From the NCBI GenBank assembly GCA_964106645.2, contig OZ067039.1: a stretch of 64,000 nucleotides of DNA. One strand, 5' to 3'. The notes beneath the pieces were generated by a model, which did not search any database, was not told the origin of the DNA, and worked only from the letters and a program-made list of their open reading frames with translations. Origin of the DNA: Podarcis pityusensis. Taxonomy: Eukaryota. Position numbers and translations under genes: made by a program. Positions 1-64,000 of this stretch are shown here, piece by piece (position 1 is the stretch's first letter; each line of letters opens with the position of its first letter).

Positions 1-3000
1 TAATACTAGATTGCTCATTAATGCTTGTACTATATTATATGATGAATCATCAAGTTTTACTGACTCCTGTAAGACGCACTGCTGTGCAGCACCTGGCTCA
101 AATGCTGTTTTTCTCCCTTCAAAATCAGGGAGTGGTAGTGCTTATTATCACAAATGCAAGATCATTAGAATAGATTTAATAATACTGTCCAGTCTGTTCA
201 ACTGTGTCAGCTTAGAAGTATGATAATACTGGCTTGTTGGGACACATTTATGAACGAGTCTTCCAGAGGTTAAAGTTCCATTACGTAGAGAGTTTCTAGC
301 ATGCTTTGTATAATATTGAGTGTACTTGGAACACTTGGGATACTTCATGTGTTAAACTAGTTGGGTAAATTAATTTTTTTGCTTTACTTTTGCTGGTAAG
401 ATACCATAACTGAAATTCATTATTTAAATGTTTTTGTTTTTAATGAACCTTTTATGTAGGTGAACACGTGTAAAACTTTATGAGGAAGCCCATAACAGTA
501 CAATAGTACAAGTAGACTTTGTCCCTAAATAAGAAATGTCACTTTTGTGAAAGAAACATGTATAGGGCACAATGCACTTGTGTGGTGGGCACTTTACCTA
601 CAAACGGAAGATTCCAGTAGTGATTAACAGTTTTGTTCTCTTCTGCCCTTCTCCTCTTACCTCTGTGTGCACACAGATAGGTGATATGACAGGACAGCCA
701 CCTCACATATCCCCATACTGATATTCTATCATCACCTGATGCAAGCACAGCTAACTTGCAATGCATGGAGAGGGAGGACTGGACAGGGATATTGGAAGTA
801 CTTGCAAATCTCCCCCCACCCAATTGACTTGTTCACAAGTGCCATCTCATGGTGCAAATGGATCATACCCATAGTGTTTCAGTAATCCACCTTTTGTAGG
901 GCTGTCTAAAAAGCCCTCTGGTAAAGCAAATGCTGCAAAGATTTCTGCTTCTTGGCAGCAGTGGCCATAATTTGTACAATACTAGCTTTGGCAAATTATT
1001 CCGCTCTCGTAGCACTGTTTTTTCTGCTGCTTGTTATTTTATATATAATTTGCAACATAAACATGATGTAGTTGGAGAATACCAGATTGAACCATGCAGT
1101 GATTGAGAACTATGTGATAGGCTTTGGTTTAAGGTGGCTTTCTTTTATAGCATGTTGCACAAATTAAAAAACTTAATATGGGAGTTTTCTCTATTTAGTA
1201 CTTTATGCTTGAAAATATATGTGTAAGCATCCTGAAGTTTCTGTGCTAAGAAAAAGCTTTGTGCGTTGTAGTAATGATTTCTAAAGCTTAATATTGGCAA
1301 AGGTGATGTGGCAGCTGTTTTTCTATATTTGGGAAATTTGCCCACAACTGATTTGGGAAAAAATGCTACTTGCAAATAAGTCTATAACTTGTATCAAACT
1401 GCTAGTGTATAAATATATATGTATAATTTTCAGCAGCTTCTGGTTTTGGCACTGACTTAGTCGCAAAGTTGCTGCATCATGCCCCTCTGGACCATGCCGG
1501 AGGCTATGTTTCAGTGTAGCCATAACACCAACTCCTGGTTTGGTTCCACAAGAATTTTGCTTGACTTGAATCCAGGTTGCAAACCTCAAAGCAGACTTGT
1601 AATCCTGGTTTCAAGACAAGTGCAAAGCATAATTTTCCAGCTCCCACATAATTAAAAATAATGGTTTGTGATAAAAAGAAAGTCACATTGACTTAGCACG
1701 TATAGGGGGAGGGGAAGTGTGCTAGCACAAGGCTCATGCATGGAATACCAAATCATTGTTTGGCATTATGTGTGAACCAGCCTTGTTCTTGATTACCCAG
1801 AACAATGGATATGACATCCTAAAAGTATAATTGAGCTTTTCAGCTTGCTGTTTGAATTTTGCCTGTAGTATTGGGCAACAGACTGAAGGGTTGTAAGATA
1901 GAAGTGCAACATCAAATGTGATGCCAAATACAATGATATTTTAAATTGTGCTGCTTACAGGAATGTCTTTAAATAATGATGCTACACTGAATGGCAGAAA
2001 CAAGATTTTATCTGAGGAGCTAAGTTCAGTCCAAGGGTGCATATTGAGAATTCTGAAAAGCATTTGTAGGTGGATTACAAAAGTTTGTGGAAGGTACAGT
2101 TGTAGATTATTTATTTTGACAACCTGGTATGGTCAGTGCATGTTTGTGTAGAATCCCACTGTTTTCAATGGGATCAACATCCAAAGAGCATAGTAATGGA
2201 CTTGCTATTAAGGCTGGTGACAAGTAGACTGGTGACTCTCAAACATTGAACGTATTTTGATTTTAAAAAGCAATTTTCTGCATGCAGTTAGGACAAGCGA
2301 AGGTGCTGCATGTCAGAGCTTGATTAGCTAGGAGGAAGTTGTCTTATATCTGAGCTTTGCAATAATGGGATATAGGCCTGTCTGGGAGCTTGCTGGTTTT
2401 TGAGAAAAAGTTGAGAAAGCAGCCATTGCTTTTTGTACATCCATGCTTTGTTTTATGGTAATACAAAAGTAACATAAATTCAGAAAGCGATTGAGTGTTG
2501 TGGTTTCCCCCAACAAGTCCTGGAAATGTGTGTGTCTATAATCTCTGGGACTTTCATAGTTCTACATTTGGATGGCCCCTACAGATTAAGTTACAGCAGA
2601 TTAAAGTGGCAGGCCAATGCATGGTTATTCAGTAGTCAGTGAACAGAGCTTGTTCACAAACATTCTAATGATCAGAATGTAGAGAGTGATCACTGGAATA
2701 GGATAGTGTGATAAATCATTGTTTGACTTGTGAGGTAGTTGCAGGTTCACTTAACACAGATAAGTAATGCTTTAATTGCTGTTCCATCCCAATATGGTGA
2801 TGTGCGAGATGGTCTTCTGTGTTGTTGTTCCCCAAATCTGGAATGTCTTTCTCACTGAAGCTCAGACAGCAGAAACTCTGGTAGTTTCCACTGACTTGTA
2901 GAAGTAACCTGCTTTTCCCAGGCATTTGCAGTAAATCAGTAAGTACTCTCTGGTTTAATTCTCATGCTGTTTCTCAATTAATTATTTTATTATTGGGCTG

Positions 3001-3871
3001 TTTTTAAATCATGGTTAGATTTTTTGCTTTGTTGGAAATCACCCTTGGATCATGTTGATGTGATGAAAGCTGGCGTATAAACTGGAGGACTAAATAAATA
3101 ATAAACAGAATATTTGGATCTTCTAGTCTGGAAAACAGTAGACCGTGCAGAGGAGGTTTATGTGCACTTTACTACTATTGCAACTGATATATAAAAGAAA
3201 CCGCACAATTTTGGATTCTATATTTCTGAGAAGAGCCATTGTGTTGCCTCTGAGGTTGCCTGGTGTATGAATCTGATATGTCACAGTTGCTCAGTCAATT
3301 AGCCAAAAATTTTAAAATCACCTTATGGTTTTCCATGAGTTGAACAAACACATTTTTGTGTCTTGTGGTCTTATAAATTAATATATGAACTATACTTCTT
3401 GAGAAGGTAGCCAAGTGTCCTATTCTCCACCCCTTTTTGCATGATTTTGTAGGATAAGGTGTTCCTCCACAGGGACACACCTTTATTCACCCTAATCTTA
3501 AAAGTTTCCATCCTAATTGTTTTCTGTTTGAAAAGGTTATTAAAATAACATGTGACTCAGCTGACTGCTGCAGAAAAGTGAGAGCTGAAGCGCCCTTACT
3601 TCACTTCAGTTCAACCATGAAACTAATTTTGCTAGTTGTGAGAGAGCTGACCGCAGCATGGTTCCAACCTTTTTTCTGCAACATGTCACAGCATTGTGGG
3701 TGGGAGTAGATAAGGTATCAGCAGCATGTTTTGCCCCTTTCTGTGACATACTGCAGTATTGTTGGCTTTGATTAACTCTCCAGAAATCGTAGGGCTGCAA
3801 CATCCATCATCCCCAACTATTGGCCATGCTGGCTGGGGCTGAGGGAAATTGTGATCTTAAAACATCTAGAG

Positions 3872-4008
3872 TAGGCTTCCTCAACCTCGACCCTCCAGAT
3901 GTTTTGAGACTACAATTCCCATCATCCCTGACCACTGGTCCTGCTAGCTAGGGATCATGGGAGTTGTAGGCCAAAAAATATCTGGAGGGCCGAGGTTGAG
4001 GGAGCCTG
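3872..4008. mobile_element. Palindromic hAT MITE (137 bp), nested in an older MITE
   Basis: Near-whole-length inverted symmetry; TSD atctagag / aactagag. Confidence 0.85.
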
Positions 4009-4599
4009 AACTAGAGGGCACCAGGTAGGGAAAGATGGTTTTAGAGTAAGGGCAGAATTGCAGTGTTGGAATTCATCACCAAATGTACATGCAGCGTACT
4101 CCAAAATTAAAGGATATGTTATTTAAAAAGTTGGTTTAATTATGATCTACTACTCAGGAATGGTTTTTCTTCTTAATGTTTGACAGAAGTCATTTGGGTG
4201 GAATTTCTCCTTTTGAAGTGCATCAAAGGTCATTTATTCCCTTCACTATGCCCTTCAGTTTTATTCTAGACCTTTGCTCTGTGCACTGTTTGTTCAAGAG
4301 AAGCTGTGGAATGTAATGTTTGAGTGAAAACTGATTCACATCACATTGTCTGATCCTCCCTAGAATAATCCTAAATCTCTAGGATTTCCAACTGTAAAGG
4401 CTCTAGTTGCCTCTCATTCAAGTTTTCTACCCTGTTCTTTGGTTTGTTTTAACTGGAACTGTCTGGGCAGTTGCATCCCAAGCCTAAATATGTTTGTTTG
4501 GAAGTGAGTACATTCATTTCTATGTGATTTCCTCCCAAAGTAGCTATGTTTAGGGTTTTAGTCTTATGGTCATTTTAAGATTAATGTATGAATATATTT

Positions 4600-4949
4600 G
4601 GGACGCGGGTGGCGCTGTGGGTTAAACCACAGAGCCTAGGACTTGCTGATCAGAAGGTTGGTGGTTCGGATCCCCGCGACGGGGTGAGCTCCCGTTACTC
4701 GGTCCCCGCTCCTGCCAACCTAGCAGTTCGAAAGCATGTCAAAGTGCAAGTAGATAAATAGGTACCGCTCCGGCATGAAGGTAAACGGTGTTTCCTTGTG
4801 CTGCTCTAGTTCGCCAGAAACGGCTTAGTCATGCTGGCCACATGACCCGGAAGCTGTACGCCGGCTCCCTCGGCCAGTAAAGCAAGGTGAGCGCCGCAAC
4901 CCCAGAGTCAGTCACGACTGGGCCTAATGGTCAGGGGTCCCTTTACCTT
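4600..4949 (+). mobile_element. Full-length Sauria-type SINE
   Basis: tRNA-like head GGGACGCGGGTGGCGCTGTGGG...GGTTCGGATCCC; (ACCTTT)-type tail; 13-bp TSD TATGAATATATTT at 4587-4599 and 4950-4962; CpG-rich, so young. Confidence 0.92.
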
Positions 4950-5488
4950 TATGAATATATTTCCCAAGAACAGTATGCAAGGGTGCTTAATGTTATTTTA
5001 AAAGGAGGGAAATGAAGGATGTTCCCAGTTTAGAAAACATTTTTACATTGAATCTTAATGATAATCAGGGTGGATTGTGACTTCTGCAAACCCTCTTCAA
5101 GTCTCAAACATAAATTACTTTGAATGTAAACAAACTGATAATCACATGTTCTGTTGGTGATTTTTACATGGTAAGAATTGACAGATTTTTGACATTAGAT
5201 GGTGTAAGATGCATTTTTCTTTAAAGCAGTTTTTCCACTAGGCGAAAGTGACATAAAGACAGTAATTGTCTTCTGTAAGAATAGGAATTCTTCATTACCT
5301 GCACCTGTATGAGACTCACGATTCAGTCTCTCGCATTTTAAGTTGAGAATTTTATTAATAGTTATATGGCACTTGTTGCTAAATAAAAATGTATCATATG
5401 CCCCTTTTTAGTAATTCTTGTAACACCTGTAAGATAGGCCAAGGTCTCCCATTTTGCTGATGTAGGGTGTTCGCTGAAATAGGGTGTA

Positions 5489-5684
5489 TCCAACTAACAC
5501 ATCCTGTCAGCACATGCATTTACATTTGCACAATGGAAATTCCCCCTCCTCTTCCCACAACCTCCTCAAATTTCCTTTAAGGGTTAGGAGAACCCCTAGA
5601 ACAGATTTAGGGATCATGCAGGGGGAGGAGAGAAGTTCCATAGCACTGATGGAATCCTTGCACTGATGGGATACATTAGTTGGA
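5489..5684. mobile_element. Old palindromic MITE-like element
   Basis: tccaactaa ... ttagttgga ends with imperfect internal symmetry. Confidence 0.5.
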
Positions 5685-6128
5685 GATCTCCCATAGTTGT
5701 TTTCTTAAAAACACTTAAGTTGAAATTTCAATTGCTGTGGATCAGCTTTTCACTTCACCATATCTTTGAAGGAGCAGGATGGGCCAGTAAATTGGATTTT
5801 ACATTCCCACTCACCCCTGTGTTTTCTGATTGGCCTTTGGCAGGATTAGTGGAGTTGGTGACTCATGAAGCCGTAGCATGTACTATGCAAGTTGGATTTG
5901 TGTACATGCTAATAAATATCTCTGCCTCGGTTCTAGTCAGCAGGACAACAATATTAAGGTGTGACATTTTGAGGAAGCATGTGAGGTGAAGATAATTTTA
6001 TGTGTTTTGCCGACTAAAAGTGACATAGGAATAATAGAAATTTTATAGTGAGTTTGTAGAAGACCTGACTGAAACCTTGCAGAATTGACTTCAACATATC
6101 TCCCTACTCTGAATGCTCCTAGTCAATA

Positions 6129-6337
6129 CAGTTGTACCTCGTGTTGCGTAACCTCCAGGTTACGGAATCTTCGGGCTACGGCCGTTGCAAACCCAGAAGT
6201 GGGTTTGCCGCTCTCACATGCGCAGAAGTGCTCTGTGGCGCCATGCACGTGCACAGAAGCGGTCCTCCGGTTACGGAATTTTTGGGATACAGCCGGGCCT
6301 CTGGAACGGATCCCGTTCATAACCGAAGGTACCACTG
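6129..6337. mobile_element. Tigger/pogo-like MITE
   Basis: TA|CAGTTGTACCTC ... AAGGTACCACTG|TA. Confidence 0.85.
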
Positions 6338-8278
6338 TATTTTGTCTTGGCACAAGATTGCTCCTTCCGGTCTCTTGGGCTACTTGTGTGGTTTTCTTTG
6401 TTTTATAGATAAGTCTTATGATGGGGAGAGCAGGCCAGTTGTGTTGTGTACTGTGATGCATATTATACATTATAGTTAAGGGAAGCTTGCTTGTTAATTT
6501 GGTCATAATTTTGATTTTTCTGGCTTGCTGTGGCTTCCTCAGTTTTGTATTTGAAGGTACATAAATAATTCAATAATTAAATCACTGGCTTAGGAATCCT
6601 GGTATAATGTACCTTTTAAAAACAGAGAAATAACTGAAATCCTGGTGATTGGCTTCATGCAAATGATAGAGACCCACATTTTATTGAGTAGTGAAGGGAT
6701 TAATAGTGAAAAACGGCTTCATATTGTGGCCCTGCAGTGCAGTTGTTTAACCAGCAGTTTCTCTGGTCTGAGCAGAGACAATAGCTGATAGGACCTGGGA
6801 GCTGTGAATTTCACTGTTGAATGAATTGATTAGCTTAGCATTGTGGAATTACTGGTTTATTTGCATAGGAATATATTTTGAAGTGCATGGAGGGAGGCAT
6901 AGGATTTTTCACCAGGAAGAGGGGACTCAAATTTGAATCATTTGGGGAATTTAGTTGTGTCAGTCATCGTTCCCTTTGTGTGGGACTCCACATATGCTAG
7001 TGAGTTTACATGGCAATTGGCTACATTTAAAATATTTTCAACAAAGAAGGATGGTTTCCCAAAGCAGCTGCCAGTTGTCCAATTTAGTGAGTGCAGTCTG
7101 TTTTAATAGGGTGATCTTGTGTGGGTGGTTGTTAGAACTGCATGTCTTAAAATCCAAGAGGCTTGTTCTTGCATCCATAGGGCTAGCTGGTGTTTTTAAG
7201 CTATATGGGCATTATCTTTGGTGAGAATTTGATAGTATGGAAGAGTGATTGGAGGACAATAATGGTAAAGAGGGTGCAGTTGCATAGATATTCAGTGTTA
7301 ATCTGTTAACAGTTTATACTAATTGTTTTGAGCAACATCCTGGAAGTTGAGCTGCAGTTGACCTTTCTTACACTTTGCTTTTTGAAATACTGTTGGCACT
7401 CTAAATGGGCAAGAGTCATTCATCTTGTAGCCATAGCAGGCATTTTTGTCTTACTTATTTTCTGTGTATTCAGTAGTGTCAGTGAAGCACTCATATTTAA
7501 TCAAGTTACTGCAGACTTTAGTTTTGTTAGTTAGTTCACTTGCATATAAAGTTCTCTGAATAAACGTTGCTTACTTTATATGTGGCTTGTACCTAAAACA
7601 AATGGCTCTCATACTCAGTGTTAGAGACTCAAATATATAAGCTAATTCTCAAATGGCACCTTAAACTTGCGTTATGGTTGCCACAATAGAATGTCTAGGT
7701 GCCTTTTTTGCATTGAAGTTTATTATTATTAATTCATTTTTGTACCGCTTTGTATTTTAAAGAACAAATATCTCTTTCCTTGAATTTGTGCACAGAATCC
7801 CTTGTTAGTGTGTAGTAAGAGCCAAGAATGTCCCCCAAAATTTCCTCAGTTATGAATTTACTGGATGGACTTGCAGAGCTGTAAGGAAAGGTTAATGAGA
7901 TAGTCTAGGTAAAGAATGGGCCCGCATTTTGTTCATTCAGTGTCATAAGGCAGTCTAGTAAGGCTAAAACCTGTCATTCTTCTTTTAAGAACAAGGTCCA
8001 CATTAAATGGCATAACAGAGCTTCACTTGCAGTTTCTGTCACAGGTGAAGGTTTGTCTCTTTGGAAATATTTGCTGGTGAAAGAGCAAGATAATCTTTTG
8101 CTAGGTGTGGGACTTCCTTGTCTATGAATGTCACAACTTCTGAAGAGGAACAAGGGCCGACATCTTGCTGCAAAATAGCCCCAGTCTTACTAATATTTGT
8201 GGTGCAGTCTGTGTGAGAAGGTGTTTAGCAGAATGGCTGCTTCCTGTGGCAATCCATTGGAGTGCCCAGTACATATGG

Positions 8279-8414
8279 CAGGCATAGGCAAACTCGGCCC
8301 TCCAGATGTTTTGAGACTACAATTCCCATCATCTCTGACCACTGGTCCTGTTAGCTAGGGATGATGGGAGTTGTAGTCCCAAAACATCTGGAGGGCTGAG
8401 TTTGCCTATGCCTG
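8279..8414. mobile_element. Palindromic hAT MITE (136 bp)
   Basis: TIR CAGGCATAGGCAAACTC; perfect 8-bp TSD ACATATGG; interior nearly identical to 3872-4008. Confidence 0.92.
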
Positions 8415-9274
8415 ACATATGGCATATGACAACTTAGTCTGCTCTCTGCAGGATGTGAGGAGAGGGCGCTTTATGCTAGAGTGAGTTCTTGTAGCATTAT
8501 AGGACTGATACTTTGTATGTGTTCAACAAATGTATCTGTGGGGCTTTCTAAGCATCTACAGTATGTCATGCTTGTGATAAAGTGTCTGGACATTGCTGAG
8601 CTGGTATGGTAGCATGGACATTCTCATTATTCAGAGAGCAAAGCTGTCAGTTCTTGCAGTCCTAAATCTGTGAAGGAAGAAAATGTCATTGATTGGGTGG
8701 ATTTAAAACCTTTTAGACTGTGTAGGCTGTACTAGCTTTGTAGGGTAGACCGAAGTGTGAAGGAGGTCCTGGGCTGTAGAGATGCAAAGTCAGGTTGGTT
8801 AGTGTTGGACCATAATCAAACCCCCCACTATCAAAGTCCTTCTAGCATAACAAAGTCACATTCCCCTCCCCCAAGGCTCACTCATGATAACTATCCATCT
8901 TGTAAAGATTGAGTCCATGCACCCTTATCAAGTGCATTAGTGATTTCAAGCAATCATTAACACCACCATATCTGGCGGAAATAGGGGAAAATAGAGTTGG
9001 ATGTCTGCATACTGGTGGCAGCTTACTCAGTTTCTAGACAGCTTCTCCCATTAGTTCCATGTTGAGACAAGATGTGGAACTTTTATAACTCCTCTGACCC
9101 GGTTATTGTAACTGATAATACATTGCCCTAAACTGTCAAATGTTGCTGTGGTGCTACTACTGTAGTTTAATGGTGGTACCATAACCATTTTTTTCACTTG
9201 GAAAAATGCAGCAGTGGTGTCTTACTGCTTATTGAATACTATTTGTCTAGAATTTATGGTGGTCTGACAAAAAT

Positions 9275-9448
9275 GGGAAACATAGGAAGCTGCCTTACAG
9301 AGTCAGATCACTGGTCCATCTACCTTAATTTGGCAGTGGCTCTCCAGGGTTTTAGAGAGGGAGTTTTCCCCAGCCCCCTAGCCAAAGTTAATAGGGACTA
9401 ATCCTGGGACCTTCTGCATGGATAGCAGATGTTCTGCCACTGAGCTGT
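9275..9448 (-). mobile_element. Degenerate tRNA-derived SINE with CR1-like tail
   Basis: cctgggaccttctgcatg...gttctgccactgagct (rc tRNA head) and aacataggaagctgcctta tail. Confidence 0.55.
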
Positions 9449-9759
9449 AATTGGCCATGGAAAACTGCTTCTTTTGATTGATTGTTCACTCACAATGAAC
9501 TCAGCCGAAATGAAGAATCTGCCCAATGAAAAGTTATTTGAAATCCAAGCTTTTGTGTATCATAGTTTAACTTTTGCCTCTTTTTGTGGTACCAGCACAT
9601 TCGTCAGAATGTACATGCTGCCAGGTTTGTATTATACTCTTTATAGTGATTCTGCAATTACAAAGAGATTTCTGTCAAATCTGTGCATCTTACACTTCTA
9701 TAGAAGATAATTATATTAAGCAGGGTTTTGTTTGCAAATATCATGACTTGAAATGACTA

Positions 9760-10001
9760 CAGTGGTACCTCGGGTTAAGAACTTAATTCGTTCTGGAGGT
9801 CCGTTTTTAACCTGAAACTGTTCTTAACCTGAGGTACCACTTTAGTTAATGGGACCTCCCACTGCCGCTTCACTGCTACCGCACAATTTCTGTTCTCATC
9901 CTGAAGCAAAGGTCTTAACCCGAGGTACTATTTCTGGGTTAGTGGAGTCTGTAACCTGAAGCGTCTGTAACCCGAAGCGTCTGTAACCCTAGGTACCACT
10001 G
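9760..10001. mobile_element. Tigger/pogo-like MITE
   Basis: TA|CAGTGGTACCTCGGGTTA ... TAACCCTAGGTACCACTG|TA; internal 16-bp repeats gtctgtaacc.gaagc. Confidence 0.9.
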
Positions 10002-12430
10002 TATTGTTATCAAACTGTTTCCTGTATAAAAGAGTTCTGTATACTGTGCTCTAAAATACACTTAAGCATCTTTTTAAAAGTTTGAATATTAGAGCAGCTC
10101 AGCTATAAAATTCCCTTATTTTTTTAATTTCTTGAGGAAGCAATAATCTTGCCACCTAATTTACCCAATGACTGTGATACCAGTAGGAAAACAGCACATA
10201 AACGAGCCTCTTAAGGAAGCAATTAAAATACTCTTGCCCTTAATTTGAAGGAGCTGCTATTGTAGAATGCTATTCAAAAAGAGCATTGAAAATAAGTATT
10301 GCAGGTGTGATTGCTTACCCTGTTCCCACTTAGCCTGTTGGAAGCTGGCACCTGCAATAGTCATGGCCAGCTGGGACGGGATAAAAAAAGTCATATCCAT
10401 GAGCACAGTGGGTACGGTTTCCCTTTGTGCCTGCCAGGAGAGAGAGTATGAGTGCAGTTAGATACAGAGGCAGTTGGAATGTTCCTCTGTTTTATCTCAA
10501 GATCTGTGGTTTGTGTGTATGTACTCCTCCCTCCCATATTTTTTTGGTGGGGAGTGAGAGGAGTATGGGGGCTGGAGGTCACTTTTACTTGCTGCACATG
10601 ACCAAATTAAAAGGTTGCTCTAAATTACCATTCAGAAATTAACTTTTGTGGTCGCAGTAATGGCACACTCTTGGAGAATATTAATAATTCAGCCATTCTA
10701 GTAGTAGGTAGAACTCCTGAGAAGTATCTTTGTATGTTTTAGAGAGAAGTTCTACATACTTTCGGAAGAAGCATTAAAAAAGCACGTGATTAAAAATGAT
10801 ACTGACTGGAAGAAGTTTTAATGCTGTCTTTAGCCAAACAGTTGTTGTGAAGTAAGTTAGGTTGAGAGGGGAAAACATCTGGCCCAGTCATTGATGACAT
10901 GGAATTCTCTTTCAATATTTGTTATATGAGGGGGAAACATCTGGCAGAACCATTATTGGGACAATAAAGTACTGCAAACACTCCATGTGTGACCAGCATC
11001 AAAACTGGAGGGTGCTCAGGTGCTGTAGGCTATCCTTAGCATAATCTATCTTGTCCCAGTTTGTCCTCCCAGTGGTACTTTTATGTGACGCATGGCTACA
11101 TAATGAGAAAATTCAATAGGACTGCTGCAGTACAAAAATGCTGCCTCTTCTTTACAGATAACTGATTTGTACAGTATTGAAAGTTCTCCCTATAGTTAGT
11201 CACAGGTGTTGTGCAAACGAAAAATATATTTCCTTGTTTGATTGCAGTGCCTTCTTTCTAACTGGAATGGCCATTGAAAGGCTTAGCTTAAACTGAGTGT
11301 CAAGTCTGTTGGCCTCCGTATATCCTGTAGTGCCTAGAGGTGACAGGTTTCCTTCATTTGCTGGCGGAAGGGCAGTGAAGCAGTATATCTGGTTCATTGT
11401 ATCTCCCTCCCCATGGCTCTGTGTGTCTAACAGTATCACTTAAGGCTTACTGGTGATTAAAAGGCAGAGCACAGGAGCTGGGTCACCAGCTGCTTCACTG
11501 GACTGATAAATGGGCATTACTTTTCTCTTGTTCATTCTTAATCCACCTAGTACTTTCTCCACACTGACAGTGGGGCACTTGGTCTTGTGGATCAGGCAAG
11601 GATTTTGCTACTTATCCAATTTGCACAGTTATCAGGAGGGTGGGGGCTATGATAGGGAATGTCCCGTTCTCTCCAGGTACAGATAAGTCGCTGAGAGAAA
11701 AAGCAGCTGTGACCTTTTATTTTTGTAATATACACCTGTATATATGTTAGCCTTCTTAGTAAGTTCCCAAAAGTTACTAGCCTGCATTTTCTTTTTATTT
11801 GTCTGTTTTACCTCAAATGGGGAATTTCCCTAAAAATCAGGCCGGTGAATTCCCCCTCTCCCCAAGCTGGTCTGGAAATGCAGCAGGTTGGTGGAGGAGG
11901 CATGGATTGCTACCTGTCCGCTTGATTTCAAATTGGACATGCAAGAAGGGGCTTTGCTTCCTCTATGTCCAGCTTAGAAGCACAGATGGCTGGTGGATTG
12001 CTCCATTCCTCCATATCTTGAGTGTTGTGCTTCTGCTTCTCTTCCTTTGTGGCCTGGGCGGAAGCCAAGTGGACTTGTGAAAGATGGACAGATTGCTCTG
12101 CTCCTCCTTTGCCAGACTACACACGGGTGTGGAGACAAGATTCCACGTTCTCTCTCTGGTCGCCAGTGGCATCCAGATGAGTGGTTAAATGCAAGACTGG
12201 TGTATATGTTTTATCGCAGTAGTAATTGTTGGAATAAATCTTTTCATATTTATTTTCAAATCTTAGAGCCAAGTTCAGCAGTTTGGCTTTTGTTGCAGGT
12301 TGGGTCAGGTTAAAACTGTAGCATCTTTATGGCTAACTGTTTCATTGTGTTTTTAAATGTTTGCTTGCAGGTAAATTTACTCAAATCAAAGTTTGGACAT
12401 AATAGCTACCATAGCTTAACCTCTCAACCT

Positions 12431-12431
<1 letters not shown>

Positions 12432-12464
<33 letters not shown>

Positions 12465-12468
12465 TGTG
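12432..12468. repeat. (CT)n(GT)n microsatellite
   Basis: Direct reading. Confidence 0.95.
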
Positions 12469-12789
12469 TTAAAATGAGCTAGCAGCACTGCTGTTTTAAA
12501 ACAAATTGCACAAGCCTATACTTGAATTGCAGCATGCGTGAATGTCATATCACTTGATTATAAACTGAATCTTAATGCACTGTATTGCCTAACACAAAAT
12601 AAGAAGGGATTGTGAGCCATCTTTTGATCTGTATATGTTTAAAATTGATATTGCACCAGCTGTATTTGAAATTCGCCGGGCACCAGTCACAATTTGTGAC
12701 TGCCAACCGGCATTTTGCAACTGGATGGAGATGTCCGGATGCCATCCTTGGTGCCTATCATCTCCCCCTGCCTGGTTGCAGTCAGCTGG

Positions 12790-13050
12790 TCTGCCAGGCA
12801 CAGCGGCAGCAAAAGAGGCACATCTTTTGCTACCACGCTATGCCGCCAAACGCCTGATTTGCCCGGCAGCGCAGCAGCAAAAGATGCATCTTTTGCAGCC
12901 ATGCTATCCTGCGTACCACCTGATTCACTTGGCAGCAAGTATTTTTTTTTCTGCTGCTGTTCTGCCGGGTGAATCAGGTGTTTGGCAGGGTAGCGCGAGA
13001 TGTGTCTTTTGCTGCTGCGCTACCCTGCAGACCATCTGATTCGCCCGGGA
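12790..13050. repeat. Composite repeat of ~65-70 bp units in direct and inverted orientation
   Basis: Palindromic gcaaaagatgcatcttttgc core and cctgatt.gcccggcag motif recur, and recur inverted (ctgccgggtgaatcagg). Confidence 0.7.
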
Positions 13051-15138
13051 GATTAATTTTTTTCCTGCAAGGCTGCTTGGTTTCCACCCTCCCCCTCAAA
13101 AGGCACCTAGACATTTTGTTTTGGAGCCCACATGGCTCCCAGTTTCTAATACTGTGTACCAGGCTATTGCAAATGAATCAAAAAAGGCAGGGAGCAGTGT
13201 TAGAAACTGAGATATGAAAGCTAGGAGCTAAATAGCACCTTAAGTCTAGACTACCACTACATAATGCTTTATGGGGCTGCCCTTGAAGGATGTGATTTTC
13301 TTTGAGTTTTTTTCTCCCCTCATCATCTTTTTTCTGCTCTTTTTGTGGAAATGAGCGCTTGATGTCTACTTAACACTGGTGGACTAATTTTCAGAATAAA
13401 TAATAACTTGTACTATAATGTGCATGATTTCTGCTTTTATTGTTTTTTCCTACTTCTCATAAAATGGCAAAATCAAAGAGTTGCTAGGTTCCTTTACAGT
13501 TCAGTGGCTTTTAGCTCCATCTGTAAGAAAAACTTGAAATAATGAAATCAGTTTATAATTATTGTCTGAGTAAACTATTTTTAATACACCAGACATGACC
13601 ATTCAATAGTAAATCAAAGTATGCATAATGTATTTTATGTTCCTGAATTAACAAAATGACTTTCAATAGCAGTCATATTTCCCTAGTGTCGGAGGTTGAA
13701 TAATATGGAGATCAGTGATGTGACTCACTATTGGTGTAAAGAGAGGTGCAAAGCCAAAGCTCCCACATTTTCCAGACAGTGTCTTGCTTTGCGAGCCTCT
13801 TAAGAAACTTGAGGCAATCAGGTTGCTGCATTTGAGGCAACTAAAACAAAAGTGATGGAGGTTCTTTACTTTCCTGAAATGGGCTCGTTTTGATTTTTTT
13901 ACATATGCTTTCGCAGGAGCAGTTCTTAACAATCTCCCATCTGCTTCTGTTCCAGTTATAGTGGATGCAGCCCAAAGAAAGTGCTATCTTGTTTAGAAGG
14001 AGTGTGTTAGTTGCTGGTAACCGGCATAGTAAATTTATAATCTTAAACTTTCAGGGGCTCAGCTAGTGAAGGTGTGTCCTTCAAGCAGTCACTTGAGGCC
14101 TGTTGAATGTTACTATTGTGTGTCTTTTGTTGACTTTTTTAAAAACAGACAGACAAACAAAATATATTGGCTATGTTTGCCAGCATCTGTATTTTCCCAT
14201 CACCTTACACGTTTTTCCTAGGCAGGACCAGCCATCCCTTCAAGTAAAATGTAGCAGGTGCTTTGGCAGCAGATTCCAAAATCAGTGTAACTATAAAAGG
14301 GATGTCATCAAAGTTCCTGGAGATTGACCTCTGGTGCTGACTGGCTTAACTGGATGATTGAGGTCACACTTTTCAGTGTTCAAGTGTAAGAACTCCCCTA
14401 ACAGAACTACTTTGCAGATGTTTTAAAATAGGTGGCTGTCATTTAAAAAGTGCTAGGTCCTGGTTGGAATATTCTGTTCAAGAAAGGGGGGGGAAAACAC
14501 AACAGGGATATTCTGTGGGCTGACATTTGAAGTTGATGTTTGCTTAAAGGTGCTGATAAGCTTGGGCTCTCTGTGCTCTGTTGCCAAAGGACCTCTGGCT
14601 GTATGTCAACCTCGCCCATATTCTTTTGAACTTCCTAAGGCAGGCTTTCAAAGGTTTTATTACCTTTCACAAATGCTACTTGTGTAGCCACATATTACCA
14701 AGAGCAGAAGTTTAAATGTATTTAGACTGTGTTTTTGTCACCCTGAACATGTTGCTTAATCCTTTTCCAAAAGTGGTTTCTGTCTGTTCAATAAATCCTA
14801 GGTACGGTGTGCATACACATACATGTTCACTTTTATATTAAAATACCTGCATGCTTTCTGCAGAATAAAAGCTGTGGCCTTCAGGAGTGTAGAACTTGGT
14901 TGTGTAGCACATGTGCACCATGTACAGAAAGCCGTGGGTTAAATTCCAGGCATCTGTAGTTAAAAGGATCTTGGATTGCAGAGTTGTGAAAGCCTTTGCC
15001 TTAACCTCTGTTTTTTGTGGCTTTATTTGTACACATCCTTGAAGGTCAACTTGGAATACTTGTGTAACCTTAATGCAACCTCTAACCCCCCCCCCCCCCC
15101 GTTGTCGGAGCCATTATCTCTGGAATAAAAGTGTGCAT

Positions 15139-16071
15139 TAGGGCTGGGCAGTATATCAATATAATTGTTCACATCATGATAATTTTATATTATTTGAGCT
15201 GGCAATATATTGCAAATCACAACATTTGTAAAGACTAGGTGATATCTGGTTTTCAACACTGCGATAGCTCACCAGCTAAACATTGCAATGTCATAGTGAA
15301 TACAAATAATCTGGGACTGCCACCAGGCCTGCTAGGAGGCAGAAGCAGCAGTGGCAGAAACAGCTCACCCTGACCGTGATACGTATCGGCAGAAGTGGCA
15401 ACAACCTGCAAGGCCTTGCGCTGGTGGCACAATCAATGGTGGCCAGCGAGTACTTGTGGGGGCAGTAGCAGCGGCCTGCGAGGCCTCGTGGTGGTGACAA
15501 AAAGTGGTGACAGTAACGGCAGCAACCTACAAAGCCTCACAGCAGCGATGGGAAATGACAGCAGTACTGGTGGCAGCCTGCGAGGGAGTGATGGCATTAA
15601 CTGCACCCTGCAAGACTTTACAGCAATGGGAGGTGGCGGCCAGTAAGGCCATGCAGTGGCAGCGGCAAAAAGTAGCAGCAGTAATGGAGGCGACCTGCGA
15701 GGACTTGTGGTAGTGATATTGTGGATTCTGCCGCCGCCGGGCTGCTGGCAATCTGGCAGTCCCAGATTATTTTTATACACTATGACTCATTACCATACTC
15801 TGGATTGTCCTGAATACTACAATTTGGTAGGCAAGTCCAAAACCAAAAGTCTCATTTGGATGCCTTTTGGCTTGCCTGTTGATGAAAGTGACCATGAGGT
15901 GATTGATAATATCAGTTTTAGACCTTTAAGTAGTAACAGTTGCTAGGACATTGTCCTGTTCAGCTCTGCATGGTTCCTTCTTTATTTCAGATATCTTGAT
16001 ATATTGATAATATTGTGACGTTTAGCTGGTGATATATCACGATATTGAAAACCAGTTATCGTTCAGCCATA
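15139..16071. mobile_element. Non-autonomous hAT (Ac-like TAGGGCTG ends) with internal inverted and tandem repeats
   Basis: TAGGGCTGGGC start, GTTCAGCCATA end; flanks gtgtgcat / gtgtgcta; long subterminal inverted repeats (~15235-15290 versus ~16011-16060). Confidence 0.7.
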
Positions 16072-16636
16072 GTGTGCTATTGCAAGCTGACCACATGGAT
16101 TTTGCTCACCTGCTTGCTAATCTTTCTCGTGGCAGAAAGCTGGTCAGGTGGAAAAGATCCACATGATCGGTCTGATCGTATGGATATTTTTTTCCAGTGG
16201 CATGGGAATGCATTATAGGGATGTTGCTCACTGTACTTAGAGAGTATTCTGGATATCCTTTGGCTTTGAAGGAGTAAGGATTGGGATTATTTCTGGCTGG
16301 GCAACAACTCTAGACCCTGCTGGTCGTCCTTGCTTAATTGTCCCTTTTGAGTTTGCAGCTGCTTGCATGAGCCAGAAAGCAAGCAGCAGTTTGTTCTGAG
16401 AATTTCTTTTGCCTGTCTTTGCAAAATTTAAGAGTTTATTTCATGTTTGTTATCTTGGGAACATTAAAGCTGCCTCACTGACAAACTGCTCTGATGCAGT
16501 TTTTTGTGTTTAGCCTGGTTGAATAGTATCCATCTCAAATGTTAGTGAATTTGAGGAATAGGTTGCTGATGCTGATGACACAGTATGGTTATTAAAGTTT
16601 CTTAAAAGGAGAAGGGGTGTGGATGGTTTCTTAAAA

Positions 16637-16773
16637 CAGGTGGAGAAACCAATGGTCTTCCAGATGTTGTTGGACTACATCTCCCACAATCCCCGATCAT
16701 TGGCCATGCTGGTTGGGGCTGATTCAAGTTGCAATCCAGCAACATTTGGAGGGCTGCAGGTTCTCCAACCCTG
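16637..16773. mobile_element. Older palindromic hAT MITE of a related family
   Basis: ccagatgttgttggactaca...aacatttggagggc; degenerate TSD tcttaaaa / ctttaaaa. Confidence 0.7.
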
Positions 16774-17170
16774 CTTTAAAATACATTTCAAAATATGTTA
16801 GCTTTTTCAAAGTGGAGATAAAGAAATGTTTATTTGAGCTATAACTAAATTCAGTTACTTTTGCTTGGACATAAATGCTGTTAGAAATCTTTACTCTCTT
16901 GTAAACAAACAAAACTGAGCTTTTATTATGGTTTGGGCTCATAGATAGCTCCTAAAGCTGCAGCTGGTGTATGGAGAGAGACAAGCCAAATGCTATAAAG
17001 TGCCACATGGTTTTAAACCACGATTAGCGATGTAGGCTGACTCAGCAAAAATGTGCAAGGTTCGCCCTCTATCAGTATAATGGGCTGTTTTGAAAACTTG
17101 CATTAAGCTCATTTTCATAGTTCATTGTTTGTTGCAGATAAAACGTTGCAAGCCTTACAAAAATAATGGC

Positions 17171-17285
17171 CAGAAAGATTGCTGTTTTAGTCTGCGGCAT
17201 CAAATAAAACAGACTTAAAAATTAACAAATTTGTTGTGGGATAAGCTTTCATAGAGTAAAGTCTGCTTCATCTGATGCATGAGGT
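17171..17285 (-). mobile_element. Older, degenerate Penelope-like end with a decayed hammerhead core
   Basis: Reverse complement reads gcat-CAGATGAA-gcagac...at-GAAAGCTTAT...aacaaatttgtt...gactaaaacagcaatc, the same layout as the 27 kb element. Confidence 0.55.
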
Positions 17286-17539
17286 GCTATCATAAATTGA
17301 CATGTAATTATAATAATTTGTATAATGAACGACCCAGTTAACATGATTGTATGGGCTCCTAGAGAGGAGATTGTAGCTGTTTTGCTGCTCTCTGGTCACC
17401 AGTCCAGGTGCTAAACAGGCTTGGAGCTGGCCTCAAACCATATCATTAAATATTAGCTATTTGTATACTGTCCTTGATAAGTGATGTACAGCACAGGTTC
17501 GATATATTTTTAAAAAAAGATTTTCATATTACCATCAAT

Positions 17540-19420
17540 GGTTCCCAGGGTGGCTAATGGTATTTCTGTGCATTAAGATACAATAAACATAAAGCAATAT
17601 TAAAACCATCAAATAGTGTCAAGTACTGTCAATTATAGGAATAGGGAGCTTAAAATACCAGATATATTTTTATAAATCCTGGGCAAATAAAGTTTTTGCA
17701 TGGCACTTAAAAGATAAAGAAGGAATCAAGTGGGTTTCATTGGAGGGAATTCCAAAGACACTATAACACAGCCATAAATGTTCTTTCTCTAGTTTCCATC
17801 TCCCTCTCCAATTGGTGGAAAATGTCACTAAATATTGATATATGGGTAGTAGGGACTAGGTGTTGTTTTAGATACCTGGATCCCAAGCTGTGAAGGGTTT
17901 AAAAGTGAGCACCTTGACTTGACATTGGAAGTTGATGAACAGCCAGTAAAGGTCTTTTTTATTATTATTTTTCAAAAATCATATTTCTAACTAGAGATCC
18001 TAGTTTTTCTAAAATGTAGCTGCTAGAATTCTAACTGCAGCTTGCAAAATCTGTTCAGGTCCCTCGTAACACATTGCAACAAAGTATGGATAACTGGCTA
18101 GACTGTTTGTGTCCAGGTTCATCAGAGTTCTTCCATTTCTCTCTTTAAAAACCCTGGTAATTTCCATGCTAATCTGAGGAAAGCTTGGGAGATCTTCCCC
18201 ATCTCTAGTAATTAGCCATGAGTGGTAAAGATCAAGTGAACAAAAAGTAGGTTACGTAGCCCCAAGCACCTTGTCTTGCATATTCAAGCTGCATCAACTG
18301 AAATTCATCCCACAATGCTACATCAGACAGTGCTTTTGACACATCCTCGGATTGAACTGCCATAATTGTAGCATCTAGACTCTGATGAAGGTGAAGGTAA
18401 ATGATTTTGTCTTGACAACATGTTTAGCAAACATGTTACAGCAGGCGCTGAAGGTTTTTTGAATCCTTTCATGTGGTACTAAGCCATGAGCTGCTTGGAA
18501 TATCTCTGCTGGACACCACTCCCAAGTATGTGATGGTTAGCAGAGAAGTGTTTCCTTGCTGTTATGACCACAGAGTAGGCTCAGTAGTGAACTTTTACCT
18601 GTGTTTAGTCATATTCGATGTGAGCCTTCTACCACCTGCATTCTAGTAGTCTTGCTGCCTGCTTCCTTAGCTAAGTTACTAGGTAAACCAGGGACCAGGC
18701 TCTGCCCTGTGAGAGAGAACCCTTAGGAACAATTGTGCTAACTTCCTGAGCAATTGAGACGAAGGCTTGGTGTGCTGGACATGCCAACAGGACTCCTTGA
18801 GGACTTTTTGGAAACCACTGAATTAAGTTCATTTTTGGACTGTCCTACTGGATTTGCTGCTCCTACAGAGGGTAGTAGTTGCTGCTGGCTTAAACCCAGC
18901 AGGAAGTGGTCTGAACGTGACTGGGGAGGTACTGAAAAACCCTCCACACCACAGTGCAGTTGAGAACTCTAGGTCTGTAGTGTGGTACACCATAGTAAGT
19001 CGCCCTGCCCCAGAACAATTTTGGTGCTGCATCAATACGGCAAGTGGGTGTAGCTGAGAGAGTTCCCTTCCTTCAAGAATAAATAATGAATAGTAGTTTA
19101 GTTATAATTTACCTGGTATTTAACTGGTCATCTTTTGCAGCCTGGGTGGCCAGCCTGTGGGACAGCCAGCAGTTCTTTATTGCACGCAGGAGTAGAAGAG
19201 GGTGCCTCTGGCATAAGAGTCCATCCAATATGCCTGCCACGTTGCAGTCAGAGCTCTTGCTCAGTACGCTTGAGGCAGAGTTGCAATGAGGCATGGAGGT
19301 TGGATCTGCATTGAAGGCTTTGTCATTGGGTTTGATGACAAAAGTGGTTGATGAACTGTGTTTTACTATTTGGGTGTTGAAGGCAAGAGTGGAAATTGTC
19401 CAGAACAATTAAGTGAACCT
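17540..19420 (-). mobile_element. Highly degenerate L2/CR1-group LINE (boundaries approximate)
   Basis: Tail-like segment at ~17670-17960 resembles the 33.9 kb remnant; decayed endonuclease-to-RT linker-like sequence at ~18550-19350. Confidence 0.45.
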
Positions 19421-22400
19421 GTACGTGAGCAGAGAATTAAGCCAGGTGCTTCAAAGTCAATCCAAAATCTATCAGTTTTGTATTTTTAGATTCCACTATT
19501 CATCTCCACATTCTCCAGATTTTCTGTGGGGTCCGTACAGTAAATAGGATTCCTGTTCATTTGAATTTGCAGGCTGTGCTAGCTTGTCAGAAAATAAAGG
19601 TTTACTGTGGATGAATGCATCCGAACAGTGTTGTTTATCATTTCAGGGAGGGGGGAGGATAACTGGTAAAAACAAATTGCTAAAATTTCAAATCTATTTT
19701 CAATTCTTAATTGTAGTATGTATTCTTATTTTTGCTTTGCTTTACATACTCCTAAACTGATTGACCTCAAGACTACCTAATCAATTTGAGAAATACTTGC
19801 TACATTCTAATTTTATTTTTTGTATACTGCCCAGGGAATGTGATTGAAGGGAGGTCTACTCTACCATAATAAATAAAGCAACATTGTAACGCGGGACTTC
19901 CACACAGTTTCCTCATTTCAAAGGCATCTCATCTCCAAACTGGGTTTTCTTAGAAGTTGGGGGGGAAAGCAATGCTTGTGAAAATCAGCACACAGAGACC
20001 ATCCTAATGCATAGTTATAGTCAGTTTGGACATCATGGTCAGCCATAGTTGAGAATGCTTAACTACAGTCTAGCATGGTTTCTGAAGATTATGTGTGGGC
20101 TACCAAACTAGAATTAGAAGCCATGGGTTGAGGTGGGTTTGCCATGGTGTGGCTTGCAGAGAAGCAGCTCTGGGGTAGCCAGGTTCAGATTCTCCTGTTT
20201 GGCCATGAACCATGCTTTCTGATCTTGAGCTGGTTGTGGTATCCTCACAGAATTGTTATGAGTGTAAAGTAGAGATGAGGGTGGAGTGAACATAATGCTT
20301 AATGCAGAGTAGATAGAAAATGCAAGTACAAAAGTAGCTCTGAAATTATTTTACGTATTATTGGGCTACTTTGTGTAAATCTATCGAGAGGAGTTTATGT
20401 AATAAAATCACAAAATGTAACAATAAAAAACATAAGCAAGGCACTAAAAATTGCAGCAACAGCAGTTGGACATCTGAAAGCTGCAGACCATGAAACATTA
20501 AAAATTGTGTGAAATTTTAAAAATGATAAAACTCATCTAAAAACAGAAAGAAAAGAGGCCATTTATCCTGGGTTTCTGACACTCTTCAATGGAACATTTA
20601 ACAGTAGAATCCAATGCAGGTCTACTCAGATGTTTAAGATTGCAGCCTAAGGCTCACAGACCTCAAACCCCAAATCATGGGGTTAGCCAACCAGAATTAG
20701 CAAGTTCAAAGCATATTTTGATTCCAAACAACCAGGCATAATGAACCACCTCAGTCTTTAAGTTCAGCTAGGGACCCTGCTTTCTGTCCTATTATTGTGA
20801 GAAGACAGGTGGCAAGTATACGAGACAGGGCTTTCTAAGTGGTGCCACTAAAGCTCTGAAACACTTTCTTACATCAGATTTCTTTTTGGCAGGATTATAA
20901 AGCTGGAAGGTGGATATATAAAAATACTGGCACTTGAGAGGTTAACTTTGCAGTGATGGTTGTGTTTTGTCAACTATCCATGTTGGATTATAATAGCTTT
21001 ATATTTCATGGTATATTTATATTATATATTTGTACCAAAAACTATTGGTTGCTACACTAACTAAGTTTTGTTGCTATTGATTTAGAATTTTCCTTTTTAG
21101 GTCTAGGACACATACTAGTTAGTACTTGAGCTACAGGCACAGAGGATCTCTTTTGCATGCCAAAAGAATGCAACTTTCTCAGGCTTTGCTGCTTTCTTCT
21201 GCTTTACTTTTTTGTTGTTAATCCAGTTAACCAGTGTTTAAAATTAGAAACATATATTATTGAACCGTATAGGTTTCTACACTGCTTATATCATTCAGTT
21301 ATTTGAGTGAGTTGTGTCTTGTGTTGTTAATTGCTTACACCTAAACCATTTTAGGATGCTTCAGAGCTATGTTTTGCTCATTTAAATGCCCTAATGGCAA
21401 CTGTTCAAAAAGAATGTTGTAATAATGCATCCAGGGGTTTCATCTCTGTTTCTTTCCAGACATGGCTGGCCTTTGGACGGCCCTGTTATGGGATTTTAAA
21501 AATCTGTCTGTGACTAATGTAAGTTATGCTTTTCTGCTTGAGTTCTTTATTTTTGTACAGTTTTAAGGTACCCTTCCTGAATGGGAACTGTTTGTCTTTG
21601 CGTATTAAGTTTTCACTTTCCAGCAGTAAGTAGGATTGTGTCTGGTATGGAATGCTATCTATCTGAAGAAAATGAATCTGCATCAAAACTGAGTCCCTCC
21701 GCTACAGGATCTGTGCTTGGACAAGCAGCTAAGGCACTGCTACTACATTGCAAAAGGGAGAGTGGTCACTCGGGCTCTCTGAGGCTCTGAAGGGAACTAC
21801 AAGCATTTTAAATTAGATTCTGGAATTCGGCTGCCAACCCCTCTGCGCTTTTTGCTCTCCTTGTCACGGTGGCTGCTGCAGAACTTGTTGCTCCCATTTG
21901 CATGGGCCAAGAAGTAGAACAGATCACCCTGTATTGCTGGATTGCAGCCTGTCACTCATATGCCGAGTGCACCATTCTCTGCAGAGTTGGGCACAGGCCA
22001 GTTACCTTGGCAGAAGGGGATGAAAGATATCTGACAAGAGGGAGGAGATTGGCTTTCCTTTGCCGTGGGACAGAGATAGGTGGCCTCTTTGGGTTGTCAT
22101 GGGGGGTTGAGGGTGGGAATGTAGGCATTATTTATAGCACTAAATATAGTTGACTCTGCTTTCATAGAACAAGATTTGGGTCATGTGACCATTTTCCTTC
22201 TTCCTTGGCTGCTCGTCTGTGCTGAGATCATGTATCTGAATAGGTAATAATTAACTGTTAACGAGCTTTTCATTAGAGGCCTGACTGTGTATGCACAGGG
22301 AGGCAGAGCTAAGGCTCTGTGGAAAAACCTGCTTTCTCTCTCAGGACAAGGTTGCAATGCTTTTAGGCTGATGCCCCCTCTTTGAATGCTTGCTAGCGTT

Positions 22401-23428
22401 CATTCCCTGAATAACTTGTGTGGCAGTTACTCCCATACTGCAACACTGTTTTGAGGTACAACTTCTCGACAGTGAAGCTTCTTGGCTTAAGAGAGATGTT
22501 GCTTGTATGAGGTGCTATTCATTTTGAGTATAAAGAAAGTCTGACCCACATACCTTTCAATTACTTTTTTGCTGCTGACTTGTTAAGCTGCTGTAGCTAT
22601 TGGGTGAACTTGAGCATAGCTCTGTGAAGTTGCCCAGGTGAGGATAGTTGTTAGAAGCCGGCATCTTGTGTTCATGGAGGTGCATTGTGACAGCTGAAAA
22701 ATATGTAGCTTTTCCCAAGAAATGTCATACAGTCCCTGCCTATGGTCATGATAGACAGGCACAGGTGGAAGGACTAACGTGGCATTCAGCTGGGTTGCAG
22801 CTCTCTTCCGGAAGTGACCAAAACCAGCCCACTCTTGCATTCCCTCCTCCCTCTTTTCTATGTTAACAGCTTCTCTTACCTTGAGTGTGTGCTTCCAGAT
22901 TAGACTACAGTGGCAAATGCAGGGTTCTGATACGGCATATAGCCTATAGATATAGAGAGCTGCTAATTGATTAACTTGCCTGTTTTTGGAAAGGCAATCA
23001 ACCTTTGGATTTCCCACTGAATTGTTGTTTTCCAGTTTAATATGCTGCAAGTGAGGAGGTACATTTGTCAAAAAGCTGTTATTTCTTTCTCTGTCTTTCC
23101 GTCTCTAGCCTGATTTGAAAAGACACAGTGACCTAGCCTAGCTGATTTTAAAAAGGTGTGTGTGGGGAGGTGCCCTTTGAATTAGAATGGGAGTGAAATC
23201 CTTTGAGCATATGACCTTGAGCATGTAAATTATTTGCCTTCCCTTGCTTTTAGCTCAAAGTGTGTGTGTGCGTGTGTCTGTTCATGCATGTGTGCTAAAT
23301 ATGCATTTGCTGCTAACATCAGACTGGTTTTTATAAGCGCTCCTCTGTATCTTTCCTGAACTGGTGTTTTTTTAGTAGAACTGCCTTGTAAGTGCAGGAC
23401 CGAAAGGGCTGGTAGTGCATTTACAGTA

Positions 23429-23444
23429 TGCTGCCATCTGGTGA
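23429..23444 (-). promoter_or_regulatory. CTCF-like motif (rc TCACCAGATGGCAGCA)
   Basis: Motif match only. Confidence 0.4.
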
Positions 23445-24372
23445 TAAAAGGTCTATAGATGCTTTTTGTGAGCTATTTTGATGGCAAGTTAGAACTTTAG
23501 AATAATTCACAATAGAGGTGGGCAGGCTTCAGACTTTCAGAATCTATTCTGTTAACTGGATTCCTGAGAATCCACCACCTGGAGCCAGGTGCAGCATACT
23601 GGCTGAGGTGTAGCCAGAGGCAAAAAGATGGCTAAGGGAGAGCCTGCTGCCTACTGCATTGGAATGATTTGCATTTACCACTAAACATCTACATGGGGAG
23701 TTACTACAAATCCTGGTATGGGGTGGCAGAGAAGCTTTTTTTTTTCTTTTTCTTTTTTTACAATTGTTAACCATTGCAAATCGGAAATCCATTACATTAC
23801 ATTCATGAGAATTCTAGCACTGGGAATGCTATCAATATGGCTTTCACAACATCTAAAGCAAACAGCTATGGCAAAAAAAATTACACTACACAGCAGTTGC
23901 AGGATACTAATACCCTGTAAGGTGTTTTACTGGATGCCATTATGTCAGCTTTTAAAAAGTTTTCTTTTAAGGTTATATTTGTTTAAAGAACTGTGATTTA
24001 CAGAACAGTTCAGACCACTGATCTGCTATACTGGAGGGGTTTGTATGGAGTGGAAATATCTATCCACCTTTGCATTGCCTGGCTCCAGTGCAACTGGACA
24101 GTAGTCACAAGCTATACTGCAGCGCTAGCCAGTGGAAACCCCCCCAAAGGGGTGATTAGAAGCTGGCACAGGATCTGCTGGATCTTGAATAGGCTCTGCT
24201 GTTGCCCTGTCACCGAAACGGGCCCAATCGAGGCCTCTTTGCTACATCAGCTTAACCCCTCCCTTTCTGCCCTAGCTGGTGTGAGCAAGCAGCAGAGCTA
24301 TGGAGGTGGCTGTGCTACTCCATCAAGCCCCGCTGCTGTTCGCAGGAGTGGGGTGGAGTGGGGTTGGGATAG

Positions 24373-24514
24373 TAGAATCATAGAATTGTAGAGTTTAAAG
24401 AGACCACAAGGGTCATCTAGTCCAACCACCTGCAATGCAGTAATCTTTTTGTCCAAACATGGGACTCGAACTCATGACCTTAAGATTGAGTCTCATGCTC
24501 TACCGACTGAGCTA
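24373..24514 (-). mobile_element. tRNA-Lys-derived SINE with CR1-type 3' tail (Squam2-like)
   Basis: rc TAGCTCAGTCGGTAGAGCATGAGACTC...GAGTTCGAGTCCCA, followed by a tail ending ...TTCTATGATTCT. Confidence 0.8.
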
Positions 24515-25947
24515 TAGTAATGCAGCCTTAACAATCAGTCAAAGGTGAGAGAGCTCCTGCCCCCTCTCGCTTACAGTCCAAAATATGCAATACAAATGGA
24601 AGAAGTGATGGAGAGGGAACAGGAAAGCAAGCAAACTCAGGTATCAGTTCTTTATAATGTTACGTAGTTTTTACCATGAGAAACTGGGGGAGAAACAGTT
24701 GAAGGAAGAGGAGAAACCGAATAGAATTGGTCTTCTAGCAGAATTGGTGGGAGTTCAGCTGCTTCCCTTTTCTTCCTCTGCTGCAGCCTGATGGAATGGT
24801 TTCTGCCAGATGATAGTTGTTTTTCCTTGAAGCTTAAGGGAGGAGCTACTGCTTCCACTCATCTGCCTAATTTTACTCCTTTGCCTTATGCTCTAATCTC
24901 TCATTTCATCAACAGCACATCATGATTTGAGAATTAAATTAAAAGTGAAACTAGAAGCATAGTAAAAAAAAAATCCACTTTGGATTTTGGGTGCGTGTGT
25001 GTTTGTTTACAATCAAGTGGTGTATAAATATAATGAAATGAAATGGAGTCCACCATTGCACAAAGCTTCTACTATAGGAGAGCATCGGCGGAAAAGATGG
25101 ACCTGAACCATCTCTTCCTTGGTCGGGATATGGAAACATGAAATTATTGGACCAGTAGAAAAGTAGTAAAGATAAAGTATTCGACCAGTAGTAAAGAAGT
25201 CCTTAAGTTTTTAGGTGCTTTGTTATAAACAAGTACAATATAAATGAACATAAACTATAATATATAGGTAGTGGTGGGGAACCAGTTTTCCCCTACTTTC
25301 ATTTGACGATACAGCTGTTGCAGACCAATGTTGGTCTTCAGTCAGCCCCTCTGGGAATCGCTTACTTTTATGCATTGTGGCTCGCAGTGAGCTGTAGGAT
25401 TCGGGGAGCATGAAGGGAGGGAGAGAGAGAGATGATGGGGGGGCAGAGATGGAAATGGGTGGAGTCAAAATGAATGGATTGATGCAGGTGCGCATATTTC
25501 CACCCTGTGCTGTTGGAAGAGGTAAAGTGCGAAGCTTGATCCAGATATAAAAATGGAGGAAATGGGAACACAAATAAAGGATGTTAACCTGCAGCATTGC
25601 AAATTTATTCTGGCTCTACTCATTGCTGGCATGTGGCCCTAAACATGCTCCCCCTGAGGGAATGTAAGTGGAGACAAATTGTTACAGCTCTTTGTACTCT
25701 TTTTAGGTAATAGAATCCCACATAATGGCTCACACAGACATTTGCATCACTTGATAGCTTAACACTTTGATTATCTACACTGATTTAAAACAATATTAAA
25801 AGTTCTGTCTGTACGCTTGTATATGCAATTGCTCATTCACACATGCAAATTGTTCTCTGCTTCAGAAATCAGGTGATGAAATCAAGTGCACGAACTGGTT
25901 ATGAAAGTTATGAGTTCTCCAGCAATAATGTGCTTTTTTCTCTAGTG

Positions 25948-26085
25948 CAGAATGTTTCCCATCCTTGAGTCTCCAGCTGTTTTTGGATTACAACTCCCAT
26001 CATCCCTAGTTAGCGAGACCAGTGGTCAGGGATGATGGGAAATATAGTCAAAAAACAGCTTGAGATCCAAGGTTGGGAAACACTG
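25948..26085. mobile_element. Palindromic hAT MITE abutting a second hAT element
   Basis: Same core (cccatcatccct...agggatgatggg), inverted relative to 8279; CAG..CTG ends. Confidence 0.75.
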
Positions 26086-26092
26086 GCTAGAG

Positions 26093-26323
26093 CAGGGGTC
26101 AACAACTTTTTCAGCAGGGGGCCGGTCCACTGTCCCTCAGACCTTGTGGGGGGCCGGACTATATTTTGAAGAAAAAAATGAACGAATTCCTATGCCCCAC
26201 AAATAACCCAGAGATGCATTTTAAATAAAAACACACATTCTACTCATGTAAAAACATGCTGTTTCCCGGACTGTCTGTGGGCTGGATTTAGAAAGCAATT
26301 GGGCCTTAGTTTGCCTACCCATG
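26093..26323. mobile_element. Short non-autonomous hAT-Charlie element (cargo-free relative of 43784-44532)
   Basis: CAGGGGTC start; TSD ggctagag / ggctacag; first ~80 bp and last ~45 bp align with the 43784 element. Confidence 0.85.
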
Positions 26324-26970
26324 GGCTACAGCATGAATTCCTAGTGTGGTGCCTGATAGGCTTTTACCACACTAAGTGGATTTGGTTCTTGGAATCTCAG
26401 CAGAGAGTTGCATGCCAAACAGGAGTTGGTATACTATTGTTCATATACAGTACTAATCACTGGATTTTGCTTATTGCTAGTGTTATCATGCAACATTTAC
26501 ATAACCATACAAAATTGGTGAATGCAATATCATTCCCTAAATTAAAAAGTAAGTCCTAATTAAAAGTTGCTAGGCTTTTGATGTGGTAGAAGTTCCTTGA
26601 CTTTCTTATTTACTTGGGTTCTTTTCAAATTCAAACCTGTTCAGAGGGGTGAATGGCAGTCTTTTTCTACCGTTGTAGGTTGTTGTAGTTTTACGTTTAG
26701 CCCAGTGGTTTTCAAACTATGGCTTTCCTCTCCCCTCCCTTGGGGGGAAGTTCAGAATGGATGGAAGGGGAAAGAAAGCTCTAGGGAGGAATAGGTTCTT
26801 GTGACTATCACAGCCTTTATCTCACTAAGCCAAGTGATATTAAAGATTGTATGCACTTTAGCAGAAGACTGTTTAATTCATATGATTTTTGAGGGTGAAT
26901 GGCTGATTGCTGTCATTGCCCCATAAGCTCAGTCTGCTTTTGGGAAGAAGTGCTACATTGTTCTTGACAG

Positions 26971-27189
26971 TTACAGATAGGTAGCCGTGTTGGTCTGCCA
27001 TAGTCAAAATAAAAAAAATCCTTCCAGTAGCACCTTTAAGACCAACTAAGTTAGTTCTTGGTATGAGCTTTCGTGTGCAAGCACACTTCTTCAGATTCAG
27101 TGTATCTGAAGAAGTGTGCTTGCACACGAAAGCTCATACCAAGAACTAACTTAGTTGGTCTTAAAGGTGCTACTGGAAGGATTTTTTTT
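26971..27189. mobile_element. Penelope-like retroelement remnant (inverted terminal fragments)
   Basis: 14-bp TSD ATTGTTCTTGACAG (26957-26970 and 27190-27203); perfect inverted arms 27008-27096 and 27104-27192; minus-strand end GACCAACACGGCTACCTATCTGTAA resembles recalled reptile Penelope termini. Confidence 0.85.
27102..27139 (+). ncRNA. Minimal type I hammerhead ribozyme motif (Penelope-associated)
   Basis: GTAT-CTGAAGA-A-GTGTGC-TT-GCACAC-GAA-AGCT-C-ATAC: stem I GTAT/ATAC, core CUGANGA and GAA, stem II, palindromic AGCU in place of stem III. Confidence 0.7.
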
Positions 27190-29286
27190 ATTGTTCTTGA
27201 CAGACTAGGAAAACTTGCCCATATTTTTTAACGCTTCCTAGAAAGTGATCCTCAGCAGTGTTGTTGGAAGTGGCCACCCTTGGAAACCAACCATTGGAAC
27301 GTTTTTCCATCCACCCAGCAAAGTTTGAATTTTTGCTGCCTCAGCTTGTTGTGAATAAATCCCTACAAGTTACTGTATCATTTAGGATCATCCAGAGTCT
27401 CGTGTGGCAGTGTCCCGTTCCATTTTTGTGAAATAGTTATGCAGAATGACTGGCAGGTTCTGAGTGCCTTCTGCTTTTTCTCGTTTTGAACAGGGACTGT
27501 TAGCCTTTTCATTGTTAAGGGAAATTAGCTGTTCCTCTAGGTCACTTTGTGGCATGTTAATTGGGGGTGTGCTCCTTTGTTAACCCTCCGGGTTCTGAGT
27601 TCTTTGGGATCAGAAAGCAGATTTTCCTTCAATCATGAACTCCTTTTCTGTAATCCATGAGGTGAATTGGTTTGTTCTGTACTTTAATCCTCAAAGATAT
27701 TCACATAGTTTAGAAACAGGCGCACGTGGCAGGAAGACAGTATTGACAGTGGAAATGTTAATGAACTTTAATTAGTATAACTGTTTCTTCATGTGTAGAG
27801 TAGCATTTTCCTAGCTGCCTATGAAAATCCACATAAACATGTCATGGAAGGAAAAGCTATATATGCTGAATTTGTATAAAACCAAGCCACGAGAATTACT
27901 ACAGTGTCAAGTTTTATGTTGTAAACAACTTTTAAATGAACAGTAACACTTCAGTGAAAAAATGAGCAACTGTAGCAGTGTTGGTCTGTAAGAAACAAGC
28001 CCTCCAAAATCCATAGTTGGGCAGTACTTTTATTGCTCCAGTGAAGGTATTGTTCAGCTGTGGGTTTTAGCATTCTTTCTCCCTCTACACTAGATTCTCC
28101 CAGCAGCAGTACTGCATATAGCTGTTCCTGATCTGTAACCAGAGACTTTTGTATGGTACAAAGTCAAAATAGCAATTTATTTTTCATGCACTGGTCTTTT
28201 CTGATTTAGTTTATTTGTTGCAGGTTAACATTGGCGGGACTAGCCCATGTGTACATGGGGGTAGGGGTTGCTGAAATCTGCTATGTGGACATTTTAATCA
28301 CCCTACACAGACACCCCGGCAAAAATACCCCCTTTATGGTTGGATGTGCTGAATAGCAATAGAGCTGGCTTTAATTTGAGTGCTTTGAAGGGTATCAGGA
28401 TACTGAACAAAAAGCCAGTGCCAGCCTCCCCACTTGCATGCCCTTCTCAAATTTGCCTTCCCTGCTTCCAGTTCCAGGGCCATAGCCAATCACTAAGAAA
28501 CACAGGAGTGATGTTCCTCAGCTATGGTCTCATTTCATGCATACAATAATAGAAGCATTTCTGCTCAACAATGTAATTTTTAGTAGCGTTAAGTATCTAT
28601 GCTAATTCAGATCTTTTAGCTGACACCCTGCTTTTGGAAAGCCTGGAAGTGAGTTCCTTTTTTCACTTAAAATGCCTTCTGTCCATGAGATGCATATTGT
28701 GGATAATGTTGGCAGTCTATACACTATCCCTTCATTAGCACATGTTGCATACTAGGATTCTTACAGCAATGGTGATTTTGTGCTTCTAGCAAAGTTCAGG
28801 AAAGACTCTGGTATCATTGTGCCTAAAATCTTTCTCAGCATTGGTTGCTGATCCACAAAAAAGTGTTGGGCCACAGTAAGCTTCTTACCAACCTTTTTTC
28901 CCCCCCTGTTGGATGAACAAAACAAAACTGTATGGTCCCTGTATAAGGATGTATTTCTGAAGACCCATACACAACCCAAATACTGGGAAAACCATAGTAA
29001 GGGAATGTAATAGAAGCTGGCAGGAGAGTTTGGGAGAGTACTCTGCAACTTGCTGTTTTCTGGCTTCTACGCAGCTAGCTTTTGCCCTGCTTTGGTGGGG
29101 AAGCCAGCTTATTTTGAGATTTTGATTTATAGGTAGTTGCTTCTGATACGTTTTGTTGCTGCTGCTGTTGTATTCAGCAACTTTAGGGGATTTAAATTCT
29201 TGGTCTCGTGGATTATTTTACTAGTGAAAGAAAGGTATTCTCCCAATTTGGCATTGTCCGGCTACTGGGATGCTCTGTCACACCCT

Positions 29287-29300
29287 CCTCTAGGGGGCAG
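29287..29300 (+). promoter_or_regulatory. CTCF-like motif CCTCTAGGGGGCAG
   Basis: Close match to the CTCF core consensus; motif match only. Confidence 0.4.
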
Positions 29301-29864
29301 GCTCCTCTGAAGAAAGAATTGAGAGAAGATAGGAAGCACTGCCTACTCCTGCCCATTCCTGGGTAGTAGGCAGTACCTCCTACTTCCTCCCAAGAGTTGG
29401 CATTTTCCTTCCTTTGCAGTGAATGGACACAGCAGGTTCACAGCCTGGCTTTGGGAGCCAGTTCTAGCTGGTAATAACTCCTCTTCATGCCAGGCTTGAA
29501 AACATAGGTATTGCCTATGGGTGGGTGAGAACCATTTGAAGATAAATGCTGTCCATTTACTCTCAGATGGAACACTGAGCGTTTTCTGGGTAGAGAGTGC
29601 TTAGAGCAATCTATTAAGAAGGGGGGGGGGATCTCAGTAGAGTCATGGCTCTACATATTGAATTTGAATATCATGTTTCAATCTACTAATCTTCCCAGTA
29701 GTTATGGAAGAGAGACTTCATTTTCTTAGAGACTGACCTGGTCGTTCCTTGGAAGGTAGATGAATGTTAAGTGTGATTGCATGGAGTGATACAATAGGGA
29801 CTAAAAACCGCCTCAGTGACCAACTTAGCATATTAATTTTTTGGCTTTTCTTCCCTCTCACTAG

Positions 29865-29926
29865 AGCATTCAACCCCAGCCAAGGTGGTGAAAGCTGCAA
29901 ATCCAAGGCAACGTAAAGGAAGCAAG
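29865..29926 (+). CDS. LARP1: LARP1 exon 2 (62 nt), (E)HSTPAKVVKAANPRQRKGSK
   Basis: Acceptor ttccctctcactag; donor AAG|gcaagt (GC donor); phase 1 to 0; resembles human EHSAPAKVVRAAVPKQRKGSK. Confidence 0.9.
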
Positions 29927-30066
29927 GCAAGTACTAATGTTCATATTTGTGAATACTCCAAAGTGTGGGAAGAGGTGGAATGTGACACTGAGTTGTGTAT
30001 CAGAATGAATTTGTGGGACTGTTTCAGTTTTATTATGTGGGTTAACGGTGGTTCTCAGAGACATCT

Positions 30067-30315
30067 GGATAGCCAGTGTGGTGTAGTGGTTAAGAGCAGT
30101 AGTCTCCTAATCTGGGGAACCGGGTTCGCGTCTCGGCTCCTCCACATGCAGCTGTTGGGTGACCTTGGGCTAGTCACACTTCTTTGAAGTCTCTCAGCCC
30201 CACTCACCTCACAGAGTGTTTGTTGTGGGGGAGGAAGGGAAAGGAGAATGTTAGCCGCTTTGAGACTCCTTAAAGGGAGTGAAAGGCGGGATATCAAATC
30301 CAAACTCCATTTCTT
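30067..30315 (+). mobile_element. tRNA-derived SINE, Squam3-like
   Basis: A box TGGTGTAGTGG, B-box-like GGTTCGCGTC, core gtgaccttgggctagtcac, TTC-type tail; 140 bp downstream of exon 2. Confidence 0.82.
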
Positions 30316-32513
30316 CATCTAGCTTGTGGTTTCTTGACAAAACTTGAAGGCAGCTTTAGGGGTCTTTATTTTTTGTTTCCAGCTCTAACTTTCATGATCA
30401 GCACCTTTTTAGTGTATCTGTTCTTGAGCTTTCCTTGCTTGTGCACCTGTTCTGTGCTTGTGGCACTTAGTGGTCTGCAAGTACATGTCTTAATCTGTGT
30501 GCAGCTGCTGGTGAATGGATTCTTATGACAGGAGATTTATCTGGAAAGCCTTTTGCAAATATGTTTTCAGCTTTGACTCAATTTGCCTGTTACTGGTTTG
30601 GTAACAAACAACTCCTGTTAACTGTTTTTGGGAAGATGTGCCAACATCCTTCCCACCCTCCATCATTGGCTGGTTTCTTTAACCCTCTGGGCTTCTCTGT
30701 TGTTTATTCCTTGACCATCAGTACAATAGGTTGCCTTCTGCTACACTTGGTGCCCACGGAGCAGTTTTAGTCTGTGGTAAAAATGCTTCAGTCTGCAATG
30801 CTGCACATCAGAAAAACTGATGTTTGCTTGTTGAAGTTGCATGTCTGGTTTTAGCTACTATACCTGTACCGAGTAGGCTTGGGTTTATGCTGCTATTTTT
30901 TTCTGGGCACTAGAGACTGCATTATAAGAACAGACCTGTTGAATCAGACCAGAGACCCATCCTGTTCTGCACAGTGGCAAACTAGATGTTTATGGTATGT
31001 CCACAAGCAGGATGTGGGGGCAATAGCACATTCCTGGTGTTGAATGCAATTTTTGGTCCTGGAGGCCAACAATACTAGTAGCTGTGTTTAACTTCATCCC
31101 ACCATTAATTTATCCAATTCCCCATTAAAGCAAAAGATGGGATGTGACTACTTAAATTGTCCCCTCAGGCACACACACCAGAGATCCACTGCAATTTTGT
31201 TGCAGGGGGCCCTCTTTGTGATAACAAATTAATAACAAAAATAGTTTCCCTTGTATAACAAAAGTAGTTTCTCTTGTATGTTTGCTATGGGTGGTAGGCA
31301 ATAAAGTTTCATTATTAATGAAATGCCTTCCTTCCTAAAAGTGTGCTCTCGTGTTGTTCTTGCCCAGCTTCATTTGGCCTCTCTGCAACTTTTTTGCTTA
31401 CTTTATATGTAGTTTTTAAGGGGACTTGACACCTTCCATGGGGTCACGAAGCTAAACGACGGCACCTTACATGCAGGTTCTGTTTCAAACTTTAGAGAGG
31501 TCTTTAAGGTGACATAATTCAGGCTAGATCAGAAGAAATCTCAATGGAATATCAAGGGTTAGAAAATGAAAACAGCTGGAAGCAGGATATGCCATTGATT
31601 TGATCTGCAGTCACAGGCTCTGCTAGAGGGCAAAGCTCAAGATGTGCTTGCAAATCAAGAGGATCTGCTAATTTAAGCTCAGTCAGTCATGGCAAAGTTC
31701 ATTGAATTATAACATTTATGTGCCATCCGGTATTCCTAGGCATAGACTGTGATGTTTAATGAATAAAAATATTACTGTTTGAAAACATAATGGCAGTAAT
31801 GCAGCAAGCAACCTTGGCTCAGTAAGGGAGAGAGCTGTTGGTGGTTAACTTTATGCAGCCAGTTTTGCAAAACAAAAATTGCCGTGTCATGTGCAAAATC
31901 TTCCCCATGTAAGACTAATCCATTGTACAATGTCATGCAACGTCCCCTATCTTCTAAGGATATCATTGCTTGCTATTTCCTCCTTTTTCTGGTGACTGAA
32001 TTCCTTCTTCCCATACTTACTTGGGAAGCAGCATTTGTCCTTGCTGAAACCTGCTTCTCTTTCCACATCCCATACCCCCATCCGCATAGGAAGAATAAAG
32101 TCAACCATTTTTCTTAAAGCAAACCTATTGTATAAGTCAGTTTTATTTTAAGGTAATGTTTCATGTTGCAGACAGTGTGGAGAAACAGATGCACAAATGA
32201 CTTGGAGATCCACTTAATTATTCCATGGCAGCTGGAATTATTCCAGGAGAAGATGCAAATGCTCCTTGCATGTGCATCTGCATCTGTTGAGCTTGTGTGT
32301 ATTTGCTGAAATGCACACACAGGAATATGTGTGAGGCACTTGCATATCTGCTTTTGGCACTTTCTAAAATATGTGAAACTGCATTTAGGCCACAGTTGAA
32401 GTATCCTTATAAGGCAGGAACTGTGGGCCAAATCGGTTAGGATTGGCCTTTGAGATTTCTCCTTATTGTATGTATGAGATTCTTGTCATATAAACTCCAA
32501 ACATCACTATTTC

Positions 32514-32542
32514 TGTTTGTTTGTTTGTTTGTTTGTTTGTTT
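32514..32542. repeat. (TTTG)n microsatellite
   Basis: Direct reading. Confidence 0.95.
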
Positions 32543-32818
32543 AATTTTGTTTTTTGTTTATTTGCAACATTTTAAAATTTGCCCTCCACTGAGTTTTAAA
32601 GGTGTGAAAAATGCATTTGAAAACCAAAATTAACATAAAATACAGCAACAACCATATAATCTAGACTACAGTCACAGAGCAATAAAGGCCCTGAAGATAA
32701 TCAGCAACCATTGCAGTTGTTTCAAAGTAGGTGTTTTATGTGAATGGCTAGCCACACCCCCAGAATTAATTATCGCCCCAACCTTTCGTAGCACCTGTGT
32801 TGCTAGTGTAAACAGTGT

Positions 32819-32833
32819 TCACTAGGTGGCACT
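32819..32833 (+). promoter_or_regulatory. CTCF-like motif TCACTAGGTGGCACT
   Basis: Motif match only. Confidence 0.35.
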
Positions 32834-33161
32834 GTGTTTGCAATGACAACATTTAGTCATGCCTTTATTGCTGAAACTGAATTGAAGCCCCTCCTTCCAT
32901 TGCATTTTAAGGAGGAACACAAGACTGTGGAAACTGCAGCATTGAAATGTGTCAGGAACAGTTCAGATGACAAGAGAACAAGAATTTAAAGAAGGGAGAT
33001 TAAATGTACCCAGCAATGCTGCAGCAGACACACCTGCTCTTTTTAAAAAGTGTTTTGCGCAGTTTTAATTTCTAAATGCTTGATATAAATAGTCTTAAGA
33101 ATTACTCTCTCTGGCAATTGGTGTCACAGGGTAACCAAGTCAAAGATGAATGGGCCTCTAG

Positions 33162-33285
33162 AGAATGGGTTGCCTTCCAAAGTTGGATTGCAGCTTCCAT
33201 CAGCCCAGGCAACATAGCCAATGGTCAGGGATGGGGGGGAGTTGTAGTCCAACAACGCCTCAAGAGCATCATGCTAACTACCCCT
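33162..33285. mobile_element. Degenerate palindromic hAT MITE
   Basis: Flanked by ctctagag on both sides; core ggtcagggatgg...gagttgtagtcc. Confidence 0.55.
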
Positions 33286-33514
33286 TCTCTAGAGAATGTA
33301 AGAGTAGTCGCTGCCCATTTACTGTACTCTGTCGTGGCCTTTGAAATCTGAAATGTTGTTCACCATGAAAAAAGGACAGAAATAGTAGGTGCTTAATATG
33401 GATTTTTAAAGGAGGTGAAAAGTTCTCCTGCTGGAGAAATATTGCAGTTTTACAAAGGGGAATTCCTTGTTATATGATACTCTGTTGATTTGATAACTCT
33501 GCTTTTTTTACTAG

Positions 33515-33580
33515 GTTGGTGACTTTGGGGATGCCACAAACTGGCCAACGCCAGGAGAAATAGCTCACAAGAGTGTCCAG
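33515..33580 (+). CDS. LARP1: LARP1 exon 3 (66 nt), VGDFGDATNWPTPGEIAHKSVQ
   Basis: ttttttactag| ... CAG|gtaaaa; conserved NWPTP motif. Confidence 0.95.
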
Positions 33581-33859
33581 GTAAAACACCCATTCTGACT
33601 TCAGAAGGAAGGTGCTTCTGTTCTTTGGCATGATTGTGGATGACTAGGGTTCCTGAACGAATAGTGTTCTGTACAAAAGCAAACGATTCCATGGGCCTTT
33701 GGGAATTTCCTTGTAGTGAAGTGGCTTGCTAAACATACAGTATCCATAGTTGATGGAAAGAGGTAGAAGTATGTAAAACAGATTACATTGTTGTGCTTAA
33801 AATGAATTGGCATTGTGGCAGCGGGCTTTATACTCATACAAAATTATTTCAGTAACCAA

Positions 33860-34580
33860 CAATCCCTGTTAGGTAAAGGCAGTCATTTATGTAACCTGAA
33901 CCTAAGCCATTCAGGGCTTTAAAGTAGTGGCTAACACTTTTTATTGGGGCTGGAAATGCACTGGTAACCAGTTCATCTAATACAAAATTGGTATAATGGG
34001 TTCTGATCTTGTGACCCCCTGGACAACCACATCCCATACTAATTGAAGCACCTGTGCTGTCTTCAAAGGCAGCTCTGTATGTAGGGCACATTACAGTAGT
34101 CCAATCCATATATCATATAGGTGGATAAATGAGGTGAAGTCTGATCTCTCCATATAGGGCCACAGTTGGTGTACCGGACTAAGCTGGTAAAAGGTATTCC
34201 TGAGTACTATCAGGACCTCAACAGCAAGGAATCTAGCAGCACCCCCAAACTGGGAACTTGATTCTTTAGGAGGAGTGCAATCTCATCATGGACAGGTTGA
34301 ACACCTCTATTCAAGATTGCCAGCTCTCCTACCCACAAGACCTCCATCCTGTTTGGATTAAGCTGCTGCTCAGTCTTCGTCCTGATCCATCCTCAAAAGG
34401 TCTTCAAGCATTGGCTCAGAAGTTCCACAGCCTCCCTAGGTTGGATAGATTGAAAATAAGTGGTGCATCATATTAATCCACAAACAAATGACAACTCAGC
34501 CCAAACCTCTGAATAGCTTTCCCCCATTGCTTTATACAGACATTAGATAGCATGAAGGACAGGATAGAACTGTGAGGCAC
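33860..34580 (-). mobile_element. Degenerate L2/CR1-group LINE, reverse-transcriptase and C-terminal part
   Basis: rc gtgcctcacagttctatcctgtcc (decayed GVPQGSILSP-type motif); FKALNGLGSGY in ORF 33849-34109; many stops and frameshifts. Confidence 0.75.
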
Positions 34581-36889
34581 ACGATCAAACATGGGGTGGG
34601 ATATTTGCTACCCAGGCCAGGGTAGTAAAGCCTAAGGCCAATGTGAAGCTACAAACTTTTTTTTAAAAAATGTACTAGGAAGAATATATACTACTCAAAC
34701 ACTTCTTAATTATTTTAAGATAAGAAAGAGCAAGAAACAAACCTCCCCAGTCCCTCTTAAAGGATTATGACTACCTTGTACACGCCCCATGCCCAAAAGA
34801 CTGTGGACCTGATTATCTGCAACTTGGCAGGCCTAATCTGCACTGGAGGAACTCTTGCATCTGTAAATTTCAACAACTTGGTCAAAAGGAGGGAAATATT
34901 GCCATATTTAGATTTTTCATTATAGTTAATTGGCCTACAGAGCTTCATTTTATATGGAGTGACTTGGAACCTGAGACGTGGATTCAAGAAAAATATCATG
35001 GAAACTTCTGAATTTTTTTCTGAAGTGCACAGGTGATACAAGGTGAAACTTGGCCTGTGTACACATCCTAGTTTTTGTCTTCTTTCAAATCCTTTAATGA
35101 CTGAGGTTGAGGTTGAATGCCTTGAACTTGTTTTTCTAATGGTTAGAGAAATGACCTGTGTTTGTTCATATAAAAAATCTAGGCTTTGGGATATAACTTT
35201 GATCATTTCTTAACTTAAAAGAAGGAGAAGAGAACATTTTGAATTCATTCCAATTGCTCTGTAGGTTGTAGAGGTATTTATGCCTGCTCACTGAAGGTTG
35301 TTGTTTTTTTTTTTTTAAATAAAAAAGATACAGCAAATCAGTTACAAAGCAGGTTAAAGAATAACCCTTTGTTCAGTGGGCAAAGTGTCACTTTTCAATA
35401 CCAGATTCTCAATCGCTGGGAATTTACCACTGTCTCTGCTTCTGTTAAGTGGAGAAAGCCAACTGTCCTTTGGCTAGTGTTGTGATAGCAGAATTGCAAC
35501 ATGGTGCTTTGTATAAAAGGACAAAGATTAAAGGGTGTATTTTCTTTTTCCAGGGAATTCCCATTCTCTCCACAGCATTTATTTATCTAGTTCTTCTTAG
35601 TCCTTGAAAGTGATTTTCAGTTTGGTTTTGCAGGTCGACCAATTTTCTGCATTTTCTCCTTGAACTTTAGTTTGGTGCTGCATCAGCTGTCCAGATAACT
35701 TGGTTATTGGATGGCATATAAATATGCCTGACAATTTGTTTAAAAACACAGTGGAATCACCAGGAAGCAAATAGGGTGTAAATTGTGGTATAAATTCCAA
35801 TTCTTCCTATTTTATGCATGAGCACAAACTGACCCGCCCCTGATACAGTTCAGAAAGAGAGAACAATTAGTTTACCTATCAGGTAAGCTACGATTTTCTG
35901 GGAGTCACATTCCATTCCCTTCTTGGTTGCGCTCTTCCTGCTGAGTGCTTCCTTGTTGTTGCAAACCCTACAGCATTGAGCTATTTTAGCAACCCCCAGT
36001 ATGCTTACTAAAAGTATTGAAGTTCATCTCCTTTAAAAGAAAAAAGTGCTATATTTTTAAAGATTAAATTGAAGGAAGGCAAGAATATACTTACTTTTAC
36101 CACCCCCCAAAAAAACCCCGCACGTGCACACATATGCAAAAGTGTGTATATGTTCGATTTTACCTGTACATTCTTCCTGTTACTTTCATGTGGTGTGCCA
36201 ACATGTCATAAACTTAGTGATATTCCCCTACCATGAGCGTATTTGGTCAAATATGCCTAAAGATGTATGCATGGGTGAATGTTTGAAGGGGTGAAGAAGT
36301 GTGGAAACATGATAATTCATGCTGCGGCACAGAGTCTGTTGTTTTCCCCCCCATATTGCTGAGAGTTCAGTTTGAGCAACACTTTTTGGGGGTGCTAAAT
36401 CTCTGCTTAGGAGAAAGCCAGGAATAGCTCATTACAGATCCCAGGCAGATGATTTCCTTTTAGGGTTTCCCTGCCCACTATGCTCCCTAGCTCAGCGGTG
36501 CTATTCTGGGACATCAGCTTGGAGCCCATTCTAAAATCTGGCCACAACAGAGAAGGTAAATTTACCAAGTCTTCAGGCAAACCTGAGATTGTTCTTATGA
36601 GGGGATGAAGCAGGTGGGCTGGTTAGCACCAAGCCAGGCTTCTGGAGCTAGTGCCTTGTCTGCTGTATGGCTTTATGGTGGGTGGGATAAGCACTCAAAG
36701 AGGGACACAGCGCAGATGCAGAAGTGCTTAAAGCATACTTCTATTTTTGGGATTCCCTCCCCTTTGGCAGTAGCTTTCCAGCATCATTATCTCTTGTCAG
36801 CCAGCCCCTTCTCTGGGTCTGGTGTCCTGGTGTCATTCACCAAACTTACCATGTCTGATTTCTGTATCATTCAGAAATGATAGGGGTTT

Positions 36890-37036
36890 TTGAATGTTTT
36901 ATGTAGTTTTGTAGTAGTTTTATGTAGTTTTAATGTAGTTTTATGTAGTTCTGTAGTAGTTTTATGTAGTTTTCAATTTCATTGTTCCGCAAGGGACAAT
37001 GACAATAAAGATATCGTATATCGTATCGTATATCGT
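36890..37036 (+). repeat. 21-bp-period tandem (tgtagtttta...) followed by aatgacaataaag and a (tatcg)n tail; possible LINE 3' end
   Basis: Direct reading; AATAAA followed by a short tandem tail is typical of non-LTR element ends. Confidence 0.55.
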
Positions 37037-37408
37037 AAATCATTGGGATTCATTCTGCAGTGCATGTGCCTGAAGTACTCACTTGCCTTCTAATTTGACT
37101 AAAATCTTGCTCTTGTAACCTTCTTAACTTCGGAACATGCTGCTCCTATATAACTATGCAATAACTACTTCGGCTTGAAGTCGTGCTTTATCAAGAAGTT
37201 ATTGCTCATGAATTGGAGCTCTCTCTTGAGGGTAACCAATTGTTCTTGGTTTCTAGACTCTTCAGGTGGGCTCATAAGAGTGATTGTGAATGCAAGTGTG
37301 ATTGTGAGCACATCAGGCAGCTAAATGAACTTGCTGTGTCAGTTGTGATCCACCTTTGCTCAGCCGCCATTTTGATTCCCAGCTTGCATGTCTGATTGTC
37401 ATTTTCAG

Positions 37409-37583
37409 CAGCTGCCACACAAGCCTCAATCTCTCCGGAAGGTTCCTATTAAGAAAAACATGAAGGAGCAGGAGAAAGGGGAAGGGAGCGATGGTAAAGA
37501 GAACATGAAAGCCCGGTCAGATGAATCAGGGGAGGAGAAGAATGGAGATGATGACAACCAGAAATCAGCTCAGAAGAAGAAGG
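37409..37583 (+). CDS. LARP1: LARP1 exon 4 (175 nt), QLPHKPQ...QKKK(G)
   Basis: attttcag|CAG tandem acceptor; G|gtaaaa donor; KEQEKGEGSD...SDESGEEKNGD. Confidence 0.93.
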
Positions 37584-37629
37584 GTAAAAAGAAACTATTT
37601 GAAAGTGCTGAAGCACAGTGGTCTGGGAT

Positions 37630-37762
37630 CTCGGGGACTTCATCAAGTTGATGCCCTCCAGATTCTTTGGATTACAACTCTTATCAGGCCCAGCTGTGCT
37701 AACTGGGACTGATGGGAGTTGTGGTCCCAAACTTCTGAATGGCACCACGTTGGTAAAGGCTG
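37630..37762. mobile_element. Degenerate palindromic hAT MITE in intron 4
   Basis: ccctccagat..ggattacaactc...gatgggagttgtggtcc. Confidence 0.55.
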
Positions 37763-37943
37763 ACGTATGGTATGTCCAAGGTACGATCCGGCAGAACTTT
37801 TATTATGTTCTTTACACTTTTTGCTGGCTAAGGTCAGTTACGAAGGCCTGAATGATGTGCCTTCTCTCCTTGTGCCTTCCTGGGTGAGATGTTTTGTACT
37901 TCCTCATAAAGATTTGTAACAGCTGGTTCTTGATGCCTTGCAG

Positions 37944-38075
37944 GTAGCAGACACAAATGGGTCCCTCTGCAAATAGACATGAAGTCTGAGGTACCAAGAG
38001 ACAAAACAGCTTCTCGCAACAACAGACAGAATGAGCAGCACCGGCACCCTTCCAACAACCGAAGTGACTCAAAAG
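37944..38075 (+). CDS. LARP1: LARP1 exon 5 (132 nt), (G)SRHKWVPLQIDMK...SDSK(G)
   Basis: ccttgcag| ... G|gtattt; KWVPL motif. Confidence 0.93.
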
Positions 38076-38479
38076 GTATTTTTGGTAATGTATTTTTTAA
38101 TTATATTTTTCGTAATGTTCAGGCTGTCATGTTCCTTCAGCTCTTTCATAGGGTAGGCTTCTAATTTCCATGTGGGCTGCAGCATAGCCTCAAAGGCTTA
38201 GCAGTTTGACTGGGAGTTCCCTTACAAGTAGATGAGTGCATGCTACTAATACTTCTGAGTGGTGGTGGTGTTGACTCTTTTTAAAAAATCAAAATAATAT
38301 CCCAACTGAATTCTTATGTACATTCAAGGAACTGGTTTGTTCTCTGGCTAAGCCTCGGTCATTGTCTGCATAATGTGTATGAGGGAGATAGAATCTACTA
38401 GCCCTCTATGATTCAACCAGCATCTCCCAAGCATTTCACGGCTCTTAGGGGTATGCTCATCTCTAACATTCTCTTGCAG

Positions 38480-38632
38480 GTTGGCATCTGGATAACAAAC
38501 ATGAACGAAGCTGGCCTGACCATGATGAAACCTCTAGTGTCAAGAGTGAGGGAGCAACTGTGCGTGGTTCCTTCCGGGGCAGAGGCCGTGGTCGGGGACG
38601 AGGGAGAGGGCGAGGAAGAGGAGGTACTCGCT
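38480..38632 (+). CDS. LARP1: LARP1 exon 6 (153 nt), RG-repeat exon
   Basis: ctcttgcag| ... T|gtacgt; DETSSVKSEG...FRGRGRGRGRGRGRGRGGTR. Confidence 0.93.
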
Positions 38633-39254
38633 GTACGTATAAGACCGTAATATCTTTTTATAATTGTGGCTTATTGTGGTACAGGATGTGGTTGATGCTA
38701 TAGATAAAGAGCTGGCAGACAACAGATTTCTTCCCCCACTTGGAATATCAATGGCTAGGGATCAATTGCATTATTTTGGCTGGACTGTGACTCAGCACAG
38801 TTTGAGTAGATGCACTAAAATAAGTGTACCATTAAAGAGCATTGTTCATGTAATTTTTGTGTAAATTTATTGCCACTGGAAATGCAACCATACTAGTTAA
38901 CTGAGCATTTTGAACTAAAAAGCTACTACACTAAGAAAACAGACTTTTTGTAGATTCTCAAATATATATTACAAATATAATAGTCATTCAAGAAGTGGCT
39001 AGTTGTGAACCTCTGTTATTATATAGTGCAACTTTGTTTTGCTTGGCCAGTGCTAGATGCATATTTTCTGTGGATCTCGCATTGCAATTCTGTTTAAAAT
39101 GGTCTTTCCAAAAGAAAATGTCAATGCCTTTTCCAATTCCTAAATTTGGCTGCTGCAAGCCTGGTTCTCCTAATCTGTGGATATTGACAGCGTAGAGTGG
39201 TCTTAGAAAAGTTGAGGTCTTAGGAAATTTCCTTTTGCTTCTTTCCCCCTGCAG

Positions 39255-39417
39255 CTCACTTTGATTATCAGTACGGTTACCGGAAATTTGATGGCTCTGA
39301 TGGCTCACGCACTCAGAAATACACCAGTAATATCACTTACTATTTTGACAACATCAGTAGCACTGAGCTGTACAGTGTTGACCAAGAGTTGCTCAAGGAC
39401 TATATCAAACGGCAGAT
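39255..39417 (+). CDS. LARP1: LARP1 exon 7 (163 nt), start of La motif
   Basis: ccccctgcag| ... AT|gtaagt; HFDYQYGYRKFDG...DQELLKDYIKRQ(I). Confidence 0.96.
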
Positions 39418-40773
39418 GTAAGTGTTGGTTTTGATTCTAGCAGTAGCTAACCAAACAGTATTGCCTTTTGAAGAGTTGTAGCTAGTTTTATACCTTTTTG
39501 TAGTAGATTAAAAGTTGGGAGTTGTGCTTGCAAAGACAATGGTCTTCATCCTCATTCTTGCTGTTCTACAAAGTAAAAGTAGATAGAATGGGGATTCTTG
39601 TACCACCATCACAGCCTGTGAATATGTGCCAGTGGGTACACTGGCACAACTGTTTATAACAGGGTGGCCAGTTGGAAATATGCAAGATTTTTGCTGGCCC
39701 CTGAATCAACGGTGGCAGTCTCCATAGCCATGCCCTGCACTTCCAGTTAAGACTCTAGCAGGAAAAGTGAGCAGCCTCTGACATAAATTGCCTCTCTAGA
39801 AACATATCATTGTACTTGATGCCAGCTAATGCCTCTGTTGAATCAGTGGTAGTAGTGCCTGCTTCCTAGAAAAGGAAAGCTTGCCTTTTGGTGGAAGTTG
39901 CACCCTACACCTTCAGTATCTGCACTCTGTCCTGATGTGCAGAGGAAGAGAATGAATCACCTTTTTCATGTGTTGAAACCTGGTAGAATTGAGATTGGCT
40001 GCCCTGAGGAAACTGGTAGCCTTGCTTTCCCCTTCAAGGGGTAGCCTGGACTCCCTGGGCACTGCATAGCTGAACAGAGATGCCCCTAAGTGTTTGGTTC
40101 CCACGAACTTCAGAAGTTGGCAGCCCATTAGTTAGAGCATGACACGCAAGTTGGACTACTTACCAATTCAGGATTTGCGTCCTTCAGGTGTTATTTTTTA
40201 TTAGAATGTCATTCAGCTTCTTTTACTCATGCAGAATTAGCTTAGTTTGGGCTAGTTTTAGTTGAAACTAGAGAAGAAAGGAGGAAATGATGAGTTTTCT
40301 TCTGCCTACGTGAATACATTCTGTAGGGCTGAATCAATATTTTTATTAGTATTCAGGGGATTTTCTGCTGCTTGTTTTATATTTTATTGTTGATATTAAA
40401 GGATTCTGTTAGAATCTTTTAAAATGATAGATGTAATAATGTGTGTTGTTAAATGTTGCAGTTTGTTGTTCAAATGGTTTTAATTATTGTATTTCATAGT
40501 GGGAAAAATAATCCTGAAAGGGGGCCTAAGAATATTGAAAATACAGTATAAAAATATATACTTATTCATGTGGACATGTCTTGAGCTATGGTCCTGGAAT
40601 TTTCCCCATAGCATCCAGTGCTGAAAGAGAGCTTGGGTATTACCTATTTTTGTAAAGTATTAGTAAACAGAAAGAGAGGTGGAATTTTCAGGAGGTCAGA
40701 GGTATTTATTCTGTTAAGTGTTACCTGGTGTGTGTGTGTGTTATTTTCATCGTCTACTATTTGCTGTGTTCAG

Positions 40774-40918
40774 AGAGTACTACTTCAGTGTTGACAACTT
40801 GGAACGAGATTTTTTCCTGAGACGGAAAATGGATACAGAAGGCTTTCTTCCCATCACTCTGATTGCCAGTTTCCATCGGGTGCAGGCCTTGACTACAGAT
40901 GTTGGCCTCATAATTAAG
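40774..40918 (+). CDS. LARP1: LARP1 exon 8 (145 nt), La motif core
   Basis: gttcag| ... AAG|gtaaaa; [20 protein letters not shown]...[13 protein letters not shown]. Confidence 0.97.
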
Positions 40919-41430
40919 GTAAAAAATTACCCTGTGTTTCTTATTTGGGCCACTTGTAGTGGAGTGCTGGGCAGTCAAGACTGAAATGCGCTTTTCAGAC
41001 CCTTGGGCATGTCCTGATATACCTCAGAGCAAGATGATCAAAGCAGAGTATCAAATGTCTATGCAGACTTGTGTTCTTTGCAGTTATGCAAAAGGTAGTT
41101 CATGCATTCTGCCAACTTCATGCTTGCAGTTTTCAGGATGCAGTTGCATTTTGAAGACTGAGGCTTTAAATAACTGTAAGACAGGGCTTGCTGCTCTGTT
41201 CTGCATTGATATTATTTGCATACATCTGCTGGGATTTCTCTGTCTGCACAATCAAGGGTGTTAGAGAAATTTTTTTGTAAACAAACAATGGTCTGAAGAA
41301 AAAGGAAGATGAACCTTTATACGCAGTATTAAATATATGTCTCTCTTTCTGTGGGGAGTAGGGAGAGGGCATGTGGGAGGGAGAAGGGTATCTTACTTTA
41401 GTATTAATGCTGACAGTGATTGTTTTTCAG

Positions 41431-41605
41431 GCATTGAAAGACAGCAAAGTGGTAGAGATTGTGGACCAGAAAATCAGGAGAAAGGAAGAACCAGAAAAAT
41501 GGCCTTTACCTGGCCCTCCCATGACAGACTATGCACAGACTGACTTCTCTCAGCTCATCAACTGCCCAGAGTTTGTGCCCAGGCAAAGCTTCCAAAAGGA
41601 AACAG
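41431..41605 (+). CDS. LARP1: LARP1 exon 9 (175 nt), end of La motif and PAM2-like [11 protein letters not shown]
   Basis: tgtttttcag| ... G|gtttgt; [17 protein letters not shown]...QKET. Confidence 0.97.
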
Positions 41606-41809
41606 GTTTGTTGATAGTGTTTTAAAAACTCTATCCAAGCAGTTTTATTTGTGTTGGTGGTGATGAATTTGAGACCAGGACACCATTATGTATCTTGCAT
41701 AATGGTTAGCAAAACTTCAGCTTTACTTAACTAACACGTGCACACAAAGTTGACTGCACTGTTCTATCAAGACTTTCTTGAACATGTAATGTGTACATCC
41801 TGTTTTTTA

Positions 41810-41965
41810 GTTCTCAAATGTTTTGGCTCCTGAACGACTGAAACCCGGAAGTGACTGTTCCGGTTTTCGAAAGTTCTTTTGGAAGCCGAACATCCGATGG
41901 GGCTTCCGATTGGAAGCCGAACGGACTTCCGGAACTGATTCCGTTTGACTTCCAAGGTACGACTG
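41810..41965. mobile_element. Truncated Tigger/pogo-like MITE (one TIR)
   Basis: Ends CAAGGTACGACTG|TA; CpG-rich ccggaa repeats; left TIR missing. Confidence 0.7.
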
Positions 41966-42348
41966 TATTGCTATCCAGTCATGTAAATAATGGGTGATCT
42001 CAATCCATTAGGAGACAAATTCTTCTAAGAAAAATGTCTGATTCCCTTTGTGCTGGCTTTGAGAGCTTCTTGGAAATATAATTGATCAAGACCTTGAAAG
42101 GTACAGCCCTATGCCTCACACTCAAGTTGAGTGTGTTGTGTGTTGCTGAGCAGGCATTGTGTTCTGTTTTGTTCTTGGTGTATGCCTGATGAGCACAGTA
42201 TTGGCCAGCAAAGCTGTTTTAAATGGTGAAGGGAATATTAAATACTAGCCCCCAAGGTAATGAGGAGGAACCTTAGGCAGCTCGCTGTGGCCAGTTGACA
42301 AAATAATTTGCCAATAAAATTGCTTATATCTGAGCTGAATCTATAGCT

Positions 42349-42551
42349 CAGCAGTTCCCAACCTTTCTGGGGTTATGTACCCCTGTGGGAATCTGATGAA
42401 AACTATGGAACACCTCCCCAGAAAAATACACATACACACAAAACAATTTATTTTATTGCACTGGAATTTTTGTGTGTTCCTGGTTCACTCCCTGAAGCCC
42501 TCCATCGACCACCTAGGGGTTCCATGGACCTCCACAGGTTAAGAACACCTG
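42349..42551. mobile_element. Old hAT-Charlie MITE
   Basis: CAGCAGTTCCCAACCT / AGGTTAAGAACACCTG ends; internal gaatctgatgaaaactatgga..ctccccagaaaaat. Confidence 0.7.
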
Positions 42552-42559
42552 ATCTAAGA

Positions 42560-43160
42560 CGTCTGCTATTTCAGTGACTTAAATATTGAGCTTGAGGATG
42601 TGGACAAATCGCTTTGAAGATTGAGACCAACCACTTGCGTTTTAAATCCATATACATCTTCGCTGAGTAAAAGTGCTAGAGGAGGGCTGGCTGTTTGGAT
42701 TGCAGAGACTGTTAATGCTTCTCTGCATGAGAGCTGCTTTCTAACTCCATTAAAGGAAACAGTTGTAAGGTTTTTATTGACAAAGCCCCCCTTGGATACC
42801 ACCACTCTTGGTAGTTATTGGTTAGTCTAACTTAATTTCTGGTGCTCATTTTTTCTGACCATTAAAATTGCACTTTCAGTTGATTTCTAGGTCCAGATAA
42901 AGGTGCTGGCTAATAACTGTAACACATTAAGTGACTTGGGGCCAAGATATTTCAACAGCTTCTGTATGAACCTGTCCATCAGTTACAGTAATCTTTAGCA
43001 TAGCTCTTCCATGTATTGCACCACCAAGGCAGGTGCGCTAGGTGGAGATACAAGCATTTGTTTTTGTAGTGCTCTCATTTTGGAACTCCCTCCCAAGGAT
43101 GGTTAGACTGGCCCCTTCTTTGTTGTTCTTCAGGCAGGTGGTGAAAACATTTTATATATT
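42560..43160 (+). mobile_element. Degenerate L2/CR1-group LINE fragments
   Basis: ORF 42621-42830 PTTCVLNP...VNASL...LKETVVRFLLTKPPLD...Y.LV resembles the pre-RT segment (LK.A.V.PLLKKP.LD...NYRP); WNSLP tail motif at ~43081. Confidence 0.75.
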
Positions 43161-43521
43161 TCTAGCATTCTTCCCTGTAGAGAAATGGGAGTCTCAGCTG
43201 GTGAAAGGAAAGCCACTGAATATCATAATTAGCCAGGGCTATGTAAGGCTTAGGCAAAAATTCTAAGGATCATATAATAGAACCAACAATTTTTCATGAG
43301 TGCTTAATACAAATTAAGTAGAAAATATTCAAATAGCCAAAGCTCTGCACTCATCTCAGATGTTCATGACAGCTCTGTAAAGGGAGGTGAAAGTTGCCAC
43401 CCGTACTCGGTTGCAAAGCACATGCTATTCACAGCACCGGGCTTATCCTTGTGGGTGTTTTGTAAAGGGCTGTTGCCTGCATGTACAGATATTTATCTTT
43501 TACTAAAATACCATGTTACAG

Positions 43522-43691
43522 AATCTGCTCCTGGGTCTCCCCGCTCTGCTAGTCCTGTGCCAACGAAGACAGAGGAAGTTAGTAATCTGAAGACAATGCC
43601 CAAAGGCCTTTCTGCCAGCCTGCCAGACTTGGACTCTGAAGCATGGATTGAAGTGAAGAAGAGGCCTAGGCCTTCTCCAATCAGACCCAAG
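43522..43691 (+). CDS. LARP1: LARP1 exon 10 (170 nt)
   Basis: ttacag| ... AAG|gtagtt; ESAPGSPR...GLSASLPDLDSEAWIEVKKRPRPSP. Confidence 0.96.
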
Positions 43692-43783
43692 GTAGTTGGT
43701 GAATTGCATTAGCTGACATCCTCATGTATGTCAGACCTGCAATTGGACACATTTAATGCTCCTAGACATAGGAGGTTCTAGAA

Positions 43784-44532
43784 CAGGGGTCAGCAAACTT
43801 CTTCATCAGGGGGCCAGTCCACTGTTCCTCAGACCTTGTGGGGGGCCAGACTATATTTTGAAAAATAGAAATACCCTGCAAGCCGGTTCTGCAGCTGCCT
43901 CTGGACCTGGAGGAGGAACACACTCTGCATGTGCTCAGGAGCATGTCTCAGTACCGCCCGCTCACCGGCATTGTTGGCAAGCAGCAGCTGTTAATCAGCC
44001 TGTCCCTGCGGAGCTCCCAGGCGGTATGCACCACATGCTGTGGCCCATCGTCCGAGGCCAGGTCTGTGGGCAGGCCGCGCATGCAGAGCGCCGGGCAGGC
44101 AGTGTGCAGCTCATCCTCCAGCTGCTGCAGCTCGGCCGCCGATAATGCCACCAGCGGCAACGCTGAACCAGGCACAGGGCCAGCATGCATGCCAAGCTCC
44201 AGCTGAAGCCCCACGACGCGCCCGTCACAATGCCCATGGTGCAGCCCAGACCTGCCGCCTGCCCACTGGCCTCTCCATCCATGGCCGCGCCGGATTTACC
44301 TCAGTGTGCAGGTGGTGAGGCTTTGGATTGGCTGCGGGAACTTCCTGCAGCCAATCCGAAGCCGCGCCAGCGTCGCTGCCCGCCCAGAGGCACCTGCGGC
44401 TTCTTTTCAAGGAAACGCCGCACCGGTTTAGCTCAGTGCGGGGACTGACTGAGTGGGTGGCAGGGTCTGCAAGCTGGATTTACGAGCCTGGTGGGCCGCA
44501 TCCGGCCCCCGGGCCATAGTTGCCGACCCCTG
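43784..44532. mobile_element. Non-autonomous hAT (Charlie-type) element carrying captured cargo, 749 bp
   Basis: TIRs CAGGGGTCAGCAAACT / CAGGGGTCGGCAACT (rc); perfect 8-bp TSD TTCTAGAA at 43776-43783 and 44533-44540; ends shared with the element at 26093. Confidence 0.93.
43966..44282 (-). pseudogene. SPR: Captured, decayed exon 1 of sepiapterin reductase (SPR) inside the hAT element
   Basis: gcggccATGG start; MDGEASGQAAGLGCTMGIVTGASWGFSWSLACMLA, frameshift, PGSALPLVALSAAELQQLEDEL...LPTDLASDDGPQHVV...EL, frameshift, QLLLANNA(G)|gtgagc donor. Compare recalled human SPR [21 protein letters not shown]...[22 protein letters not shown]...VPADL...LLLINNAG. Confidence 0.88.
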
Positions 44533-44953
44533 TTCTAGAACGTTTATGTGGCACTTTCTCTCCTTAGTTGTGTCAAGCATGCTGGGTAGGGAGATGGTGT
44601 TTGTGCTTTCCCAAAAGAGTTATTCCTGCACACAGACTACATCATAATTCCATCTATCCTTTTTCTGTAATTTGTACTATTGAATTTTGTGAGCTTTAGA
44701 TGCTGGTTCACGTCTCTTGGAGTTATAGCTGTGCAGGGTTCTACTTTAAGGCCCCAAGGCTGGTTTGCTATGCTTGAAGGATGAGCATCTATAGAAGGGT
44801 TGCTGTGCCTGGAGGATCATGATGGGTGGAAGATGGTCATATGGTGGGCTGGGCTTTATGTGACCAGGGTGTGTTTGGTTTGTTAGGCGTTGACCTTTGT
44901 TTTGAGGTTGAAACTGTGCCTGCCTTGTTTTGCTGCATAGGATCCCCTAGCTA

Positions 44954-46279
44954 CCGTAATTTTCACTCCAAAACATGCACTTTTTTGCTCCTAGAAAGTA
45001 AGGGAAAATGCCTGTGCGTGTTACGGAGCGAATGCACTTGACCGGAGCCATGGCTGCCGTCAGTCAAGCAAAGCGGGAGCCGCTTGCAGGGCTTCTGTCC
45101 CGCTTTGCGTGGCTCTAGCTTTGCTTGCTTTACAGCCAGGAGGAGGGGGAGGAGCCGGGGAGGAGGGAGGGAAGGAGAGCCATGGCAGCAAAGCAGGCAG
45201 CAGCCGCTTACACGGGAGGAGGGACAGACGGGAGCCATAGCGAGCCGGGAGAAGTGCCGCGTAGCCAGCAACAGCTGCTGCAGCCTCTGCTAGCAAAGGT
45301 CCGTGCGCTCTCTAAATGGAGCAATGAGGCTGCAGAGGGATGGCAGGGCACAGAAGGGCTCTGAGCCACGAGCGCAGTGAAAACCAGTAAAAAAGTTTTT
45401 TAAAAGGCTGCTGGGGACAGGAGGGCACGGGATGAGGGAGAGGGGGAAATTACGATTCTCCCAGCGTCTCAGCTGATCCGCTGAGCAGGACTTGGGTTGC
45501 AGGGGATTCGCCATTAGCTGCGTAAAGCAGCAAAGAGGGAGACAAGGAGCAATCGGGAGAGGAAAGGAGCTGCTTACACTGCTGTAAGTGGCTGCTGTCC
45601 AGTTGGCTCCTTTAAAGCAACAGTGCTCTTTCCCTCCCCCCTCCCCGCTCAGCTCACCGAAAAGCTCCTTTTCCACACACCCCTTCTCCCCTTAAACACC
45701 TCTCCTGCATCATTAGCAGCATCCTTCTCCACATACCCCATGCGTGTTCCTTCTCCCCATAGACCCCTTGCCTGCATTATTAGCCACATCCTTCTCCACA
45801 CACCCCACGCGTGTTCCTTCTCCCCTTAAACCCCTCTCCTGCATCATTAGCAGCATCCTTCTCCACACACCCCACACGTGCTCCTTGTCCCTTGAATGCT
45901 TTTCCTTCCCTCCCCACTTAAAACGTGGTTACAAAGCACGGATCCACATGGATCCTCAGGATTTTTGCACTGGGTCACCCCAAGTTCACCATCAGATCAC
46001 ATAGCATATCCATGGCTACAGCCTGCACCAAAAAACACACACGCACCCACTGTTTCATGGGGCTGCAATGGCGCAAAAACGTGGTTACAAAGCATGGATC
46101 CTCAGGATTTTTGCATTGGGCTACCCCAAACTCACCGTCAGATCACGTCTGTGGCCACAGCATGAACCACAAAAATCATACATCCACTGTTTCGTTTAGA
46201 ATATTTTTTTCTTGTTTTCCTCTTCTAAAAACTACGTGCGTGTTATGGTCAGGTGCATGTTATAGAGCGAAAAATACGG
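44954..46279. mobile_element. Tc1/mariner-superfamily (Tc2/pogo-like CCGTA ends) non-autonomous element, 1326 bp, GC-rich cargo
   Basis: TA|CCGTAATTTTCACTC ... GAGCGAAAAATACGG|TA; ends shared with 61766-62025. Confidence 0.88.
45682..45882 (+). repeat. Tandem repeat, 3 x 67 bp, inside the 44954 element
   Basis: Units start ccttctcccc at 45682, 45749 and 45816, with a partial unit at 45883. Confidence 0.9.
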
Positions 46280-46344
46280 TAAGTCTTCTGTGATCAGTGT
46301 CCCAGCAGCTTCTGTCTTAACAGCATTATCTATTTTGAAACCAG

Positions 46345-46698
46345 AAACCAGAAGAATCCAAAACGCCAGTGAAGCAGAAAGATCAGGATGAGCCTGAGGA
46401 GCTGGACTTCATGTTTGATGAGGAGATGGAACAGATGGATGGCCGAAAAAACACCTTTACAGATTGGTCTGATGAGGATTCAGACTACGAAATTGATGAC
46501 AGAGACGTGAATAAGATTTTGATTGTAACACAGACACCCCCTTATCTGCGCCGGCATCCGGGGGGAGATAGAACGGGCAACCACACATCCAGGGCGAAGA
46601 TGAGCTCAGAGTTGGCTAAGGTGATCAATGATGGGCTGTACTACTATGAGCAGGATCTGTGGACAGAGCAGTTTGAGCCAGAGTACTCCCAGATAAAG
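46345..46698 (+). CDS. LARP1: LARP1 exon 11 (354 nt)
   Basis: aaaccag| ... AAG|gtgaga; EELDFMFDEE...KILIVTQTP...HPGGDRTG...INDGLYYYEQDLW. Confidence 0.95.
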
Positions 46699-49484
46699 GT
46701 GAGAACCAGGGGTGCACCACCTTAGCGCAAACAAAAATGGTTGTGTTCTGAGAGCGGGAAAAGGAGTTGTATGTACTTTGTCTTGATCATATTTTTAGTT
46801 CAACGGTGGTTTAATTTTCACAATTTATGAGATAATATTACTTGTGCCTTGCGCAAAAAGTATTAAATCACTTGCCAACCCACCTATATGTAACTGAGTT
46901 GGGAACATTGCAAGCAGTGGATCTGACAAGCATCTGTTTGCCCTGGGAACATAACTAACATGCAAGTTGTCTCTTCTACCTTTTTCTGCTTCCTTTGTGT
47001 GGAAGTGACTGATGAAAGAAGATAGAATTGGAACCAGCAGTCATTAACTATGTTCCTATATGCTTTTATCTTGAGTATGAAAGTATTGTTCAGTTTCTTT
47101 TATTGTATCTTTTTCAATATATGTATAATATATGATAACCCTGGTTATGGATTCCAAACAATAAGTACCACCACCTGTTTGTAAGAAGTCTTCACACTAC
47201 GTAATTGTTTCCTTCCACCTTGCATCACACCCATGCCTTGCTTTTTTGTTACTTAGGCCTAGTTTTAAACATGATTCTGGACTTGCTGAAAAATAATACA
47301 TGTGCAGTTTTGACAATGTGTTGTTTAGAATCTGAATTGACAGTACTTGTGCATGCCATGTTATCATGTGGCATTGCAGGCTTTCTGGTCCCTGACAAAC
47401 TAACATGTTTTGGCATACTCTGTTTATATACGTCTGAGTATGTGTAGTATCAAACAGGTAATATTCTCCCCTCCCAAACATTTCTGATGTATTGTTTAAA
47501 CTGGCCCTTAATTTTCAGCCTTTATTCTGCCATTGTGCTTGCAACCTATTATGCCTCAAATGCTTTCACGTGCTGTCTTGTCTTCCTCTCTGGAGCAGTT
47601 GCTTTTAAGACTTTCTGTTGTGCTGTTGTCTCATCTTCCCTTGCTTGGGGTGGTGAATTTTGGCAAAGCTGACTTTTTAGGTGCAAAATTCTATGAGTGT
47701 AGTCCATAGGCACATACTGGATGAGGACTTTGTCTCCTTAACCCCTTGCAATTTTATGCCACTTGTTTGTTAAGACTTTATTTGAACCCTGCTCGTTCTA
47801 GCTCTGGAATCTGTATTCACACAGTGAAACAGTGCCTCTGAGCACATGCCAAATGCCATTCACTTTTCCACTGAGTAATCCGGGTAAGGAAGAAGGGCTT
47901 TCAGGCTTACCAGCCAGCGGATTGTGGTGCCTCTTATTTTCAGAAATGAATAGCTGCCAGAGGTAATTGCTCAGCTGCTTCCCAGAGGGAGCTCTTGCAA
48001 CATTTGAGAGCATGCAAAGATCAGCTACTAAACACAGACCTACAACTTAAATATGCAGTCCTTATTAAGGCTGGCCTTGGATGATCTGGTGGCAGATGTT
48101 TGAGATGGGAACATAGAGTTGCTGCTGAAGGGACTCCAGCTGTTCAGTGCTGGCTGCAGCAAATCAGAGAATCCTTCTGTATTTCCTACTTGAGGGCTTA
48201 CTTTACAAAAAGATGATCAGGACCAAGCATACTATACATTTTGCTTCTTGCTTCACAGAGAGGAATTCTGTTAGGTGTGGCTGCCTAAGGAGGCTTTGTT
48301 GAGCATTTACAGATCACTAGAAGGTGTTTCCTAATGTGCAATTTGAAATTGCAAATTACCGTAACTACAGGCCTCACTGGCCTGTGGGTGCAAGGCCTTC
48401 TTGTAAATGAAAAACATGGGAGAGAAATATGCAGAACCATCTCTCCTCCTCTGGCTCAACTTCCCATAATTGGTTGCTCTTGCCCCACTTTCCCTGTTCT
48501 GGCTCTGGCTGTTTATACACACCAGACTTTTAAAACACATGGTTTCTCCCATGCAGAATCCTGAGAACCAGTTTGTTGTGGGTGCTGGGAATTGGAGCTG
48601 TGGGGGAGGGGTAAACTATAGTTCCCAGAATTCTTTAGGCTAAGCCATGTACTTTAAATGTAGGGTGTGGTACTGGAAGTGAGCTGGAAATAAAGAGGAG
48701 TAGTAGAAATAACAGCTGGAGGGAGGGCTAGGCTGTGCGCTCCTTTTACGAAAATAAAAATGTGTCTACCATCTCCATACCTATTTTGGCTTGGTTATGC
48801 TTACCAAACTCTGCACATGGGGGTCTGTATTTCTGAGTTGTAATGAATCCTCCTACAGGCAATGACTTGTGCTCATTCAAAGCCCACACAAGTTGCTGCA
48901 ACTCGGAAGTGGTCTTAAAAAGTGGTGGCGCATAACAGAGCAGACTTGCACGCGCTCCACAGATGTGCACGGGGCCGAAATACAACCTCTGCACAAAACG
49001 GTTGTTGTCTGTATGTTCTCTATATATTCTTCAGTCAACTCAATATACAGTGGCCTCTAGTATGTCTGAGTTCCACATATAATTATTTGTAATCTGCACC
49101 CCGTTTTTATTGTTGGGTCTCAGCTGACCGACTGGTTGTCTCCATGACTGGGATTGTTAATGAAAGTTTTGCCTTCCAATAAAGAAAGCTTTGCCTCAGA
49201 AGAAGTTTTGTGTGATGTGGGTGGCTGTTTCACCAGATTTTTTTTTAATGTTGCAACCATCTAGTGGACTGACTTGTAGATTTTGTCACACTTGAAACTG
49301 GTGCATTGTTCTTTAACACATGTAGCCTGTGATTTGCCGTTTCCTGGGGTGGTGGGTGGGGAGGGGAAAAACACGAAACGGAATAATAAGCTATATTTTA
49401 TTTTATTTATTATTATTATGTATCCTACCACCTCCAGATATAAGTGTTTCATTTCTCTGTGATTCCTCCTTCCCCCAAATGCAG

Positions 49485-49608
49485 CAAGAAGTAGAGAACT
49501 TCAAGAAGGTCAATATGATCAGCCGAGAACAGTTTGACACTTTGACTCCTGAGCCTCCCATTGATCCAAATCAGGAAGTTCCTCCAGGACCACCAAGGTT
49601 CCAACAAG
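49485..49608 (+). CDS. LARP1: LARP1 exon 12 (124 nt)
   Basis: aatgcag| ... G|gtagga; QEVENFKKVNMISREQFD...PPRFQQ. Confidence 0.96.
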
Positions 49609-49906
49609 GTAGGAGACAAAACCCTTTGCAGAATGCTCGGCGTTATCGTTTCGCTTACAGGAGGGTCTCGCCCAATAACACTTCCAACCATTTAAGTTAC
49701 ATTTCCATATTCTCTTATCTGCTCTGTTATTCCAGAGTTTGGACGTGCTAAGTCTAGCAACTATAATTACTTCAGAGTTGTGAGATTTGCAATTGCTGCC
49801 CCAAAATTGAGGGGAACATTTACTGAGGATAAATGTAAAAATTTAATTGGGACTGTAAAGATTTAATTCGGAATGAAATATAAAAACCTGTTTGTATTCG
49901 TTCATT

Positions 49907-49976
49907 TGTGTGTGTGTGTGTGTGTGTGTGTGCATTGGTTGATACTGTGTTTTAATGTTGTATCTATGTAGTGTAC

Positions 49977-50007
<31 letters not shown>
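49907..50007. repeat. Two (GT)n microsatellites
   Basis: Runs at ~49907-49932 and ~49980-50007. Confidence 0.95.
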
Positions 50008-50174
50008 ATTTCAGTGGTTCATATGACCATGCTGGTTAAAATAACAACAAATAGGAAGTTACTCTAGTATGTTTATTATCTTTACAGTCCTTATCCATTG
50101 TTTTGGTGGTGCTTTTATTTTTTATTTTTAAAGCACTCCCTGCCCCCCCCCCCCGGAAACTTATTCACTGTAAT

Positions 50175-50312
50175 CAGTGCTATTTTTCTAGAAAAAGAGG
50201 TGCCAGAACTCACCATGAACTTCCTCCCTTGTTCTCTTACAATGGCAATGGCGCCCACCTGAGAGGTGCCGGAACTGAGTTCCAGTGAATTCCGGCTGGG
50301 AAAAAAGCCCTG
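50175..50312. mobile_element. hAT MITE (138 bp)
   Basis: CAGTGCTATTTTTC / GAAAAAAGCCCTG ends; TSD actgtaat / actataat; internal repeat gaggtgcc.gaact. Confidence 0.8.
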
Positions 50313-50423
50313 ACTATAATTTCCCTTGTGGCAGGTTATTAAGAGTCAGAAAGAAGTGTGTTTATGTGGCTGTTGGACATATATGCAGGAGAAGCTATAG
50401 AGATTTTGGTGTTGTTGTTTTAG

Positions 50424-50629
50424 TTCCTACAGATGCTCTGGCAAATAAGCTCTTTGGTGTGCCAGAGCCTTCAACCATTGCCCGATCTTTGCCAACAACT
50501 GTGCCAGAATCCCCAAACTATCGCAATGCCAGGACTCCCAGGACTCCTCGCACACCTCAACTGAAAGACCCAACACAGACGCCCCGTTTTTACCCAGTGG
50601 TTAAGGAAGGCAGGTTGATAGATGCCAAG
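50424..50629 (+). CDS. LARP1: LARP1 exon 13 (206 nt)
   Basis: gttttag| ... AAG|gtaagt; ARSLPTTVPESP...RTPRTPRTP...RFYPVVKEG. Confidence 0.97.
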
Positions 50630-50766
50630 GTAAGTCTTGCATACCAAAAGCTTTGCCTATGCCAAATGCATGTGCTTATGCTCAATGTATTTGTGATTCT
50701 TCTTGACTTGGAGACTGTAAGAAATACCAGTCTCCATTATGTCAACTGAGCCCCTGCTTCTTGCAG

Positions 50767-50873
50767 ACGCCCCGGAAGAGGAAGACACGGCACAGTTCAA
50801 ATCCTCCAATGGAATGTCATGTTGGTTGGGTGATGGATTCCCGGGAGCATAGACCTCGAACTGCATCCATAAG
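50767..50873 (+). CDS. LARP1: LARP1 exon 14 (107 nt)
   Basis: cttgcag| ... AG|gtacta; PRKRKTRHSSNPPMECHVGWVMD. Confidence 0.97.
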
Positions 50874-51166
50874 GTACTACAAAGACAGGCAGTTGATAAT
50901 TCTCAGTGAAGTTTTAAAACAGGTGGCAGGGGGCATTAGATACAGATGAAAACAGATTTATTTATTTTTTTGCAAAAGTTCTGTTTTTTTCACCCCCTCT
51001 TCCCCATATTAACTTAGTTTTCAGCATTTTCTCAGAAACATGCTTGCAGTCAGAGAAAATCCCCTTCTGAAGTTTAGTTGAACCTTATGTCATTTCTGTA
51101 GCGTTCTGAATCCTTCAGTAATGCTTCTGAGTGCTTCTCTGACTCAAGTGTTTTCTCCTTGCTCAG

Positions 51167-51318
51167 TTCCAGCCCCTCAGAAGGCACACCAGCCATTGGC
51201 AGCTATGGCTGCACTCCACAATCGTTGCCCAAGTTCCAGCACCCCTCCCATGAACTCCTCAAGGAGAATGGCTTCACACAACATGTCTACCACAAGTATC
51301 GCCGGCGCTGCCTTAATG
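51167..51318 (+). CDS. LARP1: LARP1 exon 15 (152 nt), start of DM15 region
   Basis: gctcag| ... G|gtgagt; FQHPSHELLKENGFTQHVYHKYRRRCLN. Confidence 0.97.
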
Positions 51319-52479
51319 GTGAGTTGTATAGATACACTTGAAGTTGTCTAGATACTTGGCTTTTATGCAGGCCTTGATAGCAGTCAAGCTGGTGCTGAAG
51401 ACAGCAATCATTTTTCTTAGTACAGTCAACTCGTAACAACTCATGCAATTTCAGCTTTATGCAGCTGGAAGCCTGCCAGTTGAAATCACACAAATTAAAT
51501 GCACAGAAGGCAGGGAGCTTGAAAGCTTTTTGTGCAGGGTTTCCCAATGTGAAAGTAACTTTTAAGCGCTCTGCCTTGCTCTGGGAGGCTCTTGTGAGAT
51601 CTTGTGTGGCTGTCCAAGATCTTGTGAGAGCCTCCTGCGGCCTGGAAGGGCCGGGGGCATGGAGGATGACCTGTTTGGCATGCTGGCTCCAGAAGGTAAG
51701 ATTGCTTACGCAGGAGTGATTTCAAGGGGTTATTCTGACTATGCCCACTACCCCCAGAACGTAACCCATGCGTAAGATGCAAGTTGACTATAAGGCAAAT
51801 GCTAGAACTGTATGTTTATGACATAGTATACTTTCTGAATGGGAATGATAGACTCACCAGAGCAGGAATAGCTGGTGCTCCTCTAGCAGAATGTGAGCAG
51901 ATAATCAGATGGCATCCAAAACTTGCATTCTTAGGTCTGTTTTGCAGCACACTGTCCGGTGCTGAATTTAGCGGCTTTTCAGCATTTCTGAAGAAGTTTA
52001 GTGATCTGTGAGCAGCACATCTGCATGATCTACAGCAGGCATGGACTCTAGTAATCTGGAGGAAGGACATCTGTGTTCTACACAGTTCTGTGACAAGAAT
52101 GTGACTGAGTTGGTTGTATTATATGATGTTTGAAGCCTTGCAAATCTAGTTTCTCCTTAATTTTAAAGCCATTCTATTTCCAGTAGTCATAGGATAGTTT
52201 CAAAGGTAGCTAGTCTTTGCTCCTTGCAGAATGATGACGTAGACTAAAGGAATGTCTACATATACTTGACTCCAATATGGAAAAGGATCGGGCATTCCCT
52301 GTGCTAAGGAATAAATAGAATACCAGTGGTTTTTTTTGTTTGAAAGGGGAGATGCTACGATGGAATCATGGAGAACCAGGGGATTTTATGATCCCCACTT
52401 TCAGGACAGGATGCAGTGTTTTAATTTGGGTGTACCATAAGCTGGTTCTTATGAGGTTTGCCTCTTTCCCCTTGAACAG

Positions 52480-52624
52480 AGCGGAAGCGACTGGGCATTG
52501 GTCAGTCCCAGGAGATGAATACGCTCTTCAGATTCTGGTCGTTTTTCCTTCGTGATCATTTCAACAAGAAAATGTACGAAGAGTTCAAGCAGTTGGCCTT
52601 GGAAGATGCAAAGGAAGGGTACAG
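52480..52624 (+). CDS. LARP1: LARP1 exon 16 (145 nt), DM15
   Basis: gaacag| ... AG|gtaggt; [48 protein letters not shown]. Confidence 0.97.
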
Positions 52625-52867
52625 GTAGGTCCTTGTGTCTTCAGAGCACCACCATAAGGTGGCTTGCATATTAAAGAATGGAAAGGAGAAATGTGGGCTA
52701 GCTTAAATTGGTGAATATGGGGGAGCCCTTGTCTTCTGCAGGAAACATGAGATGTGTAATTTATCGGGACTTAATCAGGAAGAGAAATGCAGCGTGGAAG
52801 GCTCTTGGGGAGGAAAAGGGTACGGTTGGAGGCAAATGTTGATGAGGTGGATGTCATGGTCTTGCAG

Positions 52868-52977
52868 GTATGGACTGGAGTGCCTTTTCAGATATTATAG
52901 CTATGGACTGGAGAAGAAATTCCGACTTGACATATTTAAGGATTTCCAAGAAGAAACTATAAAAGATTATGAAGCTG
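52868..52977 (+). CDS. LARP1: LARP1 exon 17 (110 nt), DM15
   Basis: cttgcag| ... G|gtaagt; [19 protein letters not shown]. Confidence 0.97.
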
Positions 52978-53527
52978 GTAAGTGGGGGGTCTGACTGGCT
53001 GGTATTCCAGGGGCTTCCTTCTGTGCCATTGCGGTGGCAGTGATCTGTGAGGAATGATGCCTTGAATCGTTCAGCCTGTCTTTCGACTAAAAACATTCTT
53101 CTGTGATTCCAGACCCCTAATATAATGGGGGTTCTGAGGACATTGCGTGGTATCCAAATCTTTATTAAAGGATCTTGAACATGTTACAGCAGCCTGTCTT
53201 ATGGGGACATGATCACCCTTCTTGCTTTTAGAGAAGTCTCCCTTCCAGCAAAGGACTGGCACATTTCTTGACCCTCTTCTTTCCCTTCAGCACCACTGCT
53301 TCTAGCACTGTTTAGATACTGTTAACGTGCAGCAATTTGTAGTTGCAGAAGAGTTCTATTCTGACATTTGGCTAGATTGCCGTTGTTTATTCATTCCAGC
53401 TTTTTACCGAAACTTGATAGTTACAGCTTTCCTCCTTTTCCCTTCCACTGTTGCTAAATGAGAGATTTTGGAAACTTCTTTGATGACACTGTCTGACTTG
53501 TGTCTGTTTTGCTCCTTGTCTTAATAG

Positions 53528-53655
53528 GGCAGCTTTATGGGCTTGAAAAGTTTTGGGCCTTCTTAAAATATTCCAAAGCCAAAAACTTGGACATTGATTG
53601 CAAATTGCAAGAATACCTCAGCAAATTCCGACGCCTTGAAGACTTCCGAGTGGAT
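53528..53655 (+). CDS. LARP1: LARP1 exon 18 (128 nt), DM15
   Basis: taatag| ... GAT|gtaagt; QLYGLEKFWAFLKYS...LEDFRVD. Confidence 0.97.
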
Positions 53656-54755
53656 GTAAGTAGAAGTAACTGTTTCTTGTAGTTTTCTACTAGACACTTG
53701 TAATGGATGCATCTGGTAGACCTGCAGGGGTCCATGGTGAATGTATCTTTTAAACAAAAGTTTACCTTAAATTCAGGTGTACAAAAAAATATAATCTCAA
53801 CTTTTATAATCACATATTATAAACAATGCAATATCTCAGTAAAGCCACCTATTTAAATCTGCTTAAGTTAGTTTGTCAGTTAATAAACATTTTCTGAACC
53901 CTCAATTTTTATATTTATAACTATGTATCAAATAGTTATTGTGCCTATTCTTTAGCACAGAATGCATATTTAAATGCACACATTTTACAACTCATTATAA
54001 AATAAGTGTGAAATTTGAAGGATATTTGTGTTTTAATCAGTATATTGATCTATGAGGTGTGAATGAGATCGGTTCTCTTTAAAATGGAACAAAATTCTCA
54101 TCCAACCTTAATGCGCGGACACTACTAAAACATTGTGTTTGAGGTAACAGACTTCCATATAACTTGATATCTCTGATGGCTCATTCCTGTATGAAAGTTG
54201 GCATTCATTGTTGTGATCTTCAGGTGATTGTGCATCATTGAACAGCACCCTAAGTCTCTCCCTGTGGTATTGCACTGAAGGGGGAGAAATTACTGCTTGA
54301 ACCATCTCTTTGCTGTCTTACTGATTAAGAAATCATCTCTGGAGCCATGTGCTCTCCCACCCCCCTCCATTTGCCCAGTTTTAGTATTGTGACCATCTTA
54401 TGATTTGGTCATAGTCCACGTCCACACCAGAAATAAAAATGGGTTAATGATTCTGGCTTGAAGGCAAACTGTGGTTTATGATAACTGTAGTTTGTCCAAT
54501 TCAGACGCCACAGCAAAATCTCTTTGCTGCAAACTGGTAAGTGAGGTAGAAAATCATAGTGCAAAGAATGCATAAGTTCAAAGTGCAGTTCCCAAGGGCA
54601 AACCTGAACCCGACTTAATTCTGTAGCCTGTGGCTAGAAGTAGTTGGTCAGATTAATTGGAAGTACAGTAGCAGCAGCATCCACTGGCACGGGGACTGAT
54701 TACAGCTCTGTTGAGAGGCACAGTCCAATTCATTTCAGTCACCTCTCACATTCAT

Positions 54756-54765
54756 CCCCCCCCCC

Positions 54766-54802
<37 letters not shown>
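54756..54802. repeat. Compound Cn(CT)n(CA)n microsatellite
   Basis: Direct reading. Confidence 0.95.
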
Positions 54803-55255
54803 GTCACTCCTTAAATTTCACCTCTAATATCTTCATATTGTCCATTGCCTTATATAAACGTTGCTTTAGAATCTCAAAAAAGCCTTCCTAAAAGAACACA
54901 CAGGGCAGTCTTGTTACCCTGAGAGGTGTTCTTCAAAGCCTTGTATTCAGCTGACACAACTAGAGCTAATTGTATCTGGTATTCTCACTTGCTTACCTTC
55001 TCTCCCTTTTCTATCTCTGTATGGGAGAATCTTTCATCTCCTGTACTTATCCCCAACCCAAATTGTATGGTACTTTTGCATCATTACTTTAGCTGCTATC
55101 CGCATTGTGTGTTACCTTTAGTTCAATTCCTGCTTGTTAGCTATCTTCTATTTTGTTTTTGGTGAACAACCAGGATTTGGGGAACCTTTACTTTAAATGA
55201 AGCCTGCTTGAGAGGGATGCCCAAGTGCTACATAATTATTTATTTTCTGTTTCAG

Positions 55256-55501
55256 CCCCCTATAGGGGAAGAAGGTGGCCACAAGAGATACCCAGCAGCA
55301 TTGGGAGTCGATGGAAGGAAGCGATACCCATCTCAGTCTTCCAGCAAACCTGTCACCCAGACCCCATCCCATCAAGTCTCTGTCTCATCCAACCAAGTCC
55401 CCACCTCATCTAGCCAGCCTGTTCAGGAGGATGCCAAAAACCTGAGCCAGCCACATGCAGTTTCTACAGCGACTGTAGAAACGCAAACAATAGGGAAATA
55501 A
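55256..55501 (+). CDS. LARP1: LARP1 exon 19, coding part (246 nt including TAA)
   Basis: tttcag| PPIGEEGGHKR...GRKRYPSQSSS...QTIGK*. Confidence 0.95.
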   Translation, partial: PPIGEEGGHKRYPAALGVDGRKRYPSQSSSKPVTQTPSHQVSVSSNQVPTSSSQPVQEDAKNLSQPHAVSTATVETQTIGK

Positions 55502-58500
55502 GACACACCAGAACTTCCAATGGAAAGGGGGCAGGGACACTTGAGGGAGTTGGAATGTGGGCATCCAAAACCAGGCTGCTTACCAGAGGTGGGGACTACA
55601 ACGCACACAATTTCTCTTGTTGGCTGGGAAAACAAGACGAAGCAAGCTGAAAGCATCCTTTTCTTCGCTGTGATTAAGTTACTGATTGGAGCCACATCCA
55701 CACATTTTCACGTCTTAGCGCCTTTCTGGGGTAGGGTTGGGAAGGGGGAGATTTTTATAAATATAAATATATATATATCTATATCAAGTTTTAAATTATT
55801 GATAGAAGTTTGTTTGGATAAACCAAAACAATTCTGCATCATGCGGCGACATGATCCAGCTCCTCCTCATCCCACCGATCAACTATGCAGCCCACTTGAA
55901 AGAAGCTGGAGGCGGTGGGCCGGACAGTGTGGTTCCATTTGGAATTTGCCTTCGGCTTTCTAAGTCCACCAGGCGCCTGTCATTCTGGTTATGACAATGC
56001 ACAAGGAGTCCCTTTACCACCATCACAAGTATCACTTCTGTTACGGCTTCCCTTCCATGCTGCACACCTTTTCCATCACAGACTTGACTACTGGAAGTCA
56101 ACCAAAGGACCCTAACGGAACATGGGCCCACCTCGCATTGGGCTCGCCCAGTTCCTTTGTGTGATGGGTAGAACATAAACTCGCACAGTGTCTCCCCTCA
56201 CACAGGAATGCTACTCTCATGATGAGACTTCGCTAAAACAGCTTTCTCTTACAAAACAAAACAAAAACAAAAAAACCCCACAAAAAACTTGTTTAAAAAA
56301 AAAAGTCTGTCTTTGCTTCCTTCCTTGAAAATAATAAGTTGCCTTATTGTGGAGTTGGGAAATTGGAGGCATCCCTGACTTCTCTGAGCAAATTTGGAAC
56401 ATGGCATCTGCTTGGGACTCATCCGGGCTGTGATAATACCTACTGTTTCCGTGTCCAGTAGTGACTCTTGTCTGCAATGGCTGGTGATCTCCCCTCTGAC
56501 CCAGCTGTGATTTGCATCGACTGGAACAGTACTGTTGATTTCTAGGTGAATGTTGTCTCAAGCCACCTAGACAGTTTATCTCTGGAGAAGGGGGTACTGG
56601 AGCACTAAAATCTAAGACTTCTGCTATTGTGTAGTTGGTGCTGATGTAAATGTGTCAACTTTTCTAGTGCCCTTCCTGCTACAGCAACTACACATGCTAT
56701 TGCCTCACTCAGACCTCCAGGTGCACTGCCATTTTCCTCCCTCTCCCACCAGGGCAGGCCAGGCCAGGAACTAGCCTGTTGATCTCATGAACTCTTCCTA
56801 TCCCATGGTAGGCAGGCAGATGTGCCAGGAATAGGTAATTGCACAGAGAAGATCCACTGGCACACATCCTTGCTCTTTAATATATATGGTTGAAGAATGT
56901 GTGTACAGAGAAATGAGCTTTAAAGCAAACAAGGTGGGATTTTTGTGTGTGGTGGTTTCCAAAAAAGAGGTGGCTTGCTAAGTGTTAACTTCCCTATGCA
57001 GGCCCTCCCTTTCTGTAGACTCTTGAATTACTGGCATGCTAGCCTGCCTGCCTGCCTTCCCTGGGTTGACCATGTAGCCACGGAGGACCCAGCTGTGTTT
57101 AGACTCTTCTCTAGCTACCAACACCTTGACTGTCTTGCATCATGAAATCACTTCATGTATTGGAACCATGTCCACTCATCCTGTGTCATAGAACTTTATA
57201 CAAAGCACCATGATTGACTTAACTGCTCTTGGGTTAACTGCTTGGAACTAAGTCTGAGACTATTGGCAGTGTGTGACTGCATGGCTCTTGACATCTTAAA
57301 AGCAGCTGGTACTGGAGCTATAGAAGTGAACTTCAGAGAAGATGGAAGCATATGTGTACAGACAACTTGTTTCTGACAACATGCTTTATTGTTTCCTACA
57401 TTTTGTTATATTGCCTAATGTACTGTCCCTGTTCTGCAAGCCAGAGATTTTAGTAGGAGATGGAAGAGCTGCGATTGCTTGGTCATTATGCCACCCAAGC
57501 TTGCCCTGTGACTCTAAAGAGGGATGAATGGTGGTGGCAATATTTCTATGTGGTCCTACACACAATGGCCTGGCTCCAAACAGTCTCCACCCTTCTTTCC
57601 CAGTAACGCATGATGCTGGAGGCACTTCCATGATGCTGGAGGCTGATACCTTCCTATCTGCAGCCACTCACATGCTCTGCTCTGGAGGATCCCACAGCCT
57701 TTTCTGGGTGTGGAGACTTATTGCCATAAAGGGTGCGAAGGAGCACCCTTACGCTACTTTGGATCCTAGACCATTGTTAGGGGTGGGGAGAGGAAGAGGT
57801 GTGTGTCATCAACACACATTTTAGAGGTTACATTGTAGGCCTGTTTCTCAGATTTTTAACATGCTGCAAAGAGTGTGGCAATGAGGCCTGTGTCAGGTAA
57901 GGATGTTTTTATTCCCAGCCAGTTGGAGCAACACTTTTTTACTTTAGGAATGCAGGGGATATGATGCTAGGGCGGTTGGTTGATTTCTGTCACTCCTCTT
58001 CTAGGATGTTGGTACTGCAGATGTAGATAATTGAGGACATGGGCCTTACTGCCTTAGGAGAGCCTGTTGTGTCTAGCTAATGTTATTTCATTTTAGCTGT
58101 GTCAAGCATGCTATTAATGGGAGTTTGTTATGGAGCAGTCTTGGGTGACCATGCAGTTAACTTGTGCCCTGTGGTTCTAGTTTTTTGCTGCATAAGTTGT
58201 GATCCTGTATTATATCAAACCCTCAGCCTCTCATTGTGGTACCATTAAAAGACATGAGCATTTCACCAGGTATGGCAGAATACCCACTGTGAGCTTTGCC
58301 GAGTGCATTGCAGTAGCAGAACCATGTTAACATGGAATTGGCAGTCAGAACTACTGCTGTCTTCTAATTTCGCTAGTACAACATGGTGCAATGAAGCTGC
58401 TTTTCTTGTTTGGCAGGATTTCAATTGGTAATGGGCTGAAATCCTAACTTCTGTAACTTGATCACAATTCAGTTTTGAATAAGGCAAAGCATGTATTGGG

Positions 58501-61080
58501 GAACTGCTGCTTGTGAGACAGGAGTATGTGTTCAGGCTTGATGACATAGTGAGGTTAACCAGAGCATTTTTGTTTAAAGGTTTCATCTTTGAAAGGAAAT
58601 GGTCTTTGAACTTTCATCCATGATGAGTGCTGAAGTCTTGCTCTAAAAATGGTTTGTCTGTTTCATTTCAGTGATAAGCTGCTTGTCTTTGCTGATGAAG
58701 AACTGAAGGCAAACAATTGTTGGTGGTGTAGAAAAGCATTCTGGTGTGGTATAGGAGATCAGTTAAGGATGCAGGGTTAGTTTGTGGAAAGAGGAGATAA
58801 GAATCTCATATTGATTCCTCTGTGGATGTCCCAGGATATACCATGAAATTGGACCACAAAGTTCTTACCCACCGTTCAAGCGACAAGCTGAAGGTACTTG
58901 CTTACTTGAAGGGAGCGTAGCCTTTTGGAACCTTGATGGGTCAGTCTCCTGCATCATCTTGACATGACAATGGCCGCATGTGTTTGTAGACACGTTACTG
59001 TTAGTGTGCACATCCAGTGCCTTGGCTGTTCAGTGCCAGAAAGTCATAGCATTATTCCTATAAAGATGGTATCCAGCTTTCTGTGTGAGTATTGGTACAC
59101 TCAGTTTTCACCACCCTGGTTCAAAGTTTCCCTACACTTTGGGAAGAGAGTATAGTAACGATTTTGTTTCAACGTTATGTCTTGGTTTTTAAAGCAGACC
59201 AAGTCAATGGACACTGGTATCCTGTCCCTCAAACATATGCAGTGGTAGTTCTAGTCTTGTTGTTTTTAGGAAGCCACCAGCTATTGCCCAATGTATGAGA
59301 CTTAGGTTAAAACAGAAAGTGTTTTCCAGTGGGAACTCAAGCAGTCTTATAGGTAAGCAGGATCTTTAAAGAAGTGTCATCCTGGGTAGCTGACCTCTGG
59401 GCAGGGTAATAGGGTGGGGGTCTGAAATCTGGTTTAGGACATACAGGGAAAGTAAGTGACCTTTATTAGGTGTTGGTGCTCAGTCTGTCCTTAGCCCCTT
59501 TCTGCTCCTTCTCCCACTTTTGCAGCTGTTGGGTTGCTCCAGTTCTGTACTTGTCCATCTTGCTTCTAGTTGGTTAGTTGAATGTACCGTTAACACATGA
59601 CACAGTAACCTCAGTACTCTTCCATAACATTTGTGTTGTTGTTTTTAATAGAGTAATGGGATGGGAGCCATCTTTCATGCCTTGCTCATTTTTCTTTTAA
59701 GCAAAAACAATCAAATCTGTTAACGCAGCAAACTCTGCTGTGCTCTATTATCTCTCCATATGGATCCTCTTCTGAAACTTGGATTTGTCAATAACTTTTT
59801 AAAAATCAGCTAGGTTTTTAGAAGGGATGGGTAGCTACATTGTTAAATGCCTCAGTTATTTTTTTTAATCAAATTTCATATATGAGTGGTTTTATGGGGG
59901 GGTGGCGGGAAATTTCATCTCAGCAACATGGGTTTGGACAAAGTGGTTTTTTAAATTAAAAAATTCTAAGGATAACATTTCTGTTAGTTTACATTTTAAC
60001 TTTCTGAAGACACTTGAACATAGGACCGATGTATCTGTGATGAGGACACCCTATGGTTGGAAGCATCGAAAGGGCATGGGTTTAACCATCCTTTTTTGGT
60101 TTTACAGACTTTGTTCTTCCAAGTCTGGCCTTCTGTTGCCCTTCTTTTTTGTTTATTTCCTCAATGGTATTGTTCCTGTATCTATTTGTCCTCCTTCCCA
60201 GAATATAGATCTTGGTACAACAGGGTGGTCTGGGTCACTGATATCCTTTGGAAAATGGATTTCAATGTCCTTGGCAGAAGCTTTTGCCCACCAGAGCCTT
60301 CCTGCTGTAACATTGCCATGTGCTATAAAACAGGAATGGCTGAATTCTCCTCTCATCGTTGGCTTTGTCCCTGCAGTGGTGCACTACCGTGGTGGTTGGG
60401 ATTTCCAGCCTATGAAACTGTGACTCAGAAGTCAACACTGAGCTTTAAATGGTGGTGGTTGGAGCTTCCTTAGTGTGAAGTTGTGTTAAGCTGCTAAAAA
60501 AAACAAAAAACAACCCTTCAGATGAGGAACCTGCAAAAAGATGCAATGATTGTTTTGTATAGATGTCTGATAATGCCATCACAGTAGGAAAAGAACCATC
60601 AGTTTGTTTGGTTTGCTTGCTCTGCCTGAGCAGGCTTGTATGTATTCATGCTCCAACCTTGCCCCTTCTGCTAAAACAAAACCCCAGAAGTGTTTGTAAT
60701 CACTTTCAGCTGTATTTATTATTGAGAGAACTTTTAAACCAACTGTTACCGTATATCACCTGGGAGGAAAAGATCTTGTTAATATGGCCCACCATACACA
60801 ATCCCATCTGTTAATAGTATGTAAATCTTAACCCATGTGCTAGGATCATCATCACATTGGGGGAGGGGGAGGGGGGACAGGGGAAGGAAGAGGAAAGAAA
60901 TTGTAAAATACTTGAATGAGAGCCTGTATTATAAACAGTAATATTATTCAGAGTATCTGCTTTCTAGGCTGATGTGACTCATTATTCTAGTAGTGCTTTA
61001 GTCCTTTGTAATTTGTGGTAATTATGCTTTTTCCTTTTTAATACAAAAATGTATAAAAATAAAAACCTCAAAAGACCATG
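55502..61080 (+). other. LARP1: LARP1 3' UTR (about 5.6 kb, 3' end approximate)
   Basis: Follows the stop codon; no recognisable MITE or SINE; ends in a U-rich block, TGTA and AATAAA. Confidence 0.65.
61058..61063 (+). terminator. Candidate LARP1 polyadenylation signal AATAAA
   Basis: aatgtataaaAATAAAaacc, preceded by U-rich and TGTA elements. Confidence 0.7.
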
Positions 61081-61765
61081 CAATTTGCACACTCTTGTTT
61101 CTACCTTGAGGCTATTTCTACTAATGGCAACCACATGTGGACCAGAGAACTGGGAGATGCATGATATGATGATGTAATGGCAGAATAAGTATGCTAAAAA
61201 TGTTACTTTTCAAGATGAATGTCCTTTTGCACTTTCAGTATTATGTACTCTAGCAAGATTCCTGGTTGCCTACGTTATTTAAACTGTTCTTCAAAGAATG
61301 AAAAATGAGGCAAAGAAGCAACCTGTGTATATGCCACTTTTGATTATAGACTCAAATGACTAAATGGGCCTCCATACAAAAATAAGTATTACTGCACACC
61401 AACAGCTAAATATTTGGAATAGATCATTGTACTGTAGCATTCTCCAGGAATGAATAATTAAGCTCTTAAGTTTAGGGATGTTTTATTGTAGGACTCAAGC
61501 CTCTTGTATGTCTTCTGCCTAGAGTGGCACAGTGATATTTATTGCCTCATCTGCTGTTCCTTGAGGACTAGGCCCATGTGGAAGTAAAACGAGAATGGTT
61601 GTGTTTGCTTTCCATTCCAGGGTCACCAAACAGCTAATGAGTTTTAGTGAGTATAAAAGATGATCATCATAATGCTCTCTTTGGCTATGTTAATTAACTC
61701 CACTATCTCTTTAAAAATCTTCAATTGTTACTTGGAGAGGCATGGCTTACAATGATATTTATTTA

Positions 61766-62025
61766 CCGTATTTTTTGCTCTATAAGACTCACTTTTTCCC
61801 TCCAGAAAAGTAAGGTGAAATGTGTGTGCGTCTTATGGAGCGAATGCAGGCTGCGCAGCTATCACAGAAGCCAGAACAGCAAGAGGGGGTTGCTGCTTTC
61901 ACTGCGCAGCGATCCCTCTTGCTCTTCTGGCTTCTGAGATTCAGAATATTTTTTTTCTTGTTTTCCTCCTCCAAAACCAAGGTGCGTCTTGTGGTCTGGT
62001 GCGTCTTATAGAGCGAAAAATACGG
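61766..62025. mobile_element. Short member (260 bp) of the same Tc2/pogo-like MITE family
   Basis: TA|CCGTATTTTTTGCTCTATAAGAC ... GTCTTATAGAGCGAAAAATACGG|TA. Confidence 0.9.
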
Positions 62026-62330
62026 TATATCCACATTTTTCCCTGATTGATTCAATGTGCCCTACAGCTAAAACAGAAACAGCTGCAAACATAAGGAAAA
62101 ATAGAAATAAAAAAAATCAATTAAACATAGATAGAAATCTTTAATAGATCATATAGAGTGATAAAACTTTACCCCCCACCGCCTTTTTTACAGTTAAGCA
62201 GCACAAGAACTTCTTGCTATACAACAGCATGATGCCTTACATTGTACTGTTCAGTAGGACTACTCATTCAGCTTGGTACTCTGGGAGAAGGCAGATTTCA
62301 GTCCCCTGCTTTCTTCTGAGATTAGGAATA

Positions 62331-62751
62331 CCGTATTTTTCTGTGTATAAGACACCCCCATGTATTTGACGAGCTCTATTTTTTAAAACCGAAATTAAGT
62401 TGTTTAGCTTTTTTGGGGTGTGGGTCAATTGCTCACCCGCCTGCCCGCCACTGCCGACCACTTGCCACAGCCACTGCTGATCACGCACCTTGCTGCAGCC
62501 AATTGTCTGCCCACTTGCCGCAACTAACAGCCCACCCACCCACAGCCGCCAATTGCCTGCCAATTGCCACAGCCAATTGCCAGCAGGCCTTGTAGCCACC
62601 AATCACCTGCCCAATCGCCACTGCCAATCTTCTGCTTGCTGCTTCCATTAATCACACATCCCCATCTGCATTCACTATCCATGTATAAGATGACACCCAA
62701 TTTTTGCCTTTTTTTAGCAAAAAACATCCTCTTATACACAGGAAAATACGG
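62331..62751. mobile_element. Related Tc2/pogo-like MITE (421 bp) with degenerate gcca-rich interior
   Basis: TA|CCGTATTTTTCTGTGTATAAGA ... TCTTATACACAGGAAAATACGG|TA. Confidence 0.88.
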
Positions 62752-62939
62752 TAAATGCTCTCGAATGTCCCTGCTCTTGGTCCTTTGTTGAGTCAGGCTA
62801 AAATTCTAACTTGGAATTCTATGAGAGTTGGTTGTTTTCTGTAAGCCAGAAAGTATATTCTCTCACCTCCAGCACCCTTTGTTATACAGTACTTTTAGCT
62901 GTTTGCTTTCCTTGGTCAACCACAACCATTTCTGTAGAT

Positions 62940-63269
62940 CAGGGGTCTGCAACCTTTAAGACAAAAAGAGCCACTTGGACCCATTTCCGAAGAAAAAAAA
63001 CTGGGAGCCGCAAAACCATTGCGACATTTAAAACAAATATATCTCCGGAGCCGCGATCTGACAGCGGGCAGGAAGGTGACGTCGGGACAGTGCGTGACTA
63101 ACGCACACACCGCCCCCATGCAACGTTACAGCCAGTACAGCGCCCGCCACAGTGGGGAGTGTCGGGGCGCACAATGCGCCTCCTCCCCTTGCTAGTATCC
63201 GCCCCGGAGCCGCGGCAAAGGTGTAAAAGAGCCACATGCGGCTCCGGAGCCGCGGGTTACCTACCCCTG
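62940..63269. mobile_element. Young CpG-rich hAT-Charlie MITE (330 bp)
   Basis: CAGGGGT ... ACCCCTG ends; flanks ctgtagat / (c)ttgtagat; repeated ggagccgc subterminal motifs. Confidence 0.85.
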
Positions 63270-63491
63270 CTTGTAGATGCTACCATTCATTCATCTGTCA
63301 TGGTGCTCTACAAACATGAGTGTTACCCTGATCCTTTTCAGAGGCTGTGTTATAGGTCAAGCTGTCTCTTGCCAATGAAAACATGAAACCTGCCACAATA
63401 CTCTTGTAGAGTGCCTTGCGAGAAAATCTGATATCTCCTGATTCTTGTGATTATCTGGATGATGGCGAAGGAAATAAGTTGCACTTAAGGG

Positions 63492-63648
63492 TCACTCTGA
63501 TTTCTTAGGACAATCAGGAATGCTTTCAGTGAGGGGGGTGAAGCTCAACAGAACTGTGTGTCTCTCGTAGGCCTTTGATTGCTTGAACAACAGATCTGTT
63601 CCATGCAGGCGGTCCAGCACACCCAAGACACCATAGCACTGATTGAAT
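63492..63648 (-). CDS. FAXDC2: FAXDC2 (fatty acid hydroxylase domain-containing 2), last coding exon
   Basis: Minus-strand acceptor ttttcaccag, then (K)FNQCYGVLGVLDRLHGTDLLFKQSKAYERHTVLLSFTPLTESIPDCPKKSE*. Matches the recalled FAXDC2 C-terminus; FAXDC2 is the convergent neighbour of LARP1 in human. Absent from the ORF track because it is under 60 aa. Confidence 0.93.
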
Positions 63649-64000
63649 CTGGTGAAAAATAAAGGGAAATAATTACATACTTTTAATGGTGAACATACTG
63701 TAATAATGTAGGCGTTTCCCTTCCATTCAACCCTGACTTAATCATTTAAATTTTGATCCTCCATATTGTTTTGTACCATATTGTTGCTTTGAAGCTCTCT
63801 GCCATCTGAAAGCAGGATGAGGTGGGGGGCCTTGCATGTTTAAATTTTCTAGTTTTAAATAGATATGTTTGCGCAATAGTGACTTATCAGGTTTGTGAAT
63901 GTTGTATACGGAAGGTTTTTTAATTTAAAAAGCCCAAAGTTTTTTTAAACACCCCACCCCACCCTGCAAAAAACAAAACCCAACCCCATAAAACTGCTAT

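Follow-up and report, generated by a model that had tools for sequence, protein, structure and literature searches.

A Penelope-type minimal hammerhead motif in a head-to-head insertion within a LARP1-family intron of Podarcis pityusensis, predicted to be masked by its own antisense arm

The window analysed here, a stretch of 64,000 nucleotides from Podarcis pityusensis, contains a 219-bp head-to-head insertion (26971-27189) flanked by a 14-bp target duplication. Taken together, the evidence makes it very probable that this insertion is a stub of a Penelope-like element (PLE) in intron 1 of a LARP1-family gene, carrying the standard minimal hammerhead of its family, which is predicted to be fully paired to the other half of the stub and is likely to be an inert passenger. 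In LARP1 pre-mRNA the insertion would form a 90-bp hairpin, which would be edited by ADAR and would leave with the intron. An earlier note on this DNA, made from the letters alone, had located the motif correctly, but its coordinates did not take in the remainder of the insertion, the 37-nt tail or the target duplication (Table 1).

Table 1. Features of the insertion and its surroundings (positions in the window)
Feature	Position	Strand	Remarks
Intron 1 of LARP1-family host gene	1..29864	+	exon 2 starts at 29865
Left target-site duplication	26957..26970	+	14 bp, counting microhomology; mode in the family, 12 bp
PLE tail, about 37 nt, start of element ORF	26971..27007	-	ATG 27001-26999, about 10 codons; from comparison with L081 and L082
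Tailed pLTR arm	26971..27096	-	ends 2 nt into stem I of its own hammerhead
Mirror hammerhead copy	27061..27098	-	core intact; stem I 5' strand reads GAAT
Head-to-head junction	27095..27101	.	arms overlap by 1 nt (T27096); initiator predicted here, with A27099 as predicted +1
Tail-less pLTR arm, sense to host gene	27097..27189	+	
Minimal type I hammerhead motif	27102..27139	+	letters and predicted fold; features as in PMC4209133; cut predicted after C27135
Stem I 5' strand, GTAT	27102..27105	+	
Core, CTGAAGA	27106..27112	+	
Extra A	27113	+	
Stem II 5' strand, GTGTGC	27114..27119	+	TT between the two strands
Stem II 3' strand, GCACAC	27122..27127	+	
GAA	27128..27130	+	
Palindromic AGCT	27131..27134	+	
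C17	27135	+	
Stem I 3' strand, ATAC	27136..27139	+	
Adenosines 27149, 27153, 27164, 27165	27149..27165	+	equivalents of likely A-to-I edited family positions, from family-wide reads of a related species; downstream of ribozyme
Right target-site duplication	27190..27203	+	

Every letter of the motif given in the earlier note is present at its place, and the conserved hammerhead core is complete (C3-U4-G5-A6-N7-G8-A9, G12-A13-A14, A15.1-U16.1 and H17). The motif also has the traits that PMC4209133 describes for PLE hammerheads, namely an extra nucleotide lying between 9 and 10.1 (here an A), a G10.1-C11.1 pair and a palindromic 15.2-16.2 stretch (AGCU). Stem II had been described as GTGTGC paired to GCACAC; these letters are correct, but six pairs would leave a loop of 2 nt, and in the predicted fold of the isolated motif stem II has 5 bp closed by a 4-nt CUUG loop, beside a stem I of 4 bp. 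Helix I, which has 4-5 bp in PLE hammerheads, and helix II are predicted to form in isolation, and neither in the full hairpin. The motif alone folds no better than its shuffles (z = -0.12). The covariance-model search suggested in the earlier note returned no Rfam hammerhead family at its gathering score or at E ≤ 10, that is, the motif falls under no Rfam hammerhead family; the miRNA-family matches in Rfam are generic hairpin matches below their own gathering scores.

The 38-nt core has 4,321 exact copies in the genome and none in a reversed-pattern control, so the motif is not a chance occurrence; 3,848 of these copies have an intact GTAT, 1,946 are preceded by the 17 native upstream letters, and a looser core pattern gives 8,671 matches compared with 4 in the control. 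Two units of 3,010 bp outside the window (L081 and L082) hold an ORF of about 900 amino acids between two repeat copies, with a reverse transcriptase domain (RVT_1, E 1.8e-12), a CX4CxxC linker and a GIY-YIG domain (E 2.2e-4, just under the curated cut-off). A single ORF with reverse transcriptase and C-terminal GIY-YIG is the organization of EN+ PLEs, and the layout of the copies agrees with that class as well, the pLTRs being direct or inverted, the 30-40-bp tail optional and the target site duplicated; the hammerhead lies in the pLTR, as in other PLEs. A CX2-5CxxC linker before GIY-YIG is the criterion for the Neptune/Nematis type (PMC8557442). To judge from its CX4CxxC motif, the element is of that type. 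Known vertebrate members of the Neptune/Nematis-type PLEs are Neptune, and this background together with the linker motif points to 'Neptune-type' over Nematis. We conclude that the motif belongs to a young Neptune-type PLE as its standard minimal hammerhead, and that the ribozyme type is already known.

An older subfamily (L226-L228; 82-87% protein identity) retains the ribozyme core while its flanks diverge, with N7 free and a compensatory change from C-G to U-A in stem II; stem I is kept in two of four older-subfamily copies (L227 and L228, not L217 and L226). The earlier note had made its claim depend on conservation of core and pairing across genomic copies, and both are found, with a covariation that is thin (one compensatory stem II pair, four older-subfamily copies). 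We propose that conservation of the ribozyme serves the element's own cycle rather than the host locus. Several other families share the core and have different stems II (1,154 matches compared with 711 in the control), and an abundant repeat (L193-L221) combines a CUGAUGA...GAAA core and a GGCU/AGCC stem with no evident stems I and III; its downstream letters resemble what we take to be the start of an RTE-type LINE endonuclease.

The host gene lies on the plus strand and encodes La and LARP1_HEAT domains; we take it to be LARP1 rather than LARP1B. Its exon 1 belongs to a CpG island that lies just upstream of the window, whereas its exon 2 lies downstream of the insertion, which places the insertion in intron 1. 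Host orientation and the full-length element copies together bear out the view that a Penelope-type minimal hammerhead is located on the host's sense strand. Strand skew begins at the CpG island upstream of the window (window 1-62000, L188) and amounts to about +0.1 to +0.2 along the gene, as expected under germline transcription. Beyond the insertion, the 64-kb window contains no further copy of the repeat, nor a second sense hammerhead for a cis dimer. Other repeats in intron 1 include a partial tRNA match on the minus strand (24459-24514; Rfam RF00005, 35.3 bits), likely a tRNA-derived SINE head, and two MITE-like inverted repeats, one at 25953-26082 (55 nt at 84%), which would also form a hairpin, and one at 29319-29393 (29 nt at 79%).

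The arms of the insertion form an inverted repeat of 92 nt at 99% complementarity, and the full hairpin folds at z = -22.8, with none of 200 shuffles as good. The 37-nt tail is found on the minus arm only. In longer copies the native letters before the core are TTCAGTGTAT, and the plus arm in the window retains them; the minus arm stops after AT, and the GA that precedes it is the complement of the plus arm's first letters. The mirror copy had been reported to have a mismatched stem I (GAAT versus ATAC). These letters are as reported, but the mismatch is not a mutation, because the first two letters belong to the other arm and mark the insertion junction. Junction letters vary from locus to locus.

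We surveyed 55 loci, in which 43 distinct pairs were detected. Short head-to-head junctions number 449 in the genome, and neighbouring pairs among the first 100 cores comprise 23 head-to-head, 1 tail-to-tail and 4 direct arrangements. Exactly one arm is tailed in 42 of the 43 pairs, the exception being a three-arm insertion, and the same holds for all 32 pairs that were not chosen by a tailed query. The target duplication is 12-16 bp in 39 of 43 pairs, with a mode of 12. Arms were measured in 18 pairs, of which 12 have a longer tail-less arm, 5 a longer tailed arm and 1 two equal arms; the junctions show an overlap of 1-4 nt (8 pairs), a blunt join (1), a spacer of 1-10 nt (7) or a large spacer (2); arm lengths form a continuum up to 2.4 kb. 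A longer tail-less arm means that each arm holds sequence absent from the other, implying that both were copied from RNA and that neither is the other's fold-back copy. Within pairs the arms differ at 14 of 6,730 nt (0.2%), compared with about 0.4-1.2% between most loci, which weakly suggests a single RNA template. Nearly half of the first 100 cores (47) belong to copies beginning 0-9 nt upstream of the core, with modes at 6 and 4 nt. Longer copies have a TATA-like box 30 nt upstream of the predicted start and an initiator-like TTCAGT at it; box, initiator and insertion ends together would define the transcription start of the element, and the plus arm in the window reaches 2-3 nt beyond it.

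These pair statistics favour twin priming on both nicked strands over fold-back. The element protein would nick both target strands about 12 bp apart. Each nick would prime a cDNA with the element RNA as template, one starting at the tail site and the other about 37 nt further upstream; both cDNAs would extend to the 5' end of the RNA, a few bases before stem I, and the two cDNA ends would be joined head to head. In L1 twin priming, both target nicks prime reverse transcription, resulting in an inversion within one target duplication; there the two cDNAs copy different RNA segments, whereas here the same segment would be copied from two fixed starts to give an inverted duplication. The chances are about even that a broader reading is right, in which twin priming is obligatory for PLE insertion. 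A dimer of the protein would cut the target strands 12 bp apart and start reverse transcription at two fixed internal sites of one RNA, leaving exactly one tail per two-armed insertion, and run-off at the 5' end of the RNA would produce short hairpin stubs in large numbers, each bringing a ribozyme that is already masked and a substrate for ADAR. In the same reading, a native hairpin spanning stem I would keep the ribozyme silent in read-through transcripts, making it foldable only in RNA from the element's own start. That hairpin is formed by the native TTCAG-TGTAT-CTGAA (L022-type pLTR; window 27096-27110), which spans stem I and core. The predicted stem I probability is 0.39 in RNA from the predicted start compared with 0.003 in read-through RNA, and the hairpin is a possible built-in off-switch.

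The main alternative, unlikely on present counts, keeps the same element identity and has the palindrome arise from one cDNA that folds back and primes itself, the origin proposed in PMC3846280. Around stem I the native letters already make a small hairpin, the arms within a pair are near-identical, and some junctions are perfect fold-backs, with 3 of the 50 loci listed turning exactly on the stem I hairpin. However, fold-back does not account for the fixed tail-less end, for the single tail per pair, or for the 12 of 18 pairs in which the tail-less arm reaches further 5' than the tailed one. It could still hold for single short loci such as the insertion in the window. Other accounts of the copy ends were set aside. 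Copies do not begin at the ribozyme cut, their starts lying about 35 nt upstream of it; a spliced exon attached at the CAG that precedes stem I is an unlikely source of the 5' cluster, there being no shared upstream exon letters; and 'AAT' before the core is not a family hallmark, as most copies in a position-ordered sample keep GTAT, the impression having arisen because the query itself carried AAT. The recurring GTG at 5' ends is due to microhomology with the other arm.

The layout of the insertion is in itself already published (PMC3846280). The EN+ PLE insertions described in Arkhipova 2013 (PMC3846280) and Craig 2021 (PMC8557442), with an inverted 5'-truncated pLTR, a one-sided 30-40-bp tail and a target site duplication, share with ours the head-to-head layout, the first codons within the tail, and the TATA and initiator elements in the pLTR; the stub in the window stands at the shortest end of that series and has no ORF body. 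In both papers the palindromes are attributed to self-priming, and endonuclease resolution is given as the source of the tail, whereas the present counts favour two primed cDNAs. Two primed cDNAs fit what is described for the Poseidon element PAc of Anolis carolinensis (Frangieh 2024, PMC11167929), in which two internal reverse transcription starts bound the tail and both target strands are cut and extended. PAc is likewise a lizard PLE with a pLTR hammerhead and no RNA-seq ends at the cut site; it differs in its linker, which here is CX2-5CxxC (Neptune/Nematis type), and in its ORF, which starts at stem II in PAc and about 90 nt downstream of the core here, and inverted pairs are not treated in the accessible part of that paper. 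The hammerheads of PMC4209133 share core, extra nucleotide, G10.1-C11.1, palindromic 15.2-16.2, short helix I and mostly single dispersed copies with those described here, and that work includes motifs in turtle and snakes and dual motifs on opposite strands; the opposite copies are 11 nt apart here compared with about 100-700 bp there, helix II is 5 bp here, and family and genome are different. The one-tail-per-pair rule is not stated in the titles and abstract openings of the papers found on PLE twin priming, lizard hammerheads and editing; subscription papers and supplements may hold it.

In the direction of LARP1 transcription the complementary arm is made first, and the sequestration of the ribozyme that had been suggested is predicted to be full, with stem probabilities of 0.00. 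The predicted energy is -182.7 kcal/mol for the full hairpin compared with -120.8 kcal/mol when the ribozyme is forced, a cost of about 62 kcal/mol. In short contexts without the antisense arm, the predicted probabilities are 0.15-0.39 for stem I and 0.36-0.49 for stem II. Considering that head-to-head geometry puts the antisense arm before the sense hammerhead on either strand, masking is a by-product that needs no selection. The earlier note had gone further and suggested masking as a possible reason for tolerance of the insertion. On this explanation a free ribozyme would cut the LARP1 pre-mRNA, the antisense arm would prevent this and so allow the insertion to persist, and editing or unwinding by helicases could turn the ribozyme on. 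Complete predicted masking, the stems that form in short contexts once the arm is removed, and the likely editing of the family (PMC5625713) agree with this explanation, which we nevertheless consider very improbable, as the unmasked copies elsewhere in the genome argue against it.

We examined 72 loci without an exact partner on part of chromosome C1, 53 of which have no antisense cover of the ribozyme. Flank skew, a weak proxy for transcription direction (SE 0.007), was taken in the orientation of the ribozyme and is positive in 25, negative in 27 and zero in 1 of the 53 unmasked copies (sign test p 0.89), indicating no depletion of copies in the inferred sense orientation. The window itself has a skew of +0.10 to +0.17, and strong cases would therefore be expected to stand out in this comparison; among unmasked loci with an intact stem I, 4 lie at or above +0.07 and 4 below -0.07. 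Intronic placement was confirmed for one of the four most positively skewed solo loci, the Pfam scan covering 148 stop-free stretches, a subset, on the ribozyme strand of four skewed solo loci and identifying a host exon in one. At this locus (L132, G000:C1:10947533), a sense copy with intact stem I lies 450 nt after one BRF1 exon and about 7 kb before the next. The upstream exon matches the TFIIB repeat and the yeast TFIIIB 70-kDa subunit (BRF1), and the later exons presumably belong to BRF1, judging by their motifs. There is no antisense copy in 40 kb, and the stems of the ribozyme have predicted probabilities of 0.86-0.99, making L132 a good natural test substrate for an unmasked hammerhead. 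The copy is preceded by a short duplicated piece of the core. Published assays speak against the tolerance explanation as well: cleavage in vitro by a single minimal hammerhead was not detectable (PMC4209133), and the hammerhead of the Anolis PLE cut only with the element's protein (PMC11167929). The window, as noted, offers no partner for a cis dimer.

RNA evidence came from four runs of a related species placed on the full-length copy L081, where many copies are pooled. Coverage of short pLTR pieces is 200-440-fold in both directions and that of the ORF 0-18-fold. Loose read ends occur at the 5' cluster and at both the tail and the tail-less end, and none of the four runs has a pile of molecule ends at the ribozyme cut site, which, in fragmented libraries, is a weak test against cutting. 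One stranded run has 13 molecule ends at L081:4906, 19 nt upstream of the core, which may come from a single locus. In two stranded runs, four A>G sites in the contexts UAG, UAA, AAG and AAC appear in 10-39% of sense-strand reads compared with 0-4% of antisense reads among the rows listed (Fisher p ≤ 3e-11 each), and G occurs at these positions in 1, 1, 1 and 0 of 204 genomic copies. Strand-skewed variants other than A>G are also present (places 4803, 4846 and 4850), implying that a few highly expressed loci could mimic editing, and two single-cell runs have the same A>G changes on both read directions with no strand split. ADAR A-to-I editing of the family is the likely explanation of the four changes, which come from reads of a related species. 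The Penelope repeat is massively edited in lizard, with over 40 K sites (Porath 2017, PMC5625713); Penelope repeats are common to that work and ours, and its accessible part draws no link to head-to-head stubs or the ribozyme. Editing had been suggested as a way to unmask the ribozyme. Editing of the family is likely, but the edited positions observed are not in the ribozyme, whose A-rich core would be expected to lose activity through A-to-I changes.

Some copies are arranged head to tail. One insertion (L045, G000:C1:6051941-6052126) has three hammerhead units of 74 nt each, and in L077 and L078 units of 179-183 nt reach into the ORF; repeated template jumps are the likely origin of these repeats, which could form a hammerhead dimer and resemble nascent retrozyme arrays. 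A different hammerhead-like family (L234 and L235, G000:C1:21398713 and 21424700) occurs as 77-bp tandem pairs. The window insertion is not a non-LTR retrozyme, which requires tandem head-to-tail units, for it has one sense unit, an inverted partner and a locus-specific junction. It is hardly credible, and already largely refuted, that the 219-bp palindrome represents a non-autonomous element in its own right, comparable to a SINE or a retrozyme, which would be transcribed, cut by its ribozymes and copied as a unit: short palindromes are numerous (the 449 junctions) and retrozymes are described as PLE derivatives in bioRxiv 10.64898/2026.07.22.740005, but junction letters differ between loci, arm lengths are continuous and the ends of copies show no clustering where the ribozyme would cut.

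For LARP1, the insertion is likely of no consequence, being one among thousands of equivalent copies. A young and abundant PLE with near-identical copies yields clean insertion-end statistics, namely one tail per pair, a 12-bp stagger and run-off at the predicted start. These statistics, the only results here of wider use, concern the second and still unresolved half of the PLE cycle. Paired compared with solo copies in introns form a natural experiment that could reveal whether host transcripts are ever cut by minimal hammerheads.
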